Source of the DNA: Botryllus schlosseri
Lineage: Eukaryota
Assembly (NCBI GenBank): GCA_051294905.1
Contig: CM119372.1
Coordinates: 30,506,001-30,566,000, forward strand
DNA length: 60,000 bases
Reading direction: 5' to 3'
Position numbers and translations under genes: made by a program. This document shows positions 1-60,000 of the stretch, piece by piece (the first letter of the stretch is position 1; every line of letters starts with the position of its first letter). The notes beneath the pieces were generated by a model, which saw nothing but the letters and a program-made list of their open reading frames with translations, made no database searches and was not told where the DNA came from.

Positions 1-1209
1 TAATTACAAATTTGTCACGTGATCGAAGCTGTGTATGGTGCAATATCACTAGCTTTGGACTTGTCTACGGTATTACCCATTGCACAATACCGTAACGTTC
101 GCTCGCACACCCCATTATGCTGTCACGGTTCGCTCTCCTAACCCACACCCATTAACACCCATTATGCAATCAGCTGACACAATCATTGTCAATACAATGA
201 TGGTCACGCCCGTTATTGACATATATTGTCACCCATTGTCCCTATTGAAGCACTATTGATATAACTCTTTCGCGCGCTTTTCTCTGTTTGATTTGAAATT
301 CAAAAGTAGTCACGTGATCAAATGCTGCGATTTGATTGGAGCGGAGCTGGATGAGCACTTATATACTACTTTCAACAATTCATATCGTACACCCTGATGT
401 GGTGCTTCGTACCCCGATGGGGTCTTCGGACCCTGGTTAAGAACCCCTGGAATAGAAACGTCCAATAGTCGAATAATTCATTGGTGTTACAGCTGTAGTG
501 CGTAGGCCTGCTGCTACCGTACTCGCCACCGATAATAACATGGATAAAGAGAACAAACACCCAGAATGTAACCAACTATACGACACGGGGTCATAGAATG
601 CCAATGGTTGCCATACTGACCTGACTTCATAGTTATATACCCTAAGCAGCGCATGCTACGACCTTTTGATATATTATTAGGCTCCATGACAGTTTCATAG
701 ATTGTTACGTCCGTAGAATTAACAAGTCACAGTTCCGATTCGCAAGTCCTTGTCTGATTTTAACGTTTGACCCGACTCAACTCGAGTCATATTTATTAAA
801 TCACCCAGTCAATCCGAAATCGAGTAATTTTACGAGAAGGTCGCAACAAACCAAATCACAATCATCAGTGACGAATCATCAACGGGTCTTGTTCTATCAT
901 CATTAACTAAAAATATGATGTAATAGCTGATCTTCTCCCGCAGGGTAGCTTTTAAAAGTGATGTTATAGTGAAGTTTGTTAAAATTCTAGTGATTTTTAT
1001 AGTATTTTCAGATAGAACTTTTAGCTCTTACATCTAAAAAAGAGATACGACAATTGAATATATTGTTAAATACTTGAAATTCCTAAATGCCGTTGCGGGC
1101 CGCATAAAATGCTCTCGCGGGCCATGTGTTTGAGACCTATGCTGTAGTCTATACGTATTTGAAAGCCATTCATTTGAAAGCCTTGACACCTTGCCAAACT
1201 ATAACCTGA

Positions 1210-3570
1210 ATTCGAGCGTATCGGGTCCGTTGGACAGCTTGCGCCACTTGGATATCGCTGAAAATCGGTGTGCTGTTACGTTTAACTACAGGCTATAGGT
1301 ATTTGAAAACCATTCGTTGACACAGGTTATAGTTTGAAAATTTTCGAATATTTTTCGTGCATAAATTTGAATTTTCATGACTGTGCATTCGAGCGTATCG
1401 GGTCCGTTGGACACCTTGCGCCACTTGGATATCGCTGAAAATCGGTGTGCTGCTTGGCGTAACTGTAAGCTATAGATATTTGAAAGTCATTTCTTGACAC
1501 AGGTTATAGTTTGAAAATTTTCTAATATTTTTCGTGAATAAATTTGAATTTTTATCACTGAGCAGACGAACGTATCGGGCCCGCTGGACACCTTGCGCCA
1601 CTTGGATATCGCTGAAAATCGGTGTGCTGTTACGTTTAACTACAGGCTATAGGTATATGAAAACTATTCCTTGACACAGGTTATAGTTTGAAAATTTTCG
1701 AATATTTTTCGTGCATAAATTTGAATTTTTATGACTGTGCATTCGAGCGTATCGGGTCCGTTGGACAGCTTGCGCCACTTGGATATCGCTGAAAATCGGT
1801 GTGCTGTTACGTTTAACTACAGGCTACAGGTATTTGAAAACCATTCCTTGACACAGGGTATAGTTTGGCAAATTTCGAATATTTTTCGTGCATAAATTTG
1901 AATTTTTATGACTGTGCATTCGAGCGTATCGGGTCCGTTGGACACCTTGCGCCACTTGGATATCGCTGAAAATCGGTGTGCTGCTTGGCGTAACTGTAAG
2001 CTATAGATATTTGAAAGTCATTTCTTGACACAGGTTATAGTTTGAAAATTTTCCAATATTTTTCGTGAATAAATTTGAATTTTTATCACTGAGCAGACGA
2101 ACGTATCGGGCCCGCTGGACACCTTGCGCCACTTGGATATCGCTGAAAATCGGTGTGCTGTTACGTTCAACAACAGGCTATAGGTATATGAAAACTATTC
2201 CTTGACACAGGTTATAGTTTGAAAATTTTCGAATATTTTTCGTGCATAAATTTGAATTTTCATGACTGTGCATTCGAGCGTATCGGGTCCGTTGGACACC
2301 TTGCGCCACTTGGATATCGCTGAAAATCGGTGTGCTGTTACGTTTAACTACAGGCTATAGGTATTTGAAAACCATTCCTTGACACAGGGTATAGTTTGGC
2401 AAATTTCGAATATTTTTCGTGCATAAATTTGAATTTTTATGACTGTGCATTCGAGCGTATCGGGTCCGTTGGACACCTTGCGCCACTTGGATATCGCTGA
2501 AAATCGGTGTGCTGCTTGGCGTAACTGTAAGCTATAGATATTTGAAAGTCATTTCTTGACACAGGTTATAGTTTGAAAATTTTCTAATATTTTTCGTGAA
2601 TAAATTTGAATTTTTATCACTGAGCAGACGAACGTATCGGGCCCGCTGGACACCTTGCGCCACTTGAATATCGCTGAAAATCGGTGTGCTGTTACGTTTA
2701 ACTACAGGCTATAGGTATATGAAAACTATTCCTTGACACAGGTTATAGTTTGAAAATTTTCGAATATTTTTCGTGCATAAATTTGAATTTTTATGACTGT
2801 GCATTCGAGCGTATCGGGTCCGTTGGACAGCTTGCGCCACTTGGATATCGCTGAAAATCGGTGTGCTGTTACGTTTAACTACAGGCTATAGGTATTTGAA
2901 AACCATTCCTTGACACAGGGTATAGTTTGGCAAATTTCGAATATTTTTCGTGCATAAATTTGAATTTTTATGACTGTGCATTCGAGCGTATCGGGTCCGT
3001 TGGACACCTTGCGCCACTTGGATATCGCTGAAAATCGGTGTGCTGCTTGGCGTAACTGTAAGCTATAGATATTTGAAAGTCATTTCTTGACACAGGTTAT
3101 AGTTTGAAAATTTTCTAATATTTTTCGTGAATAAATTTGAATTTTTATCACTGAGCAGACGAACGTATCGGGCCCGCTGGACACCTTGCGCCACTTGGAT
3201 ATCGCTGAAAATCGGTGTGCTGTTACGTTTAACTACAGGCTATAGGTATATGAAAACTATTCCTTGACACAGGTTATAGTTTGAAAATTTTCGAATATTT
3301 TTCGTGCATAAATTTGAATTTTTATGACTGTGCATTCGAGCGTATCGGGTCCGTTGGACAGCTTGCGCCACTTGGATATCGCTGAAAATCGGTGTGCTGT
3401 TACGTTTAACTACAGGCTATAGGTATTTGAAAACCATTCCTTGACACAGGGTATAGTTTGGCAAATTTCGAATATTTTTCGTGCATAAATTTGAATTTTC
3501 ATGACTGTGCATTCGAGCGTATCGGGTCCGTTGGACACCTTGCGCCACTTGGATATCGCTGAAAATTGGT
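1210..3570. repeat. 177-bp tandem satellite, about 13 monomers, with a 3-monomer (531-bp) higher-order repeat
   Basis: GATATCGCTGAAAATCGG recurs every 177 bp (1251, 1428, ...). The variant monomer TGCTTGGCGTAACTGTAAG occurs at 1451, 1982, 2513 and 3044, exactly 531 bp apart. Confidence 0.95.
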
Positions 3571-4667
3571 GTCGAATATTTTTCGTGATAAATTTGAATG
3601 CGCCACTTGGAGATAGTTGACAATTTGTGTGGTGTCAGATTTGCCTGCAAACTATACATATGTGAACGCCATTCATTGCCACAGTCTCTAGTTTGGAGAA
3701 GATGGACTCGATTCTAAGTTTAGTGACTGTTTAGTTGAGCGTATCATATAGTTTAGAGACATTTGAGGTACGGCGTTTAGCGTGTCGGAGCAATATTTGT
3801 TTTGTCAAATCCAGATTTTGTGTGCTAAAACTACATTTTGCGAAATTTCGTTTGCAGCAGAGCGATACCTTGCAGCTGTGAAAATTTCATGATGGAGATA
3901 GTCATTCGCGAGATAGCTGTGTTGAGTTAACAGTGTTGAGGTGCTAGTCGAGCTTATATTCTTTATTAGTTGTTTCACAAATGACGTGATGCGATAAAAT
4001 CAGTCGAGTATTTATACGCTTTATTGATTTGAAGGCAATTTAATGAGTATTTCACCGTAACCTACGTCGAAACATCGTGTGTGGCCGATGGCTGCCCCGC
4101 GGCATGGCCGGAAACTTGATCCTGGTGATATATCCGATACCTGCGGTATTCTACACAGTAGTTCTGATATTTATTTTTGATGGCTAGAATTTGATGGCTA
4201 ACTTCGTCCCGGTCACTGGAATCTGTATGCGTACGCGGGCTGACTTCTGCTTTATCTTGCTTTTGTCGGCAATTAAACTAGCAGTGAATAAAGGTCTGCA
4301 ATAGTGCATAGTCATAACCGAAATTGACGCGGAAACATTTTATCACATCCTTTGATAATCTGCAATTTTGAAGTTGTTATTGATGTTGTTTGTAATGACT
4401 TTGAAAGTATAGTCAATAGTCATTGATGTGTTAAGTAACTCAAAAACCAATCCAAATTATAAGCGTGCTCATCACATGGTATATAATGTATTGATAAGAT
4501 GAGCATGTATCAGCAATTAAGTAAACTGGTTTAGTGGTTTGCACAACGCATCAATTTGATATACTCTGGGATTGCATCTCAGACTAGGACAGGTCATGAT
4601 TGGGTTTCGTTGGGAGCACAGTTGTTGATCACGTGAAACAGCAATCGTTGGGCATGCTCATGGGGAC

Positions 4668-4884
4668 CAGACATGGGGTAATCGTGATTAGTAATCGTAA
4701 TCGATTACGACGATTACAGCATTTCCAAGTAATCGTAATCGCAATCGATTACATTCGAAAAAAATCCGAAGTAATCGTAATCGTAATCGACTACTCGCGG
4801 ATTTTGCTGTAATCGTAATCGCGTGATTCATAAGTAATCGTAATCGCAATCGATTACATTCATGAAGTAATCACCCCATGTCTG
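4668..4884. mobile_element. hAT-type MITE rich in GTAATC/GATTAC repeats
   Basis: TIR CAGACATGGGGT...ACCCCATGTCTG; 8-bp TSD ATGGGGAC at 4660-4667 and 4885-4892. A partial inverted copy is at ~32705-32835. Confidence 0.9.
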
Positions 4885-5110
4885 ATGGGGACCACTCACA
4901 CTCACTAACCGGTGGTCGTCACATCACTCAGTGAGCACTTCTTGATGTGGCCAACAAGGTAAACCAGACCCGATTTTGCAAAAACTGATGTGATTGATAG
5001 ATACCTGTCACAACAGTCGACTTTAATCGCCTAAAATGAAACTTTACTTATATAGGTCTGCAGATTAATAATATTGACTATGACTGCACGGTGACTTGAA
5101 ATCAGAATAT

Positions 5111-7754
5111 ATGGAGGACACAATGCGGAAGCGCCGATCCTATCAGAGACGTTGGGTGAAGGCTAAGCGTTTGAAGCTCAAACAAGGCACATTTTCAACA
5201 TCTGATAATACTGATAGCCACGAAGAAGAATCTTCATTCGCAGACAGCATGGAAGGTAGCTCAAGTGTGATCGCTGCGGTTCCGGTACTGGAATCTGAAG
5301 AATCATTGGGTATTGGGTATATGCAGGTACTATAGTTGAAGGAAACTTGGAATATGATGTTCGTGATGCTGTCGGACAAATGCAAGATGCCATTGGACAA
5401 ATGCAAGATGGCATTGGACAAATGCAAGCCACTTTGTCCAGTCTGAAGCCTATCATAATGGAAATAAGCCACAGTGTCAAAGGCAGAAGAAACAGCAAGA
5501 AGCCATCAGATTTGATTGTGCAAGATATAATCCCAGTAACCATGACTACTAATGAGGATTTGAAAGCATTTGATAAGAAATTACAACAAAATAAAGAATT
5601 CGCAAGCGATGCGGTATGTTGAGCTCATGATTTTATTGTATAAATTATGGAAGTAGAAGAACTTGATCGTATTGCTTGAAGTACCAATATGATTGTGTTA
5701 TTTCATTCACCGAGAATCAGCTGCCCATACAGATTCATTTTTTATTTGTATAGTTCACGCAACATGCTTGGATAAACCATTAAACATGGTGACTGGCGAC
5801 TGAACTTGTGGTGTTTTTATATGATAAAAACATTAATTAATCAGCATAAAGATGTGAGCCTGCCTCCACATGAAAGTTAAGCAACCATAAAACTTCCTGT
5901 GTTTAAAAATTAAATTAGAATTAGAGTTGTTCTTACAGTTTATGTCAAATCATGCTATGATTAGATTTGCAGCTACAGTTTTTTTCCAAATGATGTTAGA
6001 ATTATATGGTATTAGATTATAATTAAAATTACTGAATTTGCGAAAACTTTGCAATTACATTGGAAGTTTTATTAGGACCGGTATGGGCAAGTGGTTGTAA
6101 ACTACTGACACTACTGACGTATTGTGAATTATTCATTTGGCAGCGTAAGTGAATAAATTTGTTATTTATTTTTCATTGAAATATGCATGTGGAATTTTGG
6201 ATTTTACGCAGTGCTTCTATATATCTTTATTCTTAATCTAAGAAGATTGTGAAGATCTTTACCAGGATTATAGGGTCTAGGATAGTTAACTAAATCTGTT
6301 TTCATATTTTGATTTCAGATAATTGGATTCAGCTCAGTCGGAGGCGACAATATAGGGCAAACTGTTCGATTCATCTTGAAAAAGGTCGCCAGCGCTGGAG
6401 TATGGAGTTGCTACAGCCGCGTTGGCAAAAATGCAAAAGAGGCTTTCAGCAACTTGGCTTTGGACAAGATCATATATAGTGAGGAGCATTTATGATAATC
6501 CGAGAACATGTCATTGTTCGACCTTTGTTTTATACGCCCATGTCCCTAATGAGGCTGGATCAGTGGTTTCCAACCGGGGGAATTCCCCACTATGTGAAGA
6601 GGGAATCTGGCTTTAGCCAGTGCAGGCATTATAATTTTATAAACGGAGCAGTCATGAGAAATATGCAGCATTTGAAATATCTTGTTCCATGCTTTGTGTT
6701 TACCATAGAATGGAGGGTGAATCACGAAGTCTATAACACGCCACTAGGAAACATGCTGAGTAGAAACGACTGGGGACAACTGTGCTAGATATACTGAGCA
6801 TTTTAACTGAACTTGAATATGATTTTTGTTTGTTATTTTATCAAAAATGTTTCATGAAGTTGAATGACTGCCAAACCAAATGTTAATGATAATACCTTTA
6901 GGAGCTTGCAAAAAGATCCATGGCAGGAGTTTCTCTGAAAAAGATTACATTCGTGTAGTGGGTGAGGCACTGCGGCATTTTCCCAGCCAAAAAGGGGGAT
7001 CTCGATGGAAGGTTTGATTTCAATTTATGCTCTTGACATCATCAATCGACTGCTGTAATTAAACACTTTTATATATTTATAAAGCTATGCCTGGTACTCG
7101 GATGCCCTTTCTCTCAATCAGTTAGCTGCCAAATAACTGATTTATTTGGATTATTGAATTGATCATTTTTGACAGAATGTGAAGAAATTTTAGTCAAAAA
7201 TTCTTTTTTGTGTTAGTGGCTGTTTTCAAAGATTGCTGAAGTAGTCATCGTTGATCTTGATAAACAAGTAGAAGTGGCGATTGAAGTCAGTTCTCTAGTC
7301 AAGAATTATTTTTGTGTTAGTGGCTGTTTTCAAAGAGTGCTGAAGTAGTCATCGTTGATCTTGATAATCAAGTAGAAGTGGCGATTGAAGTCAGTTCTCT
7401 AGTCAAGAATTCTTTTTGTGTTAGTGGCTGTTTTCAAAGAGTGCTGAAGTAGTCATCGTTGATCTTGATAATCAAGTAGAAGTGACGATTGAAGTCAGTT
7501 CTCTAGTCATATAATATTAAAAAATATAATAATAAAACTTGAAAACTTGAGTGGAAATAGTTCAGAATCGAATCCATTTTAGTAAGTATGGGCGAAAAAA
7601 ATGTAGGAGTCATTCGTTAGTCGCTACCTCTGCCATTTTCGCAGTACGAATGTCTTAGCTATTAATCACCATTTTCATTTTATTTCTGCAGGGTGTTGAA
7701 AAGAAAAGGCCGCATGCTGGTTATTTAACTGGCTCATCAGAAGATGAAACCTGA
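5111..7754 (+). CDS. Spliced gene for a DUF4806/BEN-like domain protein with a short coiled coil, probably transposon-associated
   Basis: Phase-consistent GT-AG exons: ~5336-5613, 6319-6478 (IIGFSSVGGDNIGQTVRFILKKVASAGVWSCYSRVGKNAKEAFSNLALDKIIY), 6902-7011 (ACKKIHGRSFSEKDYIRVVGEALRHFPSQKGGSRWK) and 7692-7754 (GVEKKRPHAGYLTGSSEDET*). The 5' exon (5111-~5255) is tentative. The domain call rests on motif recognition (GG..VR.IL...YS..G...K..F..L), not a search. Confidence 0.65.
7190..7510. repeat. 104-bp tandem repeat, 3 copies (intronic)
   Basis: TGTTAGTGGCTGTTTTCAAAG at 7211, 7315 and 7419. Confidence 0.9.
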
Positions 7755-8495
7755 TGATAAGGACTGTTTTCACTTTCTTTCTAAAGGCATTCGTTCGTTT
7801 GTTCGTTTTATTTTTTACAATGGCATTATTGCCAATTCGTTTGAAATTAAATTATCACAAATGTGATTAATATGTAGTAAATAATGTGGTGTGTGTACGC
7901 AGCCATGATCAGGTTAAGCCCATAGTGGTAGAAAACAGGTTATTATATCAGGATCTTCTTCTTCTAACATAGGATCTACATTCTACTCACCATGTTTAAA
8001 GGCTGTAGCATCTGCATAATATTTACATTATTGAAGGACATGGAAAAGACGTTGAATTGAGTCGACACAAAATCCCCCTTTCAACGACCTGCCGAGATCT
8101 AATATCTACTATATCGGCTCGGCTTATCTACATCTTTGGTCTGTACTGTGTTTACTGGGATGAAAATATCAAATCGCGCGAAGCGCAAAATATTTTTGAA
8201 TAAGTCGCATGAATTTCTAAAAAACTACTCTATCATTCATGTTAATTCACGAAATAATTTTGGGCTTCCTTCGGTTTCGGGCCCCCAACCCCAATAGGGG
8301 GGTTTGGGGTGCGGTAGTTACGATCCCGACTCCAATAAAGGTATTTTAACGCGCCATCGCCCCCCTATCGCCCCCTTCGTTGTTTTCGCCCCTTCGTCCG
8401 TTTTCGCCCCCCTATCGCCCCCTTCGTTATTTTCACCCCCCTAGACCACCAAATCGCCCTCTGGGGGGCGATATTGCCCACGTTGGGAGCCACTG

Positions 8496-8627
8496 GCCTA
8501 AACGAAATAGAAAAGAGGCATGCATACTGAATGAAAAGTAAAGTAGAGGATATAAAAGCAAGCGAAAAAAGGATGTGGCGGAAGGCGATATCGATATCGT
8601 GGTTCGGTAATCCAGAATGCTGACTAG
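8496..8627 (-). mobile_element. 3' UTR fragment of the CR1/L2-clade LINE family also seen at 9643, 34455 and 47810
   Basis: Reverse complement of the GATTACCG(G/A)ACCACGA...TTTCATTCAGT(G/A)TGCATGCCTC segment. Confidence 0.7.
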
Positions 8628-9642
8628 ATCGGGGCTCTTCAACAAGGTCTATCGTACACCTTGGGGTGTACCAAATCTTAAAAGGGTGTACCACTCAGAT
8701 GAGGTGTGCAGGGGTGTACCAGATCCGCATTAAAATATACCAATGATTAGGTATCACAGTAGACATGCAAGTTTATGCTTAAGAACATGTTGACCGGTGC
8801 GACATCAGGTAGTAGCCGTCCGTTAGTCTGCGATAGTATACGGCAAGTCCGTGGTCAACGGAAATCAGCTTACAGTTTATACTTAACTGGCACTTCCGCA
8901 GTAGCTGACACGAACGTCCTGTGTTCTATGTAGTTCTTGACTAGCAGTTCAATAGACGACAATATTGCCTTTTCCAGATATATTGTACGGATGGTTTGTA
9001 ATTCGGATAGTTTAAGCACTAAGTACAGCGTACATGAGTCTCGTTTATAATCTAAGTCAATTATACGATATGCGCTAAGTCATATACCAGCGATAAGTCA
9101 CGTGATATAGCATTATACCATAACAGATAGGAGAGAGAAGGGGCAAGAGCTCCACACCGGGTACGCAATCGTACAGTATATCAGCACAGCGTAGCTTTGT
9201 AAGTAACATTTATTTTGTGATGTCCTAAGTATCATTTAAACCAGACCTGGGCAAAGTGCGGCCCGCGGGCCAAATGCGGCCCGCGAAGCCATTCTGTGCG
9301 GCCCGCGAAAGGTTGCTTGGAATTCAAAACTTAAAACTTGCTTTTTGAATGACTAAAACGATATAGGCTGTATCAAATGAACAGGAAACTCGTTTACTTT
9401 GGAGCCTGTTCATTAATATGCCACGATTACGCTGCCTACCCACCTCGCATGCGTAATCTAGATTCAAAGTAAAGGCAATGTGGCAATTGAAGTCACAAGA
9501 AATCACTCCATGTAGTTTAGTTCAAACCTTCTTTGGTGCCATTGCCACTGTGACAATGTCACATTACGCATTGTACGGCATGTGTTTCAAATTGCTACGT
9601 GATACGTTTCCAAATCCCCAATTCGTAAAGCAAGTCAAACAG

Positions 9643-9995
9643 TGCCGGCCATCCGGCAGTCGACGAGCATGTCCACATTCAAGTCGAAATACAAGCAATT
9701 ACTACTAAATAAATACAGTCCATCCTCAAGATTACCGGACCACGACTGACCTATCGATCTCGCTTCCCATGACATGCCGCCCTATTTCTTGTCGCTTCCT
9801 TTTTCTACACTATCTTTCTTACTTTCATTCAGTGTGCATGCCTCCTCTTTACATCGCCTAGGCCAAGGTGGGAGTTTGATTCCATAGACAACTCCTAGTC
9901 GCTTCGACATCTTCCTTTCTTTTCATTGTATCGCATTTTTTGTGGCGTATTGAACTGATAAAATTGCTAATAAACCAATGATGATGATGATGATG
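9643..9995 (+). mobile_element. 5'-truncated LINE 3' end (CR1/L2 clade) with a (GAT)n tail
   Basis: Encodes an ORF2 C-terminus (PAIRQSTSMSTFKSKYKQLLLNK) and ends AATAAACC...(TGA)n. Homologous to 47810-50432. Confidence 0.8.
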
Positions 9996-12900
9996 CTCGC
10001 GATTACTATATGACTCATCATATCTATCACCCATGAATTATTAGCGGGCATGCAAAAAAAGCCGAAAAAGGTTTACGTATAGACTAGAGCAGTGCTCTTC
10101 AACCTTTTTCGACGTGGTACACCCTTTTAACGTTTGCTCAAAACTCGTACACCCCTGTTCATTAGGGGTCTTCAAAAATGACTATTTTTCTCAAATCGTA
10201 CTGGCTACTTGATAAAATTGTTAGGCTACCTAACTTAAGCCTACACACCAAATTTGGTTCAATTCCAACTAGTAGTATAGTAGATCGGTCGTGACGGGCT
10301 ATGGGGCTCTTATGGGCGGGGTCGCATGCTAACGCGAAACCGGGGGTGGCATGCTAACGTTTTCGTCTTATGGCGGGGGTGGCATGCTAACGTTTTCGTC
10401 TTATGGCGGGGGTGACATGCTAACGTTTTCGTCTTATGGGTGCGGTCGCATGATAACGCGAAACTCGTGGTGGCATGCTAATGTTTTTAGGTATACGTGC
10501 GGCGACATGCTAACGACGATAAATGTGTCTGTCATGTATTCTTACGGGATCTGTGGCGACTCGCCATGTGTTCTTGCGGTCGTGATTCGTACTTTCAGGC
10601 ATCTCTCGCGCGGTGTTGAATATGTACGAGTCACCAACAATAACCGCGCGGACGGAAACGTGGTTTGTTGTGAGGATTAAGCAGTGCGTGCGACCTATAT
10701 TTCGAATGACCTGTGCGCTGAATTGTTTCACGGCCAACCGCGGTGATCGCGACTCGCCTTTTTTACTATAGGTGGTGACGGTGATTCGCCTGTCGTGTAT
10801 TCTTACGGGGTCTGTGGTGACTCGCCATGTGTTCTTATGGGTGCGGTCGCATGCGGCTATTGCGGGGGTGGTGAGCGGCTATTGATGCTAACACGAAACC
10901 CGGGGTGGCGAGCGGCACTTATTTCTTATGGCGGCGGGTCTTATTTCTTATGGGTGCGGTCGTGATTCGTACTTTCGGTATAGACTGCGGGCGGCATGTC
11001 GTACTTTCAGCAAAAAAGGTGTGAAATAGTTTGCCAAGTCTAGGAATCACTTGCAAGGTAATATTTTGGTATTTAGTTTACCACAGAGCCGGCGTAGACG
11101 GTGATTCGAATATCAACAATAACAACGCTCACGAATTAACACTTCAAATAGCTGTGAAATAGTTTGCAAAACCCCGCGATCGCTGACAAGATAATGTCTC
11201 GGTCATAACCATCTTTCACGACTTGGTGTCATAACCATACCGATCGCTCACGCGGTGAAATTTTAGTAATCAGTTTGTCACAGTACTTGATATCGCTGGT
11301 AAGATTTAACAAGTAACGAATAACAGACCGCGGTAACTTGAATAGCGACAAATTGTCACTTATTTCCGCTCTAACTCTAATCCTTTGTGAAGTGAACGCT
11401 TATTCAAAAGGGTGTGATATAATTTTAAAATCCAACGACCACTCACCGGATAATACTTCAGACATAGCAATTCCTCATACCCGCCTACAAGGTAATATTT
11501 CGGTAATTAGTTTGTCACAGAACCGTCGCAGGCGGTGATTGGAAAACCGACAATTTGTCACTCGCCCGCGATCGCTATATGTTTCACGCCTCCAGAATAG
11601 TGGCTGACTTTAGTTGCGTGATAAGATCCATGAAAATATTCAATCAATGTGTTAGTTTATCAACTTGAAATGAAACTCACTACACAAATCAAGTCGATTC
11701 GTATCTGAATGTTTTAAATCGGTACAACTTTAATCCTTTGACAAATCCCTTACCGCGTTTTTGTTGAATCGAACGTAACCCGAATATTACTGACGCCGAC
11801 TTTCAGCCGCATCGAATTATTCGCACATTCCGCACCACTGTTTTCACACTTATAGAATCAATACCAACTATAACTCTACAAGAATCAAGAATCACAAGTA
11901 TGTGCATTACACAGTTATTGTCTTTATTAACTTGAAATCAAACACTTAACAAAAACACACAACTAATCATTTGGCAACTGTGGCATTACCAAAAAATTCC
12001 AGTATTGTTGATTGAAAATCCTTGAGTCATTATTATCAAAAATGTTATAGTACCGCATCGGAGTCCATTCGCGGGATGTACTAAAGTTAAATCCAGATAA
12101 TCCAAAATGAAATATTTGGACTTTGACATAGTCTGAATTGAAATATATTGACAAACATGACTACCAACTTTGATCCAGTCACATTTCAAGATCATACTTT
12201 GAAACAATCGTTGAAACTTACAACTCTATTCACGACTGAGTTTTCCGTTTATCAAATAGAGTTTCAGTAAATACTATCGCGATATTTTAATGTGTTACTA
12301 CACACAATAGAATCAATCAACGAAATAGCACCTGTTGTAAATATTTCTAACTTGACAACCACTTGTGCGTACCGCGATCGACTTGCGACGCGATGAGTTA
12401 AATCGGAATATTTCAATCTATTTGTCGAAACCTTGAACAAACTATCAGGTTATTTTTTGTTGTAATCGAGTGAACGGAAATAGTATTACGTCTCAACATT
12501 TTAGCATCTTCCCATAAACAAAAGAGTAAAATACAAAAAACCTTGTCAAGTCAATCCGTTTGTAACTTACCCAACCAAAGCAAAAAGTATCCTTATGAAA
12601 AGTAGACAAGACTACGCCAGTAATCACTACAATCCAAAATCCATAACAAGCTCGGTTGTATTCATATCCCTACGACGCGTCTTTTGTTTTTCAACTGTAA
12701 AAGTCGTTACTATTTTGCAAGACAAAGTAATTACTACTTGATATATTTTATAAACCAAAGTAAATACTACTCGGTGTGTGGTTTGAGATTAACATATTAC
12801 ATTTGAGTATACCGGATTTGAATGCCTGACCAACGTAGTTGAGAATTCATTTCTTACAATCAAACGCCGGTTTTACATTGAAAGGTATCATACTGTAAAC

Positions 12901-15089
12901 ATAAGGATTGACACATTGATTTGATATATGAGATTTTGTAATGCTCGACCACGACTTGATTATTAAATTATTCACGATAATTAGACCCGATGTTGTGGTA
13001 AAGGTTATTAGAAAATATCACTTTTGGCATCGAGTACCAGTCGAAGTGGGTGAACAATAACACCGAAAATGATAAATGCGTTTCGTGCTACTATTGATAC
13101 AAGTTCATTTCTATCAGGTGAAATAAACGCCATCACAAAACTCAGAGCATGCAAAGGTCTTGATTGGTATGAATTTCGATTTGTGTCTTATGATTTTAGA
13201 AATATTATGATTCGTTAAACCAAAGTCGTATGTCCGATTATTAATTGATTGGAAACTTGATCACGTACCTCGATCATTACAGAAGATTATAACCCCATTG
13301 TCCGACAATATTTTACAAAAGGATCGAAACCAAGTAACCCAAAGTCGTTGCCGTCGCATAAACAATTTGTACGACGTTTGATAATTGTACCCTATACGTT
13401 GGTGTACTAGAGATATTTGTAAAACACACTCTGGTAAAGAAATCGAAAAGATATCCTACACCTAAATCTGATAAAACCATTTTGCACTTTTTGTTCGTCA
13501 GTAGTATCCATTTTAATTTTCCCATTTCCTCTCGTCAAAGTAGATGTAATCATAGTCACTAAAGAACTTACTTGGATGTGTTTGAATTCTAGACATAGTT
13601 ATGATTTACTCAACGCAAGACCCAAGAACAACCGTAGTTAACAACCGTGCACACATATCCAAAATATCGCACACTCCGCTATTCCTAAAGTACAAACACC
13701 CGATACAAAATATCACTTGTTGCGGCATCATCTTCACAATATCACCATTTTGTTTGTGTCAATTAGTTACTTTGTATGTTATCCCACAACTCTTACAAAA
13801 GTACGAAGGATATTAACATCGCACTAAGTAATTAACTTTACTCGATATTCTCGCATTACGAAACTAAAGAATGGTTGGTTAGACTCTACAAACTGTTTCG
13901 ATATCACAAGACCTTTATTGTCTGAATGGGTGTTCATGTATCTTAATAATCAAATAGTTCAACACAGAACTAGCACTAACAGAAACATCAGAGTTGTTTA
14001 CACAAAAGTTTGTATGTGTACAGTATGCGAATACCATGTGTAAGTCCAGCACAATTGCAGTATCCATTCGAGTTTAGTCAACACAAATTTATTACAACGG
14101 AGCCACGTAAACTTTCGGGAAAGAAAAGCATACTCACTTCCAGAGGGTTATGTCAACACCATAGCAGTTCCCCAACAACAAAGTACATATGTTTCTAGCC
14201 ACGGTCCTTACATCTTTCACATAGATCAATCTACTTTGCTAACGAAAAGTGCTGAGTCATCACATGATCGCTCTCACAACAAAACAGCTAGTAGATATTA
14301 TCATTCAAAATACTCCTAACCCTTTACACACCAGTGACAAATCATACAACGAATATGCTTTGCGGGTCGAATTGTTGTTCAGTGTCAAGTCTACCTGTTG
14401 AAACGTACATTAAACAGCGCAATCCAATTAAAACCACGAATCTATTTTCATTTCGTCACATACAGAAAAATAAATTTTCTTTCTCCAACACATACTTGTA
14501 ACCAATCGCTTTCATTAAACACACAACACCATAAAAGTATTTACTTTCTACAACATAGACATTCCGATGTAGTCAAGAAATATTTTTATTAATCAAAATC
14601 ATCGATTTCTGATCACGGCGTTAGTGTGTGCATGTCATACCTGTGGGCCCCGTATTAAAATGGACACGACACGACTGACTGTAAGGAGATAGAAGTCTAT
14701 CACATCGATTTACATGTGGTCTTCGCTACGGTTTCAAAAAACGAATCATCTCTTTTGCATTGATCTAGACCGAGCAAGTTAGTTAATGGCCATGATTGTG
14801 TTTGTCATATGCGAATGATAGGGTTACTGTCAAATCTACATACAACAATCTTCTGACGATCATAATAGCAATTTCATTTTCCGCCCCTTCATAATTGTAC
14901 AACTCGGTAACTACGTTTAACAAGACCAATCACACTACCGGCGTTGAACACAAGATACCTACCCAAGTAAAAATATCATTCTGGTTTCGACAACTGACGT
15001 TTACCTGTGTAAAATTATCATTTTCACTTGGAGGTCCACCATTACCTAACTAAAATACCATTGTCCTTTGGAGATTTATCGTCTACCCA

Positions 15090-15680
15090 GTGTAACAATC
15101 CCCTTTTCACTTGGAAATCTATTTTTGGCCTGAATAACAATCCCCTTTTCACTTGGAAATCTATTTTTGGCCTGAATAACAAACATCTTTTCACTTGGAA
15201 ATATATTTTTTCTCTTGGTAACAAACCTTTTTCACTTATAAATATATTTTTTCTCTTGGTAATAAACCTTTTTCACTTGGAAATATATTTTTTCTCTGAG
15301 TAACAAACCTTTTTCACTTGGAAATATATTTTTTCTCTTGGTAATAAACCTTTTTCACTTGGAAATATATTTTTTCTCTGAGTAACAAACCTTTTTCACT
15401 TGAGAATATATTTTTTCTCTGGTTAACAAACCTTTTTCACTTGGAAATATATTTTTTCTCTGGGTAACAAACCTTTTTCACTTGGAAATATATTTTTTCC
15501 CCGGGTAACAAACCTTTTTCCCTGAGCAACAAACCTTTTTCACTTGCAAATATATTTTTTCCTGGGTAACAAACCTTTTTCACTTGGAAATATATTTTTT
15601 CCCCCAGGTAACAAACCTTTTTCACTTGGAAATATATTTTTCCCTGGGTAACAAACCTTTTTCGCTTGGTGATCCGTCGT
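15090..15680. repeat. ~41-bp minisatellite in the left arm (AACAAACCTTTTTCACTTGGAAATATATTTTTTCTCTGGGT)
   Basis: Unit starts at 15301, 15342, 15383, 15424 and onward. Confidence 0.9.
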
Positions 15681-18299
15681 TTACCTGAGTAAAAATATCA
15701 TTTTCCTTTGGGGATCTGGCGTTTACCCAGTGTAACAATACATTTTCTCTTGGTCATCTAGCTTTTCCTAGAGTAACAAAACCATTTTCATTTTGAAATC
15801 TGACAACCACACCGACAATTTGATATTTTTGTATTTTCTTACAGCGAACAGCGACAAAATATACACCAACAACGACTCCGATACATTTGTCTAATCAAAT
15901 ATTCACTTGTGTTGGTGCATCCCATCAAAATCGTCGGTTACCCACATGCAATGCGCTCTTGTACACAGAAATGCATGTTTTGGAAAATTGGACAATAGGC
16001 TTCGATAGTTCTGTGATGTCCGGGTTCGTGCTTTGGATTTTCCAGAGTCAAAATGTCTGAATAAAACACCTCCTTGACGATGGTTGGTATGTGGATAACG
16101 GTGTTCGGAAAACGGTTGGATTTATGTCACCCATCGCGATAACAATTCCAGGTCGAGTTTTCCCCCGCGCGTTTACTATATTGTGTCTTTATTGGTCAAT
16201 GTATGTCTCGACATTCAGTTTGAAATCGGAAACCCTCATAAGTATGTAACCCGATCCGGATATCAACTCTGAATCGATAAACCAATGAACAATATTCAAA
16301 GTAAACATGTTACACCCTGTGTTCCCACGAAAAAATACCATCCAGACATACGTCGCGCTTGTTTGCCCACATCAGTATACGCGTAAATGGAGGTGTGTGA
16401 CATTGCATGCAATGTGTTGGTATACAAACATCGATCCACAGACATTATCATAGCCGGTAGTTTTGATGTAGATCGAATGTCATCACACCCGATAACAATG
16501 TCATACCAATAAGCCACATTGCAATGACTCTGAGTCCGCGCTATTACATCGATATTTCGACACCGTTTACTGATTTACTCGATGGTGTTATCGTGTTGTA
16601 ACATTACAAGCTAGTCGTGGCCCTATCTCCGGACAGACCACCCAGACCAATTGGATACATCGATCAATGTGTTGTCCACACCGAAGTTTTCTGCTGTAGC
16701 GTTTGACCATGGTGAACTATCGAAGTGGTGCTCGAAATGATTGCGATCAGTCTTTCAGTCACGATGCATGGATGTCGCTACTCCCACATAACGACTCCAG
16801 ACAAATATCGTGAACAGTGATTATGCAAATCTCGGACTGATACTGTGATCCAATAAGGTGTGTTTCTGTGGAATGAAGACTGCAATCGTACACCACAATA
16901 TAACACTACCTCGCGATTTCACACGCAATCATAAAACACATCATCGTAAGGATTCAGTTCGTCCGGTGACATTTCGAAACGGTCATCGCCACAAGAGATC
17001 GGTATCATTTTGAAAAGACATCGTCACAAGGCTATTGACGTCGATTCTGTTGGTCATGTCAATCCGTTTCACAATCCGCCGTTTTTCAACTCCCCGCACC
17101 ATAGTGTTACGACACAGACAAGAAGCGTCGGTGGAAATAATAAAACACGGAAAGCACACTTTGGTGTTATTTGACATGGATTTTACACCCGACGAACCTT
17201 ACATTCGAGCGATGCATTGGAATGACGCTTGTATTATTGACGTAGAAGGAACAGAAATGTATCGATTTATTGGTTTCGTACATATCCAACAAAAACCAGG
17301 GTATGTGATTGTGCGTGGTTCGCATATTCGACTGTGAACGCTCTATTGGTATATGCTGTATAGTTCACTTTCACCGTCGTGCGAATAACCCATGTTACGG
17401 TTCGATGTTTGTGTGTCTGTATGTCACGCTTCAGATTGACTCAGAGTCATTGCAATGTGGCTTATTGGTATGACATTGTTATCGGGTGTGATGACATTCG
17501 ATCTACATCAAAACTACCGGCTATGATAATGTCTGTGGATCGATGTTTGTATACCAACACATTGCATGCAATGTCACACACCTCTATTTACGCGTATACT
17601 GATGTGGGCAAACAAGCGCGACATATGTCTGGATGGTATTTTTTCGTGGAATGTAACATGTTTACTTTGAATATTGTTCATTGGTTTATCGATTCAGAGT
17701 TGATATCCGGATCCGGTTACATACTTTATCAGGGTTTCCGATTTCAAACTGAATGTCGAGACATACATGACCAATAAAGACACAATATAGTAAACATGCG
17801 GGGGAAAACTCGACCTGGAATTGTTATCGCGATGGGTGACATAAATCCAACCGTTTTCCGAACACCGTTATCCACATACCAACCATCGTCAAGGAGGTGT
17901 TTTATTCAGACATTTTGACTCTGGAAAATCCAAAGCACGAACCCGGACATCACAGAACTATCGAAGCCTATTGTCCAATTTTCCAAAAAACATAAACGTC
18001 GATGTACAACAGCACATTGCATGTGGGTAACCGATGATTTTGATGGGTTGCATCAGCACAAGTGAATATGCGATTACACAAATGTATTGGAGTTGTTGTT
18101 GGTGTATATTTTGTCGCTATCCGTTGTAACAATATACAAAAATATCAAATTGTCAGGTGTGTTTGTCAGATTTCAAAATGAAAATGGTTTTGTTACTCTA
18201 GGAAAAGCTAGATGACCAAGAGAAAATGTATTGTTACACTGGGTAAACGCCAGATGCCCCAAAGGAAAATGATATTTTTACTCAGATAAACCACGGACC

Positions 18300-18720
18300 A
18301 CCAAGTGAAAAAGGTTTGTAACCCAGGGAAAAATATATTTCCAAGCGAAAAAGGTTTGTTACCTGGGGAAAAAATATATTTCCAAGTAAAAAAGGTTTGT
18401 TACCCAGGGAAAAAATAGATTTCCAAGTGAAAAAAGGTTTCTTACTCTGGGAAAAAATAGATTTCCAAGTGAAAAAAGGTTTCTTACTCTGGGAAAAAAT
18501 AGATTTCCAAGTGAAAATGATATGTTTAGCCAGGTAAACGACGGACTGCCAAGTGAAAACGGTATTGGTACTCAGGTAAATGATAGTTTTCCAAACGAAA
18601 AGGGTTTGTTACCCAGGGAGAAAATATATTTTCAAAAGAAAATGATTAGTTACTCTAGGTAAAAGTATTTTTTCAAGTGAAAATAGTTTTTTGCTGTAGG
18701 AAAAAAATAGATTTGTAAAC
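18300..18720. repeat. Inverted counterpart of the ~40-bp minisatellite in the right arm
   Basis: AAGGTTTGTTACCCAGGGAAAAAATATATTTCCAAGTG-like units; fewer and more divergent than in the left arm. Confidence 0.88.
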
Positions 18721-21700
18721 GACAAGGGTTTGTTACTCTAGGAAAGGATAGATCGCCAAGCGAAAATGATAATTTTACACAGGTAAACGTCAGTTGTCCA
18801 AACCAGTATGATATTTTTGACTTGGGTAGGTATCCTGTGTTCAACGCTGGTAGTGTGATTGGTCTTGTTAAACGTAGTTGCCGAGTTGTACAATATACTT
18901 TTCGTGTGTATACAATTACGAAGGGGCGGAAAATGAAATTGCTATTATGATCGCCAGAAGATTGTTGTATGTTGATTTGATTTGTCGGAGTAGCAAACCT
19001 AACATTCGCATATGACAAGCAAAATCATTACCGTGAATACATGTAACTGGCTCACTCGGTCTCGACCAATGCAAAATAGATGATTCGTTTTTTGAAACCG
19101 TAGCGAAGACCACATGTAAATCGATGCGATAGACTTCTATCCCTTACATTCAGTCGTGTCGTGTCCATTTTAATACGGGGGCCCACAGGTATGACATGCA
19201 CACACTAACACCGTGGACAGAAATCGACGATTTTGATTAATAAAAATATTTCTTGACTACATCGGAATGTCTATGTTGTAGAAAGTAAATACTTTTATGG
19301 TGTTGTGTGTTTAATGTAAAGCGATTGGTTACAAGTATGTGTTGGGGAAAGAAAATTTATTTTTCTATATGTGACGAAATGAAAATAGATTCGTGGTTTT
19401 AATTGAATTGTGACTGTGTTGTTTTAATGTACGTTTCAACAGGTAGACTTGACACTGAACAACAATTCGACTCACAAAAAATGTTTGTTGTATGATTTGT
19501 CACTGGTGCGCAAAGGGTTAGGAATATTTTTGATTTACTGCTATGGCATTGACATAACCCTCTGAAAGTGAGTATGCTTTTCTTTCACGAAAGTTTACGT
19601 GGCTCCGTTGTAATAAATTTGTGTTAACTAAACTCGGATGGATACCACAATTGTGCTGGACTTACACATGGTATTCGCATACTGTACACATACAAACTTT
19701 TGTGTAAACAACTCTGATGTTTCTGTTCGTACTAGTTCTGTATTGAACTATTTGATTATTAAGATACATGAACAATCATTCAGCCAATAAAGTTCTTGTG
19801 ACATCGAAACAGTTTGAAAGCGGTGCCAATCATTGTACAGGTTTGTAGCATGGGAATATTTTTGTGTGTCGTGAATATCTTTCGTATACACTTAGTATGA
19901 AATGAGATAATAAGTAGTGTCTTACAAAAGTAAAACATGTTGTGTTTGATTGCAGACTTTTTATCGTTGTTCGTTGTGGTTTTGAAAGATGGATGAGTTT
20001 ACATTTAAATATAGTAAGCAGAACAACTCAAGTAATAAATTTTACTCGTTTGAAAATACCGATCAATGGAGTAGCAATATCAATATGGGTGGTATATTAT
20101 TTTTCGCGATATGCACCAACCATCTAAGTATAACTTTTCAAAAATTTATCATGTCATAGAAAAGTTGGTTTTTATGAAATCGAAACAAATATACTTCGAT
20201 TATCACGACAAAGGAATTGAGATCAACGCAGTATTTCGAAATGGTATGTTCTGCAATCGCTAAATATCAAACTGTGCATACAACTCGGTTAGGTAAACGA
20301 CCCAGTTACAAGTCGGATGTATTCTTGGTGTACAGATGGCAGTCTGATGATGTAAAGCTCAACCACTCTAGCGATTCGAAACAATTGTGCTTCGATTATT
20401 ATGATGATGGAAATTACGATCAACGGAGTATTTCGAAGTGACTGTGTATCGTTCGGTATGTTCACCAATCGCTAAATGTCGGTTAATTAAACGATACAAA
20501 TGACAGCTTGATGATGGTAAAGCTCAACCACGCAAATGTGTTCATTGCAAAGTATTTGACACAAACAAAATATCGAATGGAGACCATCACATTGGTTTCA
20601 TTTCGAGTGAGTGAAAATTGTTTTCTGTTGACCAGGTAGGACACATTTGACAAACATCGTGCACATTGTATCTTTGTGATGGTAACGACTTTCGGCGACT
20701 TAGTTTCATGTCGGGAATTATTATTTGAGGGTTCAAAAAAACAATCAATACTACAAATGAACAACAATGCAAAACACGTTTAGCAAATAACAGTGTGGCA
20801 AGTACTTTTTCGATATTACGAGTGTTGGGCACTAGACACTTCTAGTTGAATTGGATGCATCTAACAAACATGTCCCAATTTACTTTTGTAATGATCAAAG
20901 TCTTGCAACCTCGCGATATTTTACATTTAGCATGTTCTATAGAAAGTGTGAGCGGAGTTGAGTATTAATCGTGTACTTGGCATAGTGCTTTGATATCAAA
21001 GAGATATTTTCACACTGTGTAATGTTTCAATTCTCTGTTGCGAATTCCGACAGTAACGACATTGATGTTAAATCCTCGCCCGTGGTTATTGTAAGTGAAT
21101 CCTAAACATCGCAACAGTCGGTATGGAAATCGAACGCATGCATACTTTTAGATAGGTGACACTAACAAGTTTATTACATCCGTGAAATACTCTGAAACGT
21201 CGATTCGTGATTGTGTTAGCTATATTCATCTTCCATATCTGTGGACACAAAGATTTCTTAACTTTGGTTACAGCTCATTCGAAACGAATTGTCGCGTGCA
21301 ATCTAAAAAAAGCACAAGTCGAAGACGAATGATTTGATTTCAATGAACTAAAAAGTCCTTTTGTTTTGATGTTGGATTTAATACAATTTGTATGACTATG
21401 TCGAGTCCGATTCCGAAAGTGAAATGTTACTTTAGTAAAAAAATTCGATGACTCGCATTATGATATTGATAGATGTGTAGAGTAATATGACTAGTTTATA
21501 GAATCTCGGTAATGTTTTTTTTTTGTCATGTCTGTGATCAACAAATATGTGATCAAGTCTTACCATTCGATATTAACTTTCGCAGTCGGTGTAATTTGTT
21601 GAAGTAACAATACCGACGAGTTCAATAATATTCTCCATCGACGCATTCGAATAATCCGTCAGCTGCAAGCGGATTTAAAACTCGATGCCGTTTTGTGGTT

Positions 21701-24700
21701 AACTCAAGTCAGTTGCCGCGTGCGTGTTGATTTCAGGAATGATCATGACTTGTTTCCTGGGTAGATTAGTTATTGTGTTTGTAACTATTACCGTAAAGAG
21801 TTGCTGACATTCCAATATCTTTTACGCTGTCATATACGGATTCAATTGTGCTAATTTAATTCTCAGTTATTGTTCTGGCATTCAAATCTCGTATGCTCAA
21901 AATATAATAGGTTTATGGTCAAGTCGCATATGTACCAATTAGTAAATAGTCTGTCTTACAGAGTAGTATAACGACCTGTATACAGTTGGATAAAAATTAT
22001 CGGTCATATGAATACAACCAGATGAATTAATTCAAGTTTGCTAGTTGTACTGATATAATCAAGTAAGTGAAAACTAGATTTTTAACACTGGTGTTTGTTG
22101 TGAATAATTCTTTTGAGTATGGTAAGATGTTAAAATGTCTCTTTGACAAACGGAAAGCCTGATCGCGAATAGAGTTGTAATGTTTCATTACTTGTTTCAA
22201 GTCAATGTGCGTATAATATCGAAATGGTACTTGGAAAGATGAAAGATGGTAGTCATGTTTGTCAATCCTATTTCAATTCAAACTACACCAAAGTCAAAAT
22301 ATTTCATTTTTGATTATCTCAGTTTACCTGTAGTACATCTGACGAACGGATTTAAAGTTGACAAATTACCAAAATGATTGAATATTATCGGGTTAGAGAT
22401 AGTTGGTATTGATTCTATAATTGTTAAAACAGCGGTGTGGAATGTGTGAATGATTCGGAGTTAGTTGGTCAAGTCAAGTAATATTCAATTTCAAAAGGAT
22501 TATACTCTTAAAAAGATTCGAGTTATACCAACAATTGACAATTTGTGGGTATTCAAGTCGTTGCCGTTGTGGTTCTGTTATTCCTTACCCTTGTGAGTGA
22601 TCGTGGGATTTTACAATTATTTCACACCTATTTGAGTATGCGGTAACCACACAAAGGATTAGGGTTAGGACGGAAATAAGTGACAATTTGTTGCTATTCA
22701 AGTTACCGACACCGGCGGTTCTGTTAGTCGTTACTTATTAAATCTTGCCAGCGAAATCAAGTTCTGTGACAAACTGATTACTAAAATTTCACCGCGTGAG
22801 CGAGCCAACACGAGTTTCCAATACGACATGCGAGAGATACCTATACTTGAAAGTACGACGTGTGAGCGCACCCATAAGAACACATGGCGAATCACCACCA
22901 CAGCCTATACCTGTAACGTTATCATGTCGTCGCGTCCATAAGAATAACGATATATCATTGTCGTCCAAAATATTACTTATGCGTAATTCCTACCTTTGTA
23001 ACACCAAACCACGAGAGATGACTAATGTTTTCAACCGCGGAATACTTGGATAATTTTGGCGATGATAAAAAAGCGAATGATACGATTGTACGTGCTTTTG
23101 TGAAGAGTTTGATTTCAGAGTAATAAACGAATGTGTAAATGTATATACTTGTGATTCTTGTTGCGACTGTGAACAGCAGACTATTCTGTAGGCGCGAAAC
23201 AGCGAATAAGCCGAAAGTATTATTCAGCTAGCAGTCAATAGCGAGGAAAGAGAACACGATCGGTCATTTGACACGACTAAACTACGACATCATATATCAT
23301 AATTTACAATCAAACTATTTCGCACTGACTGGTCTAGTGTAATATTCGATAGTAGCACGCGGTTGGCCGTGAAACAATTCAGCGCGCAGGTCATTCGTAA
23401 TATAGGTCGCACTGCTTAATCCCCTTGCAAGCACGTTTCCGTTTGTGCGGTTATTGTTGGTGACTATTCAACACCGCGCGAGAGATGGTTGAAAGTGCAA
23501 GTACGAATCACGACCCCGAGTTTTCAATACGAGTCGCCGCCCCAGCCTATACCCAAAAGTACGAATCACGACCGCGTCCATAAGAACCCATTACGAATCG
23601 CGGCCCCGAGGGGGTCTGAAAGTACGAGTCGCCACCCCCGGTTTTCAATACGAATCGCCACCCCGCCATAAGCACCCCAGGCACCCCCAGACTATTTCGT
23701 AGGCGCGAAACAGCGAATAAGCCGAAAGTATTATTCAGCTAGCAATCAATAGAGAGGAAAGAGAACACGATCGGTCCTTTGACACGACTAAACTACGATA
23801 TCATATATCATAATTTACGATCAAACTATTTCGCACTGACTGGTCTAGTGTAATATTCGATAGTAGCACACAACTGCACGGAAACAATTCAGCGCGTAGG
23901 TCATTCGGAATATAGGTCGCGCTGCTTAATCCTCACAACAAGCCACGTTTCCGTTTGTGCGATTATTGTTGGTGACTATTCAACACCACGCGAGAGATGC
24001 CTGAAAGTACGAATCACGACCGCACCCATAAGAACACATGGCGCATCACCACATATCTCGTAAGAATACATGGCGCATCACCGTCACCGCCTATAGCAAA
24101 AAAGGCGAGTCACGAACACGAGTTTTCAGGCACATCACCACCGCAGCCTATACCAGAAAGGGTACCATCATCACCGCATCCATAAGAACACATGGCACAT
24201 CACCACCACAAGGGGGGTCAAAATGGGTACCATCATCACCCCGGGTTTTCAGGCACATCACCACCCCGCCATAAGCACCCCATAGCCCGTCACGACCGAT
24301 CTACTATACTACTCCAACTAGTAGCCGCCTTGCTACGGGAGAAGAAAGTTTCTATTTATTATACAAAAATAAATAACGAAAAATTTGAAATTTTTCTGTT
24401 CACCCCATGAAAGTATTACGTTGTCTATAAAAACTATGTTCTTCAAATTTGGTTCAATTCTGACCAGTAGAAGCGTAGTTATTGCCGTCAAAAAATTTGG
24501 ATTTGAATAAAATAGTATTTGGTCACAGAGTCTATTCGCAGCCAGTTAGGCAGCCCGCCACGCGAATTGGAATTTATTTCGTGTCAGAGCAAAAACAGCA
24601 TGACATTACGAACGATAATCAACCTAAATGTAACAGTATTGGGGAGAGAGTAGGTAAAGCTACTGCTGCAGAAGCGGTAATTCAGATCAGCGATGATAGC

Positions 24701-24955
24701 AGGCGCACCAGCCTACTGCGTATCAGGCCTGCCCCACACCACACCACACACAGTCGATAGTAGCACATGGGCCGCAAGAGATGTCAGTAACTTCAGATCG
24801 TATGCCGCTATACACAGTCTATTGTCGCTAATTTACATCACTAATAACAAAATACTAAATTGCAAATGTATGGCGAAAGATTGGACATACAATCGGCATT
24901 TTGAAACAAAAGGGAAGCTATTTCGACCCTGGCTGGCTACGTCACTTCATTTATG

Positions 24956-25922
24956 CAGTGTTGGGATCAAGTCACTACCTTCGAGTCACGAGTCATTTCG
25001 AGTCATTGCACATTTTGACTCGAGTCAAGTCAAGTCAATCGATTTCCGAAGGTGACTCGAGTCAAGTCAAGTCACTCGATTTTTGGAGGTGACTCGAGTC
25101 AAGTCGAGTCAAGTCAAGTCAAGTCACGAGTCAAGTCACAATTCAAGTCAAATTGCCTTTTCGAGGTATGAGGCGTGATCACGTCATTGTATTTTGCTAG
25201 CTGTCTGAAATACAGATTGAGTGGTCATTAATTTTGAACTGAGGAAGGAATATAGAGTTAAATATACACGCAAGTCAGGCGCTGTATCGCTCACATATAA
25301 GTAGAGCTAATAAACTACGTAAGTAATTGCACAGCCTCAGTTTATAGTAACCAGCCAAAATAGAGAATAGAGAAACAAATTAGTAAGATGCAATGCATTA
25401 CCCTTTTGCAAATTGATATGATACAATTCGAGCCTGCGCCAATGGTTGAGGACTATATAAACTATTTTCGAATTCAATTTCAATAAAACACGCGGTTTGG
25501 TTAACACAGAACAGAAATGGACATTTTGCCATTACTACTTTACTAAAGTCTAGTTTACGACAACGTAGGCTGTAAGCTTCGATCACTTCGTTTGCGATCA
25601 ATATATTTGTGAGAGAGAAATGGAGGCTCAGTAAAACGCACGATCATTGAATGATTGGTCGCTCTCACGGGTTACACCAGCGTTGCGCGAACAATCCGAA
25701 CATATGCCAGATACAGTGATTTTCATCGACACTGATTACTTGATGACTTGAAATTGACTCGTGAATTTTGCTCCGAGTCACGAGTCAATCCACATTTTTG
25801 ATACGCCAAGTCAAGTCAAGTCAAGTCATTTTAGCAAAGTGACTCGAGTCAAGTCAAGTCATTCGAAAAAGTGACTCGAGTCTGACTCGAGTCAAGTCAT
25901 GACTCGAGTCATCCCAACGCTG
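24956..25922. mobile_element. hAT-type MITE with (CAAGT)n/GACTCGAGTC subterminal repeats
   Basis: TIR CAGTGTTGGGAT...ATCCCAACGCTG; TSD CATTTATG at 24948-24955 and 25923-25930. A second copy is at 46387-47290. Confidence 0.92.
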
Positions 25923-27830
25923 CATTTATGTGCATTGCGGTATTTATTAACGTCGGGTAGGAAGTACAGATTGAAAAAGTCTGAGCTGTCGCGGCGGTTT
26001 CCTCAAAAATCACTAAAATACAAGTGACTAGTAGAACACATGCTTGTTAACTGCATACTTTCCAACACCAAACGGATCCATTGGTCTATTGCCGACGGCT
26101 AAATGAATAGAAGAAATATTTGCTTATGACATCACAATCAAGCGGTGTACAGTATTACACTTTAGATAACATTGTACCATATTGCTCAAACCTGTGCTTC
26201 AACCTGTACTGACCTATAAACCTGCCTTTGTGATAGCTAGCAATCGGCTCATTGATACTCGGATCTGGTACACCCCTGTACACCCCATCCGAGTGGTACA
26301 CCCTTTGCAAATTCTGGTACACCCTAGGGTGTACGACAACCCCGGTTGAAGAGCACTGGACTAGAGCACTAAATATTTGTGAATTCAGGGGTAAACTCAT
26401 TCTTTTAGGTTTTGCCTAGCATGTCGCCGAGAGGACATTATTACTTAAAGTCGGTCTTATGACAAAACCACGAAACCCTTGGTCAAGGAAGGGCGTATTT
26501 CAGAAGACTGCAAGCTTCGCGCAACATAAAGGCTTTCAAGGTGCACACTGCTCGGAAGGTAGCGACCAAGAAAACGAGCTTTGTACTGTTGTACATGTAT
26601 TTCAGTGCAGTGGTTCTCGAACTCGGCCGCGTTAAATTATCAGAAGGGGGGGCGCTAAGTCGAAGTTTACATAAAACAAATTTTGCGCTCCGTGCGATTC
26701 ACCCCCAGCATATCGTTTATGCACTGTGTATTCTCTGATTTTTATATTTCAGAATTCTCTCACCAACAGCCAGAACCTTCCATGCCATCAAACAATCCGT
26801 TGGGATTGCTAGCATTCTGGTTACACTTTTTAATATTGTGTAATATCACGATAAGGGTGGCGCGAAATTTCTCACTATCATAGAGAAAGGCCTGCCTAAA
26901 AAAGCTTGAGAACCACTGTTTTAAAGTCCTAATAGGAGATCGTGGATAGGGGTTTAAAGAGATTTAAATATGTATCATGTTTAACATTGTTTTCAATTAT
27001 GACGGTAATAAATGGATATTTTTAATTAACCGTCAATTTCTCATTACCTAATATCAATACATTCACTGAGCAGTATTTATACTAACAATGTAATTTAGAA
27101 ATAAAATTAAAATACGCTGGAGAGTAAAGCTAATTTTTTCACTCCGCCCGCCAACGTATTAATTTAGAAATAAAATTAAAATACGCTGTAGAGTAGAGCT
27201 AATTTTTTCACTCCACCCGCCAACGTATTTTTTTACTTCTCGTTTGGCCCGCGGAAGAAAATAATTGCCCACCCCTGATTTAAACGTTGGTAATGGACTT
27301 AGAATATCGGTTCCTTTTGGAGTAGAACAAGATGGAGTTGACAATTGTCATATAGCTGTTATTCTACTATGTAATCATATGTCCCTATACTGCACTATAG
27401 ATAACTAACCTACGGATAGATGCGCAACACGTGACTCACGGTCGAGTGATGCGACAACGGCAGATTTGTTGTCGCTTCATATCATGAAACGGGAGCGTAA
27501 TTGCTAATCCCATAGATGACGACCCGAGCGCTCAAATTAAATAAAGTTGATCTTATTTGAAAGCTACAGTCGCGCTGATTCTGATAATATACATTAAATT
27601 TTCATCAAGGCAATGGAACCACCCCGAAATAGCCTTCAAAGCCTGAAAATCGGCATTGTTCTAAACAATCGCAACGGCGCAGCACAATGACCATTATGAT
27701 GACCGAATGACCAATGACCAATGACCGAAATAGCCTTCAAAGCCTGCAAATCGGCATTGTTCTAAACAATCGCAACGGCGCAGCACAATGACCATAACAA
27801 CGGTCCGTGAGTGGTTGCGATCGTTTAGAA

Positions 27831-28668
27831 CAGTGGTTCCCAACCTTTTTATCCTAATTCCCCACTTCCGATTTATTCCTAGCCTTCATTCCCCACCTAA
27901 AATCTCTATATCCATATCTACCCTTTAAAGTGCTACCTCTAATAAAATTTTGCAAGACTTTGCTTAGTAAATATAGTGCGTGCTATTGGTGAGTGTTAAG
28001 ATCCCCGGAATTGATCAGCACTCAATAAAATTAATGCAGCGGTGAACTGGTAACCGTAATATATGTATCTACCCAGGCGCGCAGCCAACAGAAAAATAGG
28101 AGGGTTTGAAAATTTTCCAAATGTTGCGGGGTAGCATCAATTTACATAAGTAAATGCCGAATAATACATGGGTCAGATAAACTTCCTGATGTTGACGAAC
28201 GCATGCGTGCGATATATATATAAGCCGCCGTAAACTACACTTTCGCACAATACTAAAAGAACTTGAAATAACATAAGTATGTAATTTCATTTGTAATGAG
28301 TCCAGATGTGCTATTAATTAGCGAGTCCACGATCTCCCTTGAATACATATTCAGCAATATGTGCTCTTATTACAACGAATCAGAATTTTTCTACCACTAC
28401 GTTTCGTGACCGATGATGATGCACAAATGAATAAAAACATTTCTGGAGATCGCGTGTCGCTATCCAGGCGATTCTCGCTAATTGGAGGCACTGATAATAT
28501 GAATCGCTGAATTGCAAATGAGCTATGAAATATTCGGTCGGCATTTCAAAACGATATTTAATAAAGAAGAATATTACGGTAAAGATTTTTTTAAATCGAG
28601 TCTATTCCCCACCAAAAACCCCGAAATTCCCCACAAGTGGGGAATTCCCCACCGTTTGGGAACCACTG
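27831..28668 (+). mobile_element. 838-bp hAT (Charlie/Buster-like) MITE, copy 1
   Basis: TIR CAGTGGTTCCCAA...TTGGGAACCACTG; TSD GTTTAGAA. Apparently identical to 41848-42685. Confidence 0.96.
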
Positions 28669-28792
28669 GTTTAGAACAATGCCGATTTTCAGACTTGAAA
28701 GCTATTTCGGGGTGGTTCCACTGTATCGCATTGTATCGCATTTTTGTGGTGTATTGAACTGATAAAATTGCTAATAAACCAATGATGATGAT

Positions 28793-29065
28793 ACTTTCCT
28801 GGGTGAACAGAAAAATTTCAAATTTTTCGGTATATATTTTATATAATAAATAGAAACTTTCTTCTCCAGTAGCAATGCGGCTACCCGTTGGAATTGAATC
28901 AAATTTGGTGTGTAGGCTTAAGTTAGGTAACCTAACAATTTTATCAAGTAGCCAGTACGATTTGAGAAAAAAGTCATTTTTGAAGACCGCTAATGAACAG
29001 GGGTGTACGAGTTTTGAGCAAACGTTAAAAGGGTGTACCACGTCGAAAAAGGTTGAAGAGCACTG
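28793..29065 (-). mobile_element. Partial, uninterrupted copy of the hAT element that hosts the 14-kb insertion (empty site)
   Basis: The reverse complement reads CAGTGCTCTTCAACC...AATTCCAACGGGTAGCCGC..., collinear with 10090-10270 joined to 24320-24415. Confidence 0.9.
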
Positions 29066-31107
29066 TATTACAAAATATGACGTCACCGGAATGAAATTTC
29101 AAATTATCGGGACTTTTATCGAAATACGTCAACCAAGACTGTGCCTACAGAAATAGTGTGTGTACCATCTAAAAATAGCACATTGAGCGCGCTCTCTCTC
29201 TGCTGCCCCGATTTTTCGAAATTTTAAGCCTGTGACGTCATATTGTACGATACGATTTTTGATATACAATGTATTTTTCACTTCTTTGCTATAATTGCTG
29301 ACGGTGACTACTTTGACCACCCCTGTTCAATTGTATATTGTTCTGTAATATAAGTTCTGTACCTCAGAAGCTATTCAATGATTATATCTGTTAGTTTTTG
29401 CATTGCCTCAGAAAGTAAAATTTCATGTAAATGTATGTTTACGATCCACCATATTCTCAGATTCCTTCTTAAACGCACATAGCGTTGATATAACATCCGA
29501 TGCAGCAGCTTCATCGTATCGCTCATCACCATGAGATACGGGCTTTATAATAGGGGGAGAGCACAATACCGTAACTTTTCTGAAAGGGGTATATGCAGTT
29601 GCTTTCGTAACCACGAAAAGCGTTGATGATATATCCAATATATAACTTCGCCGTGTCGCCGATCGCCTTATCTACGCACTTTATAATTTGGCGGACGGTG
29701 CCATACCGTGAAATATTCTGATAGCGGGCACTGGGATCAAAAACGGTTAGGAACAACGATTCTATAGCAAAGCTATCATTTGCATCACATAATGTGGTCG
29801 AATCTAATCTTATGCTGGATAGAGGTCGTTGAGGCTGCTGAATATTAAAAAAAAAATTATTTCCGTGAAATAGCCAATGCTAAGTACCACGTACTGTTGT
29901 ATAGCGAAGATTCAAAAGAGCATGTGTCAAAGGTCAAAAGTAGGAAGCAACGATAGAGTTCCGGGCGCACGCAAAACGAGAGAGACTGATGTTGGCAGGA
30001 CCGTAACTGCCGCACCCCAAACCCCCATTCGGAGGGGGGCTCGAAGGGGTCCCAATATTGTTGGTGAATCATGGAGTATTTTCTGGAAATGTATGCAACT
30101 TTCTCAATTTTTTTTTCTCCGCGCGCAATTTATTGTCAAAGCAACGAGCAACGAGCGAGTTCACGCCTATGAGACTCATTCTATCGAGGTCAACCACTTC
30201 CGGGTCGGAGCACATGAAGACGTAAAGTTTTGGCCAACAAGTCGCTGATAAAATGAGTTCCCGAGAACATAAGCGGCGACAAAACCTTGGCCAAAAATGA
30301 CCGATGCTGGATGGCAAAACATTTCGATATGGATATGCTCCGTTGTCGGCACGGAATAGTCCCGTATTCTTCAATCTGAGTATAGACAGTAGTTACAGTA
30401 GTACAACTGAGACACGCAAAATAGTATCGAAGCTATAACTTTTGTTGATAAATTAACTTTCAGTGTCGAGGAGCGTATCATTTCAGTACTCGAGAAATTC
30501 GTACTCGACTCGAATCATTAAAATAAATACTCGATTCACATCCGAGTACTCGAATCATTGTGACCAGCCCCATAGTAATTATAACAGCATAACAGACCTT
30601 ATAATTATGAATTACGCGCTCCCAACTCTACCGATAAATCTGACCATCGGGGTCAGAGAGAGGATTAAAAATGAATAGCAACACGATGCAAATACCAATA
30701 TTATTGACGAAATTCATAGTCATCAACTTGAAAATTGACCAGCCAATGGGGGCCCAAGACCAACGTTTGGAGTGAGGGGACAAATTGCTATTTTGGTCCT
30801 GATTTTAGCTACAATCCACGATAACATGGTGTATAAGCGGGTGGCTATGGCGACAGGTTCGAAAGTAGAGTAAAGAATTGCGATTGGCACCCGTTTCAAG
30901 TAGATTCATATGAGAATAAGATAAAGTGAACATAAAATTCTGAAGCAGATACTGCAAGCTGCCGTTACGGGAAACGGCAAAGAACGGCTCGGTTATGATC
31001 AGCAGCTGTTGATTTTTAATGCTTCGTTGTGGAAATCGAAAGGTTTCGTTTGACGAGCACAAAATTTCTAATGTTGGCCCGGTGTACGTACGTACATAGG
31101 GCTAGGC

Positions 31108-32259
31108 CAGGGATGGGCAAGCTACGGCCCGCGAGAGTCTGAAGAAACTTTAAAAAATATATTGATAAAATGCGCACTAAAAATCGAATTAATGCAGGGG
31201 CTTCAAACTTTTTCTAAGTATATGTCACCATGATAATTCTGAGGCAGGGGTTCGCAAACTGGGGGGTGAGCCTCCTTGGGGACGTGAAAAGCATCTGAAG
31301 GGGGGCGCGAAGCTCATTTCCACTTAATTATTTTTTCGCGCTTCGCGCGATTTCCATCCATTTCATAATTGTTGATCTGTAGTTTGTCTTAATATCATAT
31401 TTAAAAATCTCTCATCCACAGTCGTAACCTTCCATGCCATTAAACTATCCGTTAGGTTTTCTAGTATCCTGTTTGTGTTTTGTGATATGACGATAAAAGG
31501 GGAGGGCGCGAAATCTTTCACTTTCATAACGAGGGCGTGTCTTAAAAAGTTTGAGAACCACCGTTCTAAGGTAAATACTTCCTATAATATTTTTCATGTT
31601 AAATTTCTGGCACGACAGCCCGATCTTAAGGCCCACGCAGTTTGAAAGGTTACAGCTGCTAAACATCACAGAAATTCTAAACGAGATTCGAATAATTCGG
31701 ATCACGAGTGGGATTTCAAATTGGCCACTCCAGTTTAAATTATTTCAGTGATATGCTTATTAAAAACGATTCGCGCGTGTCTTAGGTAGATTCGTTCTCT
31801 GCATGCGTAGAACTAGGGTATTTATATTTATCTACACATAGTAGAAGCGTGTTTGACGCTAACATGGTTATGATGCTGTCACCATTGTGTGTCCTAGAAC
31901 TGAACAAAAAGTGGAAAGAGTAAATCTATGAACAGATCGCTTTTCATAGATATTTCAATTTCAATCCTGTTCTAAGAATCGGGAAAACCGACTTTCATCT
32001 CGGTAGTTTTGACAATAAATTGGTTATTGAGGTCGACCAGCCTATGAAATCTTGTTACCGTTTCTGACGCGTGTACGATATCATCAAAGCAATGTTCGGT
32101 TTGTTTTAAATAAGCATATATATTCTCTCCATGTCCTCACTATATAATCAGAAACCAATATTGCGTTTTGGTTTATAATCCCAATTATTTATAGCGCGGC
32201 CCGCGAATGGATTCAGATATTGCATGCGGCCCACGAGCTCTAAAGTTTTCCCATCCCTG
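31108..32259. mobile_element. hAT-type MITE with a second MITE nested at 31245-31563
   Basis: TIR CAGGGATGGG...CCCATCCCTG; TSD GGCTAGGC on both sides. The inner element is flanked by TTCTGAGG and TTCTAAGG. Confidence 0.85.
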
Positions 32260-32835
32260 GGCTAGGCCTACTGCTCGCCAAGCAGCGACGGTCAAACTGC
32301 GTTTAACGAAGCAAAAACAAACATCAATACATAAGTTACTATTTGAAACTACGCAGGGTGATTATTATCCTGCTAAGTGGTAGTCACGTATGGTATTTGT
32401 TTATAACCTGATATACAGCATGATGGGTGTCCACTGTCCACTGTCTTTTCAATCACACTGCAATGTACATCGAATATCCATTTATACTACGTGTGGACAC
32501 TTCTTACGCAATGAGACGCAGAACGAATATTTCTGACGTAATATTGAGTATAGCGGCGTTTGAAAATCAGACGCTTGTGCTGTCACTAACCTATGGTATT
32601 ATATCTCTTCCTATTATTCCATGTTCACGAATGTTCGGTTTATGTCATAGTCCGTTTGCAAATAAAAAGTAATCGTTCTTTCACAAAGAAATCGATTAGA
32701 TATGTGAAGTAGTCGATTACGATTACGATTACTTCGGAATATTTGCGAATGTAATCGATTGCGATTACGATTACGTGAAAATGCTGTAATCGTCGTAATC
32801 GATTACGATTACTAATCGCGATTACCCCATGTCAG

Positions 32836-33980
32836 GTGTAGACTGGGGTGAATCTCGCGACGCTGTACGAGATGGACACACCGGAGGCAATATGCCTGTC
32901 ATATATTCAGAAGGATCTTCTTGAGGTCGGTAATCTACATAATCTCGGGACTGAAACGCTGAAAGTACTATTGCAGGGCTCAAAAGAATTTTCTGGAGAA
33001 AACATAAGTCTTGTGGAATATTATGAAAATTGTGAAACTTTTCGAGTATATCCGGAAGACCCGCGTTCCTAAGGCTAGTAACAAGAGATCAACTCATGTA
33101 TTATATTCATCATATCGATAGACTTTGTACAATATCTGAATTTCCGCAAATTATTGAATGGATACGAGAGTCTAAAGAAAGGGAACCATGCTTTCGGAAG
33201 ATATTATCGCATGCAACCACGGCTAATGGCAAATTTAAAGTGAGTTTGTCCACCATGACATTGCATACACCTCGACGTGTTCGAAATGATCGGGGTATTA
33301 ATTGGAAATATTGCTGCTTCATTGGATATCTTGCAGGAAAATTCTCCTGGTTCTTGACGTACTTGAGAATCTCGACAAAATCGCGGATAATTCGGGTACT
33401 GGATATCAAATTGAGGAAACGATGATCGGCTACATTTGCAAAATGTTCGTCAGCAAATTCGACGGTGGTTTGCAAATATGGAAAACCGCTAAACCATGGA
33501 TTGAAAGTAGATTGGAAGTAAAACCGATGGGACTTCGTTCGGGTATTTTGCTCTTTACACCTCCATCAATTTCCTGTGCTTTGTTCGCAGACCATCGGCC
33601 GATACAAGCTTGTGATCGAATCCGCTGAGTTCATGGCTAAACTGATCGAAGTTAGGTTCGATAAGGTCGAAAATGTGCAAATACTAACCAGCAATTAGTA
33701 CAGCCGTTTATCGGGAATTTGCGAACCAATTTGGCCTATCATAACATGAAACGTGATATGTCCGAATCTTCGAAAGTGCAGACTGTTACTGTCAAAAGAG
33801 TTAGAAGAGCAATTTACAGAATCGAACCAGCCATTGAACGAACGATTGCAGAGATCCGAGGAGAGAAGCGAAAAAAGGCATGAAGAGCTTAGACAAGAGC
33901 TGAAATGCCTCAGTGGTTTGAAGGATCATATTCATGTTAATGAGGATTTAATTGGAGAAGCGAATGGACAAATGTGCATG
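32836..33980 (+). pseudogene. Degraded, 5'-truncated paralogue of the BTB gene at 40881
   Basis: Fragments NLATLYE, LSYIQKDLL, MYYIHHIDRLCTISEF.QIIEWIRESKERE.CFR and ELKCLS.LKD.I.VNEDL align to 41218-43470. It has frameshifts, stops and deletions, and the BTB domain is absent. Confidence 0.9.
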
Positions 33981-34454
33981 AATCCCATGAAGTTTGGTTG
34001 ACGAAATCAACGGTACCGATTCACAACGTAACGAGAAATCGAGAAAACGGTTGACGCCGACAGTCCAAAACCAACAGCGGCAGTGGGATGCTGACTGCAG
34101 ACAAGAGACAACTGCATACAACCGATTACCGACGTAATACGATCCTTACCGCATTCGACCGAATCGACCTCGACCGACGTAATGCCGCTCTCTACAGCAA
34201 TCAATCGACAGCGACCAGCGTCGACAACAAAATTCGTAGCCACGTACGAAATACCAGCTACGGTACTGCGAGAGCCCTATTCCCTGAAGACTGTGCAAGC
34301 CAGACCAGCACAGGAATCCAAACACATATTACGCAGTTCACTACACCCGGAAAGACGAGTCAGACATGACAGACCCCTTAATAAATCTGCCTTGGACATG
34401 CCACAGCATGCAGATGTCCTTCAGCTATTAAGTAGCAGATGTGCACCTAAGTAT

Positions 34455-34552
34455 AAGCCGGACCCCAATTGTGGAACAGCATCTCGCCGGCTATCCGACA
34501 GTCGTCGAGCATGTCCGCATTCAAGTCGAAATGCAAGCAATTTCTTCTGAAT
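34455..34552 (+). mobile_element. LINE ORF2 C-terminal fragment
   Basis: Translates GPQLWNSISPAIRQSSSMSAFKSKCKQFLLN, a typical CR1/L2-clade ORF2 end. Confidence 0.8.
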
Positions 34553-35480
34553 TAGGGTTGCCATACATCCGGAATTTCCCAGATATGTCCGGAATTTCAC
34601 TGTTAAAACTGCGTCCGGAAGGAATTTCTAAAATATGCCTAAATGTCCGGAATTTTTAAGGCTTGAAGTATACTCATAATTTTTGTCGTAAATCAACACA
34701 AACAATATTATTTTTGGGCAGATTTATGTAACATGAAATTTTAATTCGCGCTGCGCGCGATTTAGTATCACATATATTGGTTTTATTATGGAGACTACCA
34801 CCCTTGCAACAACTGCGATCAAAAATGAATAAAAATAGCATTCATTTACAAAAATAAGTTTAATTGCAATCGTAATTACAAGATAAAGGTATATCGATAT
34901 AAAGTCGGTTTAGGCCGCTTGGATGCTTTATTCAAAGATAGTGGTTCTATACCTGGGGTAGTTTGCCTCTATTCTGGGGTTCGCGAAGATGTTAAGCTTC
35001 CAAAATAGACCGTGAGTAAGTCTGCGCAAATGTGCCGACGTTCAATTAGTAGTTGGCTTATCAAATTTGGAGCTGCCGCCACTACTTATTGGAAATGGAG
35101 TCGCGACCATAAAAGGTTGGAAACCACCGGATGTCAAAATTATATAGTAATATATGGAAGAACCAATATTATTGACATAATTCATTCAAATCATTTAACA
35201 ACCAGACGCATATCGTAAGCCCCCAGAAGTTGCATCGATTACCCTACGGTGGGCCCAAAATCAGTGTTTGTTTATTTGTGCGGGAGGGGCTGGAAAAATG
35301 GGGCTTCGGCCCTGGTTACAAGTTACAACACACAACCATATTCTCCTGAACCGGATCGTAACCATCTCTAGTCGATAGACAAAGCTTTACTGGTGTGAGG
35401 TCATATTGATCGACAATGTGCCCAAGTGCTCATACATCATTTTAAATCCACTAGTGGGCGCTACAGGGCGTCCGGGACAC
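34553..35480. mobile_element. Truncated inverted copy of the TAGGGTTGCCA-ended element at 44301-45887
   Basis: Starts TAGGGTTGCCATACATCCGGAATTTCCC and is collinear with the reverse complement of 45887 to 44330. Confidence 0.8.
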
Positions 35481-35511
35481 CGGGATCACATGGCGTTGGG
35501 AGCCTATAGAT

Positions 35512-38027
35512 CAGGGCCGGCCAACCCGTAGTGGCCCGCGGGCCACATTTGGCCTGCGAGAAAGTTTATAGTGGCTCGCGAGGTAATTTCTGAAATTAGT
35601 AATATTATCAAAAATGGATTGCACAGATTGTGAACTTGTAAAGCCAACCGAAAATTTGATTAGTCTGGACGCAACACTTGAGACGTGAGAGAGAGAGAGA
35701 GAGAGAATCTTTATTCGTATACATTACATATCAACATAACACTACAAAAATGTAACAGTGAAATGCGACATGCAATGTAGACGGGAGGCTCGATATGACA
35801 TAGTCGTCAGAGCCGAGCCACTCGGGACAGGAGCAATTTTCACAGTCGATAACTAATAAATAAAAAATAAAATTGAAATAAACTAACGAACGAAAGGAAA
35901 AATAAGACACAGTATCATGGACCAATTTGAAATACAATGCAAATATAATTTAGCGGTATCGTTAGAGATCAGAGAATGAAAACATTGTTTTTTTAAAAGC
36001 ACCAGAGTCTAAATTGCGGAGATTAGGTGGCAGCTTTATTCCAAACATTGACACCAATAAAACTGATTGAATTTTGTACTAGACTGGTAGAGTGGTGTTG
36101 CACAGACAGAGACAAGTTAGAAGAAAATCTGGTATGATGTTGGTGGGTATCTGAAGGTATCTTGAACAGATTATCAAAATATAGTGGCAGTTCAGCCTGA
36201 TGATAGCTATGCATAAATTTCATTACCTCAAATTTGAAAATGTCTTCCACTTTCAATATTCTAACGCTACGATACATGCTATTACAATTCTCATATCTAG
36301 ATTCCCGACAGAGAATTCGTATGGCTCGGTTTTGCAAGACTTGCAATTTCTGCAGATGTTTTCTCGCAGCAGGTCCCCAAACTAGGATCCCATAAATGAG
36401 ATAGCAGTGAATTAAGGCATAGACTGATCTGAGAGTTTGATGAGGAATTAAATTTTTTAGGCGATAGAGAGCCCCGACACCACGCGAGATTTTAGTTTTT
36501 ATATTGTTGATATGATCAGACCATCTGAGTTTATCATCAATGATAATGCCAAGATATTTAACAGTTTTATGTGTATCAAGATGTGCGTTATTTACTATAA
36601 TTTCACTGCGATTCACTTGTGTATGAAACACGAGAGTTTTGGTTTTGGAGGCATTGAGCTGAAGTTGGTTAGATGCCATCCATTTTGACACTGTCGATAG
36701 CTTAATTAGTGGTAATGTTGTCAAATGCATCAGATAAATTTTTACCGGGTATAACTAGGCTGGTGTCATCAGCAAACAGTGTGGTATCATTGTCAAATAA
36801 ATGACCAATATCATTGATGTAAATTATGAACAGCAGGGGCCCGAGAACTGATCCCTTAGGTACACCAGTCTGTATGGGTAGTAATTGTGAACGCGTTGTT
36901 CCAATATGAACAAATTGCTTCCTACGATTCGAAATACATTTTTGCAAGCTCACGTATACCATAGAATTCAAGTTTATCAACTAGTTTGGAATGATTGACA
37001 CAGTCGAATGCCCTTTTCAGATCTAAAAACACGCCAGTGGCAACATTTTTAGAGTCAATGAGCTCATATATCCTTGGGGCAACCTGTAATATAGCTTGAG
37101 AGGTTGTTTGGTTATTTCTAAATCCATATTGATTTGAGTTTAAGAGATTCATTTTATTAAGATAACTTTTAAGTCTCCCAAATAATATTTTCTCAAGCAG
37201 AGTGGCAAACGGTGACAATATCGAAATGGGTCGATAGTTGCTTGCGTTGGTCTTGTCCCCACATATAAATACAGGTATCACACGTGCAATCTTCAAGTAA
37301 TCAGGAAGTATCCTATCCCTGAAGAAAATGAGAAATTGAATAATTTAGCGATGGTATCTGCTAGGCGTATTCCTATGTGTTTGACAATAATGACAGGTAG
37401 TTGATCGTGACCTTGAGATTTATTGTTTTTCAGTGTAGATAGAACACTTATGACTTCGTGATGACTAAAATATCAGTTCCGACGCATTGACAGATCCATG
37501 AGCTGATCACACTTTGGTAGATCTTCGTACACTACAATCAAGCAGAATAATTTGCGATAGATTTATCAAAAGTCAAAATTTTCTACACGCTTCGCGCAAC
37601 ATGTTGTCACTCGATGTCTTGGTTTTGATATTGTTACCCCTTTGTGAAAATGAAAGAACGCCTAGGCCTAATGTATCAGATTGAGTCTAACTATATTCGC
37701 GATGACGAGACAAAGTTTCGTTCAACATATGCGACCTTGCGTTTGCGCTCGCAGAAAGACCGTCGACTGTGAAACCTATATAGGCACAAAATGCACAACG
37801 CACAACGCATGTTGGTCAAAGCTTTCGAAATTGATATATCCAGGCGCTGAATAGTCCAGTCCTTGCAAACTGAGCCCAGCGATATACAGCAGGCCCGCAA
37901 TATAGTCAAGTGACATACTTACTGAGCTATGAACTTCGAAAGATTTTCGCGCTTGGCGCGGCTAGTGGCCCGCGCAATATTTCGTCAATCGAATGTGGCC
38001 CTTTGGCTGAAATGATTGGCCTCCCTG
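35512..38027. mobile_element. hAT-type MITE carrying a LINE insertion
   Basis: Ends CAGGGCCGGCCAA / TTGGCCTCCCTG; TSD CTATAGAT at 35504-35511 and 38028-38035. Confidence 0.85.
35686..37470 (-). mobile_element. 5'-truncated CR1/L2(Crack)-clade LINE with a frameshifted reverse transcriptase
   Basis: Motifs NYRPISILS, QYGFR, FLDLKRAFDCVNH, GVPKGSVLGPLLFIIYIND, LFADDT and KYLGIIID are spread over three frames. The 3' end has AATAAA followed by a (TC)n tail. Confidence 0.95.
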
Positions 38028-38053
38028 CTATAGATAAACCTCCAACAGCAACC

Positions 38054-39283
38054 CAGTGTTGCCAACTCCGGATGGAAGAAAATCGCTAAAACTGGTGTCA
38101 AAAATCGCTAGATAGCGCTAAATATTGAGAAAAAAGCGCTAAAAAATAGCGCTAAATCTGCAAAAGGTGCTAAAGGTGTTAAATTGAACCATTATATCGA
38201 TATATTCTTCTCAGCTATATTTTACTCGTCTGGGGCCAAAGTCACTTATCGTATTTATAGTTCATAATACGTAATAGTCATATCTAAGCGGGACAAAACG
38301 GCAGTGCATTTCGATAAAGCAGATCGCTTTGCGCAACGATCGCTATAACGTGAACACTGACCAGGTTTGCAGGCATAACCGCTCACTATATCAGCGTGCC
38401 TTACTCGATGCGTCCGTGAATACGTGATGCGATGTACCGTGGTTATGCGCTTGACTTCTTCTCTAAACTGTGTTCGAGTTGGCCTACTTGAATACGACAT
38501 GCGACTTGACACACGTTGACACGACATACGACTTGACCCGTCACAACACGACGTTGAAACGGGTTTGTTTTCCACTATAAGTAGAGACCTTAAGAAAATA
38601 ATCCGAGGACCAACCCGGTGTATGAAATGTAATTAATCTGGCCTTAAACGAATGACCAGACATTGGAGCGACCTCAAAACAGTCCCCAAAGTCTGGAAAT
38701 CGGCATTGATAAGAACAATCGCTGGACGAAATTGGTCATTGTTATGTTCATCGTGTTGCGGCGGTGCCATTGTTGGAGCAATAATGCCGGTTTTCAGACT
38801 TTGAGGGCTGTTTCGGGGTGCATGGTTCCATTGTCCGGACGAGATTTTATTTTGTATTTTCGAAATCACTGCGACACTATCTTTCGTTTATGGCCATTGG
38901 CCAATTATATTAAACTTCAGCGTTCAGGTCGCCAGTTTTAGCACTGCCAACTATGCTACTTTTAGATTACTCAGCAAGAAGAGACATTGTTTGCCCATGC
39001 GTAACCGCCAGGAGTTGCGTATCTACTACTATCGATCGGCAGGTATTAATCTATAATTATATATCATCGGAGTCCGCACTCTGGTGACCGGTATAGCCAA
39101 TGCAGTCGTCAGCCAGAACTGATCTTTAGTGGTTATTTTCGGTAAAAAAGCGCTAAATAATCGCTAAATACTTCTTCAAAAATCGCTAGATTTATCGCTA
39201 GGCGCTAGATCCATATTTTTTGGCGCTAAACCGGATGAAAAATCGCTAGATCTAGCGCGAAAATCGCTAAATTGGCAACACTG
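38054..39283. mobile_element. MITE with AAATCGCTA subterminal repeats
   Basis: TIR CAGTGTTGCCAA / TTGGCAACACTG; imperfect flanking duplication AGCAAC(C/G). Confidence 0.8.
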
Positions 39284-40880
39284 AGCAACGCACACGTACG
39301 AATTTAGGAGTCGACGTTGGTCGGGCGCGAACCGCAACCCATTGGTGTTGCAGCTGTCGAACATACCACTGCTTTATCTCACCACACGTTTGGAAATGTA
39401 GGTATCGTAATCTTGAATTACTTTGAGTGTCCGAATCTGGAAAAAGTGCACCGCGACTTTTGTGCATTACACCCTGTTGTTGCCAACCACTTTTGAAGCT
39501 TTTTTTGTCAAAAGACAAGAAATATACTTGCCGCGTTCTAAACACTACATTGATATTTACTTTTAAAGATGATAGAGTTACTTTTACATCGCTTAAGTTC
39601 TTTTGCGTTGCCTCTATTATCCTCTAAATTCCATGCAAATGTATTTTGAGTTTCTTCCATAATCGTTCCCTTCGCGTAGCGTTAATGGTGTATTCGATAC
39701 AATTTCGCCGTATCGCTCATCGCCTTGACTACGGACCTTAATACGGGGAGGGGACTATGCCAGGACAATTTCTGAAAGGGATATTTTCGTCTGCTTGTGT
39801 AACCGCACAATGCGCTAATGTAATATCCGATACAACTTCGCCGTATCGCTCATCGCCTTGACTACGGCCCTTACTAATACGGGTAACGGCGGCATAGGCC
39901 TACCGGAAATGTTTCTGAAAGGTGGGACCGGGCATGAAAGGTCAAGAACCACTGTTCTATAGTTCAAAATAGCGAGTAACAATATAGCTAGCGTCATGAT
40001 AGCAAGTTATGCGAAATAATCCAAGCTATAGTATATATATACCCATAACATCACATATATATACACAAGCCAACCTGACCCCAACCCTAAATCTGATCCC
40101 TCCCTAACCACACCCTAACCCGATATAACATGGCATTATCCTTATCCGTAATCCAAAACAAGTCGAAGAAGAACTCATACTTTTGAATGTTTTGCTATTA
40201 TAACTCTGACAAATTTCTGCGGATGCCTAAAAAAGTGTGTCCGAATGTCTACTATCGCCAGAAGTGATCAACTTCCGCTGCTAAGGCTTAATGCCCTTGC
40301 ACCAAAGAGCCAATAAATGGCCGTCGATGCTATACGCACAGATGCAGACATGGACCGATAACTACATCAATGTATTTTTTTGTGATTCCGATTGCTTTTG
40401 AAAGGCGATATTACGATTACGATGACATGAAAAACTAACCAAGACAGGATTTTTTCTTCCTTACACTTTGGGCCTTGTGCATGTGCAATGTGCGTGTGCA
40501 ATTGTGCATATACGACATACTGGGAGAAAATATAACAATTGAGATGAGGCTGGATAACGGAAAAACATATCAGCCAATGGTTTTTCCTAAAATTACACTT
40601 GGTGATTGCTGTTGCTCTCTAGGGAAGAAATTAACACCCATCGCTCGTGCACTAATAGGAAAAGTAAATTTACCTCGTGGTGACGCGTGCATTGTGACGC
40701 TTCATTCGCTTGTAATTTGCCGCCTTTATGTTTACCTAGATTGTACATCTTATAGTTGTATGCTACTTATCCAAATATGCCCGTTAAACAACAGCCGTGT
40801 GTGATCGGCGGCGCACACGCCGAGTGAACCACTAAGAAAGTCGGTGGACAACTATGGACGTTGTGTAAACAGGTAGCAAT

Positions 40881-43862
40881 ATGAACGAAAGACGAAAAAA
40901 TGAGTTATTCTGTGACTTCGAAATTAAAACAGCTGAAAGATCATTTCCTGTGCACCGGGTAGTCCTTGACAGTTCCTCAGAGTATTTTCAGGGGTTGCTA
41001 TCTAAAGGTATGAGAGAGTCGGAACAGGGATATTGCTTGGTTGATGACGATACGAACGCCGTCGAACAGTGCATTGAGTATATGTATACTGGAAAACTGG
41101 ACCTAAGATCGCACGATGATGTGGAAAACATATTAGCGTTGTCGCACAGATGGCTTCTAATCGGAGCAGTCGATTTGTGTGCGGAATTTATGATGAAAAA
41201 CCTTCAACCCGAAACCTGTGTAGACTGGATCAATCTCGCGACGCTGTACGAGCTGCACCCACTGGAATCAAAATGCCTGTCATATATTCAGAACGATCTT
41301 CTTAACATCGGCAATTTACATAAACTTGGCACTGAAACGCTGAAAGCATTATTGCCGGGCTTAACAAACTCTTCCAAAAAAGCAAAAGTCATGTGGAATA
41401 TTGTGAAAATTCGAATGACTCATCAAGACAAAACATTTGTTAATAGCAAGTCTACCTGTGCATGTGCATTGATCCAGGAGTTTCCGGTTGAAACATTTTC
41501 TCAATCAGAATTCCAGAAAAATGTATTGACGGATGACCACGTGACATCATGCAGACAGTGTCTTTGTCATGTCACCGAAAGGAAAAAGGCACATGCGTAT
41601 AAAAATAGTGATATTAAACTGGATACTTGTCTCTCCATGAAGGATTTAGCCATCAAACACCGAGCGACGGGAATCGTACAATCTCTAAACAGATACATCA
41701 TCAAAAACTTTTCGAAAATATCCGAAAGCGACGCATTCCGAAGGCTGGTTACAGGAGATCAACTTATGTACTATATCCAACGTATCGACCGACTTTGTAC
41801 AATGTCCGAATTTCAACAGATCATCGAATGGATACGACAGTCTAAAGCAGTGGTTCCCAACCTTTTTATCCTAATTCCCCACTTCCGATTTATTCCTAGC
41901 CTTCATTCCCCACCTAAAATCTCTATATCCATATCTACCCTTTAAAGTGCTACCTCTAATAAAATTTTGCAAGACTTTGCTTAGTAAATATAGTGCGTGC
42001 TATTGGTGAGTGTTAAGATCCCCGGAATTGATCAGCACTCAATAAAATTAATGCAGCGGTGAACTGGTAACCGTAATATATGTATCTACCCAGGCGCGCA
42101 GCCAACAGAAAAATAGGAGGGTTTGAAAATTTTCCAAATGTTGCGGGGTAGCATCAATTTACATAAGTAAATGCCGAATAATACATGGGTCAGATAAACT
42201 TCCTGATGTTGACGAACGCATGCGTGCGATATATATATAAGCCGCCGTAAACTACACTTTCGCACAATACTAAAAGAACTTGAAATAACATAAGTATGTA
42301 ATTTCATTTGTAATGAGTCCAGATGTGCTATTAATTAGCGAGTCCACGATCTCCCTTGAATACATATTCAGCAATATGTGCTCTTATTACAACGAATCAG
42401 AATTTTTCTACCACTACGTTTCGTGACCGATGATGATGCACAAATGAATAAAAACATTTCTGGAGATCGCGTGTCGCTATCCAGGCGATTCTCGCTAATT
42501 GGAGGCACTGATAATATGAATCGCTGAATTGCAAATGAGCTATGAAATATTCGGTCGGCATTTCAAAACGATATTTAATAAAGAAGAATATTACGGTAAA
42601 GATTTTTTTAAATCGAGTCTATTCCCCACCAAAAACCCCGAAATTCCCCACAAGTGGGGAATTCCCCACCGTTTGGGAACCACTGGTCTAAAGAAAGGGA
42701 ATCATGCTTTCGAAATATATTTTCGCGTACAAGCTCCACTAGCAAATTCAAAGTCAGTTTGTCAACCATGAAACTACAAACACCTCGACGTGTTCCAAAC
42801 GATTGGGCTATTAATTTGAGGAATTGCTGCTTCATCAGATACCTTGCTGGAAAATACGCGTGCACGAATATTGCGGCCGAAGTAAATAGATATATTTATG
42901 AGAATTTCGACACAATCGCGGATAACTCGGATATTGGATATCTAACTGAGGAGACAATGATGTGCTACGTCAGCCAAATCTCTGTCAGCAAATCTGACGG
43001 TGGTCTGCTAATCTGGAAAACCGTACAAGCATGGAGTGAAAATAGATTTGAAATGACCCAAAGTGACTTCGCTCGGGTATTTTGCTCTTTGCGTCTTCAC
43101 GAATTTTCTGTGTTTTGTCTGCAGACCATCAGCCGATACCAGCTTGTGGCCGAGTCCGCCGAATGTATGGCTAAACTTAATGAGATCTTGTTCGGTAAAG
43201 TCGAAGATCTGCAAATCACAACCAGCGATCGATTACAACAGTTCTTTGGGCATTCGCAAACGAAATTGGCCGAGTTAGAGGAATGGTATCATAACATGAA
43301 ACGTAATATGAGCGAGTCTTCTAAAAAGCGAAATGCTACTATTAAAAGCATGGAGGAGAATAGCGAACAAAGATATGCAGATATTAGACATGAGCTGAAA
43401 TGCCTCAGTGATTTGAAGGATCAGATTGATGTTAATGAAGATTTAGTTGAAGAAGCAAACAAACAAATTTGCCGACTGCTGGATAACGATCTACGCTGCG
43501 ATCTGAGATTGGAAGAAATGGACAAAGTCGTCAAAAGTGATTTTGACAAGATGGATGCTAAATTCGAAGAGTACCAAACCAAGTTGACAATGTGCAATAG
43601 GGAAGTTAAAAAATCGAAAGAACGAATATCCAGACTTGATGACAGCGCTCACTCGCAAATACAAGTACTTCGCAATGAACTGTACCAGGTCCGTAGATGC
43701 ATGTCCACATTACGGGATGATATTCAAACTGCTCACATGAATATTTATGCTATTCAGAACACAATACGGGAGGATATTCAAGCTATTCAGCAACAAGATA
43801 ATAGATATAAAATAACATTGGGATTGGGGATCGGCCTAATCTGCCTTTATGCAATAATGTAA
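40881..43862 (+). CDS. Intronless BTB/POZ-BACK-like protein with a coiled coil and hydrophobic C-terminus, interrupted by a MITE (711 aa when reconstructed)
   Basis: BTB motifs LFCDF, FPVHRVVL..SSEYF..LL...MRES and IEYMYTG. ORFs 40881 and 42654 share a frame. Removing the MITE plus one TSD (846 bp) gives ...IRQSK|ERESCF..., matching the paralogue's WIRESKEREPCF. Confidence 0.9.
41848..42685 (+). mobile_element. 838-bp hAT MITE, copy 2, inserted in the BTB coding sequence
   Basis: TIR CAGTGGTTCCCAA...TTGGGAACCACTG; TSD GTCTAAAG at 41840-41847 and 42686-42693. Confidence 0.97.
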
Positions 43863-44300
43863 CGTAAAAGTTCCAATTTGTCGAAAATTGCCGTTCACGT
43901 TTGTGTATCATAACCGCCGTATAGGCTAAGTCTGGCATATGGGTAGGCGTACAGATTGGTTGTTGAAATTTCAATTTTACAAGACGTGGAATTTCCGCAA
44001 TCTCACAATTATCCGCGCAATTGATTACACTGGTCAACACATATATTCATAGGCAGACGCAATGTAATATTGGTCTGAGGGTTTTGATGGGCACTGATTC
44101 CGAATATGACCTGAGTTTTTCTCAGAACGGATCTGGTTTTGGAGATAACCCATATAGGGATATTTTGAATAAATTCTCACCTTTTCGCTGTATGGGCTAG
44201 ATAAAAAAAAATGGTTCAGTCGTAGGCTATCATAAAGGTCTGAAATTCATTAAATCAAAATACAGCAACATCATTTTATGTAGGGGTATTCGATTTAACA

Positions 44301-45887
44301 TAGGGTTACCATATTTTTGTGACCCAAATTCCGGACGCTCTTTAGCGCCCACTAGTGGATTTTAAATGAGTGATGAGCACATTTCGATCAATATGACGTC
44401 ACACCAGCAAAGCTGTGTCTATCGACTTAAGGTGGTCACGATCCGGTTCAGGAGTATGTGGCAGTGTGTTGTAATTTGTAACCACGGCCGAAGCCACATA
44501 TTTTCACCTCACTCCCGCACAAATAAACACTGATCGGCCCCCCTGTACGGTAATCGATGCAACTTCTGGGGGCTTTACTATATGCATCTGGTCGTAAATG
44601 ATTTGAATGAATTACAGAAGAGCGAGGAGAACTAATCCTCTTCGATAATCGATAATCAATATCGATAATGACAATAATGTAACGTTGGGATACTTTTTTA
44701 TCACACACAGGGTAGCCTACAATGCGGTAAGACACAATGCACTGTAATGAACGGATAGGCAGTGCCCGACGTCACAGTTATTTTCGATGTTGACATTTTA
44801 TGAAGCCGCGGCCCTTTATAGTTCTTTCTATTCCGTGTGAGTGCTTTCTGTCGTCGGATCTTTTTCTGGGCTTTTTACGGCGGGGAAAGAGGAGACCAGA
44901 TAAGCCTCCAGCGGGAATCGTACCGGCGCCGCCCGGTTAGTAGACCCTTATCGTCACCACTACGCTATCTCCCTCGTGTATTGTGGAATTATGTCAATAA
45001 TATTGGTTCTTCAATATATTATTATAAGACCCTGTTAGTTTCCACACCCTATTTAACGTCCACTTGTAGATTTATATAACTTTATTATAGTTACACGAGC
45101 TTTTGAAGCGCCGCTCCTTCATCAGGTGTTAAAGCGAAAGTAAAATTATATAATTTTGATCCTCTCTCCGCCCACATGATCAGAGTTAGCGGTCGAGCTG
45201 GTGAAGGATGATGACTTCGAAAATGCAAGTATAGCGTAATTGCACGTCATGATCATGTCACACCGATAAGATCATTTATCAGCCTGCACCCCTGAGCTAC
45301 ATAAACACCGCACATTCGGTGGTTACCAACCTTTTATGGTCGCGACTCCATTACCAACTTTTTATGGTCGCGACTCCATTTCCAACTTGGCGTTGCCCAG
45401 CTGATTACTAATTAATGGTCAGCAAATTTGCCCAGATTTATACTCACAGCCTATTTTGGAAGCTGATTAGGCTACGTTCAACCTCTTCGTAAACCCCTGA
45501 ATAAAGGCAAACTATCTTTGAATAAAGCATCCAAACGGCCTCAACCGACTCTATGAATATACCGTTATCTTGTAATTGCGATTACAATTAGACTTATTTC
45601 TGTAAATAATTTCTATTTTATATTTTTTATCACAGTTTTTGAGAGGGTGGTACTTCCGATATCCAAACGAAGATATGTGACACTAAATCGCGCGCAGCGC
45701 GAAGAAAAATTTCATAAATCTGCCTAAAAACAATCTTGTCTATGTTCATTTACGAAAAAATTATTAGCTTTTTTCAAGAGTTCAAAATTCCGGACATTTG
45801 AGCATATTTTGGAAATTCCTCCCGGACGCAGTAAAAACAGTGAAATTCCGGACATGTCCGGGAAATTCCGGACGTATGGCAACCCTA
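44301..45887. mobile_element. Non-autonomous hAT-type element with TCCGGA subterminal repeats
   Basis: TIR TAGGGTTACCATA / TATGGCAACCCTA; TSD ATTTAACA at 44293-44300 and 45888-45895. Confidence 0.9.
45093..45129 (-). ncRNA. Degenerate minimal type I hammerhead-ribozyme-like motif (Penelope pLTR-like)
   Basis: Minus strand reads ACAC-CTGATGA-A-GGAGC-GGC-GCTTC-AAAA-GCTC-GTGT, followed by AATAAA. The GAAA core appears mutated to AAAA. Confidence 0.5.
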
Positions 45888-46386
45888 ATTTAACAGCGTT
45901 ATGGATATTCACAGATATTATGTACATAAATAAACTACAATCATATACATAAGTATCTACCTGAATGCTTAAATAACGTTGCATTAATGCAATCAGTTTT
46001 ATGTCAGCCACCTATTGTAAATTCAAAACAATCAGTTAGAATATAACATTAATAATAATTTTTCCTACGATTTTCACTTTTAAGCAATTTAGGTCAGTCT
46101 CTCGAAAGGTTCAATCTATAGTCTGCCACAATATGTTCCTCTCATCTGCTCTTATATATCTCTTTTGTTGCTTTGATGTCTTGGTGGAACCTTTCCCTTG
46201 CTCTTCACTCTAATCTCCAAAATGATCAGGAAATATATCAAGATCACTGAGCAGGAAGTGAGGTATCGTAGTGGTGAGCGACGCCGCTATGTAGGCGGCC
46301 CTCAAAGTCCCGCCGTCGGAGGATATTTTGGGCTCCTCGTCCCACATGTCGCTATTCTTGCGGCGACAAAAAAGCCCAGTAAAAAG

Positions 46387-47290
46387 CAGTGTTGGGATCA
46401 AGTCACTGCCTTCAAGTCACGAGTCATTTCGAATCATTGCACATTTTGACTCGAGTCAAGTCAAGTCAATCAATTTTCAAAGGTGACTCGAGTCAAGTCG
46501 AGTCAAGTCAAGTCAAGTCAAGTCAAGTCACGAGTCCAGTCAAAATTCAAGTCAAGTTGCCTTTTCGGGGTATAAGACATGATTAATTCATTGCATTTTG
46601 CTAGCTGTCTGAAATACAGGTTGAGTGGTCATTGATTTTGAACCGGACGAATATACCATTAAATAGACACGCCGGAAGGGGCTGTATCGCTCACATATAC
46701 GTAGCACTGCTAAACTGTACATAAAGTAATTGCATAGCCGCAGTTTATATAGTTAGCAGCGAAAATAGAGAATTGAGAAACGAATTGATAAGATGCAATA
46801 CAATAAATATTTACAAATTGATATTATTTAATTCGAGCCTGCGCAAATGGTTGAGGACTATATAAACTATATTCGATTTCAATTTCAATAAAACGAACAG
46901 GTTTGGTTAAGGTAAGAACAGAAATGTCTATTTTGCTATTAAATTACGTACTATACTATTTACGACAACGTAAGCTTTGATCACTTCGTTTGCGGTTGAT
47001 TTATTTGTGAGAGAACAATGAAGGCTCAGTAAACTGGACGATCGCCGATTGATTGGTAGCTCTCACGGGTTACACTAGCGTTTCGCGAACAATCCGAACA
47101 TAAGATACAGTAATTTTTTATCGACAACGATTACTCGTTGACTTGAAACTGACTCAAGAATTTTGCTTCGAGTCACGAGTCAATCCACATTTCTAATATG
47201 CCGAGTCAAGTCAAGTCAAGTCATTTTAGCAAAGTGACTTGAGTCAAGTCAAGTCATACGAAAAACTTGACTCGAGTCATCCCAACACTG
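46387..47290. mobile_element. Second copy of the (CAAGT)n MITE family (24956-25922)
   Basis: TIR CAGTGTTGGGAT / ATCCCAACACTG with a collinear interior; TSD not preserved. Confidence 0.9.
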
Positions 47291-47664
47291 ACCTGCAGAC
47301 AGTTTCAGTTCTTTTACATGATGATGTGGCCAGCGGGTCGACCATGAATATATTAACAAGACAAAGCTGCGTTCGCTAACTGAGTCTCGGTAACGTCCAT
47401 TCTCGGTAATGGCATTCTCGGTATTGGTATAGAACCAGAACCCAAATCCTTCTAAAGGAGGGCTCTATACCAACAGTGGCGTAGCAGCCACTTGGCGGTT
47501 CTGGCTCTGCGCCAGGGGCGGCAGGCTCCGAGGGGGCGGCAAAATGTGGCTGCACAGTGAGAGAGAGAGAGATGGTTTTCTTTTTCGCCTGCACCATCGA
47601 GATGCTTTGACGGTGGAGATGCGATAAGGACTTTTTTTATAATAAGGTCATCAGGTCTGCACCT

Positions 47665-47808
47665 CCGTTTTTCCCTCTGTGATTGCTGAGTGCCTGGCGG
47701 CATAACCGCGGATACCAGTTTTCGAGTTTTTTGGTCTGACCAGGTCGGGGGTCGAACCCACGACCTACCGATCAAGGAGCCGGAAGCATCACCATTACAG
47801 TTACACAT
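47665..47808 (-). mobile_element. tRNA-derived SINE 5' part
   Basis: Minus strand has an A-box-like TAACTGTAATGG and a B-box GGTTCGACCCC, followed by AAAACTGGTATC...GGCACTCAGCA, which resembles a conserved SINE central domain (from recall, unverified). Confidence 0.7.
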
Positions 47809-48063
47809 TTACACATTACATTTCTATCAATTATGCTGGACCCCAATTGTGGAACAGCATCTCGCCGGCTATCCGACAGTCGTCGAGCATGTCCACATTC
47901 AAGTCGAAATACAAGCAATTTCTTCTAAATCAATACTAGCCAGTCTTCAGGATTACCGGACCACGACCTAACATCGAACTCGCCCTTCGCCACATGCCAC
48001 CTCATTTTGTCGCTTGCATCTTATATTCTCTGCATTACTTTTCATTCAGTGTGCACTGTGCAT

Positions 48064-50262
48064 TAGGGTTATGACTAAAAAATTTTTTTTGGCCTGTAGC
48101 AGGAATTGATGAACATTTTGGTATAAATTAATAAAATCATAATCATTTTGTTCAAATCGAAAAAAATGTCCCGCACAAACTAACATCAAATTTTCGACAC
48201 TGGTCCAAATATGGAAAAAATTTAAAATTCAAAGATATTCTTTGCTACAAATTTAATCTTCAAATATATGTCCTTTTACACTTATTGTAAATTTATTCAT
48301 CAATTTGATTTCCCTTTCTGTTATTATGTTAGTGCCAGGGACATCTACGACGGACATATCCGACTTTCAATGGGGTTTTGGGGCACTTTATCGCTGCAGG
48401 ACATTCGACCGCAAAGATAGCAGCAAATAATCTTTGGTATATTCTAGAGCCCGACCGATTTTGGATTTTTGGCTCGATACCGATAAAACCAATATCTCAC
48501 GCCTTAGCCGATAACCCCAATACATTCAGCCGATATTCAAAAGAAGTTGGATGTATACATAAGCACATTTTCAAATCTTCAGAGGGCATTTATTTGAACA
48601 TCTTTACAGCCATTGTTATACTTGAACATGAAATGAACTAGAAAGGCTGCATCTGGACACCTGTAAAGTGTAAGCTATATGAAATATATCAATATTCTCA
48701 GTCTAGCGATCAAAGACTATAGTTTTCTGACTTCCTTCCGCCATGTTGTGACGTCACACGCAAATTGCCGTTGATTTTTCAGCTCCAATGGCCGATACCG
48801 ATAATTCTTTCAAAGTGTGATATCGTCTCGATATTATCGACGAACCGATAATCGGTCGGGCTCTAGTACATTCCATCTTTGGACATCTGGTTAGAATACC
48901 AGTCTTCCTGACACGCATTTGCGATAAATAAGCATCTCCAGAGTTATTCTCTATCTGGGGAAGTGGAAGTACGCAATAATGGCCCTAGAGCACCCTCTCG
49001 CATTGCGTAGAGATGGAAGTTTATGCCATTTGATCAGTGGTAATCTATACCATTTTCTTTGAAAGAACGGCATGTTCTGAACATGCCATAGATAAACTTA
49101 AAATCATCCCTACATCCTCGGTTTTCTAATATTTTCATCTGAAATTCGTGCTTGGTGGATTGCATCTAGTTTTCGTAGTGTTTTCCCACATCATCTCCGA
49201 ATTTGTAGCTGAGAGCTGGATTTCTTGAAGACGTTGGATCGAAGAACTCTAATATATGCTTTAAGAATCGATAATATGATGTTGGCAAGGGATATGAAAA
49301 CCCATGCTCATCATCGCATTTCGCAGTTTCGAAACAACGCCACTCTGCCGTCCAGTATCAACAGATGCTATGGTGTCACATATGATATATGAGATTTTCA
49401 AATTTTCCTGTACATCATATTCTTCTAAGCGGTTTTCTAGACCGCTGAAAATACCTAGAGTTGTTCTACTTTCGCCTTTTCGAACACCCAGTTTGATTTG
49501 TGCCAGACAAATTGAAATTATACGATATATACAGTCTACATCTAAAATCGTAATTAATAATTATCTATTAATTATTTAATATTGACTGTAAACAAGAACA
49601 CGATAGGAATAATTCAATCTGGGCAATCAAAATGTACCAAAATACTATTTTAAATCTTCGCAATTGGAATTGGGTCAGTTAAATTCAAATCCGTCGATAA
49701 ATAAATTATATAGTCTGTATCTATAAAAGAAAGCCTATATCCTCCATACAGTGAAAACTGGAAAATTTTTGTGCGGGAGGTTTTTGTTCAAACAGTCTTA
49801 ACTTTTGTGAGTTTTGAAATCAGGTCACAATAGCTCATCATTTGTGACTACAGGACACACAAAATTTTGAAATTTTTTTTCTAGTCATAACTCTAATATA
49901 CAGTCTACATCTAAAATCGGAATTAATAATTATTTAATAATTATTTAATATTGACTGTAAGCGAGAACACGATAGGAATAATTCAATCTGGGCGGTCAAA
50001 ATGTACCAAAATACTATTTTAAATCTTCGCAATTGGAATTGGGTCAGTTAAATTCAAATCAGTCGATAAATAAATTATATAGTCTGTATCTACAAAAGAA
50101 AGCCTATCCTCCATACAGTGAAAACTGGAAAATTTTTGTGCGGGAGGTTTTTGTTCAAATAGTCTTAACTTTTGTGAGTTTTGAAATCAGGACACAAAAG
50201 CTCATCATTTGTGACTACAGGACACACAAAATTTTGAATTTTTTTTTCTAGTCATAACCCTA
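48064..50262 (-). mobile_element. hATm-like transposon remnant with a duplicated end
   Basis: TIR TAGGGTTATGACTA / TAGTCATAACCCTA; TSD CTGTGCAT. Minus strand 49500-49261 reads ...IICDTIASVDTGRQSGVVSKL...IPCQHHIID, like the hATm DTTASNTG and CxHH motifs. RDDFKF and NARGCSRAI follow downstream. Confidence 0.85.
48445..48865. mobile_element. hAT-type MITE with CCGATA repeats
   Basis: TIR TAGAGCCCGACCGATT / AATCGGTCGGGCTCTA; TSD GTATATTC / GTACATTC. Confidence 0.88.
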
Positions 50263-50601
50263 CTGTGCATGCCTCTTATTTTCTTCGCCTAGGCTAAGGT
50301 GTGTGTCTGATCTTAATGGCTACTCCAAGTTGTTTCGACACCTTTCTATCTTCTCATTGTATCGCAATCTTGTGATGTTTTGAAACGATGAAAATATTAA
50401 TAAACCTGATTGATTGATTGATTGATTGATTGACACTATCTCGCTCGGCACAGTGTACACAGCCGGCTAAAAGAAACGTTAATTGGTAGTCCTATAGCTG
50501 GCGTCCCGTGAAGTCTCAATCGAAAGCTAGTGCCGCGCTGATTCCGAAAACACGAATTAATATGCTAACATGGCGATGGAACCACTCCGAAACAGCCGAC
50601 A

Positions 50602-51350
50602 ATGCCGATTGTTCGGAGAGGTCGCAGAAAAAGGATAATGCCTGGCGAACAATCAGAAGATGCTGGCCTCAGTGTTGTTGAAGAAGTTGGACGATACATG
50701 TTTCAAGCTTTGGAGAGATTTAAACTTGAAGCTGAAACTAGGTTTACCGGCATACACCACCTAAATGATATGTTTGGATTTTTGAATTCCCGCGCGCTGC
50801 TGCAAAGCGAAAGTCACAATTTATTCACCAGCGCTTTTAGAAGCACTTATGACAGCGAGGTGGACTTTTTGGAGTTGGCTGCGAAATTGTCATGCCTTAT
50901 ACCTTCGAATTGGGGATCATATAAATCAGAAGATTGCTAGCTTTTCGTACAAACCAATATGAGACCTCTAGGACGAACACAAATTAAGATATGATCATAT
51001 GAAGTTGTTCAACTTGAGATTTTAAAAGGGTAAAGAGGCTGATGCGGAGCAGTGAAACCACGTTTGATCGTAGTGCAACAGCGTTTGATGTTTTACAGTG
51101 GTTAGTTAATGCAAAGCTACTTGATTCGACACCATATTTATGCTCGTGTCTAAACTTTATCTGATCATTGCTGTTTCAATTGCGAGCTGTGTGAGGCGAG
51201 CTTCTCAAAGCTCAAACTGATTAAGTCTTATTTACGTTCTACCATGAATGATGATCGGCTATATGCTCTATCCATTCTGTCTATAAAAAAAACTACGTTA
51301 AAAAACTTGAATTTGAGGATATTATCGCTGATTTTGCTTTGAGGCGGCTA
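50602..51350 (+). pseudogene. hAT transposase C-terminal remnant (dimerisation domain)
   Basis: RRKRIMPGE...E.RF, then the frameshifted AVSIASC / EASFSKLKLIKSYLRSTMNDDRLYALSILSI. Confidence 0.9.
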
Positions 51351-52423
51351 TTGATTTTCTATTTGCACAATACATTCGTTCGCTATTTCTTGTCTTTATG
51401 ATTTTTGGCCTTATTAACGTTGAGACGGGGAGGCTGCATGAGACGCAGCATATTGTTTTTATTGACAAGGTTGCTTGAACATGAATATATGTCAAAATTT
51501 GCTGCGGTCTACTTAGGGGAGGGGGCGGCATTTTAGGCGAGAGCCAGGGGCGGTAGCACATGCTGCTACGCCAGTGTATACCAATACCGAGAATATACAA
51601 CCCCGAGAATGGTCATTACCTAGAATCAGTGTCAAGAATCCAACTTACTGGGACGGACGCTGTCGAGAATTTCATACCCAAGAATTGACAGCGAATGTGG
51701 CAACGCCGTGATGCACATTGCACATGACCTCTTCATATGCATAACATGTTTTCATTGCATTCTCGGCAATGTCCCACTTTTGTCAACTCTGCTCGAGCGA
51801 TAATGAATATGGCTCCCATTCATAACATCGTAATTTTCCTCAGCCCTAACAGTTTTGGCCCTATTTTCCAAGTATCAGGACTGTTAGACGAAATTCCAAT
51901 AGTGAGGTGACTTCACTATTCTTCGAAGTTAATGTAATGTCAGTATGTATGATGTTATTTAAAAAAAAAGTCAGCTTGTTGCCGTTTGTCACTAGCCTAC
52001 AGTAAATACTTGCTCAGAACAGAGCACGGTCGCAGGATAAATTGAGCTAAATTTGAACTAAAACTTGAGGAGTACGTGGCGACAAAAGGGTTGAGAACCA
52101 CTGGACTAGGGAACTTGCCGATACCAGAAGTCTCTTGTTACTCTGTCTGCAGAGTTCCGTTCCCAACCGTTGTTGGCGAAATCTCGAATAGAGAACCTAT
52201 ACCAAATGTTCCCTCAAATTTTTCACGAGACTCAGCGCCACAGCAACCCACTGCGCGGTCCCTTGGCCAACAGTGCGTAACGACGAAAAAAGGTCACGAC
52301 TTTGATTGAACTGCCGAAATACCCACTTTTCTCGTTAATTTTGTGGTGTTGACTAAAAAAAACGTCATCACTTCGGTTTTTTTGTGCGCGCTACACATTT
52401 TTCTGTGCGTGCAGTCTTTAAAA

Positions 52424-52764
52424 CAGTGGTTCCCAACCTTTTCCGACTCATCGCTCCCCTTATCAATCTCGACACAAATTTTCGCCACCCCCCTCATATT
52501 TGCGAATCCGAAAAAGAGGCATATAATCGGGAAATTTATTCACCTAACTATGATCTCTGGTGAATTTTCCGAAAAGAAGGATATTTTCCGAGATGGTAGG
52601 TGCTCGGAAAATCGGTTTTCGCGTCGTACACAGAATAAAACGTCTTCTAGTGCATTTTTGGCCTTGTGTTAAATAAATATATATTTCACTGGGCGTTCCA
52701 ACATTTTCGCCCCCAGTCGCCAACTTTCTCATTTTCTCAAAATCACCCACGTTGGGTACCGCTG
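52424..52764. mobile_element. hAT-type MITE just downstream of the TSC2 stop codon
   Basis: CAGTGGTTCCCAAC / GTTGGGTACCGCTG; TSD CTTTAAAA / CTTTAGAA. Confidence 0.8.
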
Positions 52765-52889
52765 CTTTAGAAGCAGTACACGCGCGCCTATACCTCTTTG
52801 TATACCATCAGAAACAACGCACATACGCAATAGTTTATTTCACAAAAACAGACCAAGCAGTCACAAACAGAATATCACTGGCGGAACGC

Positions 52890-55800
52890 CTATCGCACAT
52901 AATCGGAAAACTCTTCCAGCTTCGCGCAGTCGTCTGCACGCTTCGCCACCTGGCGCCCGTCGCGAGACTTCGCCGTCGCATCACGCTCGAGCTCCTGCAT
53001 CGCACGGTTTCTGATGCGTTTGATCTGCTTCAGCCTGGCGAGCGCTTTCGAAGAGTATTCATCTGACACTGCGCCTTCTCCCACGCTGACGTAGGCCGCC
53101 ATGCAGGCGTGCAGTGCGAGCTGACGCACAAAGACTGGCAAGTGCTTGTCGGATAGGAGCCACGGGCCGCTGTTTGAACCCATCGCTTTTTCCACGGGGT
53201 CTTTGTGGAAAACGTAGCGAACGTGGTTTGTGCGTTTGTCCAGCGGGGTGATTACGAGTTCGGCGCTGCGAAACTGGCCTTGTATGGTGCAGCCGGGCAC
53301 GTAGCTGTTAAAATGGTTTAGGTAGTCAGCGTTGCCACTCAAGTAGAAGTAACGTCAACTATTTAGGCGCAAGTAGAAGTAGCAATTTTCAAGACATAAA
53401 ACTACTTAAAAGTACAAAATGAAGACATGAAAATATACCCGAGCAGCTAGTTGCCAAAAGTAGATTTGCCCGAGGGCTCGAATACTTATATGGTTGCTTT
53501 CAAAAATATGAGATAGATCTTTGCCGGGTTGTAATGACTCAGTCCGACTCGACTCGAGTCAATTTTTTTTTATTGACTGCACTTCTGCTCGAGTCATCGT
53601 GCATGACTTGAGACTAGGTCGGCCAAGACAGATATCTCATTGCAGCTTCGAAGAATAGTTAAGTTACCACATTATTGGATTTAGTCTATCTGTCCTGATA
53701 TTTGGAAAATAGGGCCAAAAGCTGTTAAGACTGAAGAAAATTATGATATCACCAATGCAAGTCATTCTAAAAAAGTGAAAAAAGTGAGTTGAGCCGGATT
53801 GAACTCAAAACAGAACAGTGAACACAGTGACTCGGACTCGAGCCTCTACCAGCTGACTTGGGCTCGGACTTGACTCGGTGGTGAATTGAAAATGACCCGA
53901 CTTGACTCGAGTCAAAACTAGAAAAGTGAGGTTGACTTTTGACTAGGAACCTTGTGACTTGGTAATAACCCTGAATCTCTGCGACTAACACAAAATGATA
54001 ATTCACACTACGAAGAGGTGTTACGAAAACGTGATACAGATGTTCTTTCGCCAAGATTTCATGACCCGATCACTCATAAAAACTATGAAAGCGGATTACA
54101 ATACTACTTTCTACTATACAGAACATGAAGCGTGAAAAGTAAGTCATCTTGCCTAAAACAGCTGTTTCGATAGAAGTGGAAGTAGTCTATTACTCAAATG
54201 TGGTCAGAGTCGTCTGTGATGCTACTGGAGTGGAAGCAACCCCATAAATTTCTACTCAAACACAAGCCAAAGCAGTGATTTTCAACACACGCCATCGTAA
54301 TTTCAAGTGAAAGTAGAAAAAGAAGGTGTGAAAAGTACTTGAGCGGTTTCAGATCGTAGATTTGATAAAGGGGTCGGACACTTTCAGCAATTAATCAGTT
54401 GGCCAGGGCTGTAACCAAGTCACACGGTTCCGAGTCAAAGTCAATCTCCCGTTTATAGTTTTGATTCGAGTCATTTTCGATTCATCACCGAGTCAAGTCC
54501 GAGTCCAAGTCCATGAGCAGAGGGTCGAGTCCGACTCATAGTGTTATGACTTGAGTCCGAGCCCAAGACATTGTGTTGACTGTTTAGTTACGAGTTAAAA
54601 TCTAGTCAAGCCCACATTTTACAACTCTGCTTGGTGATGTTGAATGCGTCATATATATAATATCCTAATTCTCCTCACTTTCAACAGCTTCTGGTCGCAT
54701 TTTCTAGTAGCAGTACTAATAAACGAAATACCGAGCGTGTGCTAACTTTACTATTCGTCGCCATTACAATGAAGTGTCCGTCTTGACCGTCGGACTTGGT
54801 CCGAGTCATGCGCAATGACTCGAGTTCAAGTCAATGCACGGATTGACTCAAGTCGAGTCACCAAAAATTTGTGAGACGAGCCATGACTCGAGTCATCACA
54901 ACCCTGCAGTTGGCCGCTTTCAAAATTGCAAGATCCATCTTCGTGACTAACGTGTGATGCAAATTGGTGCGATTCCCTACAATGTCTTCAGTTGTTGCCA
55001 CTTTACCCAGAGACTGCCGTCTACTTTTTAAAAAGTGATAAATGTTAGTAGTTTTGTCCACAAAACTATCAGGTAGATGTGTAAATGTTCATAAATCACA
55101 AATATACGAGCCACTGTAAGTAGGTAAACATGTTCAGCACTTCAAAAAAGCAGTAATTCGTTCCTAACCACCTTTAATAACACTTCACCCTTACCTCCCG
55201 TTATCATCATCGTAAGCGATCATGACATAATCGTTGCCGATGTGTCGTTTCTTGAAAGCCAGATCCGCTCTCTTCGGCATGAGAGTAGTGACGTGAAACA
55301 CCATCTGCAAGACGTCCTCCTTCCAGACGTACGCGAAATCCCCGTCTTCGCCCTTCGTGTCCAAACCGCCCAGGAAAGTGCTGACAGGATCGCAGTCGCG
55401 CAACGATACCAGCTCGCCGAGCCCTTTCAGAAATTCCTTCAAAAAAGACGGACGGCCGCGATGTTAGCAGTGCTCGAGTGAAATTCAGTGTGGAGACTGG
55501 AATTTGCGGCCTGTTCAGTGTTGTGTTGACCTCTCAGGCAGAATTTGAAATGTTTATGCAGTGCACAGTATGTGAGATGAAGTTCTGTGAACCGGAATAA
55601 AGTAATATAATTGAATAGTATGTTCATATTGAAATGAAGCCGAATATTTTCGGCTGACACTCATCAGCAACTAGTAGATAATTAGAAAGGACATTGTATA
55701 TCAACAATCGTATCAAACATCTGTGGGGTGATCCCGCTCGTGCAAAAAAATATCGAGACGATAGATTTCGCGTCGTTGGGAGGGGCTTTTCACACTTTCA

Positions 55801-58800
55801 TTTGTGCGCCTTTTAGCAAAATACACCAGCCAAGGCTGTGTCAACAAAAGGCGTTTGTGTACCTTCTAAAATAGTACATTGCACGCTCTCTTATCCATGC
55901 TGGTGACGTCATATTTTGTGATACGATTGTTGATACGCAATGTTCTTTCCAATTCTCTACTAGTTGCTGACGATTGCCCCTGACGAGTGTCAGCCGAAAA
56001 TATTCGGGTTCATTTCAATATGAATATACTATCCAGTTGTATATTGAAGTTCTGTACCTCCAAGAAGCTCTTCAACTAAGTAATAATTACTTTCATCTGA
56101 TTAGTTCCGTTGCACAGTAGATTGTTAACTTATTATTACCATGTCATTCTATTCTGTTCTGCTGTTGGTTAACTTTGCACTAATAAATCGACAGTCACTT
56201 GCGACAATGCAATAATCAGTTAATGACAAGTTTGGCCTTTAATAAAAATTACAATGACCGTTTGGAAGGTTCAAAACTTGACAACTGCGTGCATTACTAC
56301 ATTGGAGGTGAAGTTAAATTTAGTACAGTATGTAACCTAGTTTTACAGCTGCCATTGCTCAGTGGTGCGGTGACACCTTTGTTGTTGCAAACCTGGAGTC
56401 TTGGGTTCGATCACCGATGGTCATCTCCCGAGGTGGTCAGTAACGAAACATCTACCTTTACAGACACGACAACGACTCTGATTAATAAGTCAGCTGGTTA
56501 TGTTTTAATCTCGCTTCTACTTGACAAGTTTTTCGGCAAAACTACTGAAATTTTACATGTTGTATGTTGTAAAGCAGTGAGAGCCTTGGGATATGTTTGC
56601 ATCGCTTTTATGAGCGAAATTGTCATGACAACTTGGCGAGAAGGCCCCTGTATCATGATAACTGAATATACTTTCAAAAATTGGACCTATTTGCAGGGTT
56701 AGTAATTATTTTGCACCAGCCAGTTCCATCATTTATACCTCAACTAGACATTCATTGGATATTGCTACGTCATAATTAGCAATACCGATTGTTATTGATC
56801 AAGGTTCTGTACTGGACACTGTGCAAAGCGCGTTCTAATGTAAATCTCACTTGATATCTTGGGGATCCACCCTCGTTACCAAGGATGACGTCTCCGTTTG
56901 CCCCATCACCCGGTCCGATGTATATTACCCCTGTTGACCAGGTGTCGTAGGTAGGTATTCGATCCAAGACTTGCACGCTGCGTTCGATAGCTGGTGTGTT
57001 GGGCAGGAGAATCGGTCTGAACAAATGCAACCTTAGTATTTCTTATTTACTATGACATATTTTTTTTTATTTGGTGACAAATAATTGTAATTTTAGTAAA
57101 CAAATACAGTGACTAGATATTTCTTAGCATCTTCCAAGACAATTTTGTGTCACAAATGCTAATCGGCGATTGCAATATTTCGCATATAACACAAAGTTGA
57201 CCAGATATCAACTTTTCTGATTCCAGTTCCAGATCTGAGCCAAAATCCGAGCTCAAATGCTAATCTTGAATTCATGCTGACATACCATTACCGAATCTAA
57301 GCCAATTTCATGATCAGGCACGGAAATAACCTGATCCAAATTAAAACCTGTGGTTACAAGAATCATTGAACTGTTTGCGTACGGAAGAGATCGAGCGCGG
57401 ACTTTGCATTGGAAAATGTTGAATCTGAAGAGTTAGGTCCAATTCAGCTCAGGTTTATGTTTACGATTTTTGTAGCATTAGATTTAGATTCAGACAATGA
57501 GCGTCTAAGAAATAAAGCAGCTAACTCGAGTTTGCACACAATATGACTCCAATCCATGTCACCATTTCATACACAACTCCCGACAAACAGAAAGTAGAAA
57601 CCAGGGTTGTAATGACTCGAGTTCTGACTCGCGTCACGATTTTCTAGTGACCCGTCTTGACTCGAGTCATTTTCTCAAAATTCAGAAATGACTTGACTCG
57701 AGTCAATCTGTGTCTTGGCTCGACTTGGACTCGCGTCATTGCGTGTGACTCGAACCAAGTCATATGACTCGAGACTCTGACGGCCAAGACCGGTATTTCA
57801 TTGTAATTTCGAGGAATAGTAAAGTAACCACACCATTGGGATTTTGTCTATTGGTACTGGTACTTGAAAATGCGACCAGAAACTACTAAAAGTAAGGAAA
57901 ATTACTATATCATAAATGCGAATCATTCGATATCACCAAACAGAGTTATAAAAAGTGGGTTTAACAAGGCTCTAACTGGAAACTGAGCAGTCAACACAAT
58001 GACTTGGACTTGGACTCGAGTCATGATAAATGACTCGACTTGACTTGTGACTTGGTTACAACCCCAGTAGAAACCCACCTGTGTATCGATTCCGTGCACC
58101 AAGCCGACTGAAACAGCTGCAGAAACACATGGCTCGGACTAGCAAAGTCGCCGCCCGTCCCAAAAGCGGTCCGCCCGCCAAACGCAGCCTTTTCCGCCTG
58201 CCCCCGCGTCCTCAAAGTGCTCCCGGCCCTCGTGTCCCGAAACTGTACCGACTTCGCATCAGCCCGCTGGTAACGTTGCCGTTCCGCCCTCTCGCGTGCC
58301 GCAGAAGCCGCCGTCTCCAATTCGCAGTCCTTTGACGTGGACAGCGTGTGGCTCCTGGACCTGATCTGCGGCTCGAGCGAAGATATTTTCGGCGGCGTCG
58401 AAGGCGACTTTGAGAAAATAGAGTCGGAAATGTACGAGTTTGGAGGCGACGGGATGTTTTGGTTCGAAGATGTGGACGAGTCCGCTGCGCACGAGGATGA
58501 GCTGAAATGGAAGAGCACAATTAACGGAAATGATTTGGGTTTGATATCCAACTTTGAAAATTTTGATTTGAATTTCAAAAAACGACGCAGAACCGCTGTT
58601 GGCTATGGTAGCGTTGGTATTCATGGTGTTTGCAAATCCATGGTACAACACAGCCTTCTTTTCGTTTCAGGCTGATGTAAGACACCGCTTGCGGCGGGAT
58701 TTCCTGACTAACGTCCGCAGACTTGTTTTAAGGGGATCAATGACAATTCAATGAAAATCTTAATATATTCATTTCAAGGTCATGGTAATGGTGCGATGGA

Positions 58801-59973
58801 GTCATTATGAAAACACAAACGTGTTACTGCAAGAGCGTAGTTCTCAATCGCAGGGAGGAATATTTTGAGATTACCATTGAGTAATTTGAAAAAGCATCAA
58901 GTCTGCAGAAAAGGTTGCTTTTACTTGTCTTATTATTGTATTATATTCAATCAAAATTGACACACTCGCTGCATTTATTGTACTTCAAGCATTTAGGCCA
59001 GCGATACTCAATTGGAGGACCGCGGTCTGAATGCAGTCCCTTGAACTGTTGAATTTGGACCACGGCTCTTATCTGTTTTAGTATCTATAAGTCAAATATT
59101 AGGATCTGCTAGACAGGCAAGTGTGTTGACCCACATTTTTTGCCACCACCAAAAGCATATGGTAAATTTGAAAATTGAAGATTTATAATTAATTGTCATG
59201 CAGTTGCGTTCTCGATCTCAACTAGGGACTGTAATCGAAAGTCATTTGAGTTTCGGCTCACTTGAAATTATGCACAGAATTATCCACGAGTAGATTGCGC
59301 AGATTTGACAGGCAGACGGTAGAATTTACGCTCCAACTTAAGTCATTACCACGTGTAGCCTACAGAAAGCTATTTCAGAGTTATGCATATAGACCTTTTC
59401 TAAATATCATTGAGTACCCCGCTGTTTTGCACTGATTTTCACGGCAAGAGTCAGTGTGCAGTAAGCCAAATCCAAAATAGAATAGCGAAAAACAGAGCTC
59501 CGTCCTTGTGATGTAATTGCGAGAGTTCACAATTAACAGCAACGACTAAAAATTCAATAATCACAATTCTGCTTAATCGGCCAGAATAAAAAATTTCAAA
59601 CCTCAAATCTTCGGAAGTTTCGCTGCTCTGTCTTTCCCGGTCCTAAATTGAAACGGATGTGACATTGAGATATAAACGAAAAATTGAAATTGCCGAAGAC
59701 AAGTCACTTTTTCTGGCGAGCTTAGAGCCACCGAGATCTCTTTCAACGTCGCTTGTATGTTCAACGCGTTTTCCGCGTACGTACTCTCGCCGTCCTGCAC
59801 GTTTTGAATCCTCATCGACCACGCGCAGTTTCCGTTCGGCCGTCGGATGTAGATTTCAGCCCAGCCGCCCGTGAGCCATTGCTCCAAGTCGGGATTGCTT
59901 TGTTCAACGTCGGCCGGCATGCTTTCGGGGTGGTCTGAACGTTTCATTCGCGTCACAATACAGTTTTGGTAAT
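52890..59973 (-). CDS. TSC2: Tuberin (Rap/Rheb-GAP domain), 3' coding exons; the gene continues beyond the window
   Basis: Phase-consistent exons 59973-59708, 59642-59602, 58501-58079, 57016-56851, 55436-55195 and 53304-52890. Motifs GWAEIYIRRPNGN, SPSHVFLQLF, PILLP..ERSVQVLDRIPTYDT, VFHVTTLMP and KKRHIGND (Asn thumb) match tuberin. Confidence 0.95.
53524..53973. mobile_element. GACTCGAGTC-rich hAT MITE (TSC2 intron)
   Basis: CCGGGTTGTAATGACTC...ATAACCCTG; degenerate TSD GATCTTTG / AATCTCTG. Confidence 0.75.
54404..54906. mobile_element. GACTCGAGTC-rich hAT MITE (TSC2 intron), opposite orientation
   Basis: CAGGGCTGTAAC...CACAACCCTG; TSD CAGTTGGC on both sides. Confidence 0.85.
55600..56045. 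repeat. Fold-back MITE-like repeat (inverted arms ~55600-55717 and ~55917-56045)
   Basis: CATATTGAAATGAAGCCGAATATTTTCGGCTGACACTC versus GAGTGTCAGCCGAAAATATTCGGGTTCATTTCAATATG. Related sequence lies at ~29065-29390. Confidence 0.7.
57602..58066. mobile_element. GACTCGAGTC-rich hAT MITE (TSC2 intron)
   Basis: CAGGGTTGTAA...TTACAACCCCA; TSD GTAGAAAC at 57594-57601 and 58067-58074. Confidence 0.88.
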
Positions 59974-60000
59974 CTGTGCACGTAAAATCCCAAGCACTAT

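What the first reader, a model, noticed from the sequence alone, without database searches (positions are those of the whole stretch)
10271..24313. 14-kb gene-less element with Polinton/Maverick ends: a candidate new non-autonomous class
Seen: AGTAGT...ACTACT termini, a perfect 36-bp terminal inversion, a perfect 6-bp TSD (CCAACT), and an empty-site copy of the target at ~28880-28895. Established: AG/AGT-repeat termini, long TIRs, 6-bp TSDs and 10-20-kb size are hallmarks of Polintons/Mavericks, which normally encode pPolB, integrase, ATPase, protease and capsids. Seen: no long ORF or recognisable Polinton motif inside. Inference: a full-size satellite or defective-interfering genome that keeps only cis ends and roughly genome length, mobilised in trans by a helper Polinton-like virus. 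Intact ends and TSD suggest it integrated in about this form.
Basis: partly seen in the sequence, partly recalled or inferred. Interest (0 to 1): 0.9.

Follow-up and report, generated by a model that had tools for sequence, protein, structure and literature searches.

The report
Palindromic one-gene satellite of Polinton elements
This 14-kb insertion is a hitch-hiker of the virus-like Polinton (Maverick) elements of the same animal genome: it keeps their ends, has lost all their genes, belongs to a large family built as giant mirror-image repeats around one small gene of its own, and this copy is a rare mosaic whose two halves come from different family branches.

Summary
Window 10271-24313 (14,043 bp) has AGTAGT...ACTACT ends, a perfect 36-bp terminal inversion and a CCAACT duplication.

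- The same ends, each pair with its own 6-bp duplication, bound 15 other copies that I read. Three are 16.0-16.5-kb autonomous Polintons (protein-primed polymerase, rve integrase, packaging ATPase, probable capsid protein).
- The window element shares only its ends with them, so it is non-autonomous and has candidate helpers.

1. The family is built of giant palindromes, with arms of 4.6-6.6 kb (mostly 6.2-6.6) around a centre of about 1 kb. The arms change in lock-step.
2. It is not gene-less. The centre holds a conserved orphan 93-codon frame, with dN/dS of 0.2-0.35 between branches and 149 of 150 scored copies open.
3. This copy is a mosaic with unlike arms, crossed over at a 41-bp tandem array.

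Also, length is not strictly kept (6.2-kb forms exist), and the "empty site" is a paralogue of a high-copy repeat.

Packaging by a helper and transfer between cells are inferred, not shown. This scan had already noted the family on other DNA of this genome. My paper searches found no description of it.

The parts
10265..10270 (.). left target-site duplication CCAACT
10271..10306 (+). left terminal 36 nt, a perfect inverted match with 24278-24313; starts AGTAGT
   Evidence: the 24-nt terminus occurs 420 times in the genome against 0 for the control
10271..10890 (+). left terminal module, the part shared with the inverted repeats of autonomous Polintons (10271-10476 is 93.7% to L011/L012). The first 250 nt are 95-96% to the ends of palindromic copies L009/10 and L027/28. 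It is not of the same type as the body that follows
10341..10458 (+). subterminal 33-bp tandem repeat (3.6 units), also present in helper ends
10890..16536 (+). left arm body, 'type A' (10890-16987 is 98.6% to copy L029/30); non-coding
15092..15789 (+). 41-bp tandem array of the left arm
16537..17437 (+). unique, non-palindromic centre; 40 scored copies in the genome at 93-99%
17056..17337 (+). p93: conserved 93-codon frame plus stop, an orphan protein
17438..17988 (-). inner right arm, still type A (stretches 99% complementary to the left arm)
   Evidence: I2, I3
17990..18300 (.). crossover zone from type A to type B, at the start of the 42-bp tandem array 18174-18766
18222..23498 (-). right arm body, 'type B' (97.5% to both arms of L033/34)
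23028..23120 (+). remnant of the last 31 codons of helper gene orf188 (93.5% aa)
23160..24051 (.). two tandem copies (23160-23498 and 23688-24051) of the inner part of a helper-type terminal repeat
24060..24313 (-). right terminal module with other subterminal repeats than the left end; the best other scored copy is 88% alike
24314..24319 (.). right target-site duplication CCAACT

Best explanation
The element is a non-autonomous satellite of the resident Polinton/Maverick family. It keeps the helper-type termini, which act in cis, and lacks every helper gene. Helper proteins must therefore copy and insert it: the protein-primed polymerase with its priming protein for replication, and the rve integrase for the 6-bp staggered insertion. 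Its family is organised as giant palindromes of two arms (4.6-6.6 kb, mostly 6.2-6.6) around a unique centre of about 1 kb. That centre carries the satellite's one conserved gene, p93, of unknown function. I infer that strand-displacement replication releases single strands that snap back into a long hairpin. Mismatch correction or copy-back synthesis on that hairpin would keep the two arms alike. I also infer that doubling a unit of about 6 kb brings the DNA to 73-96% of helper length (34-pair tally), which favours propagation, possibly through packaging in helper capsids, as with inverted dimers of helper-dependent adenovirus vectors. The window copy is a recombinant. It joins a terminal module of one type, a type-A arm with the centre, a type-B arm joined at the 41-42-bp tandem array, and a second kind of terminal module. 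It integrated in that form with unlike arms.
For: SHOWN. Ends and duplication. Fifteen other copies have the same termini and 15 different 6-bp duplications. Helpers: L011/12, L013/14 and L015/16 (16.0-16.5 kb) have frames of 1,212-1,300 aa with PF03175, a 359-aa rve plus chromo integrase, and a 215-aa ATPase whose relatives carry Pox_A32 and Adeno_IVa2. Their orf432 looks like double-jelly-roll capsid clusters at score 0.98, which is a lead only. 36 polymerase copies were scored at 92-100%. Only the outer 200-650 bp are shared with helpers, at 91-96%, and L015/16 shares its first 70 nt exactly with the palindromic copies L019/20 and L023/24. Palindromes: 9 of 10 palindromic copies read have arm alignments of 4.6-6.6 kb (eight of them 6.2-6.6) at 99.2-100%, and the tenth has a 2-kb deletion in one arm. 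Lock-step: differences fixed in both arms against differences between the arms of one copy are 709:4, 1160:0, 926:27, 815:4 and 1308:3. Recent movement: L019/20 and L023/24 differ at 2 of 4,583 sites yet have different duplications. p93: it is the only frame that stays open and ungapped in divergent copies. Its dN/dS is 0.20-0.35 at 70% nucleotide identity. 149 of 150 scored copies have no stop. It is open in 18 of 21 centres. Mosaic. Length: of 34 adjacent end pairs among the 100 listed exact termini, 21 are 12.0-15.7 kb and 5 are under 8 kb. L057 is a 6,181-bp form holding the arm sequence once, without centre or p93. INFERRED: trans-mobilisation, hairpin-based homogenisation and selection on length. 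The adenovirus parallel rests on passages of PMC4189039: only the terminal repeats and the packaging signal are needed, genomes under about 75% of full length rearrange, and 15-kb vectors are packaged as direct and inverted dimers.
Against: There is no direct evidence for free linear DNA, packaging or helper dependence. Among closely related copies p93 shows dN/dS of 1.04 and is no better conserved than its flanks (97.1% against 96.8-97.1%), so selection is visible only between branches. In the one RNA run laid, of which about 6% was read, depth over the p93 bin was 0 and was 0-2.3 elsewhere in the element. The p93 fold prediction failed (pLDDT 35). One palindromic subfamily (L027/28) has another centre without p93. 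Short forms of 3.3-7.3 kb exist and at least one transposed twice, so near-helper length is not required. The window copy itself has unlike arms, so homogenisation is not obligatory. Polishing of palindromic assemblies could inflate arm identity, although L035/36 (22-24 differences), the one-arm deletion in L029/30 and this window show that the assembly can keep arms apart. Copy numbers are lower bounds or unverified candidate counts.
Confidence: 0.75

Rival explanations
1. A purely chromosomal non-autonomous transposon. The helper integrase, with or without the polymerase, moves it within the genome. It is never packaged, arm identity comes from gene conversion between the long inverted arms on the chromosome, and its length reflects history rather than selection.
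For: Short 3.3-7.3-kb forms with the same ends exist and have moved. There is no evidence of particles or free DNA. Long chromosomal palindromes are known to undergo arm-to-arm conversion (established knowledge, recalled).
Against: Chromosomal conversion acts after insertion. It cannot explain why hundreds to more than a thousand differences between branches are fixed symmetrically in both arms while new copies keep arising, unless active source copies are also converted. The length mode near the helper's (21 of 34 pairs) and a conserved satellite gene are left unexplained.
Confidence: 0.2
2. A decayed ordinary Polinton whose genes have eroded beyond recognition.
For: A 31-aa remnant of helper orf188 lies at 23028-23120. 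The defective copy L021/22 shows that helpers do decay.
Against: There is no other protein or Pfam trace. The interior is shared at 80-99% with many copies of the same gene-free architecture. Near-identical copies at different sites show that it moves in this form.
Confidence: 0.02
3. A foldback transposon of another superfamily with its own transposase, whose ends only resemble Polinton ends.
For: The arms make up about 90% of typical copies and carry internal tandem arrays, as in foldback elements.
Against: The outer 200-650 bp are 91-96% identical to the terminal repeats of elements in the same genome that encode polymerase and integrase, with the same 6-bp duplication. Palindromic copy L009/10 still carries the helper's left-end gene in both arms at 97.6% aa.
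Confidence: 0.02
4. An assembly artefact, such as an inverted duplication created by long-read chimeras.
For: Perfect palindromes are a known artefact class (recalled).
Against: There are many loci with distinct duplications and unique centres. Pieces of the element occur in contigs of independent public runs.
Confidence: 0.01

Closest known systems
Autonomous Polintons/Mavericks (given in a passage of PMC10748475, as 13-25 kb, with 100-1,500-bp terminal inverted repeats and 5-8-bp target duplications, encoding pPolB, integrase, ATPase, protease and capsid proteins)
   Same: 5'-AG...CT-3' termini, a 6-bp duplication and subterminal repeats. The outer 200-650 bp are nearly identical to resident autonomous copies.
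   Different: No polymerase, integrase, ATPase or capsid gene. In typical family members the inverted arms are 4.6-6.6 kb (mostly 6.2-6.6), about four times the stated upper limit. There is one orphan gene that was not found in the helper copies read.
Helper-dependent ('gutless') adenovirus vectors and their inverted dimers (passages of PMC4189039)
   Same: A linear genome, presumably protein-primed, reduced to its ends plus non-coding filler. Small units double, some as inverted dimers, towards helper length. All proteins come from a helper.
   Different: Those are laboratory constructs of a non-integrating virus. Here the thing is a natural, integrating, multi-copy family with a unique centre and its own gene. 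Packaging is not shown.
Foldback transposons (Drosophila FB; Galileo, for which I saw only the search listing and abstract start of PMC3573991)
   Same: Very long inverted arms with internal tandem repeats, and little or no coding capacity.
   Different: The ends and the 6-bp duplication tie this family to an integrase and polymerase helper, not to a cut-and-paste transposase. At 12-14 kb it is far larger.
Copy-back or snap-back defective viral genomes and hairpin derivatives of protein-primed linear plasmids (recalled, not read here)
   Same: One end of a replicon duplicated in inverted orientation, as expected from a polymerase switching strand.
   Different: Those derive directly from helper sequence. 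Here about 5.8 kb of each arm is unrelated to the helper.
Virophages and Polinton-like viruses as parasites of giant viruses (search listings only)
   Same: A smaller element that depends on a larger virus of the same broad realm.
   Different: Those encode their own capsid and replication genes. This satellite would parasitise a Polinton itself and encodes one 93-aa protein.

Membership tests
Polinton/Maverick (autonomous element) | 5'-AG...CT-3' termini with terminal inverted repeats | tested here: met
   AGTAGT...ACTACT with a 36-nt perfect inversion; the family termini are shared with autonomous copies
Polinton/Maverick (autonomous element) | 6-bp target-site duplication | tested here: met
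   (CCAACT); 15 other copies each have their own 6-bp duplication
Polinton/Maverick (autonomous element) | [quoted passage not shown] | tested here: not met
   none in the window element; present in helper copies (PF03175, E 1e-7)
Polinton/Maverick (autonomous element) | encodes a retrovirus-like (rve) integrase | tested here: not met
   none in the window element; helper orf359 has rve (E 2.9e-16) plus chromo
Polinton/Maverick (autonomous element) | packaging ATPase, protease and jelly-roll capsid genes | tested here: not met
   none in the element. The helper has an ATPase and a capsid-like orf432 (a lead only). I did not identify a protease.
Non-autonomous derivative of a DNA element | shares cis-acting ends with a coding element of the same genome, lacks its genes, and has multiple copies at different sites | tested here: met
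Foldback-structured transposon | inverted arms make up most of the element | tested here: inconclusive
   Met in 9 of 10 palindromic family copies read. In the window copy only 13889-16536 against 19816-17438 pair well (84-99%), and the outer arms are of different types.
Foldback-structured transposon | tandem repeats inside the arms | tested here: met
   a 33-bp array, and 41-42-bp arrays in both arms
Defective-interfering genome of the helper | sequence derived from the helper genome by deletion or rearrangement | tested here: not met
   only the ends, a 133-bp stretch next to the right repeat and (in L009/10) one end gene derive from the helper; the arm interior does not
Defective-interfering genome of the helper | interferes with helper replication | not testable with these tools
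   needs co-replication experiments
Virus satellite | carries sequence or genes of its own that are absent from the helper | tested here: met
   p93 has no tblastn or blastp match of note in the helper copies read. A weak BLASTP likeness to the ATPase (25.8 bits) was not upheld by profile comparison (probability 1%).
Virus satellite | is packaged and transmitted with helper-encoded particles | not testable with these tools
   The only indirect hint is the length mode at 73-96% of helper length.

The most novel reading that the evidence does not exclude
A true virus satellite of an animal Polinton virus. In this reading it is a palindromic, hairpin-forming 'gutless' genome, replicated by the helper's protein-primed polymerase and packaged in helper capsids. 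It is sized by inverted doubling and carries one orphan protein (p93) that diverts helper replication or packaging to itself. That would make it a natural counterpart of helper-dependent adenovirus vectors and the first satellite known for this virus group in animals.
Probability: 0.25. Interest if true: 0.85.

Novelty: new variant of a known kind. Interest (0 to 1): 0.66.

Why it matters
Polintons/Mavericks are thought to sit between transposons and viruses, but how they replicate and whether they form particles in animals is largely inferred. This family offers natural evidence on several points.

- **Minimal cis requirements.** It is large, recently active and gene-poor, and it uses the same ends. 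In the window copy the two ends share only 36 nt.
- **Replication mechanism.** Lock-step evolution of the arms (4.6-6.6 kb) is what protein-primed strand displacement with snap-back would predict.
- **Possible length rule.** The length mode is like that of adenovirus packaging.
- **Parasite of a parasite.** The conserved orphan gene suggests an arms race between helper and satellite inside an animal genome.

The window copy, with its unlike arms, shows that such satellites recombine at their tandem arrays and swap terminal modules.

Tried and rejected
- **p93 as a fragment of the packaging ATPase.** BLASTP gave 25.8 bits over 70 aa, aligning a Walker-B-like 'TLVxFDxDF'. Profile-profile comparison with 36 ATPases gave probability 1%. 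Rejected.
- **p93 family or fold.**
  - Pfam found nothing, even at E up to 10.
  - The 5.8-billion-protein search gave 1 hit at 99% identity.
  - The 1.84-billion-representative profile search gave 1 hit, a third intact 91-aa variant.
  - The Atlas gave nothing at 0.9 or above.
  - AlphaFold2 on 6 sequences gave pLDDT 35, so no fold search was run.
- **Host spliced-leader acceptor at the p93 ATG.** There is no AG directly before the ATG.
- **Sequencing runs.**
  - No RNA holder was listed.
  - In the one RNA run laid (about 6% read), depth over p93 was 0. This is no evidence either way.
  - A contig joint that skips 10274-24330 is explained by uninterrupted paralogues of the high-copy flanking repeat, so it does not show insertion polymorphism.
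- **A second copy of the same A/B mosaic.** None was seen among the copies read.
- **Papers.** Kapitonov and Jurka 2006 and Daniell 1976 are not held. Searches gave no description of palindromic or satellite Polinton derivatives. Repbase reports and subscription journals were not covered.
- **Earlier scan notes by sequence (p93).** Nothing was found.
Full report
**1. The observation**

The element runs from 10271 to 24313 (14,043 bp).
- It starts AGTAGTATAGTAGATCGG and ends ...ACTACT. CCAACT lies directly outside both ends, at 10265-10270 and 24314-24319.
- The two ends are identical in inverted orientation for exactly 36 nt and then diverge.
- The longest stop-to-stop frame inside is 137 aa.
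- None of the 109 frames of 50 aa or more reaches a Pfam cut-off.
- This is not chance. The first 24 nt, with up to 2 mismatches, occur 215 times forward and 205 times reverse in the 495-Mb genome. The reversed control gives 0 and 0.

**2. The target and the "empty site"**

The flanks belong to a repeat of about 280 bp.
- 10090-10269 matches 29065-28887 (97.8%) and 24314-24416 matches 28891-28791 (90.3%). In the inverted paralogue the flanks therefore meet with a 5-bp overlap at the target.
- This fixes the insertion boundaries, but it is a paralogue and not an empty allele.
- The repeat has very high copy number in public contigs. This also explains a contig joint that skips 10274-24330.

**3. 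Relatives in the same genome**

The terminal 200 bp gave 63 matches from 40 scored candidates, mostly in inverted pairs 12-16.5 kb apart. I read 15 other copies. Fourteen were fetched as two separate halves; the short form L057 came as one locus.

All 15 have the same kind of termini and their own perfect 6-bp duplication: CTCGAG, ACCGTC, ACCGTA, TTTGTC, CCAATC, AGCGTG, CTCGCG, GGCGAG, GTCATT, GACGTC, CAGAAC, GACGAT, CACGGG, TACGGA and GAGGCT.

*Autonomous copies.* Three copies are autonomous: L011/12 (16,542 bp), L013/14 (15,959 bp) and L015/16 (16,312 bp).
- They carry a 1,212-1,300-aa frame with PF03175 (the organellar and viral B-type polymerase).
- They carry a 359-aa rve integrase with a chromodomain.
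- They carry a 215-aa ATPase whose 407 database relatives often bear Pox_A32 or Adeno_IVa2.
- They carry further frames of 432, 301, 298, 225, 217 and 188 aa. The 432-aa one resembles clusters with a double-jelly-roll-like domain at score 0.98, which is a lead and not a test.
- Their terminal repeats are 439-801 bp.
- 36 polymerase copies were scored at 92-100% identity, out of 383 first-look candidates.

*A defective helper.* L021/22 (14,936 bp) keeps six genes, has a polymerase remnant, and has a 1,231-bp terminal repeat that has absorbed part of orf188.

**4. The palindromic family**

Ten copies (11.7-14.1 kb) have no frame of 150 aa or more, except L009/10.

| Copy | Length of arm alignment | Arm-to-arm differences |
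|---|---|---|
| L009/10 | 6,381 bp | 0 |
| L017/18 | 6,559 bp | 1 |
| L019/20 | 4,583 bp | 0 |
| L023/24 | 6,405 bp | 1 |
| L025/26 | 6,395 bp | 4 plus 1 gap |
| L027/28 | 6,163 bp | 0 plus 1 gap |
| L031/32 | 6,241 bp | 3 |
| L033/34 | 6,478 bp | 2 plus 1 gap |
| L035/36 | 6,397 bp | 22 plus 6 gaps |
| L029/30 | arms differ by a 2-kb deletion in one arm | |

- Between the arms lies a unique centre of 0.8-1.3 kb. The stretch outside the exact arm alignment is larger in L019/20.
- Helpers share only the outer 200-650 bp with these copies, at 91-96%. The first 70 nt of helper L015/16 are identical to those of L019/20 and L023/24.
- L009/10 still carries the helper's left-end gene orf217L, mirrored in both arms at 97.6% aa.
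- The centre probe found 40 scored copies at 93-99%, out of 970 candidates.
- A right-arm probe found hits mostly in inverted pairs.

**5. Lock-step arms**

I aligned both arms of two copies at a time. Differences fixed in both arms of each copy vastly outnumber differences between the arms of one copy:

| Fixed in both arms | Between arms of one copy |
|---|---|
| 709 | 4 |
| 1,160 | 0 |
| 926 | 27 |
| 815 | 4 |
| 1,308 | 3 |

- The highest divergences may include some misaligned columns.
- L019/20 and L023/24 differ at only 2 of 4,583 sites but sit at different loci with different duplications. The family has therefore moved very recently.
- For comparison, the helper terminal repeats differ at 14 of 3,170 sites in total.
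- Caveat: polishing could inflate arm identity. Against that, the assembly does keep unequal arms in L035/36, in L029/30 and in this window.

**6. Not gene-less**

- The frame at 17056-17334 (93 codons, plus strand) is open in 18 of 21 centres read.
- Among these close copies dN/dS is 1.04, and the frame is no better conserved than its flanks. That is what post-insertion decay would give, and it is no support for selection.
- Against divergent branches (L017, L025; 70% nucleotide and 60% amino-acid identity) the alignment is ungapped and stop-free, with dN/dS of 0.20-0.35. The two shifted frames hold 3-5 stops and give ratios of 0.71 and 1.44.
- Of all 67 frames of 60 aa or more in the element that had a hit, it is the only one that stays full-length and open in divergent copies at low identity.
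- 149 of 150 scored genomic copies of the divergent type have no stop, at 89-100% amino-acid identity, out of 1,199 candidates.
- Nine of the ten palindromic copies carry it. One of these has an internal stop, and L027/28 has another centre.
- It is an orphan:
  - There is one 99% hit among 5.8 billion proteins.
  - There is one further intact variant among 1.84 billion representatives.
  - There is no Pfam match, and fold prediction failed.

**7. This copy is a mosaic**

| Window range | Type | Likeness |
|---|---|---|
| 10271 to about 10890 | terminal module | first 250 nt 95-96% to the ends of L009/10 and L027/28 |
| 10890-16987 | type A | 98.6% to L029/30 |
| 17438-17988 | still type A | pairs at 99% with the left arm |
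| 18222-23498 | type B | 97.5% to both arms of L033/34; 99% over the 2-kb probe 20900-22900 |
| 24060-24313 (within the right terminal module, from about 23499) | another terminal module | best other scored copy 88% |

- The switch from type A to type B falls at the start of the 42-bp array at 18174-18766.
- 23027-23498 comes from the right end of a helper, including the last 31 codons of orf188.
- 23160-23498 is repeated at 23688-24051.
- I saw no second copy of this mosaic, but my sample is small.

**8. Length**

Among the 100 listed exact termini I counted 34 adjacent forward/reverse pairs.

| Length class | Pairs |
|---|---|
| 12.0-15.7 kb | 21 |
| 16.3-18.2 kb | 4 |
| over 20 kb (probably nested) | 4 |
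| under 8 kb (3.3, 5.9, 6.18 twice, 7.3) | 5 |

L057 (6,181 bp) has a 608-bp terminal repeat and holds the outer arm sequence once. It has no tandem array, centre or p93. Near-helper length is therefore the mode, not a rule.

**9. Mechanism**

*Shown:* helper-type ends and duplication, loss of all helper genes, recent amplification, lock-step arms, a conserved centre gene, and recombination at the arrays.

*Inferred:*
- Helper polymerase and integrase act in trans.
- Displaced single strands fold into hairpins, where correction or copy-back synthesis makes the arms alike.
- Doubling towards helper length is favoured, possibly by packaging.

The adenovirus parallel rests on passages of PMC4189039. 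Helper-dependent vectors need only the terminal repeats and the packaging signal. Genomes below about 75% of full length rearrange. A 15-kb vector is packaged as direct and inverted dimers.

**10. Comparison and novelty**

- The element fails membership as an autonomous Polinton, because it has no polymerase or integrase.
- It is not a simple defective helper genome, because its arm interior is unrelated to the helper.
- It works like a foldback-shaped, helper-dependent satellite.
- Five literature searches found no such Polinton derivative. A passage of PMC10748475 gives 100-1,500 bp as the usual repeat length.
- The scan itself had noted the family on other DNA of this genome. One of those notes says the host is a sea squirt, which I did not verify.

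**11. Open points**

The one RNA run laid showed almost no reads on the element, which decides nothing. Packaging, free DNA, interference and the function of p93 remain untested.

Noticed in passing
L009:977-1618(-) and L010:5286-5927(+): Palindromic copy L009/10 keeps an intact helper gene (orf217L, 97.6% aa to the autonomous copy) mirrored in both arms. It may be an intermediate between helper ends and gene-free arms.
   Followed up: partly
L021:93-1323 and L022:6275-7505: A defective autonomous copy (14,936 bp) has a 1,231-bp terminal repeat that includes part of orf188. One end seems to have been replaced by a copy of the other.
   Followed up: partly
L057 (G000:C7:13845104-13851284); a second copy of the same length at C11:7551438-7557618: A 6,181-bp short form with the same termini, a 608-bp repeat and the arm sequence once. 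The two copies have identical length, so it has moved at least twice.
   Followed up: partly
G000: C1:32992130-33018942, C7:26020536-26048226, C12:15376876-15404354: Terminus pairs 26.8-27.7 kb apart, about twice the usual length. These may be nested or tandem elements.
   Followed up: no
window 9800-10270 and 24314-24416; 28791-29065: A high-copy repeat of about 280 bp that hosts the insertion. RNA reads cover 9800-10300 at depth of about 35 per strand in run X24.
   Followed up: partly
window 1210-3572: A 177-bp tandem satellite, 13.4 units, 89% matches.
   Followed up: no
window 25016-25151, 25814-25911, 46491-46557, 47209-47279: Recurrent AGTCA-rich 33-37-bp repeats (AGTCAAGTCAAGTCA...GACTCG) at four places. 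They may be ends of another repeat family.
   Followed up: no
window 36026-36754(-), 40869-41942(+), 42612-43859(+): The only open frames of 200 aa or more in the window (243, 358 and 416 aa). Not examined.
   Followed up: no
runs X4, X16 (organism B) and X18 (organism C): Runs under two other organism labels hold 47-58% of the sampled words of the satellite centre, so the family is not confined to one label.
   Followed up: no
L027:6257-6669 and L028:1-380: One palindromic subfamily has a different centre of 793 bp without p93.
   Followed up: partly

Follow-up and report, generated by a model that had tools for sequence, protein, structure and literature searches.

A mobile element of 14,043 bp (10271..24313, no strand assigned) lies within the window, a 60,000-bp stretch of Botryllus schlosseri contig CM119372.1, and its ends read AGTAGT..ACTACT. 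It is flanked by two copies of a 6-bp target site duplication (TSD), CCAACT, at 10265..10270 and 24314..24319 (both + strand). All 6/6 bases are the same on the two sides, a match expected by chance at about 3e-4. The element splits a CAGTG-ended host repeat, the left part of which occupies 10090..10270 (+) and which resumes at 24320-24416, and removing the element together with one TSD copy restores this repeat. A copy of this repeat without the insertion, at 28791-29065 on the minus strand, represents the empty site. Both termini begin with AGTAGTATAGTAGATCGG, and the terminal 52 bp (10271..10322, +) are 96% identical to the opposite end at 24263-24313. Judging from its sequence, this tip is likely to be the origin and integrase recognition site. 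What lies here is a 14-kb mobile DNA with Maverick-type ends and two long inverted arms, of which many copies exist.

The arms measure 6,266 bp on the left and 6,876 bp on the right, and they surround a unique loop, or spacer, of 901 bp (16537..17437). On the left (all + strand), a subterminal zone of G+C-rich modules (10300..11010), with a 33-bp tandem at 10341-10458, is followed by an outer arm (11011..12901) in which collinear patches are 74-91% identical to 22803-21802. The motifs TCTTAYGG and GTGATTCG are confined to the two end zones within the window. Next inward is a left-arm-specific segment (12902..13844), only 7% of which is alignable to the right arm, and then an inner-middle arm (13845..15974) that is 88-97% identical to its right-hand equivalent. 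The latter contains an array of 41-42-bp tandem units at about 15020-15790 (17 segments in the split used). The innermost left arm (15975..16536) is 98.7% identical to 17993-17438 and terminates in an 11-bp mini-palindrome, GACTCTGAGTC (16526-16536). Across the loop, the innermost right arm (17438..17993; all right-arm features are on the − strand) begins with GACTCAGAGTC (17438-17448). It is followed by the right inner-middle arm (17994..19859), which has its own version of the array at about 18170-18790 (13 segments). The innermost three units of the two arrays are 90-100% alike, whereas the outer units differ between the arms. Further outward are a right-arm-specific segment (19860..21801), 4% alignable to the left arm, and the right outer arm with its subterminal modules (21802..24313), including an internal duplication (23177-23515 and 23688-24021, 90%).

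The first-pass annotation described the whole element as a giant palindrome. The inverted arms are real, but the palindrome is partial: inverted matches at E<=1e-3 cover 4,473 of 6,266 left bases (71%) and 4,294 of 6,876 right bases (62%), and 0.9 kb of the left arm and 1.9 kb of the right have no counterpart in the other. The arms are collinear along most of their length. The inner pair, 13889-16536 versus 19816-17438, is a true inverted match, and the five outer pairs that had been proposed all hold, with 77-89% identity and local scores of 54.5-276.5 against maxima of 28.5-48 in 200 shuffles of each pair. Near-identity of some 600 bp beside the spacer, noted earlier by eye, is borne out by 7 mismatches in the 553 aligned columns adjoining the loop (98.7%), followed by 27/316 in the next stretch outward (91%). 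As had been supposed, arm identity is not uniform, and it falls into stepped blocks with a change-point at L15975/R17993, about 555 bp from the loop, that was matched by 0/1000 permutations. Block identity is 89.5-95.7% in 13889-14960 and 74-92% in 10533-12901. The gap reported at ~14170-14305 is likewise present, as L14169-14306 has no right-arm counterpart. The termini were said to be homogenised; there is near-identity at the tips, but it extends over no more than about 52 bp, with 2 mismatches in 51 columns, inward of which 20-35-bp modules are rearranged. End-recognition alone would conserve such shared tips. That annotation mentions neither the TSD nor the empty-site repeat copy nor the gene in the loop.

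The loop carries one intact open reading frame (ORF) of 93 amino acids (P0001, 17056..17337, +), a member of a small conserved family. The gene is under purifying selection, and its relatives are 45-65% identical. Since an ATG-initiated ORF of at least 93 amino acids arises at least once in 73/100 shuffles, the gene is backed by its homologues and not by its length. Sequence searches of Pfam, PHROG and PDB returned no match for P0001, the best E for any family member being 0.009. Structure models have low confidence (pLDDT 52.6 and 36.2), with a best Z of 5.3 and a best Foldseek E of 0.15. The top structure row, a Pur-alpha-like match at Z 5.3 from the pLDDT-52 model, is not above background and was rejected. 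Atlas feature matches were all below 0.9, and structure matches reached TM<=0.57 (AMIN-like, under the bar). Pattern scans with the loop protein and arm ORFs gave no confirmed relative in 3, 194, 107, 165 and 140 pattern matches, and a phage search gave none either. Long proteins P0005-P0008 were rejected as their scores are summed over repeats (WD40 and others). The conserved protein of the loop may be a factor that the satellite itself encodes.

Elsewhere in the element, the longest stop-free frame has 137 codons. Neither a 118-aa ORF spanning the loop/right-arm junction (17421-17777) nor a stop-poor frame at 15930-16371(-) matches any family. The sole match to that second frame, P0003, appears to be an artefact of gene calling, with TGA translated as W across window-like DNA. 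In six-frame Pfam scans with stops read as X, which covered 11000-15100, 15790-18180 and 19800-22200, no match fell below E 0.15, there was no gene for pPolB, integrase, protease, ATPase or capsid, and no SSB- or Bcl-2-like cargo was detected; the other stretches (10271-10999, 15101-15789, 18181-19799 and 22201-24313) are repeats or mirrors of the scanned parts. A promoter scan also found nothing, but its model is bacterial and irrelevant to this host.

In the accessible text of a vertebrate survey, (AGT)2//(ACT)2 is the commonest terminal motif of Mavericks, which make a 6-bp TSD (PMC8097293), and a nematode survey gives Mavericks/Polintons a length of 13-25 kb and describes them as characterised mainly in silico (bioRxiv 10.1101/2023.08.22.554363, in the part available). 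The element shares these tips, this TSD and a length, 14,043 bp, within that range. Unlike a Maverick, it has no ORF for a polymerase, integrase, protease, ATPase or capsid protein, and its one loop gene matches no known family. Where a Maverick has a unique body with genes between terminal inverted repeats (TIRs) of 100-1,500 bp, it has patchy inverted similarity over 6.3 and 6.9 kb and a 0.9-kb loop. With Maverick cis-ends and TSD, no core genes and many copies, it resembles a non-autonomous Maverick derivative.

Public DNA runs (X1, X8 and X9) cover 30/30 bins of the element, including both arm-unique segments, and every segment is multi-copy. The left-specific segment is multi-copy elsewhere, for example in a 706-bp contig with 3 differences (99.6%), and the right-specific segment (19860..21801) is also multi-copy in other runs. 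As the arm-unique segments are covered in these runs, the divergence of the arms predates this insertion. Decay at this locus as the source of the divergence was rejected in view of the 98.7% centre, the intact TSD and the 99.6% contig match. X8/X9 contigs differ from left-arm places at 33 of 2,717 bases (1.2%, 8 records among those listed) and from right-arm places at 99 of 1,630 (6.1%, 7 records among those listed), the 15 records being the longest listed of >111,000, not independent, and including one left record from the inner block common to both arms. The nearest listed relatives of the right arm are about five times as distant as those of the left, and by sequence this copy appears young in its left part. 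Among the best 40 of 863 read variants, 39 fall in the arms, 22 of them in alignable blocks, and near-fixed differences are more numerous on the right arm than on the left. Of these 22 listed variants, 15 carry the other arm's letter, 2 carry neither arm's, and 5, where both arms are alike, agree with neither reversion pattern. Two strand-switch joints at homologous positions in the two arms (12167/22238 in X1 and 14832/18987 in X8, among 15 listed of 403) and a loose end at 20637 that runs on with left-arm-like letters, together with these variant letters, indicate that some haplotypes combine left and right types. When depth, in columns that are sums over contigs and not copy numbers, is scaled to the loop, it is 0.10-0.69 in R18792-19285 versus 1.5-1.6 in its left homologue and 1.7-4.7 in L10888-12863, but near 1:1:1 for the left-specific segment (0.74-1.51), the loop (1.0) and the outer right arm (0.5-1.5).

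It had been proposed that a folded-back Polinton end was followed by repeated arm-to-arm homogenisation at the centre and termini. The Maverick-type ends, the 6-bp TSD and the arms as two versions of one end agree with the first part of this proposal: the common ends, the TSD and the mostly collinear arms make a fold-back origin of the family plausible. The second part is not favoured, because there is one abrupt central step, the alike tips span ~52 bp, other copies contain the arm-unique segments, and the depths of the segments depart widely from a fixed 1:1:1. The preferred, though tentative, reading is that the insertion is a helper-dependent satellite and that two different members of its family contributed the arms. 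Kapitonov and Jurka (2006) reportedly inferred a hairpin/panhandle replication model for Mavericks. The family would have arisen when one Maverick end folded back, and, judging from the ends and TSD, an autonomous Maverick would supply in trans the protein-primed polymerase and the integrase that copy and insert it. A displaced strand may fold back on itself as a long hairpin and regenerate the origin at the hairpin's end, in the manner of adenovirus panhandles. Within the family, different arm haplotypes would have evolved and would exchange segments by recombination. In this copy, the whole left arm and the loop, with the adjoining ~555 bp of right arm, would come from a putative parent A, and the right arm outward of about 17993, the presumed junction at the outer edge of the innermost right arm, from a parent B. 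Strand annealing or template switching within the inner region common to both may have joined the two halves. Joining before integration would explain why the hybrid has a single matching TSD, and insertion would have frozen it before its arms could re-homogenise.

The Maverick-like ends and TSD are consistent with this hybrid origin, as are the single abrupt step at L15975/R17993, the closer left arm, the mixed haplotypes and unequal depths, the coverage of both arm-unique segments in all three DNA runs, and arrays whose innermost three units are alike and whose outer units are not. As far as the available text of the sources goes, chimeric Galileo copies (PMC3573991) and adenovirus panhandle re-initiation (PMC9863843) are precedents. 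On the other side, the parents are putative, no listed contig spans the element, and there is no second full-length copy among the listed contigs. The near-equal depths of the left-specific segment, loop and outer right arm in the three runs (0.5-1.5 of the loop) are what would be expected of a fixed asymmetric lineage, the view of the first-pass annotation. This would be an old fold-back copied as an imperfect palindrome, in which the outer arms have become too diverged to pair and occasional arm-to-arm conversion keeps only centre and tips alike. The broad fall of identity away from the loop (98.7, 88-97 and 74-92%) fits such a lineage, and a single recent conversion tract could account for the step at 15975. 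Nevertheless it is rather unlikely, given the depth of R18792-19285 against its left homologue, the fivefold greater distance of the right arm and the existence of mixed haplotypes.

The matching TSD also fits conversion in place. Long palindromes are fragile, and an older resident copy might have broken and had a large part, most simply the left arm and loop, rewritten from a younger copy without crossing over, with flanks and TSD kept. An older-looking right arm inside a matching TSD and the commoner near-fixed differences on that arm among the best 40 variants would follow, and ectopic conversion has been put forward as a source of chimeric Galileo copies in the available part of PMC3573991. 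We regard this route as improbable: it requires a tract of ~7.7 kb that stops near the element tip and leaves 6/6 TSD bases intact, the right-arm distance may merely reflect a rarer subfamily, and, in that same text, 12 Galileo copies with unusually divergent TIRs had non-matching flanks. A further alternative is an ordinary foldback cut-and-paste transposon of the FB/Mutator or Galileo/P type, with a transposase acting on the TIRs and coincidental Maverick-like tips; like Tetris and Galileo, the element has long modular inverted arms that contain tandem repeats and a middle that varies. It is nonetheless a very improbable reading, as the TSD is 6 bp (8-10 for Tetris, 7 for Galileo), the ends are the commonest Maverick motif, and 14 kb fits the Polinton range, whereas reported Tetris and Galileo TIRs reach only 1.7 kb. 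That the assembler merged two copies is scarcely credible. High-copy palindromes are difficult to assemble, but a merger of two loci would not reconstitute a single host repeat across an exact 6-bp duplication, and a contig of another organism label bridges the loop/right-arm junction (X9 record 22, 16698-17504).

Known systems resemble parts of this architecture. According to the accessible text, Tetris is a foldback transposon with modular inverted arms and an 8-10-bp TSD (PMC4079207), and Galileo has a 7-bp TSD and 12 two-subfamily chimeras without matching TSDs (PMC3573991). The element shares their long, modular, mostly non-coding inverted arms with tandem arrays, their extension of TIRs by recruitment of inner sequence and, on the preferred reading, their chimeric copies with arms of two subfamilies; their TSDs of 7-10 bp and TIRs of at most about 1.7 kb set them apart, as does the matching TSD here, which the 12 Galileo chimeras lack in that text. 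A hairpin-type deletion derivative of the kalilo plasmid (Vierula and Bertrand 1992, as cited in PMC11071308), snap-back genomes of AAV (PMC10924063) and adenovirus panhandles, as the available text describes them, share the helper dependence proposed here, one end repeated in inverse orientation and a single strand able to form a long hairpin in which the origin is duplex. These are extrachromosomal by-products, unlike the element, which is integrated with a TSD, is present in many copies and has diverged haplotypes and a selected gene. The two arms of the element are homologous to each other, and an 11-bp mini-palindrome marks their inner ends; a snap-back defective genome is one whose halves both stem from a single parental end and meet at a template-switch point.

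No description of giant palindromic Maverick satellites came up in searches of the open-access literature, a scope that leaves Repbase and most subscription journals outside. A broader idea, which is possible but doubtful, is that free linear 13-16-kb Maverick hairpin satellites maintain themselves in an animal germ line, with their own selected 90-95-aa gene and with exchange of half-genomes during protein-primed replication, and that this copy is an integrated, uncorrected hybrid. If the unlike arms come from two family members, they would show hairpin-shaped satellites exchanging halves, and under the broader idea the frozen replication-recombination intermediate would reveal how Mavericks copy their DNA. 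An abundant palindromic satellite would be a population-scale record of Maverick hairpin/panhandle replication, and two unlike arms within one intact TSD separate the routes of arm exchange, extrachromosomal versus chromosomal and conversion versus re-synthesis.

The suggestion that a transcript across the centre forms dsRNA finds no support, since RNA depth in the one run analysed is near background (0-3.8 per strand class inside the element versus 70.7/81.4 on the flanking repeat), and this run has no start or end pile-ups inside the element. The folding energy of the loop, -108 kcal/mol against -100 +/- 4 in 15 shuffles, is not clearly stronger, and an Rfam search gave 0 matches at E<=0.1. 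The terminal pattern has 0 matches in metagenome contigs and 0 in viral contigs, and the inner-arm pattern 0 in prokaryote genomes. One of the public runs that contain element sequence is a seawater metagenome.

The 14,043-bp element at 10271-24313, delimited by self-comparison and arm alignment, is a transposase/integrase-type insertion with Maverick ends, no core genes and many relatives. Its 5' tip is AGTAGTATAGTAGATCGG, its 3' tip is the reverse complement of this, and an exact CCAACT target-site duplication (TSD) is present on both sides. Deletion of the element together with one TSD copy in silico yields an intact CAGTG-ended host repeat, an uninterrupted copy of which lies at 28791-29065 (- strand). 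The terminal motif and TSD agree with those of Mavericks/Polintons in the available part of PMC8097293. Six-frame Pfam scans, with stops read as X and covering ~8.9 of the 14.0 kb, detected no Maverick core genes, in which the element differs from autonomous Mavericks, and the longest stop-free frame is 137 codons. Moreover, its inverted similarity is far longer than the terminal inverted repeats of 100-1,500 bp given for autonomous Mavericks in the accessible portion of bioRxiv 10.1101/2023.08.22.554363. The element behaves as a Maverick satellite would and has the appearance of a foldback element; our search of the open-access literature found no description of giant palindromic Maverick satellites.

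The left arm (10271-16536) and right arm (17438-24313) are separated by a 901-bp loop (16537-17437). Both arms are closed by the 11-bp mini-palindrome GACTCWGAGTC (16526-16536 and 17438-17448), which occurs nowhere else in the window. As this 11-mer is self-complementary, the loop is bordered by an inverted and a direct repeat simultaneously, and could be flipped or deleted via these sequences. The first-pass annotation described the whole element as a palindrome. Window self-comparison and a sensitive arm-versus-arm alignment recovered every inverted match it listed, but the match, though real, is only partial, covering 4,473 of 6,266 left-arm and 4,294 of 6,876 right-arm bases. The arm-specific segments, L12902-13844 (left) and R19860-21801 (right), can be aligned to the opposite arm over only 7% and 4%, respectively. 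The outer arms and loop (10271-13844, 16537-17437, 19860-24313) have a CpG observed/expected ratio of 1.3-1.4, higher than that of the inner arms (0.93-0.99) or the flanks (1.06-1.11).

The same annotation was correct in proposing uneven arm divergence, as identity in the arm alignment is blocky along the element. Identity is 98.7% in the 553 columns adjoining the loop and 91% in the 316 columns outside these, with a change-point at L15975/R17993 that none of 1000 permutations equalled. Farther out, the arms are 89.5-95.7% identical within 13889-14960, 74-92% in collinear patches of 10533-12901, and 96% across the terminal 51 columns. In a 41-42-bp tandem array, the three innermost units are 90-100% alike between the arms; the left arm has expanded a single homogeneous unit, and the right arm retains older, dissimilar ones. 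The arm divergence is older than the present insertion.

The loop harbors an intact ORF of 93 aa (17056-17337, + strand). A profile search found six relatives among 47 candidate proteins, one 99% and five 48-65% identical, all full length at 90-95 aa. Most sit on contigs of ~0.9-1.2 kb, presumably the size expected where assemblies break at the arm starts. Substitutions were more conservative than in neutral simulations in all six divergent, non-independent comparisons (300 simulations each, P 0 to 0.07), and the ORF remained stop-free in just 7-18% of substitution-only neutral simulations, together suggesting purifying selection. The loop protein matched no known family or fold in Pfam, PHROG, PDB and structure comparisons, and the better of its structure models is all-beta, with low confidence. 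Elsewhere, a frame at 16188-15650 (-) with four consecutive stops, all TGA, is called as a 161-aa protein (P0003) in a public contig; it is probably a chance frame, and its right-arm counterpart carries a frameshift. Within the right-specific segment, 21430-21767 (-) looks like coding sequence interrupted by three stops, and had no match in PHROG, Pfam or PDB.

Evidence on the family comes from four public runs (three DNA, X1, X8 and X9, and one RNA) selected from 24, of which X1 may be the source sample. Of the 24 listed runs, 20 contain part of the centre of the element; these are labelled as three organisms and a seawater metagenome. All 30 bins, including both arm-specific segments, are covered in each DNA run, and an X9 contig (16698-17504) spans the loop/right-arm junction; an assembly artefact is highly improbable. 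Among the longest 16 of >111,000 X8/X9 records, eight left-arm records differ at 33/2,717 bases and seven right-arm records at 99/1,630. The 39 listed arm variants include 22 in alignable blocks, 15 of which carry the opposite arm's letter. Among the joints listed, strand switches occur at homologous arm positions (12167/22238 and 14832/18987), and beyond a loose end at 20637 the sequence has left-like letters. Segment depth relative to the loop, a sum and not a copy number, ranges from 0.10 to 4.7, tandem array excluded. In the 6% of the RNA run that was read, depth within the element is 0-3.8 in both strand classes (loop bin 1.05/1.3) versus 70.7/81.4 in the flanking repeat, and no start or end pile-ups were seen in the element.

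Kapitonov and Jurka reportedly put forward a hairpin/panhandle replication model of Mavericks in 2006. An autonomous Maverick may act as a helper and copy the element in trans. On the model of adenovirus (PMC9863843, available part), the displaced strand would fold into a hairpin, the end of which would provide a duplex origin. Such copying would keep the arms of the family alike, so that an unlike-armed copy is most simply a hybrid. One family member, parent A, would have supplied the left arm, loop and ~555 bp of the right arm, and another, parent B, the remainder. A single exchange would account for the abrupt identity step, for a right arm and a left arm that differ in their distance from relatives, and for the unequal segment depths; residual patchiness would reflect mosaic ancestry of the two haplotypes. 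The matching TSD rules out chromosomal crossover between two loci, leaving exchange before integration, to which we give somewhat less than even probability, or in-place conversion on the chromosome, which is unlikely.

The first-pass view, that the lineage is stably asymmetric and its arms partly homogenised, is possible but doubtful; in its favor, and against a hybrid, the left-specific, loop and outer right depths are near 1:1:1. An ordinary foldback transposon, despite the resemblance, is very unlikely, as the 6-bp TSD sets the element apart from Mutator- and Galileo-type foldbacks (PMC4079207 and PMC3573991, in the parts available). For chimeric arms the closest precedent is Galileo, although none of its 12 chimeric copies has a matching TSD in the available text of PMC3573991, whereas the element has one. 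Other sources, in their accessible parts, were PMC6431247, PMC11071308, PMC10924063 and bioRxiv 10.1101/2024.01.15.575659. The probable two-parent structure of this copy makes arm exchange testable, and the family architecture is of specialist interest.

Other repeats share the window. A 177-bp satellite (1207-3572, 13.4 copies) has a three-unit higher-order period, with 98.7% identity at 531-bp offsets versus ~89-90% at most others. An 840-bp element, which we take to be hAT-like, has two 99% identical copies (~27829-28668 and 41847-42685) with ends CAGTGGTTCCCAA..GGGAACCACTG and 8-bp target duplications; the latter copy interrupts a BTB-BACK reading frame. Intronless BTB/BACK ORFs (358 and 416 codons) lie at 40869-43862 and 32836-33977, together with a decayed paralogue that lacks the insertion. 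Reverse transcriptase fragments occur at 36023-37344 (-), and a Rap/Ran-GAP-like stretch at 52890-53354 (-) is probably a host exon. Two related 0.9-kb elements (82%; 24955-25911 and 46386-47279) have AGTCA-rich repeats at both ends, and more pieces of such elements lie near 57613-58055.
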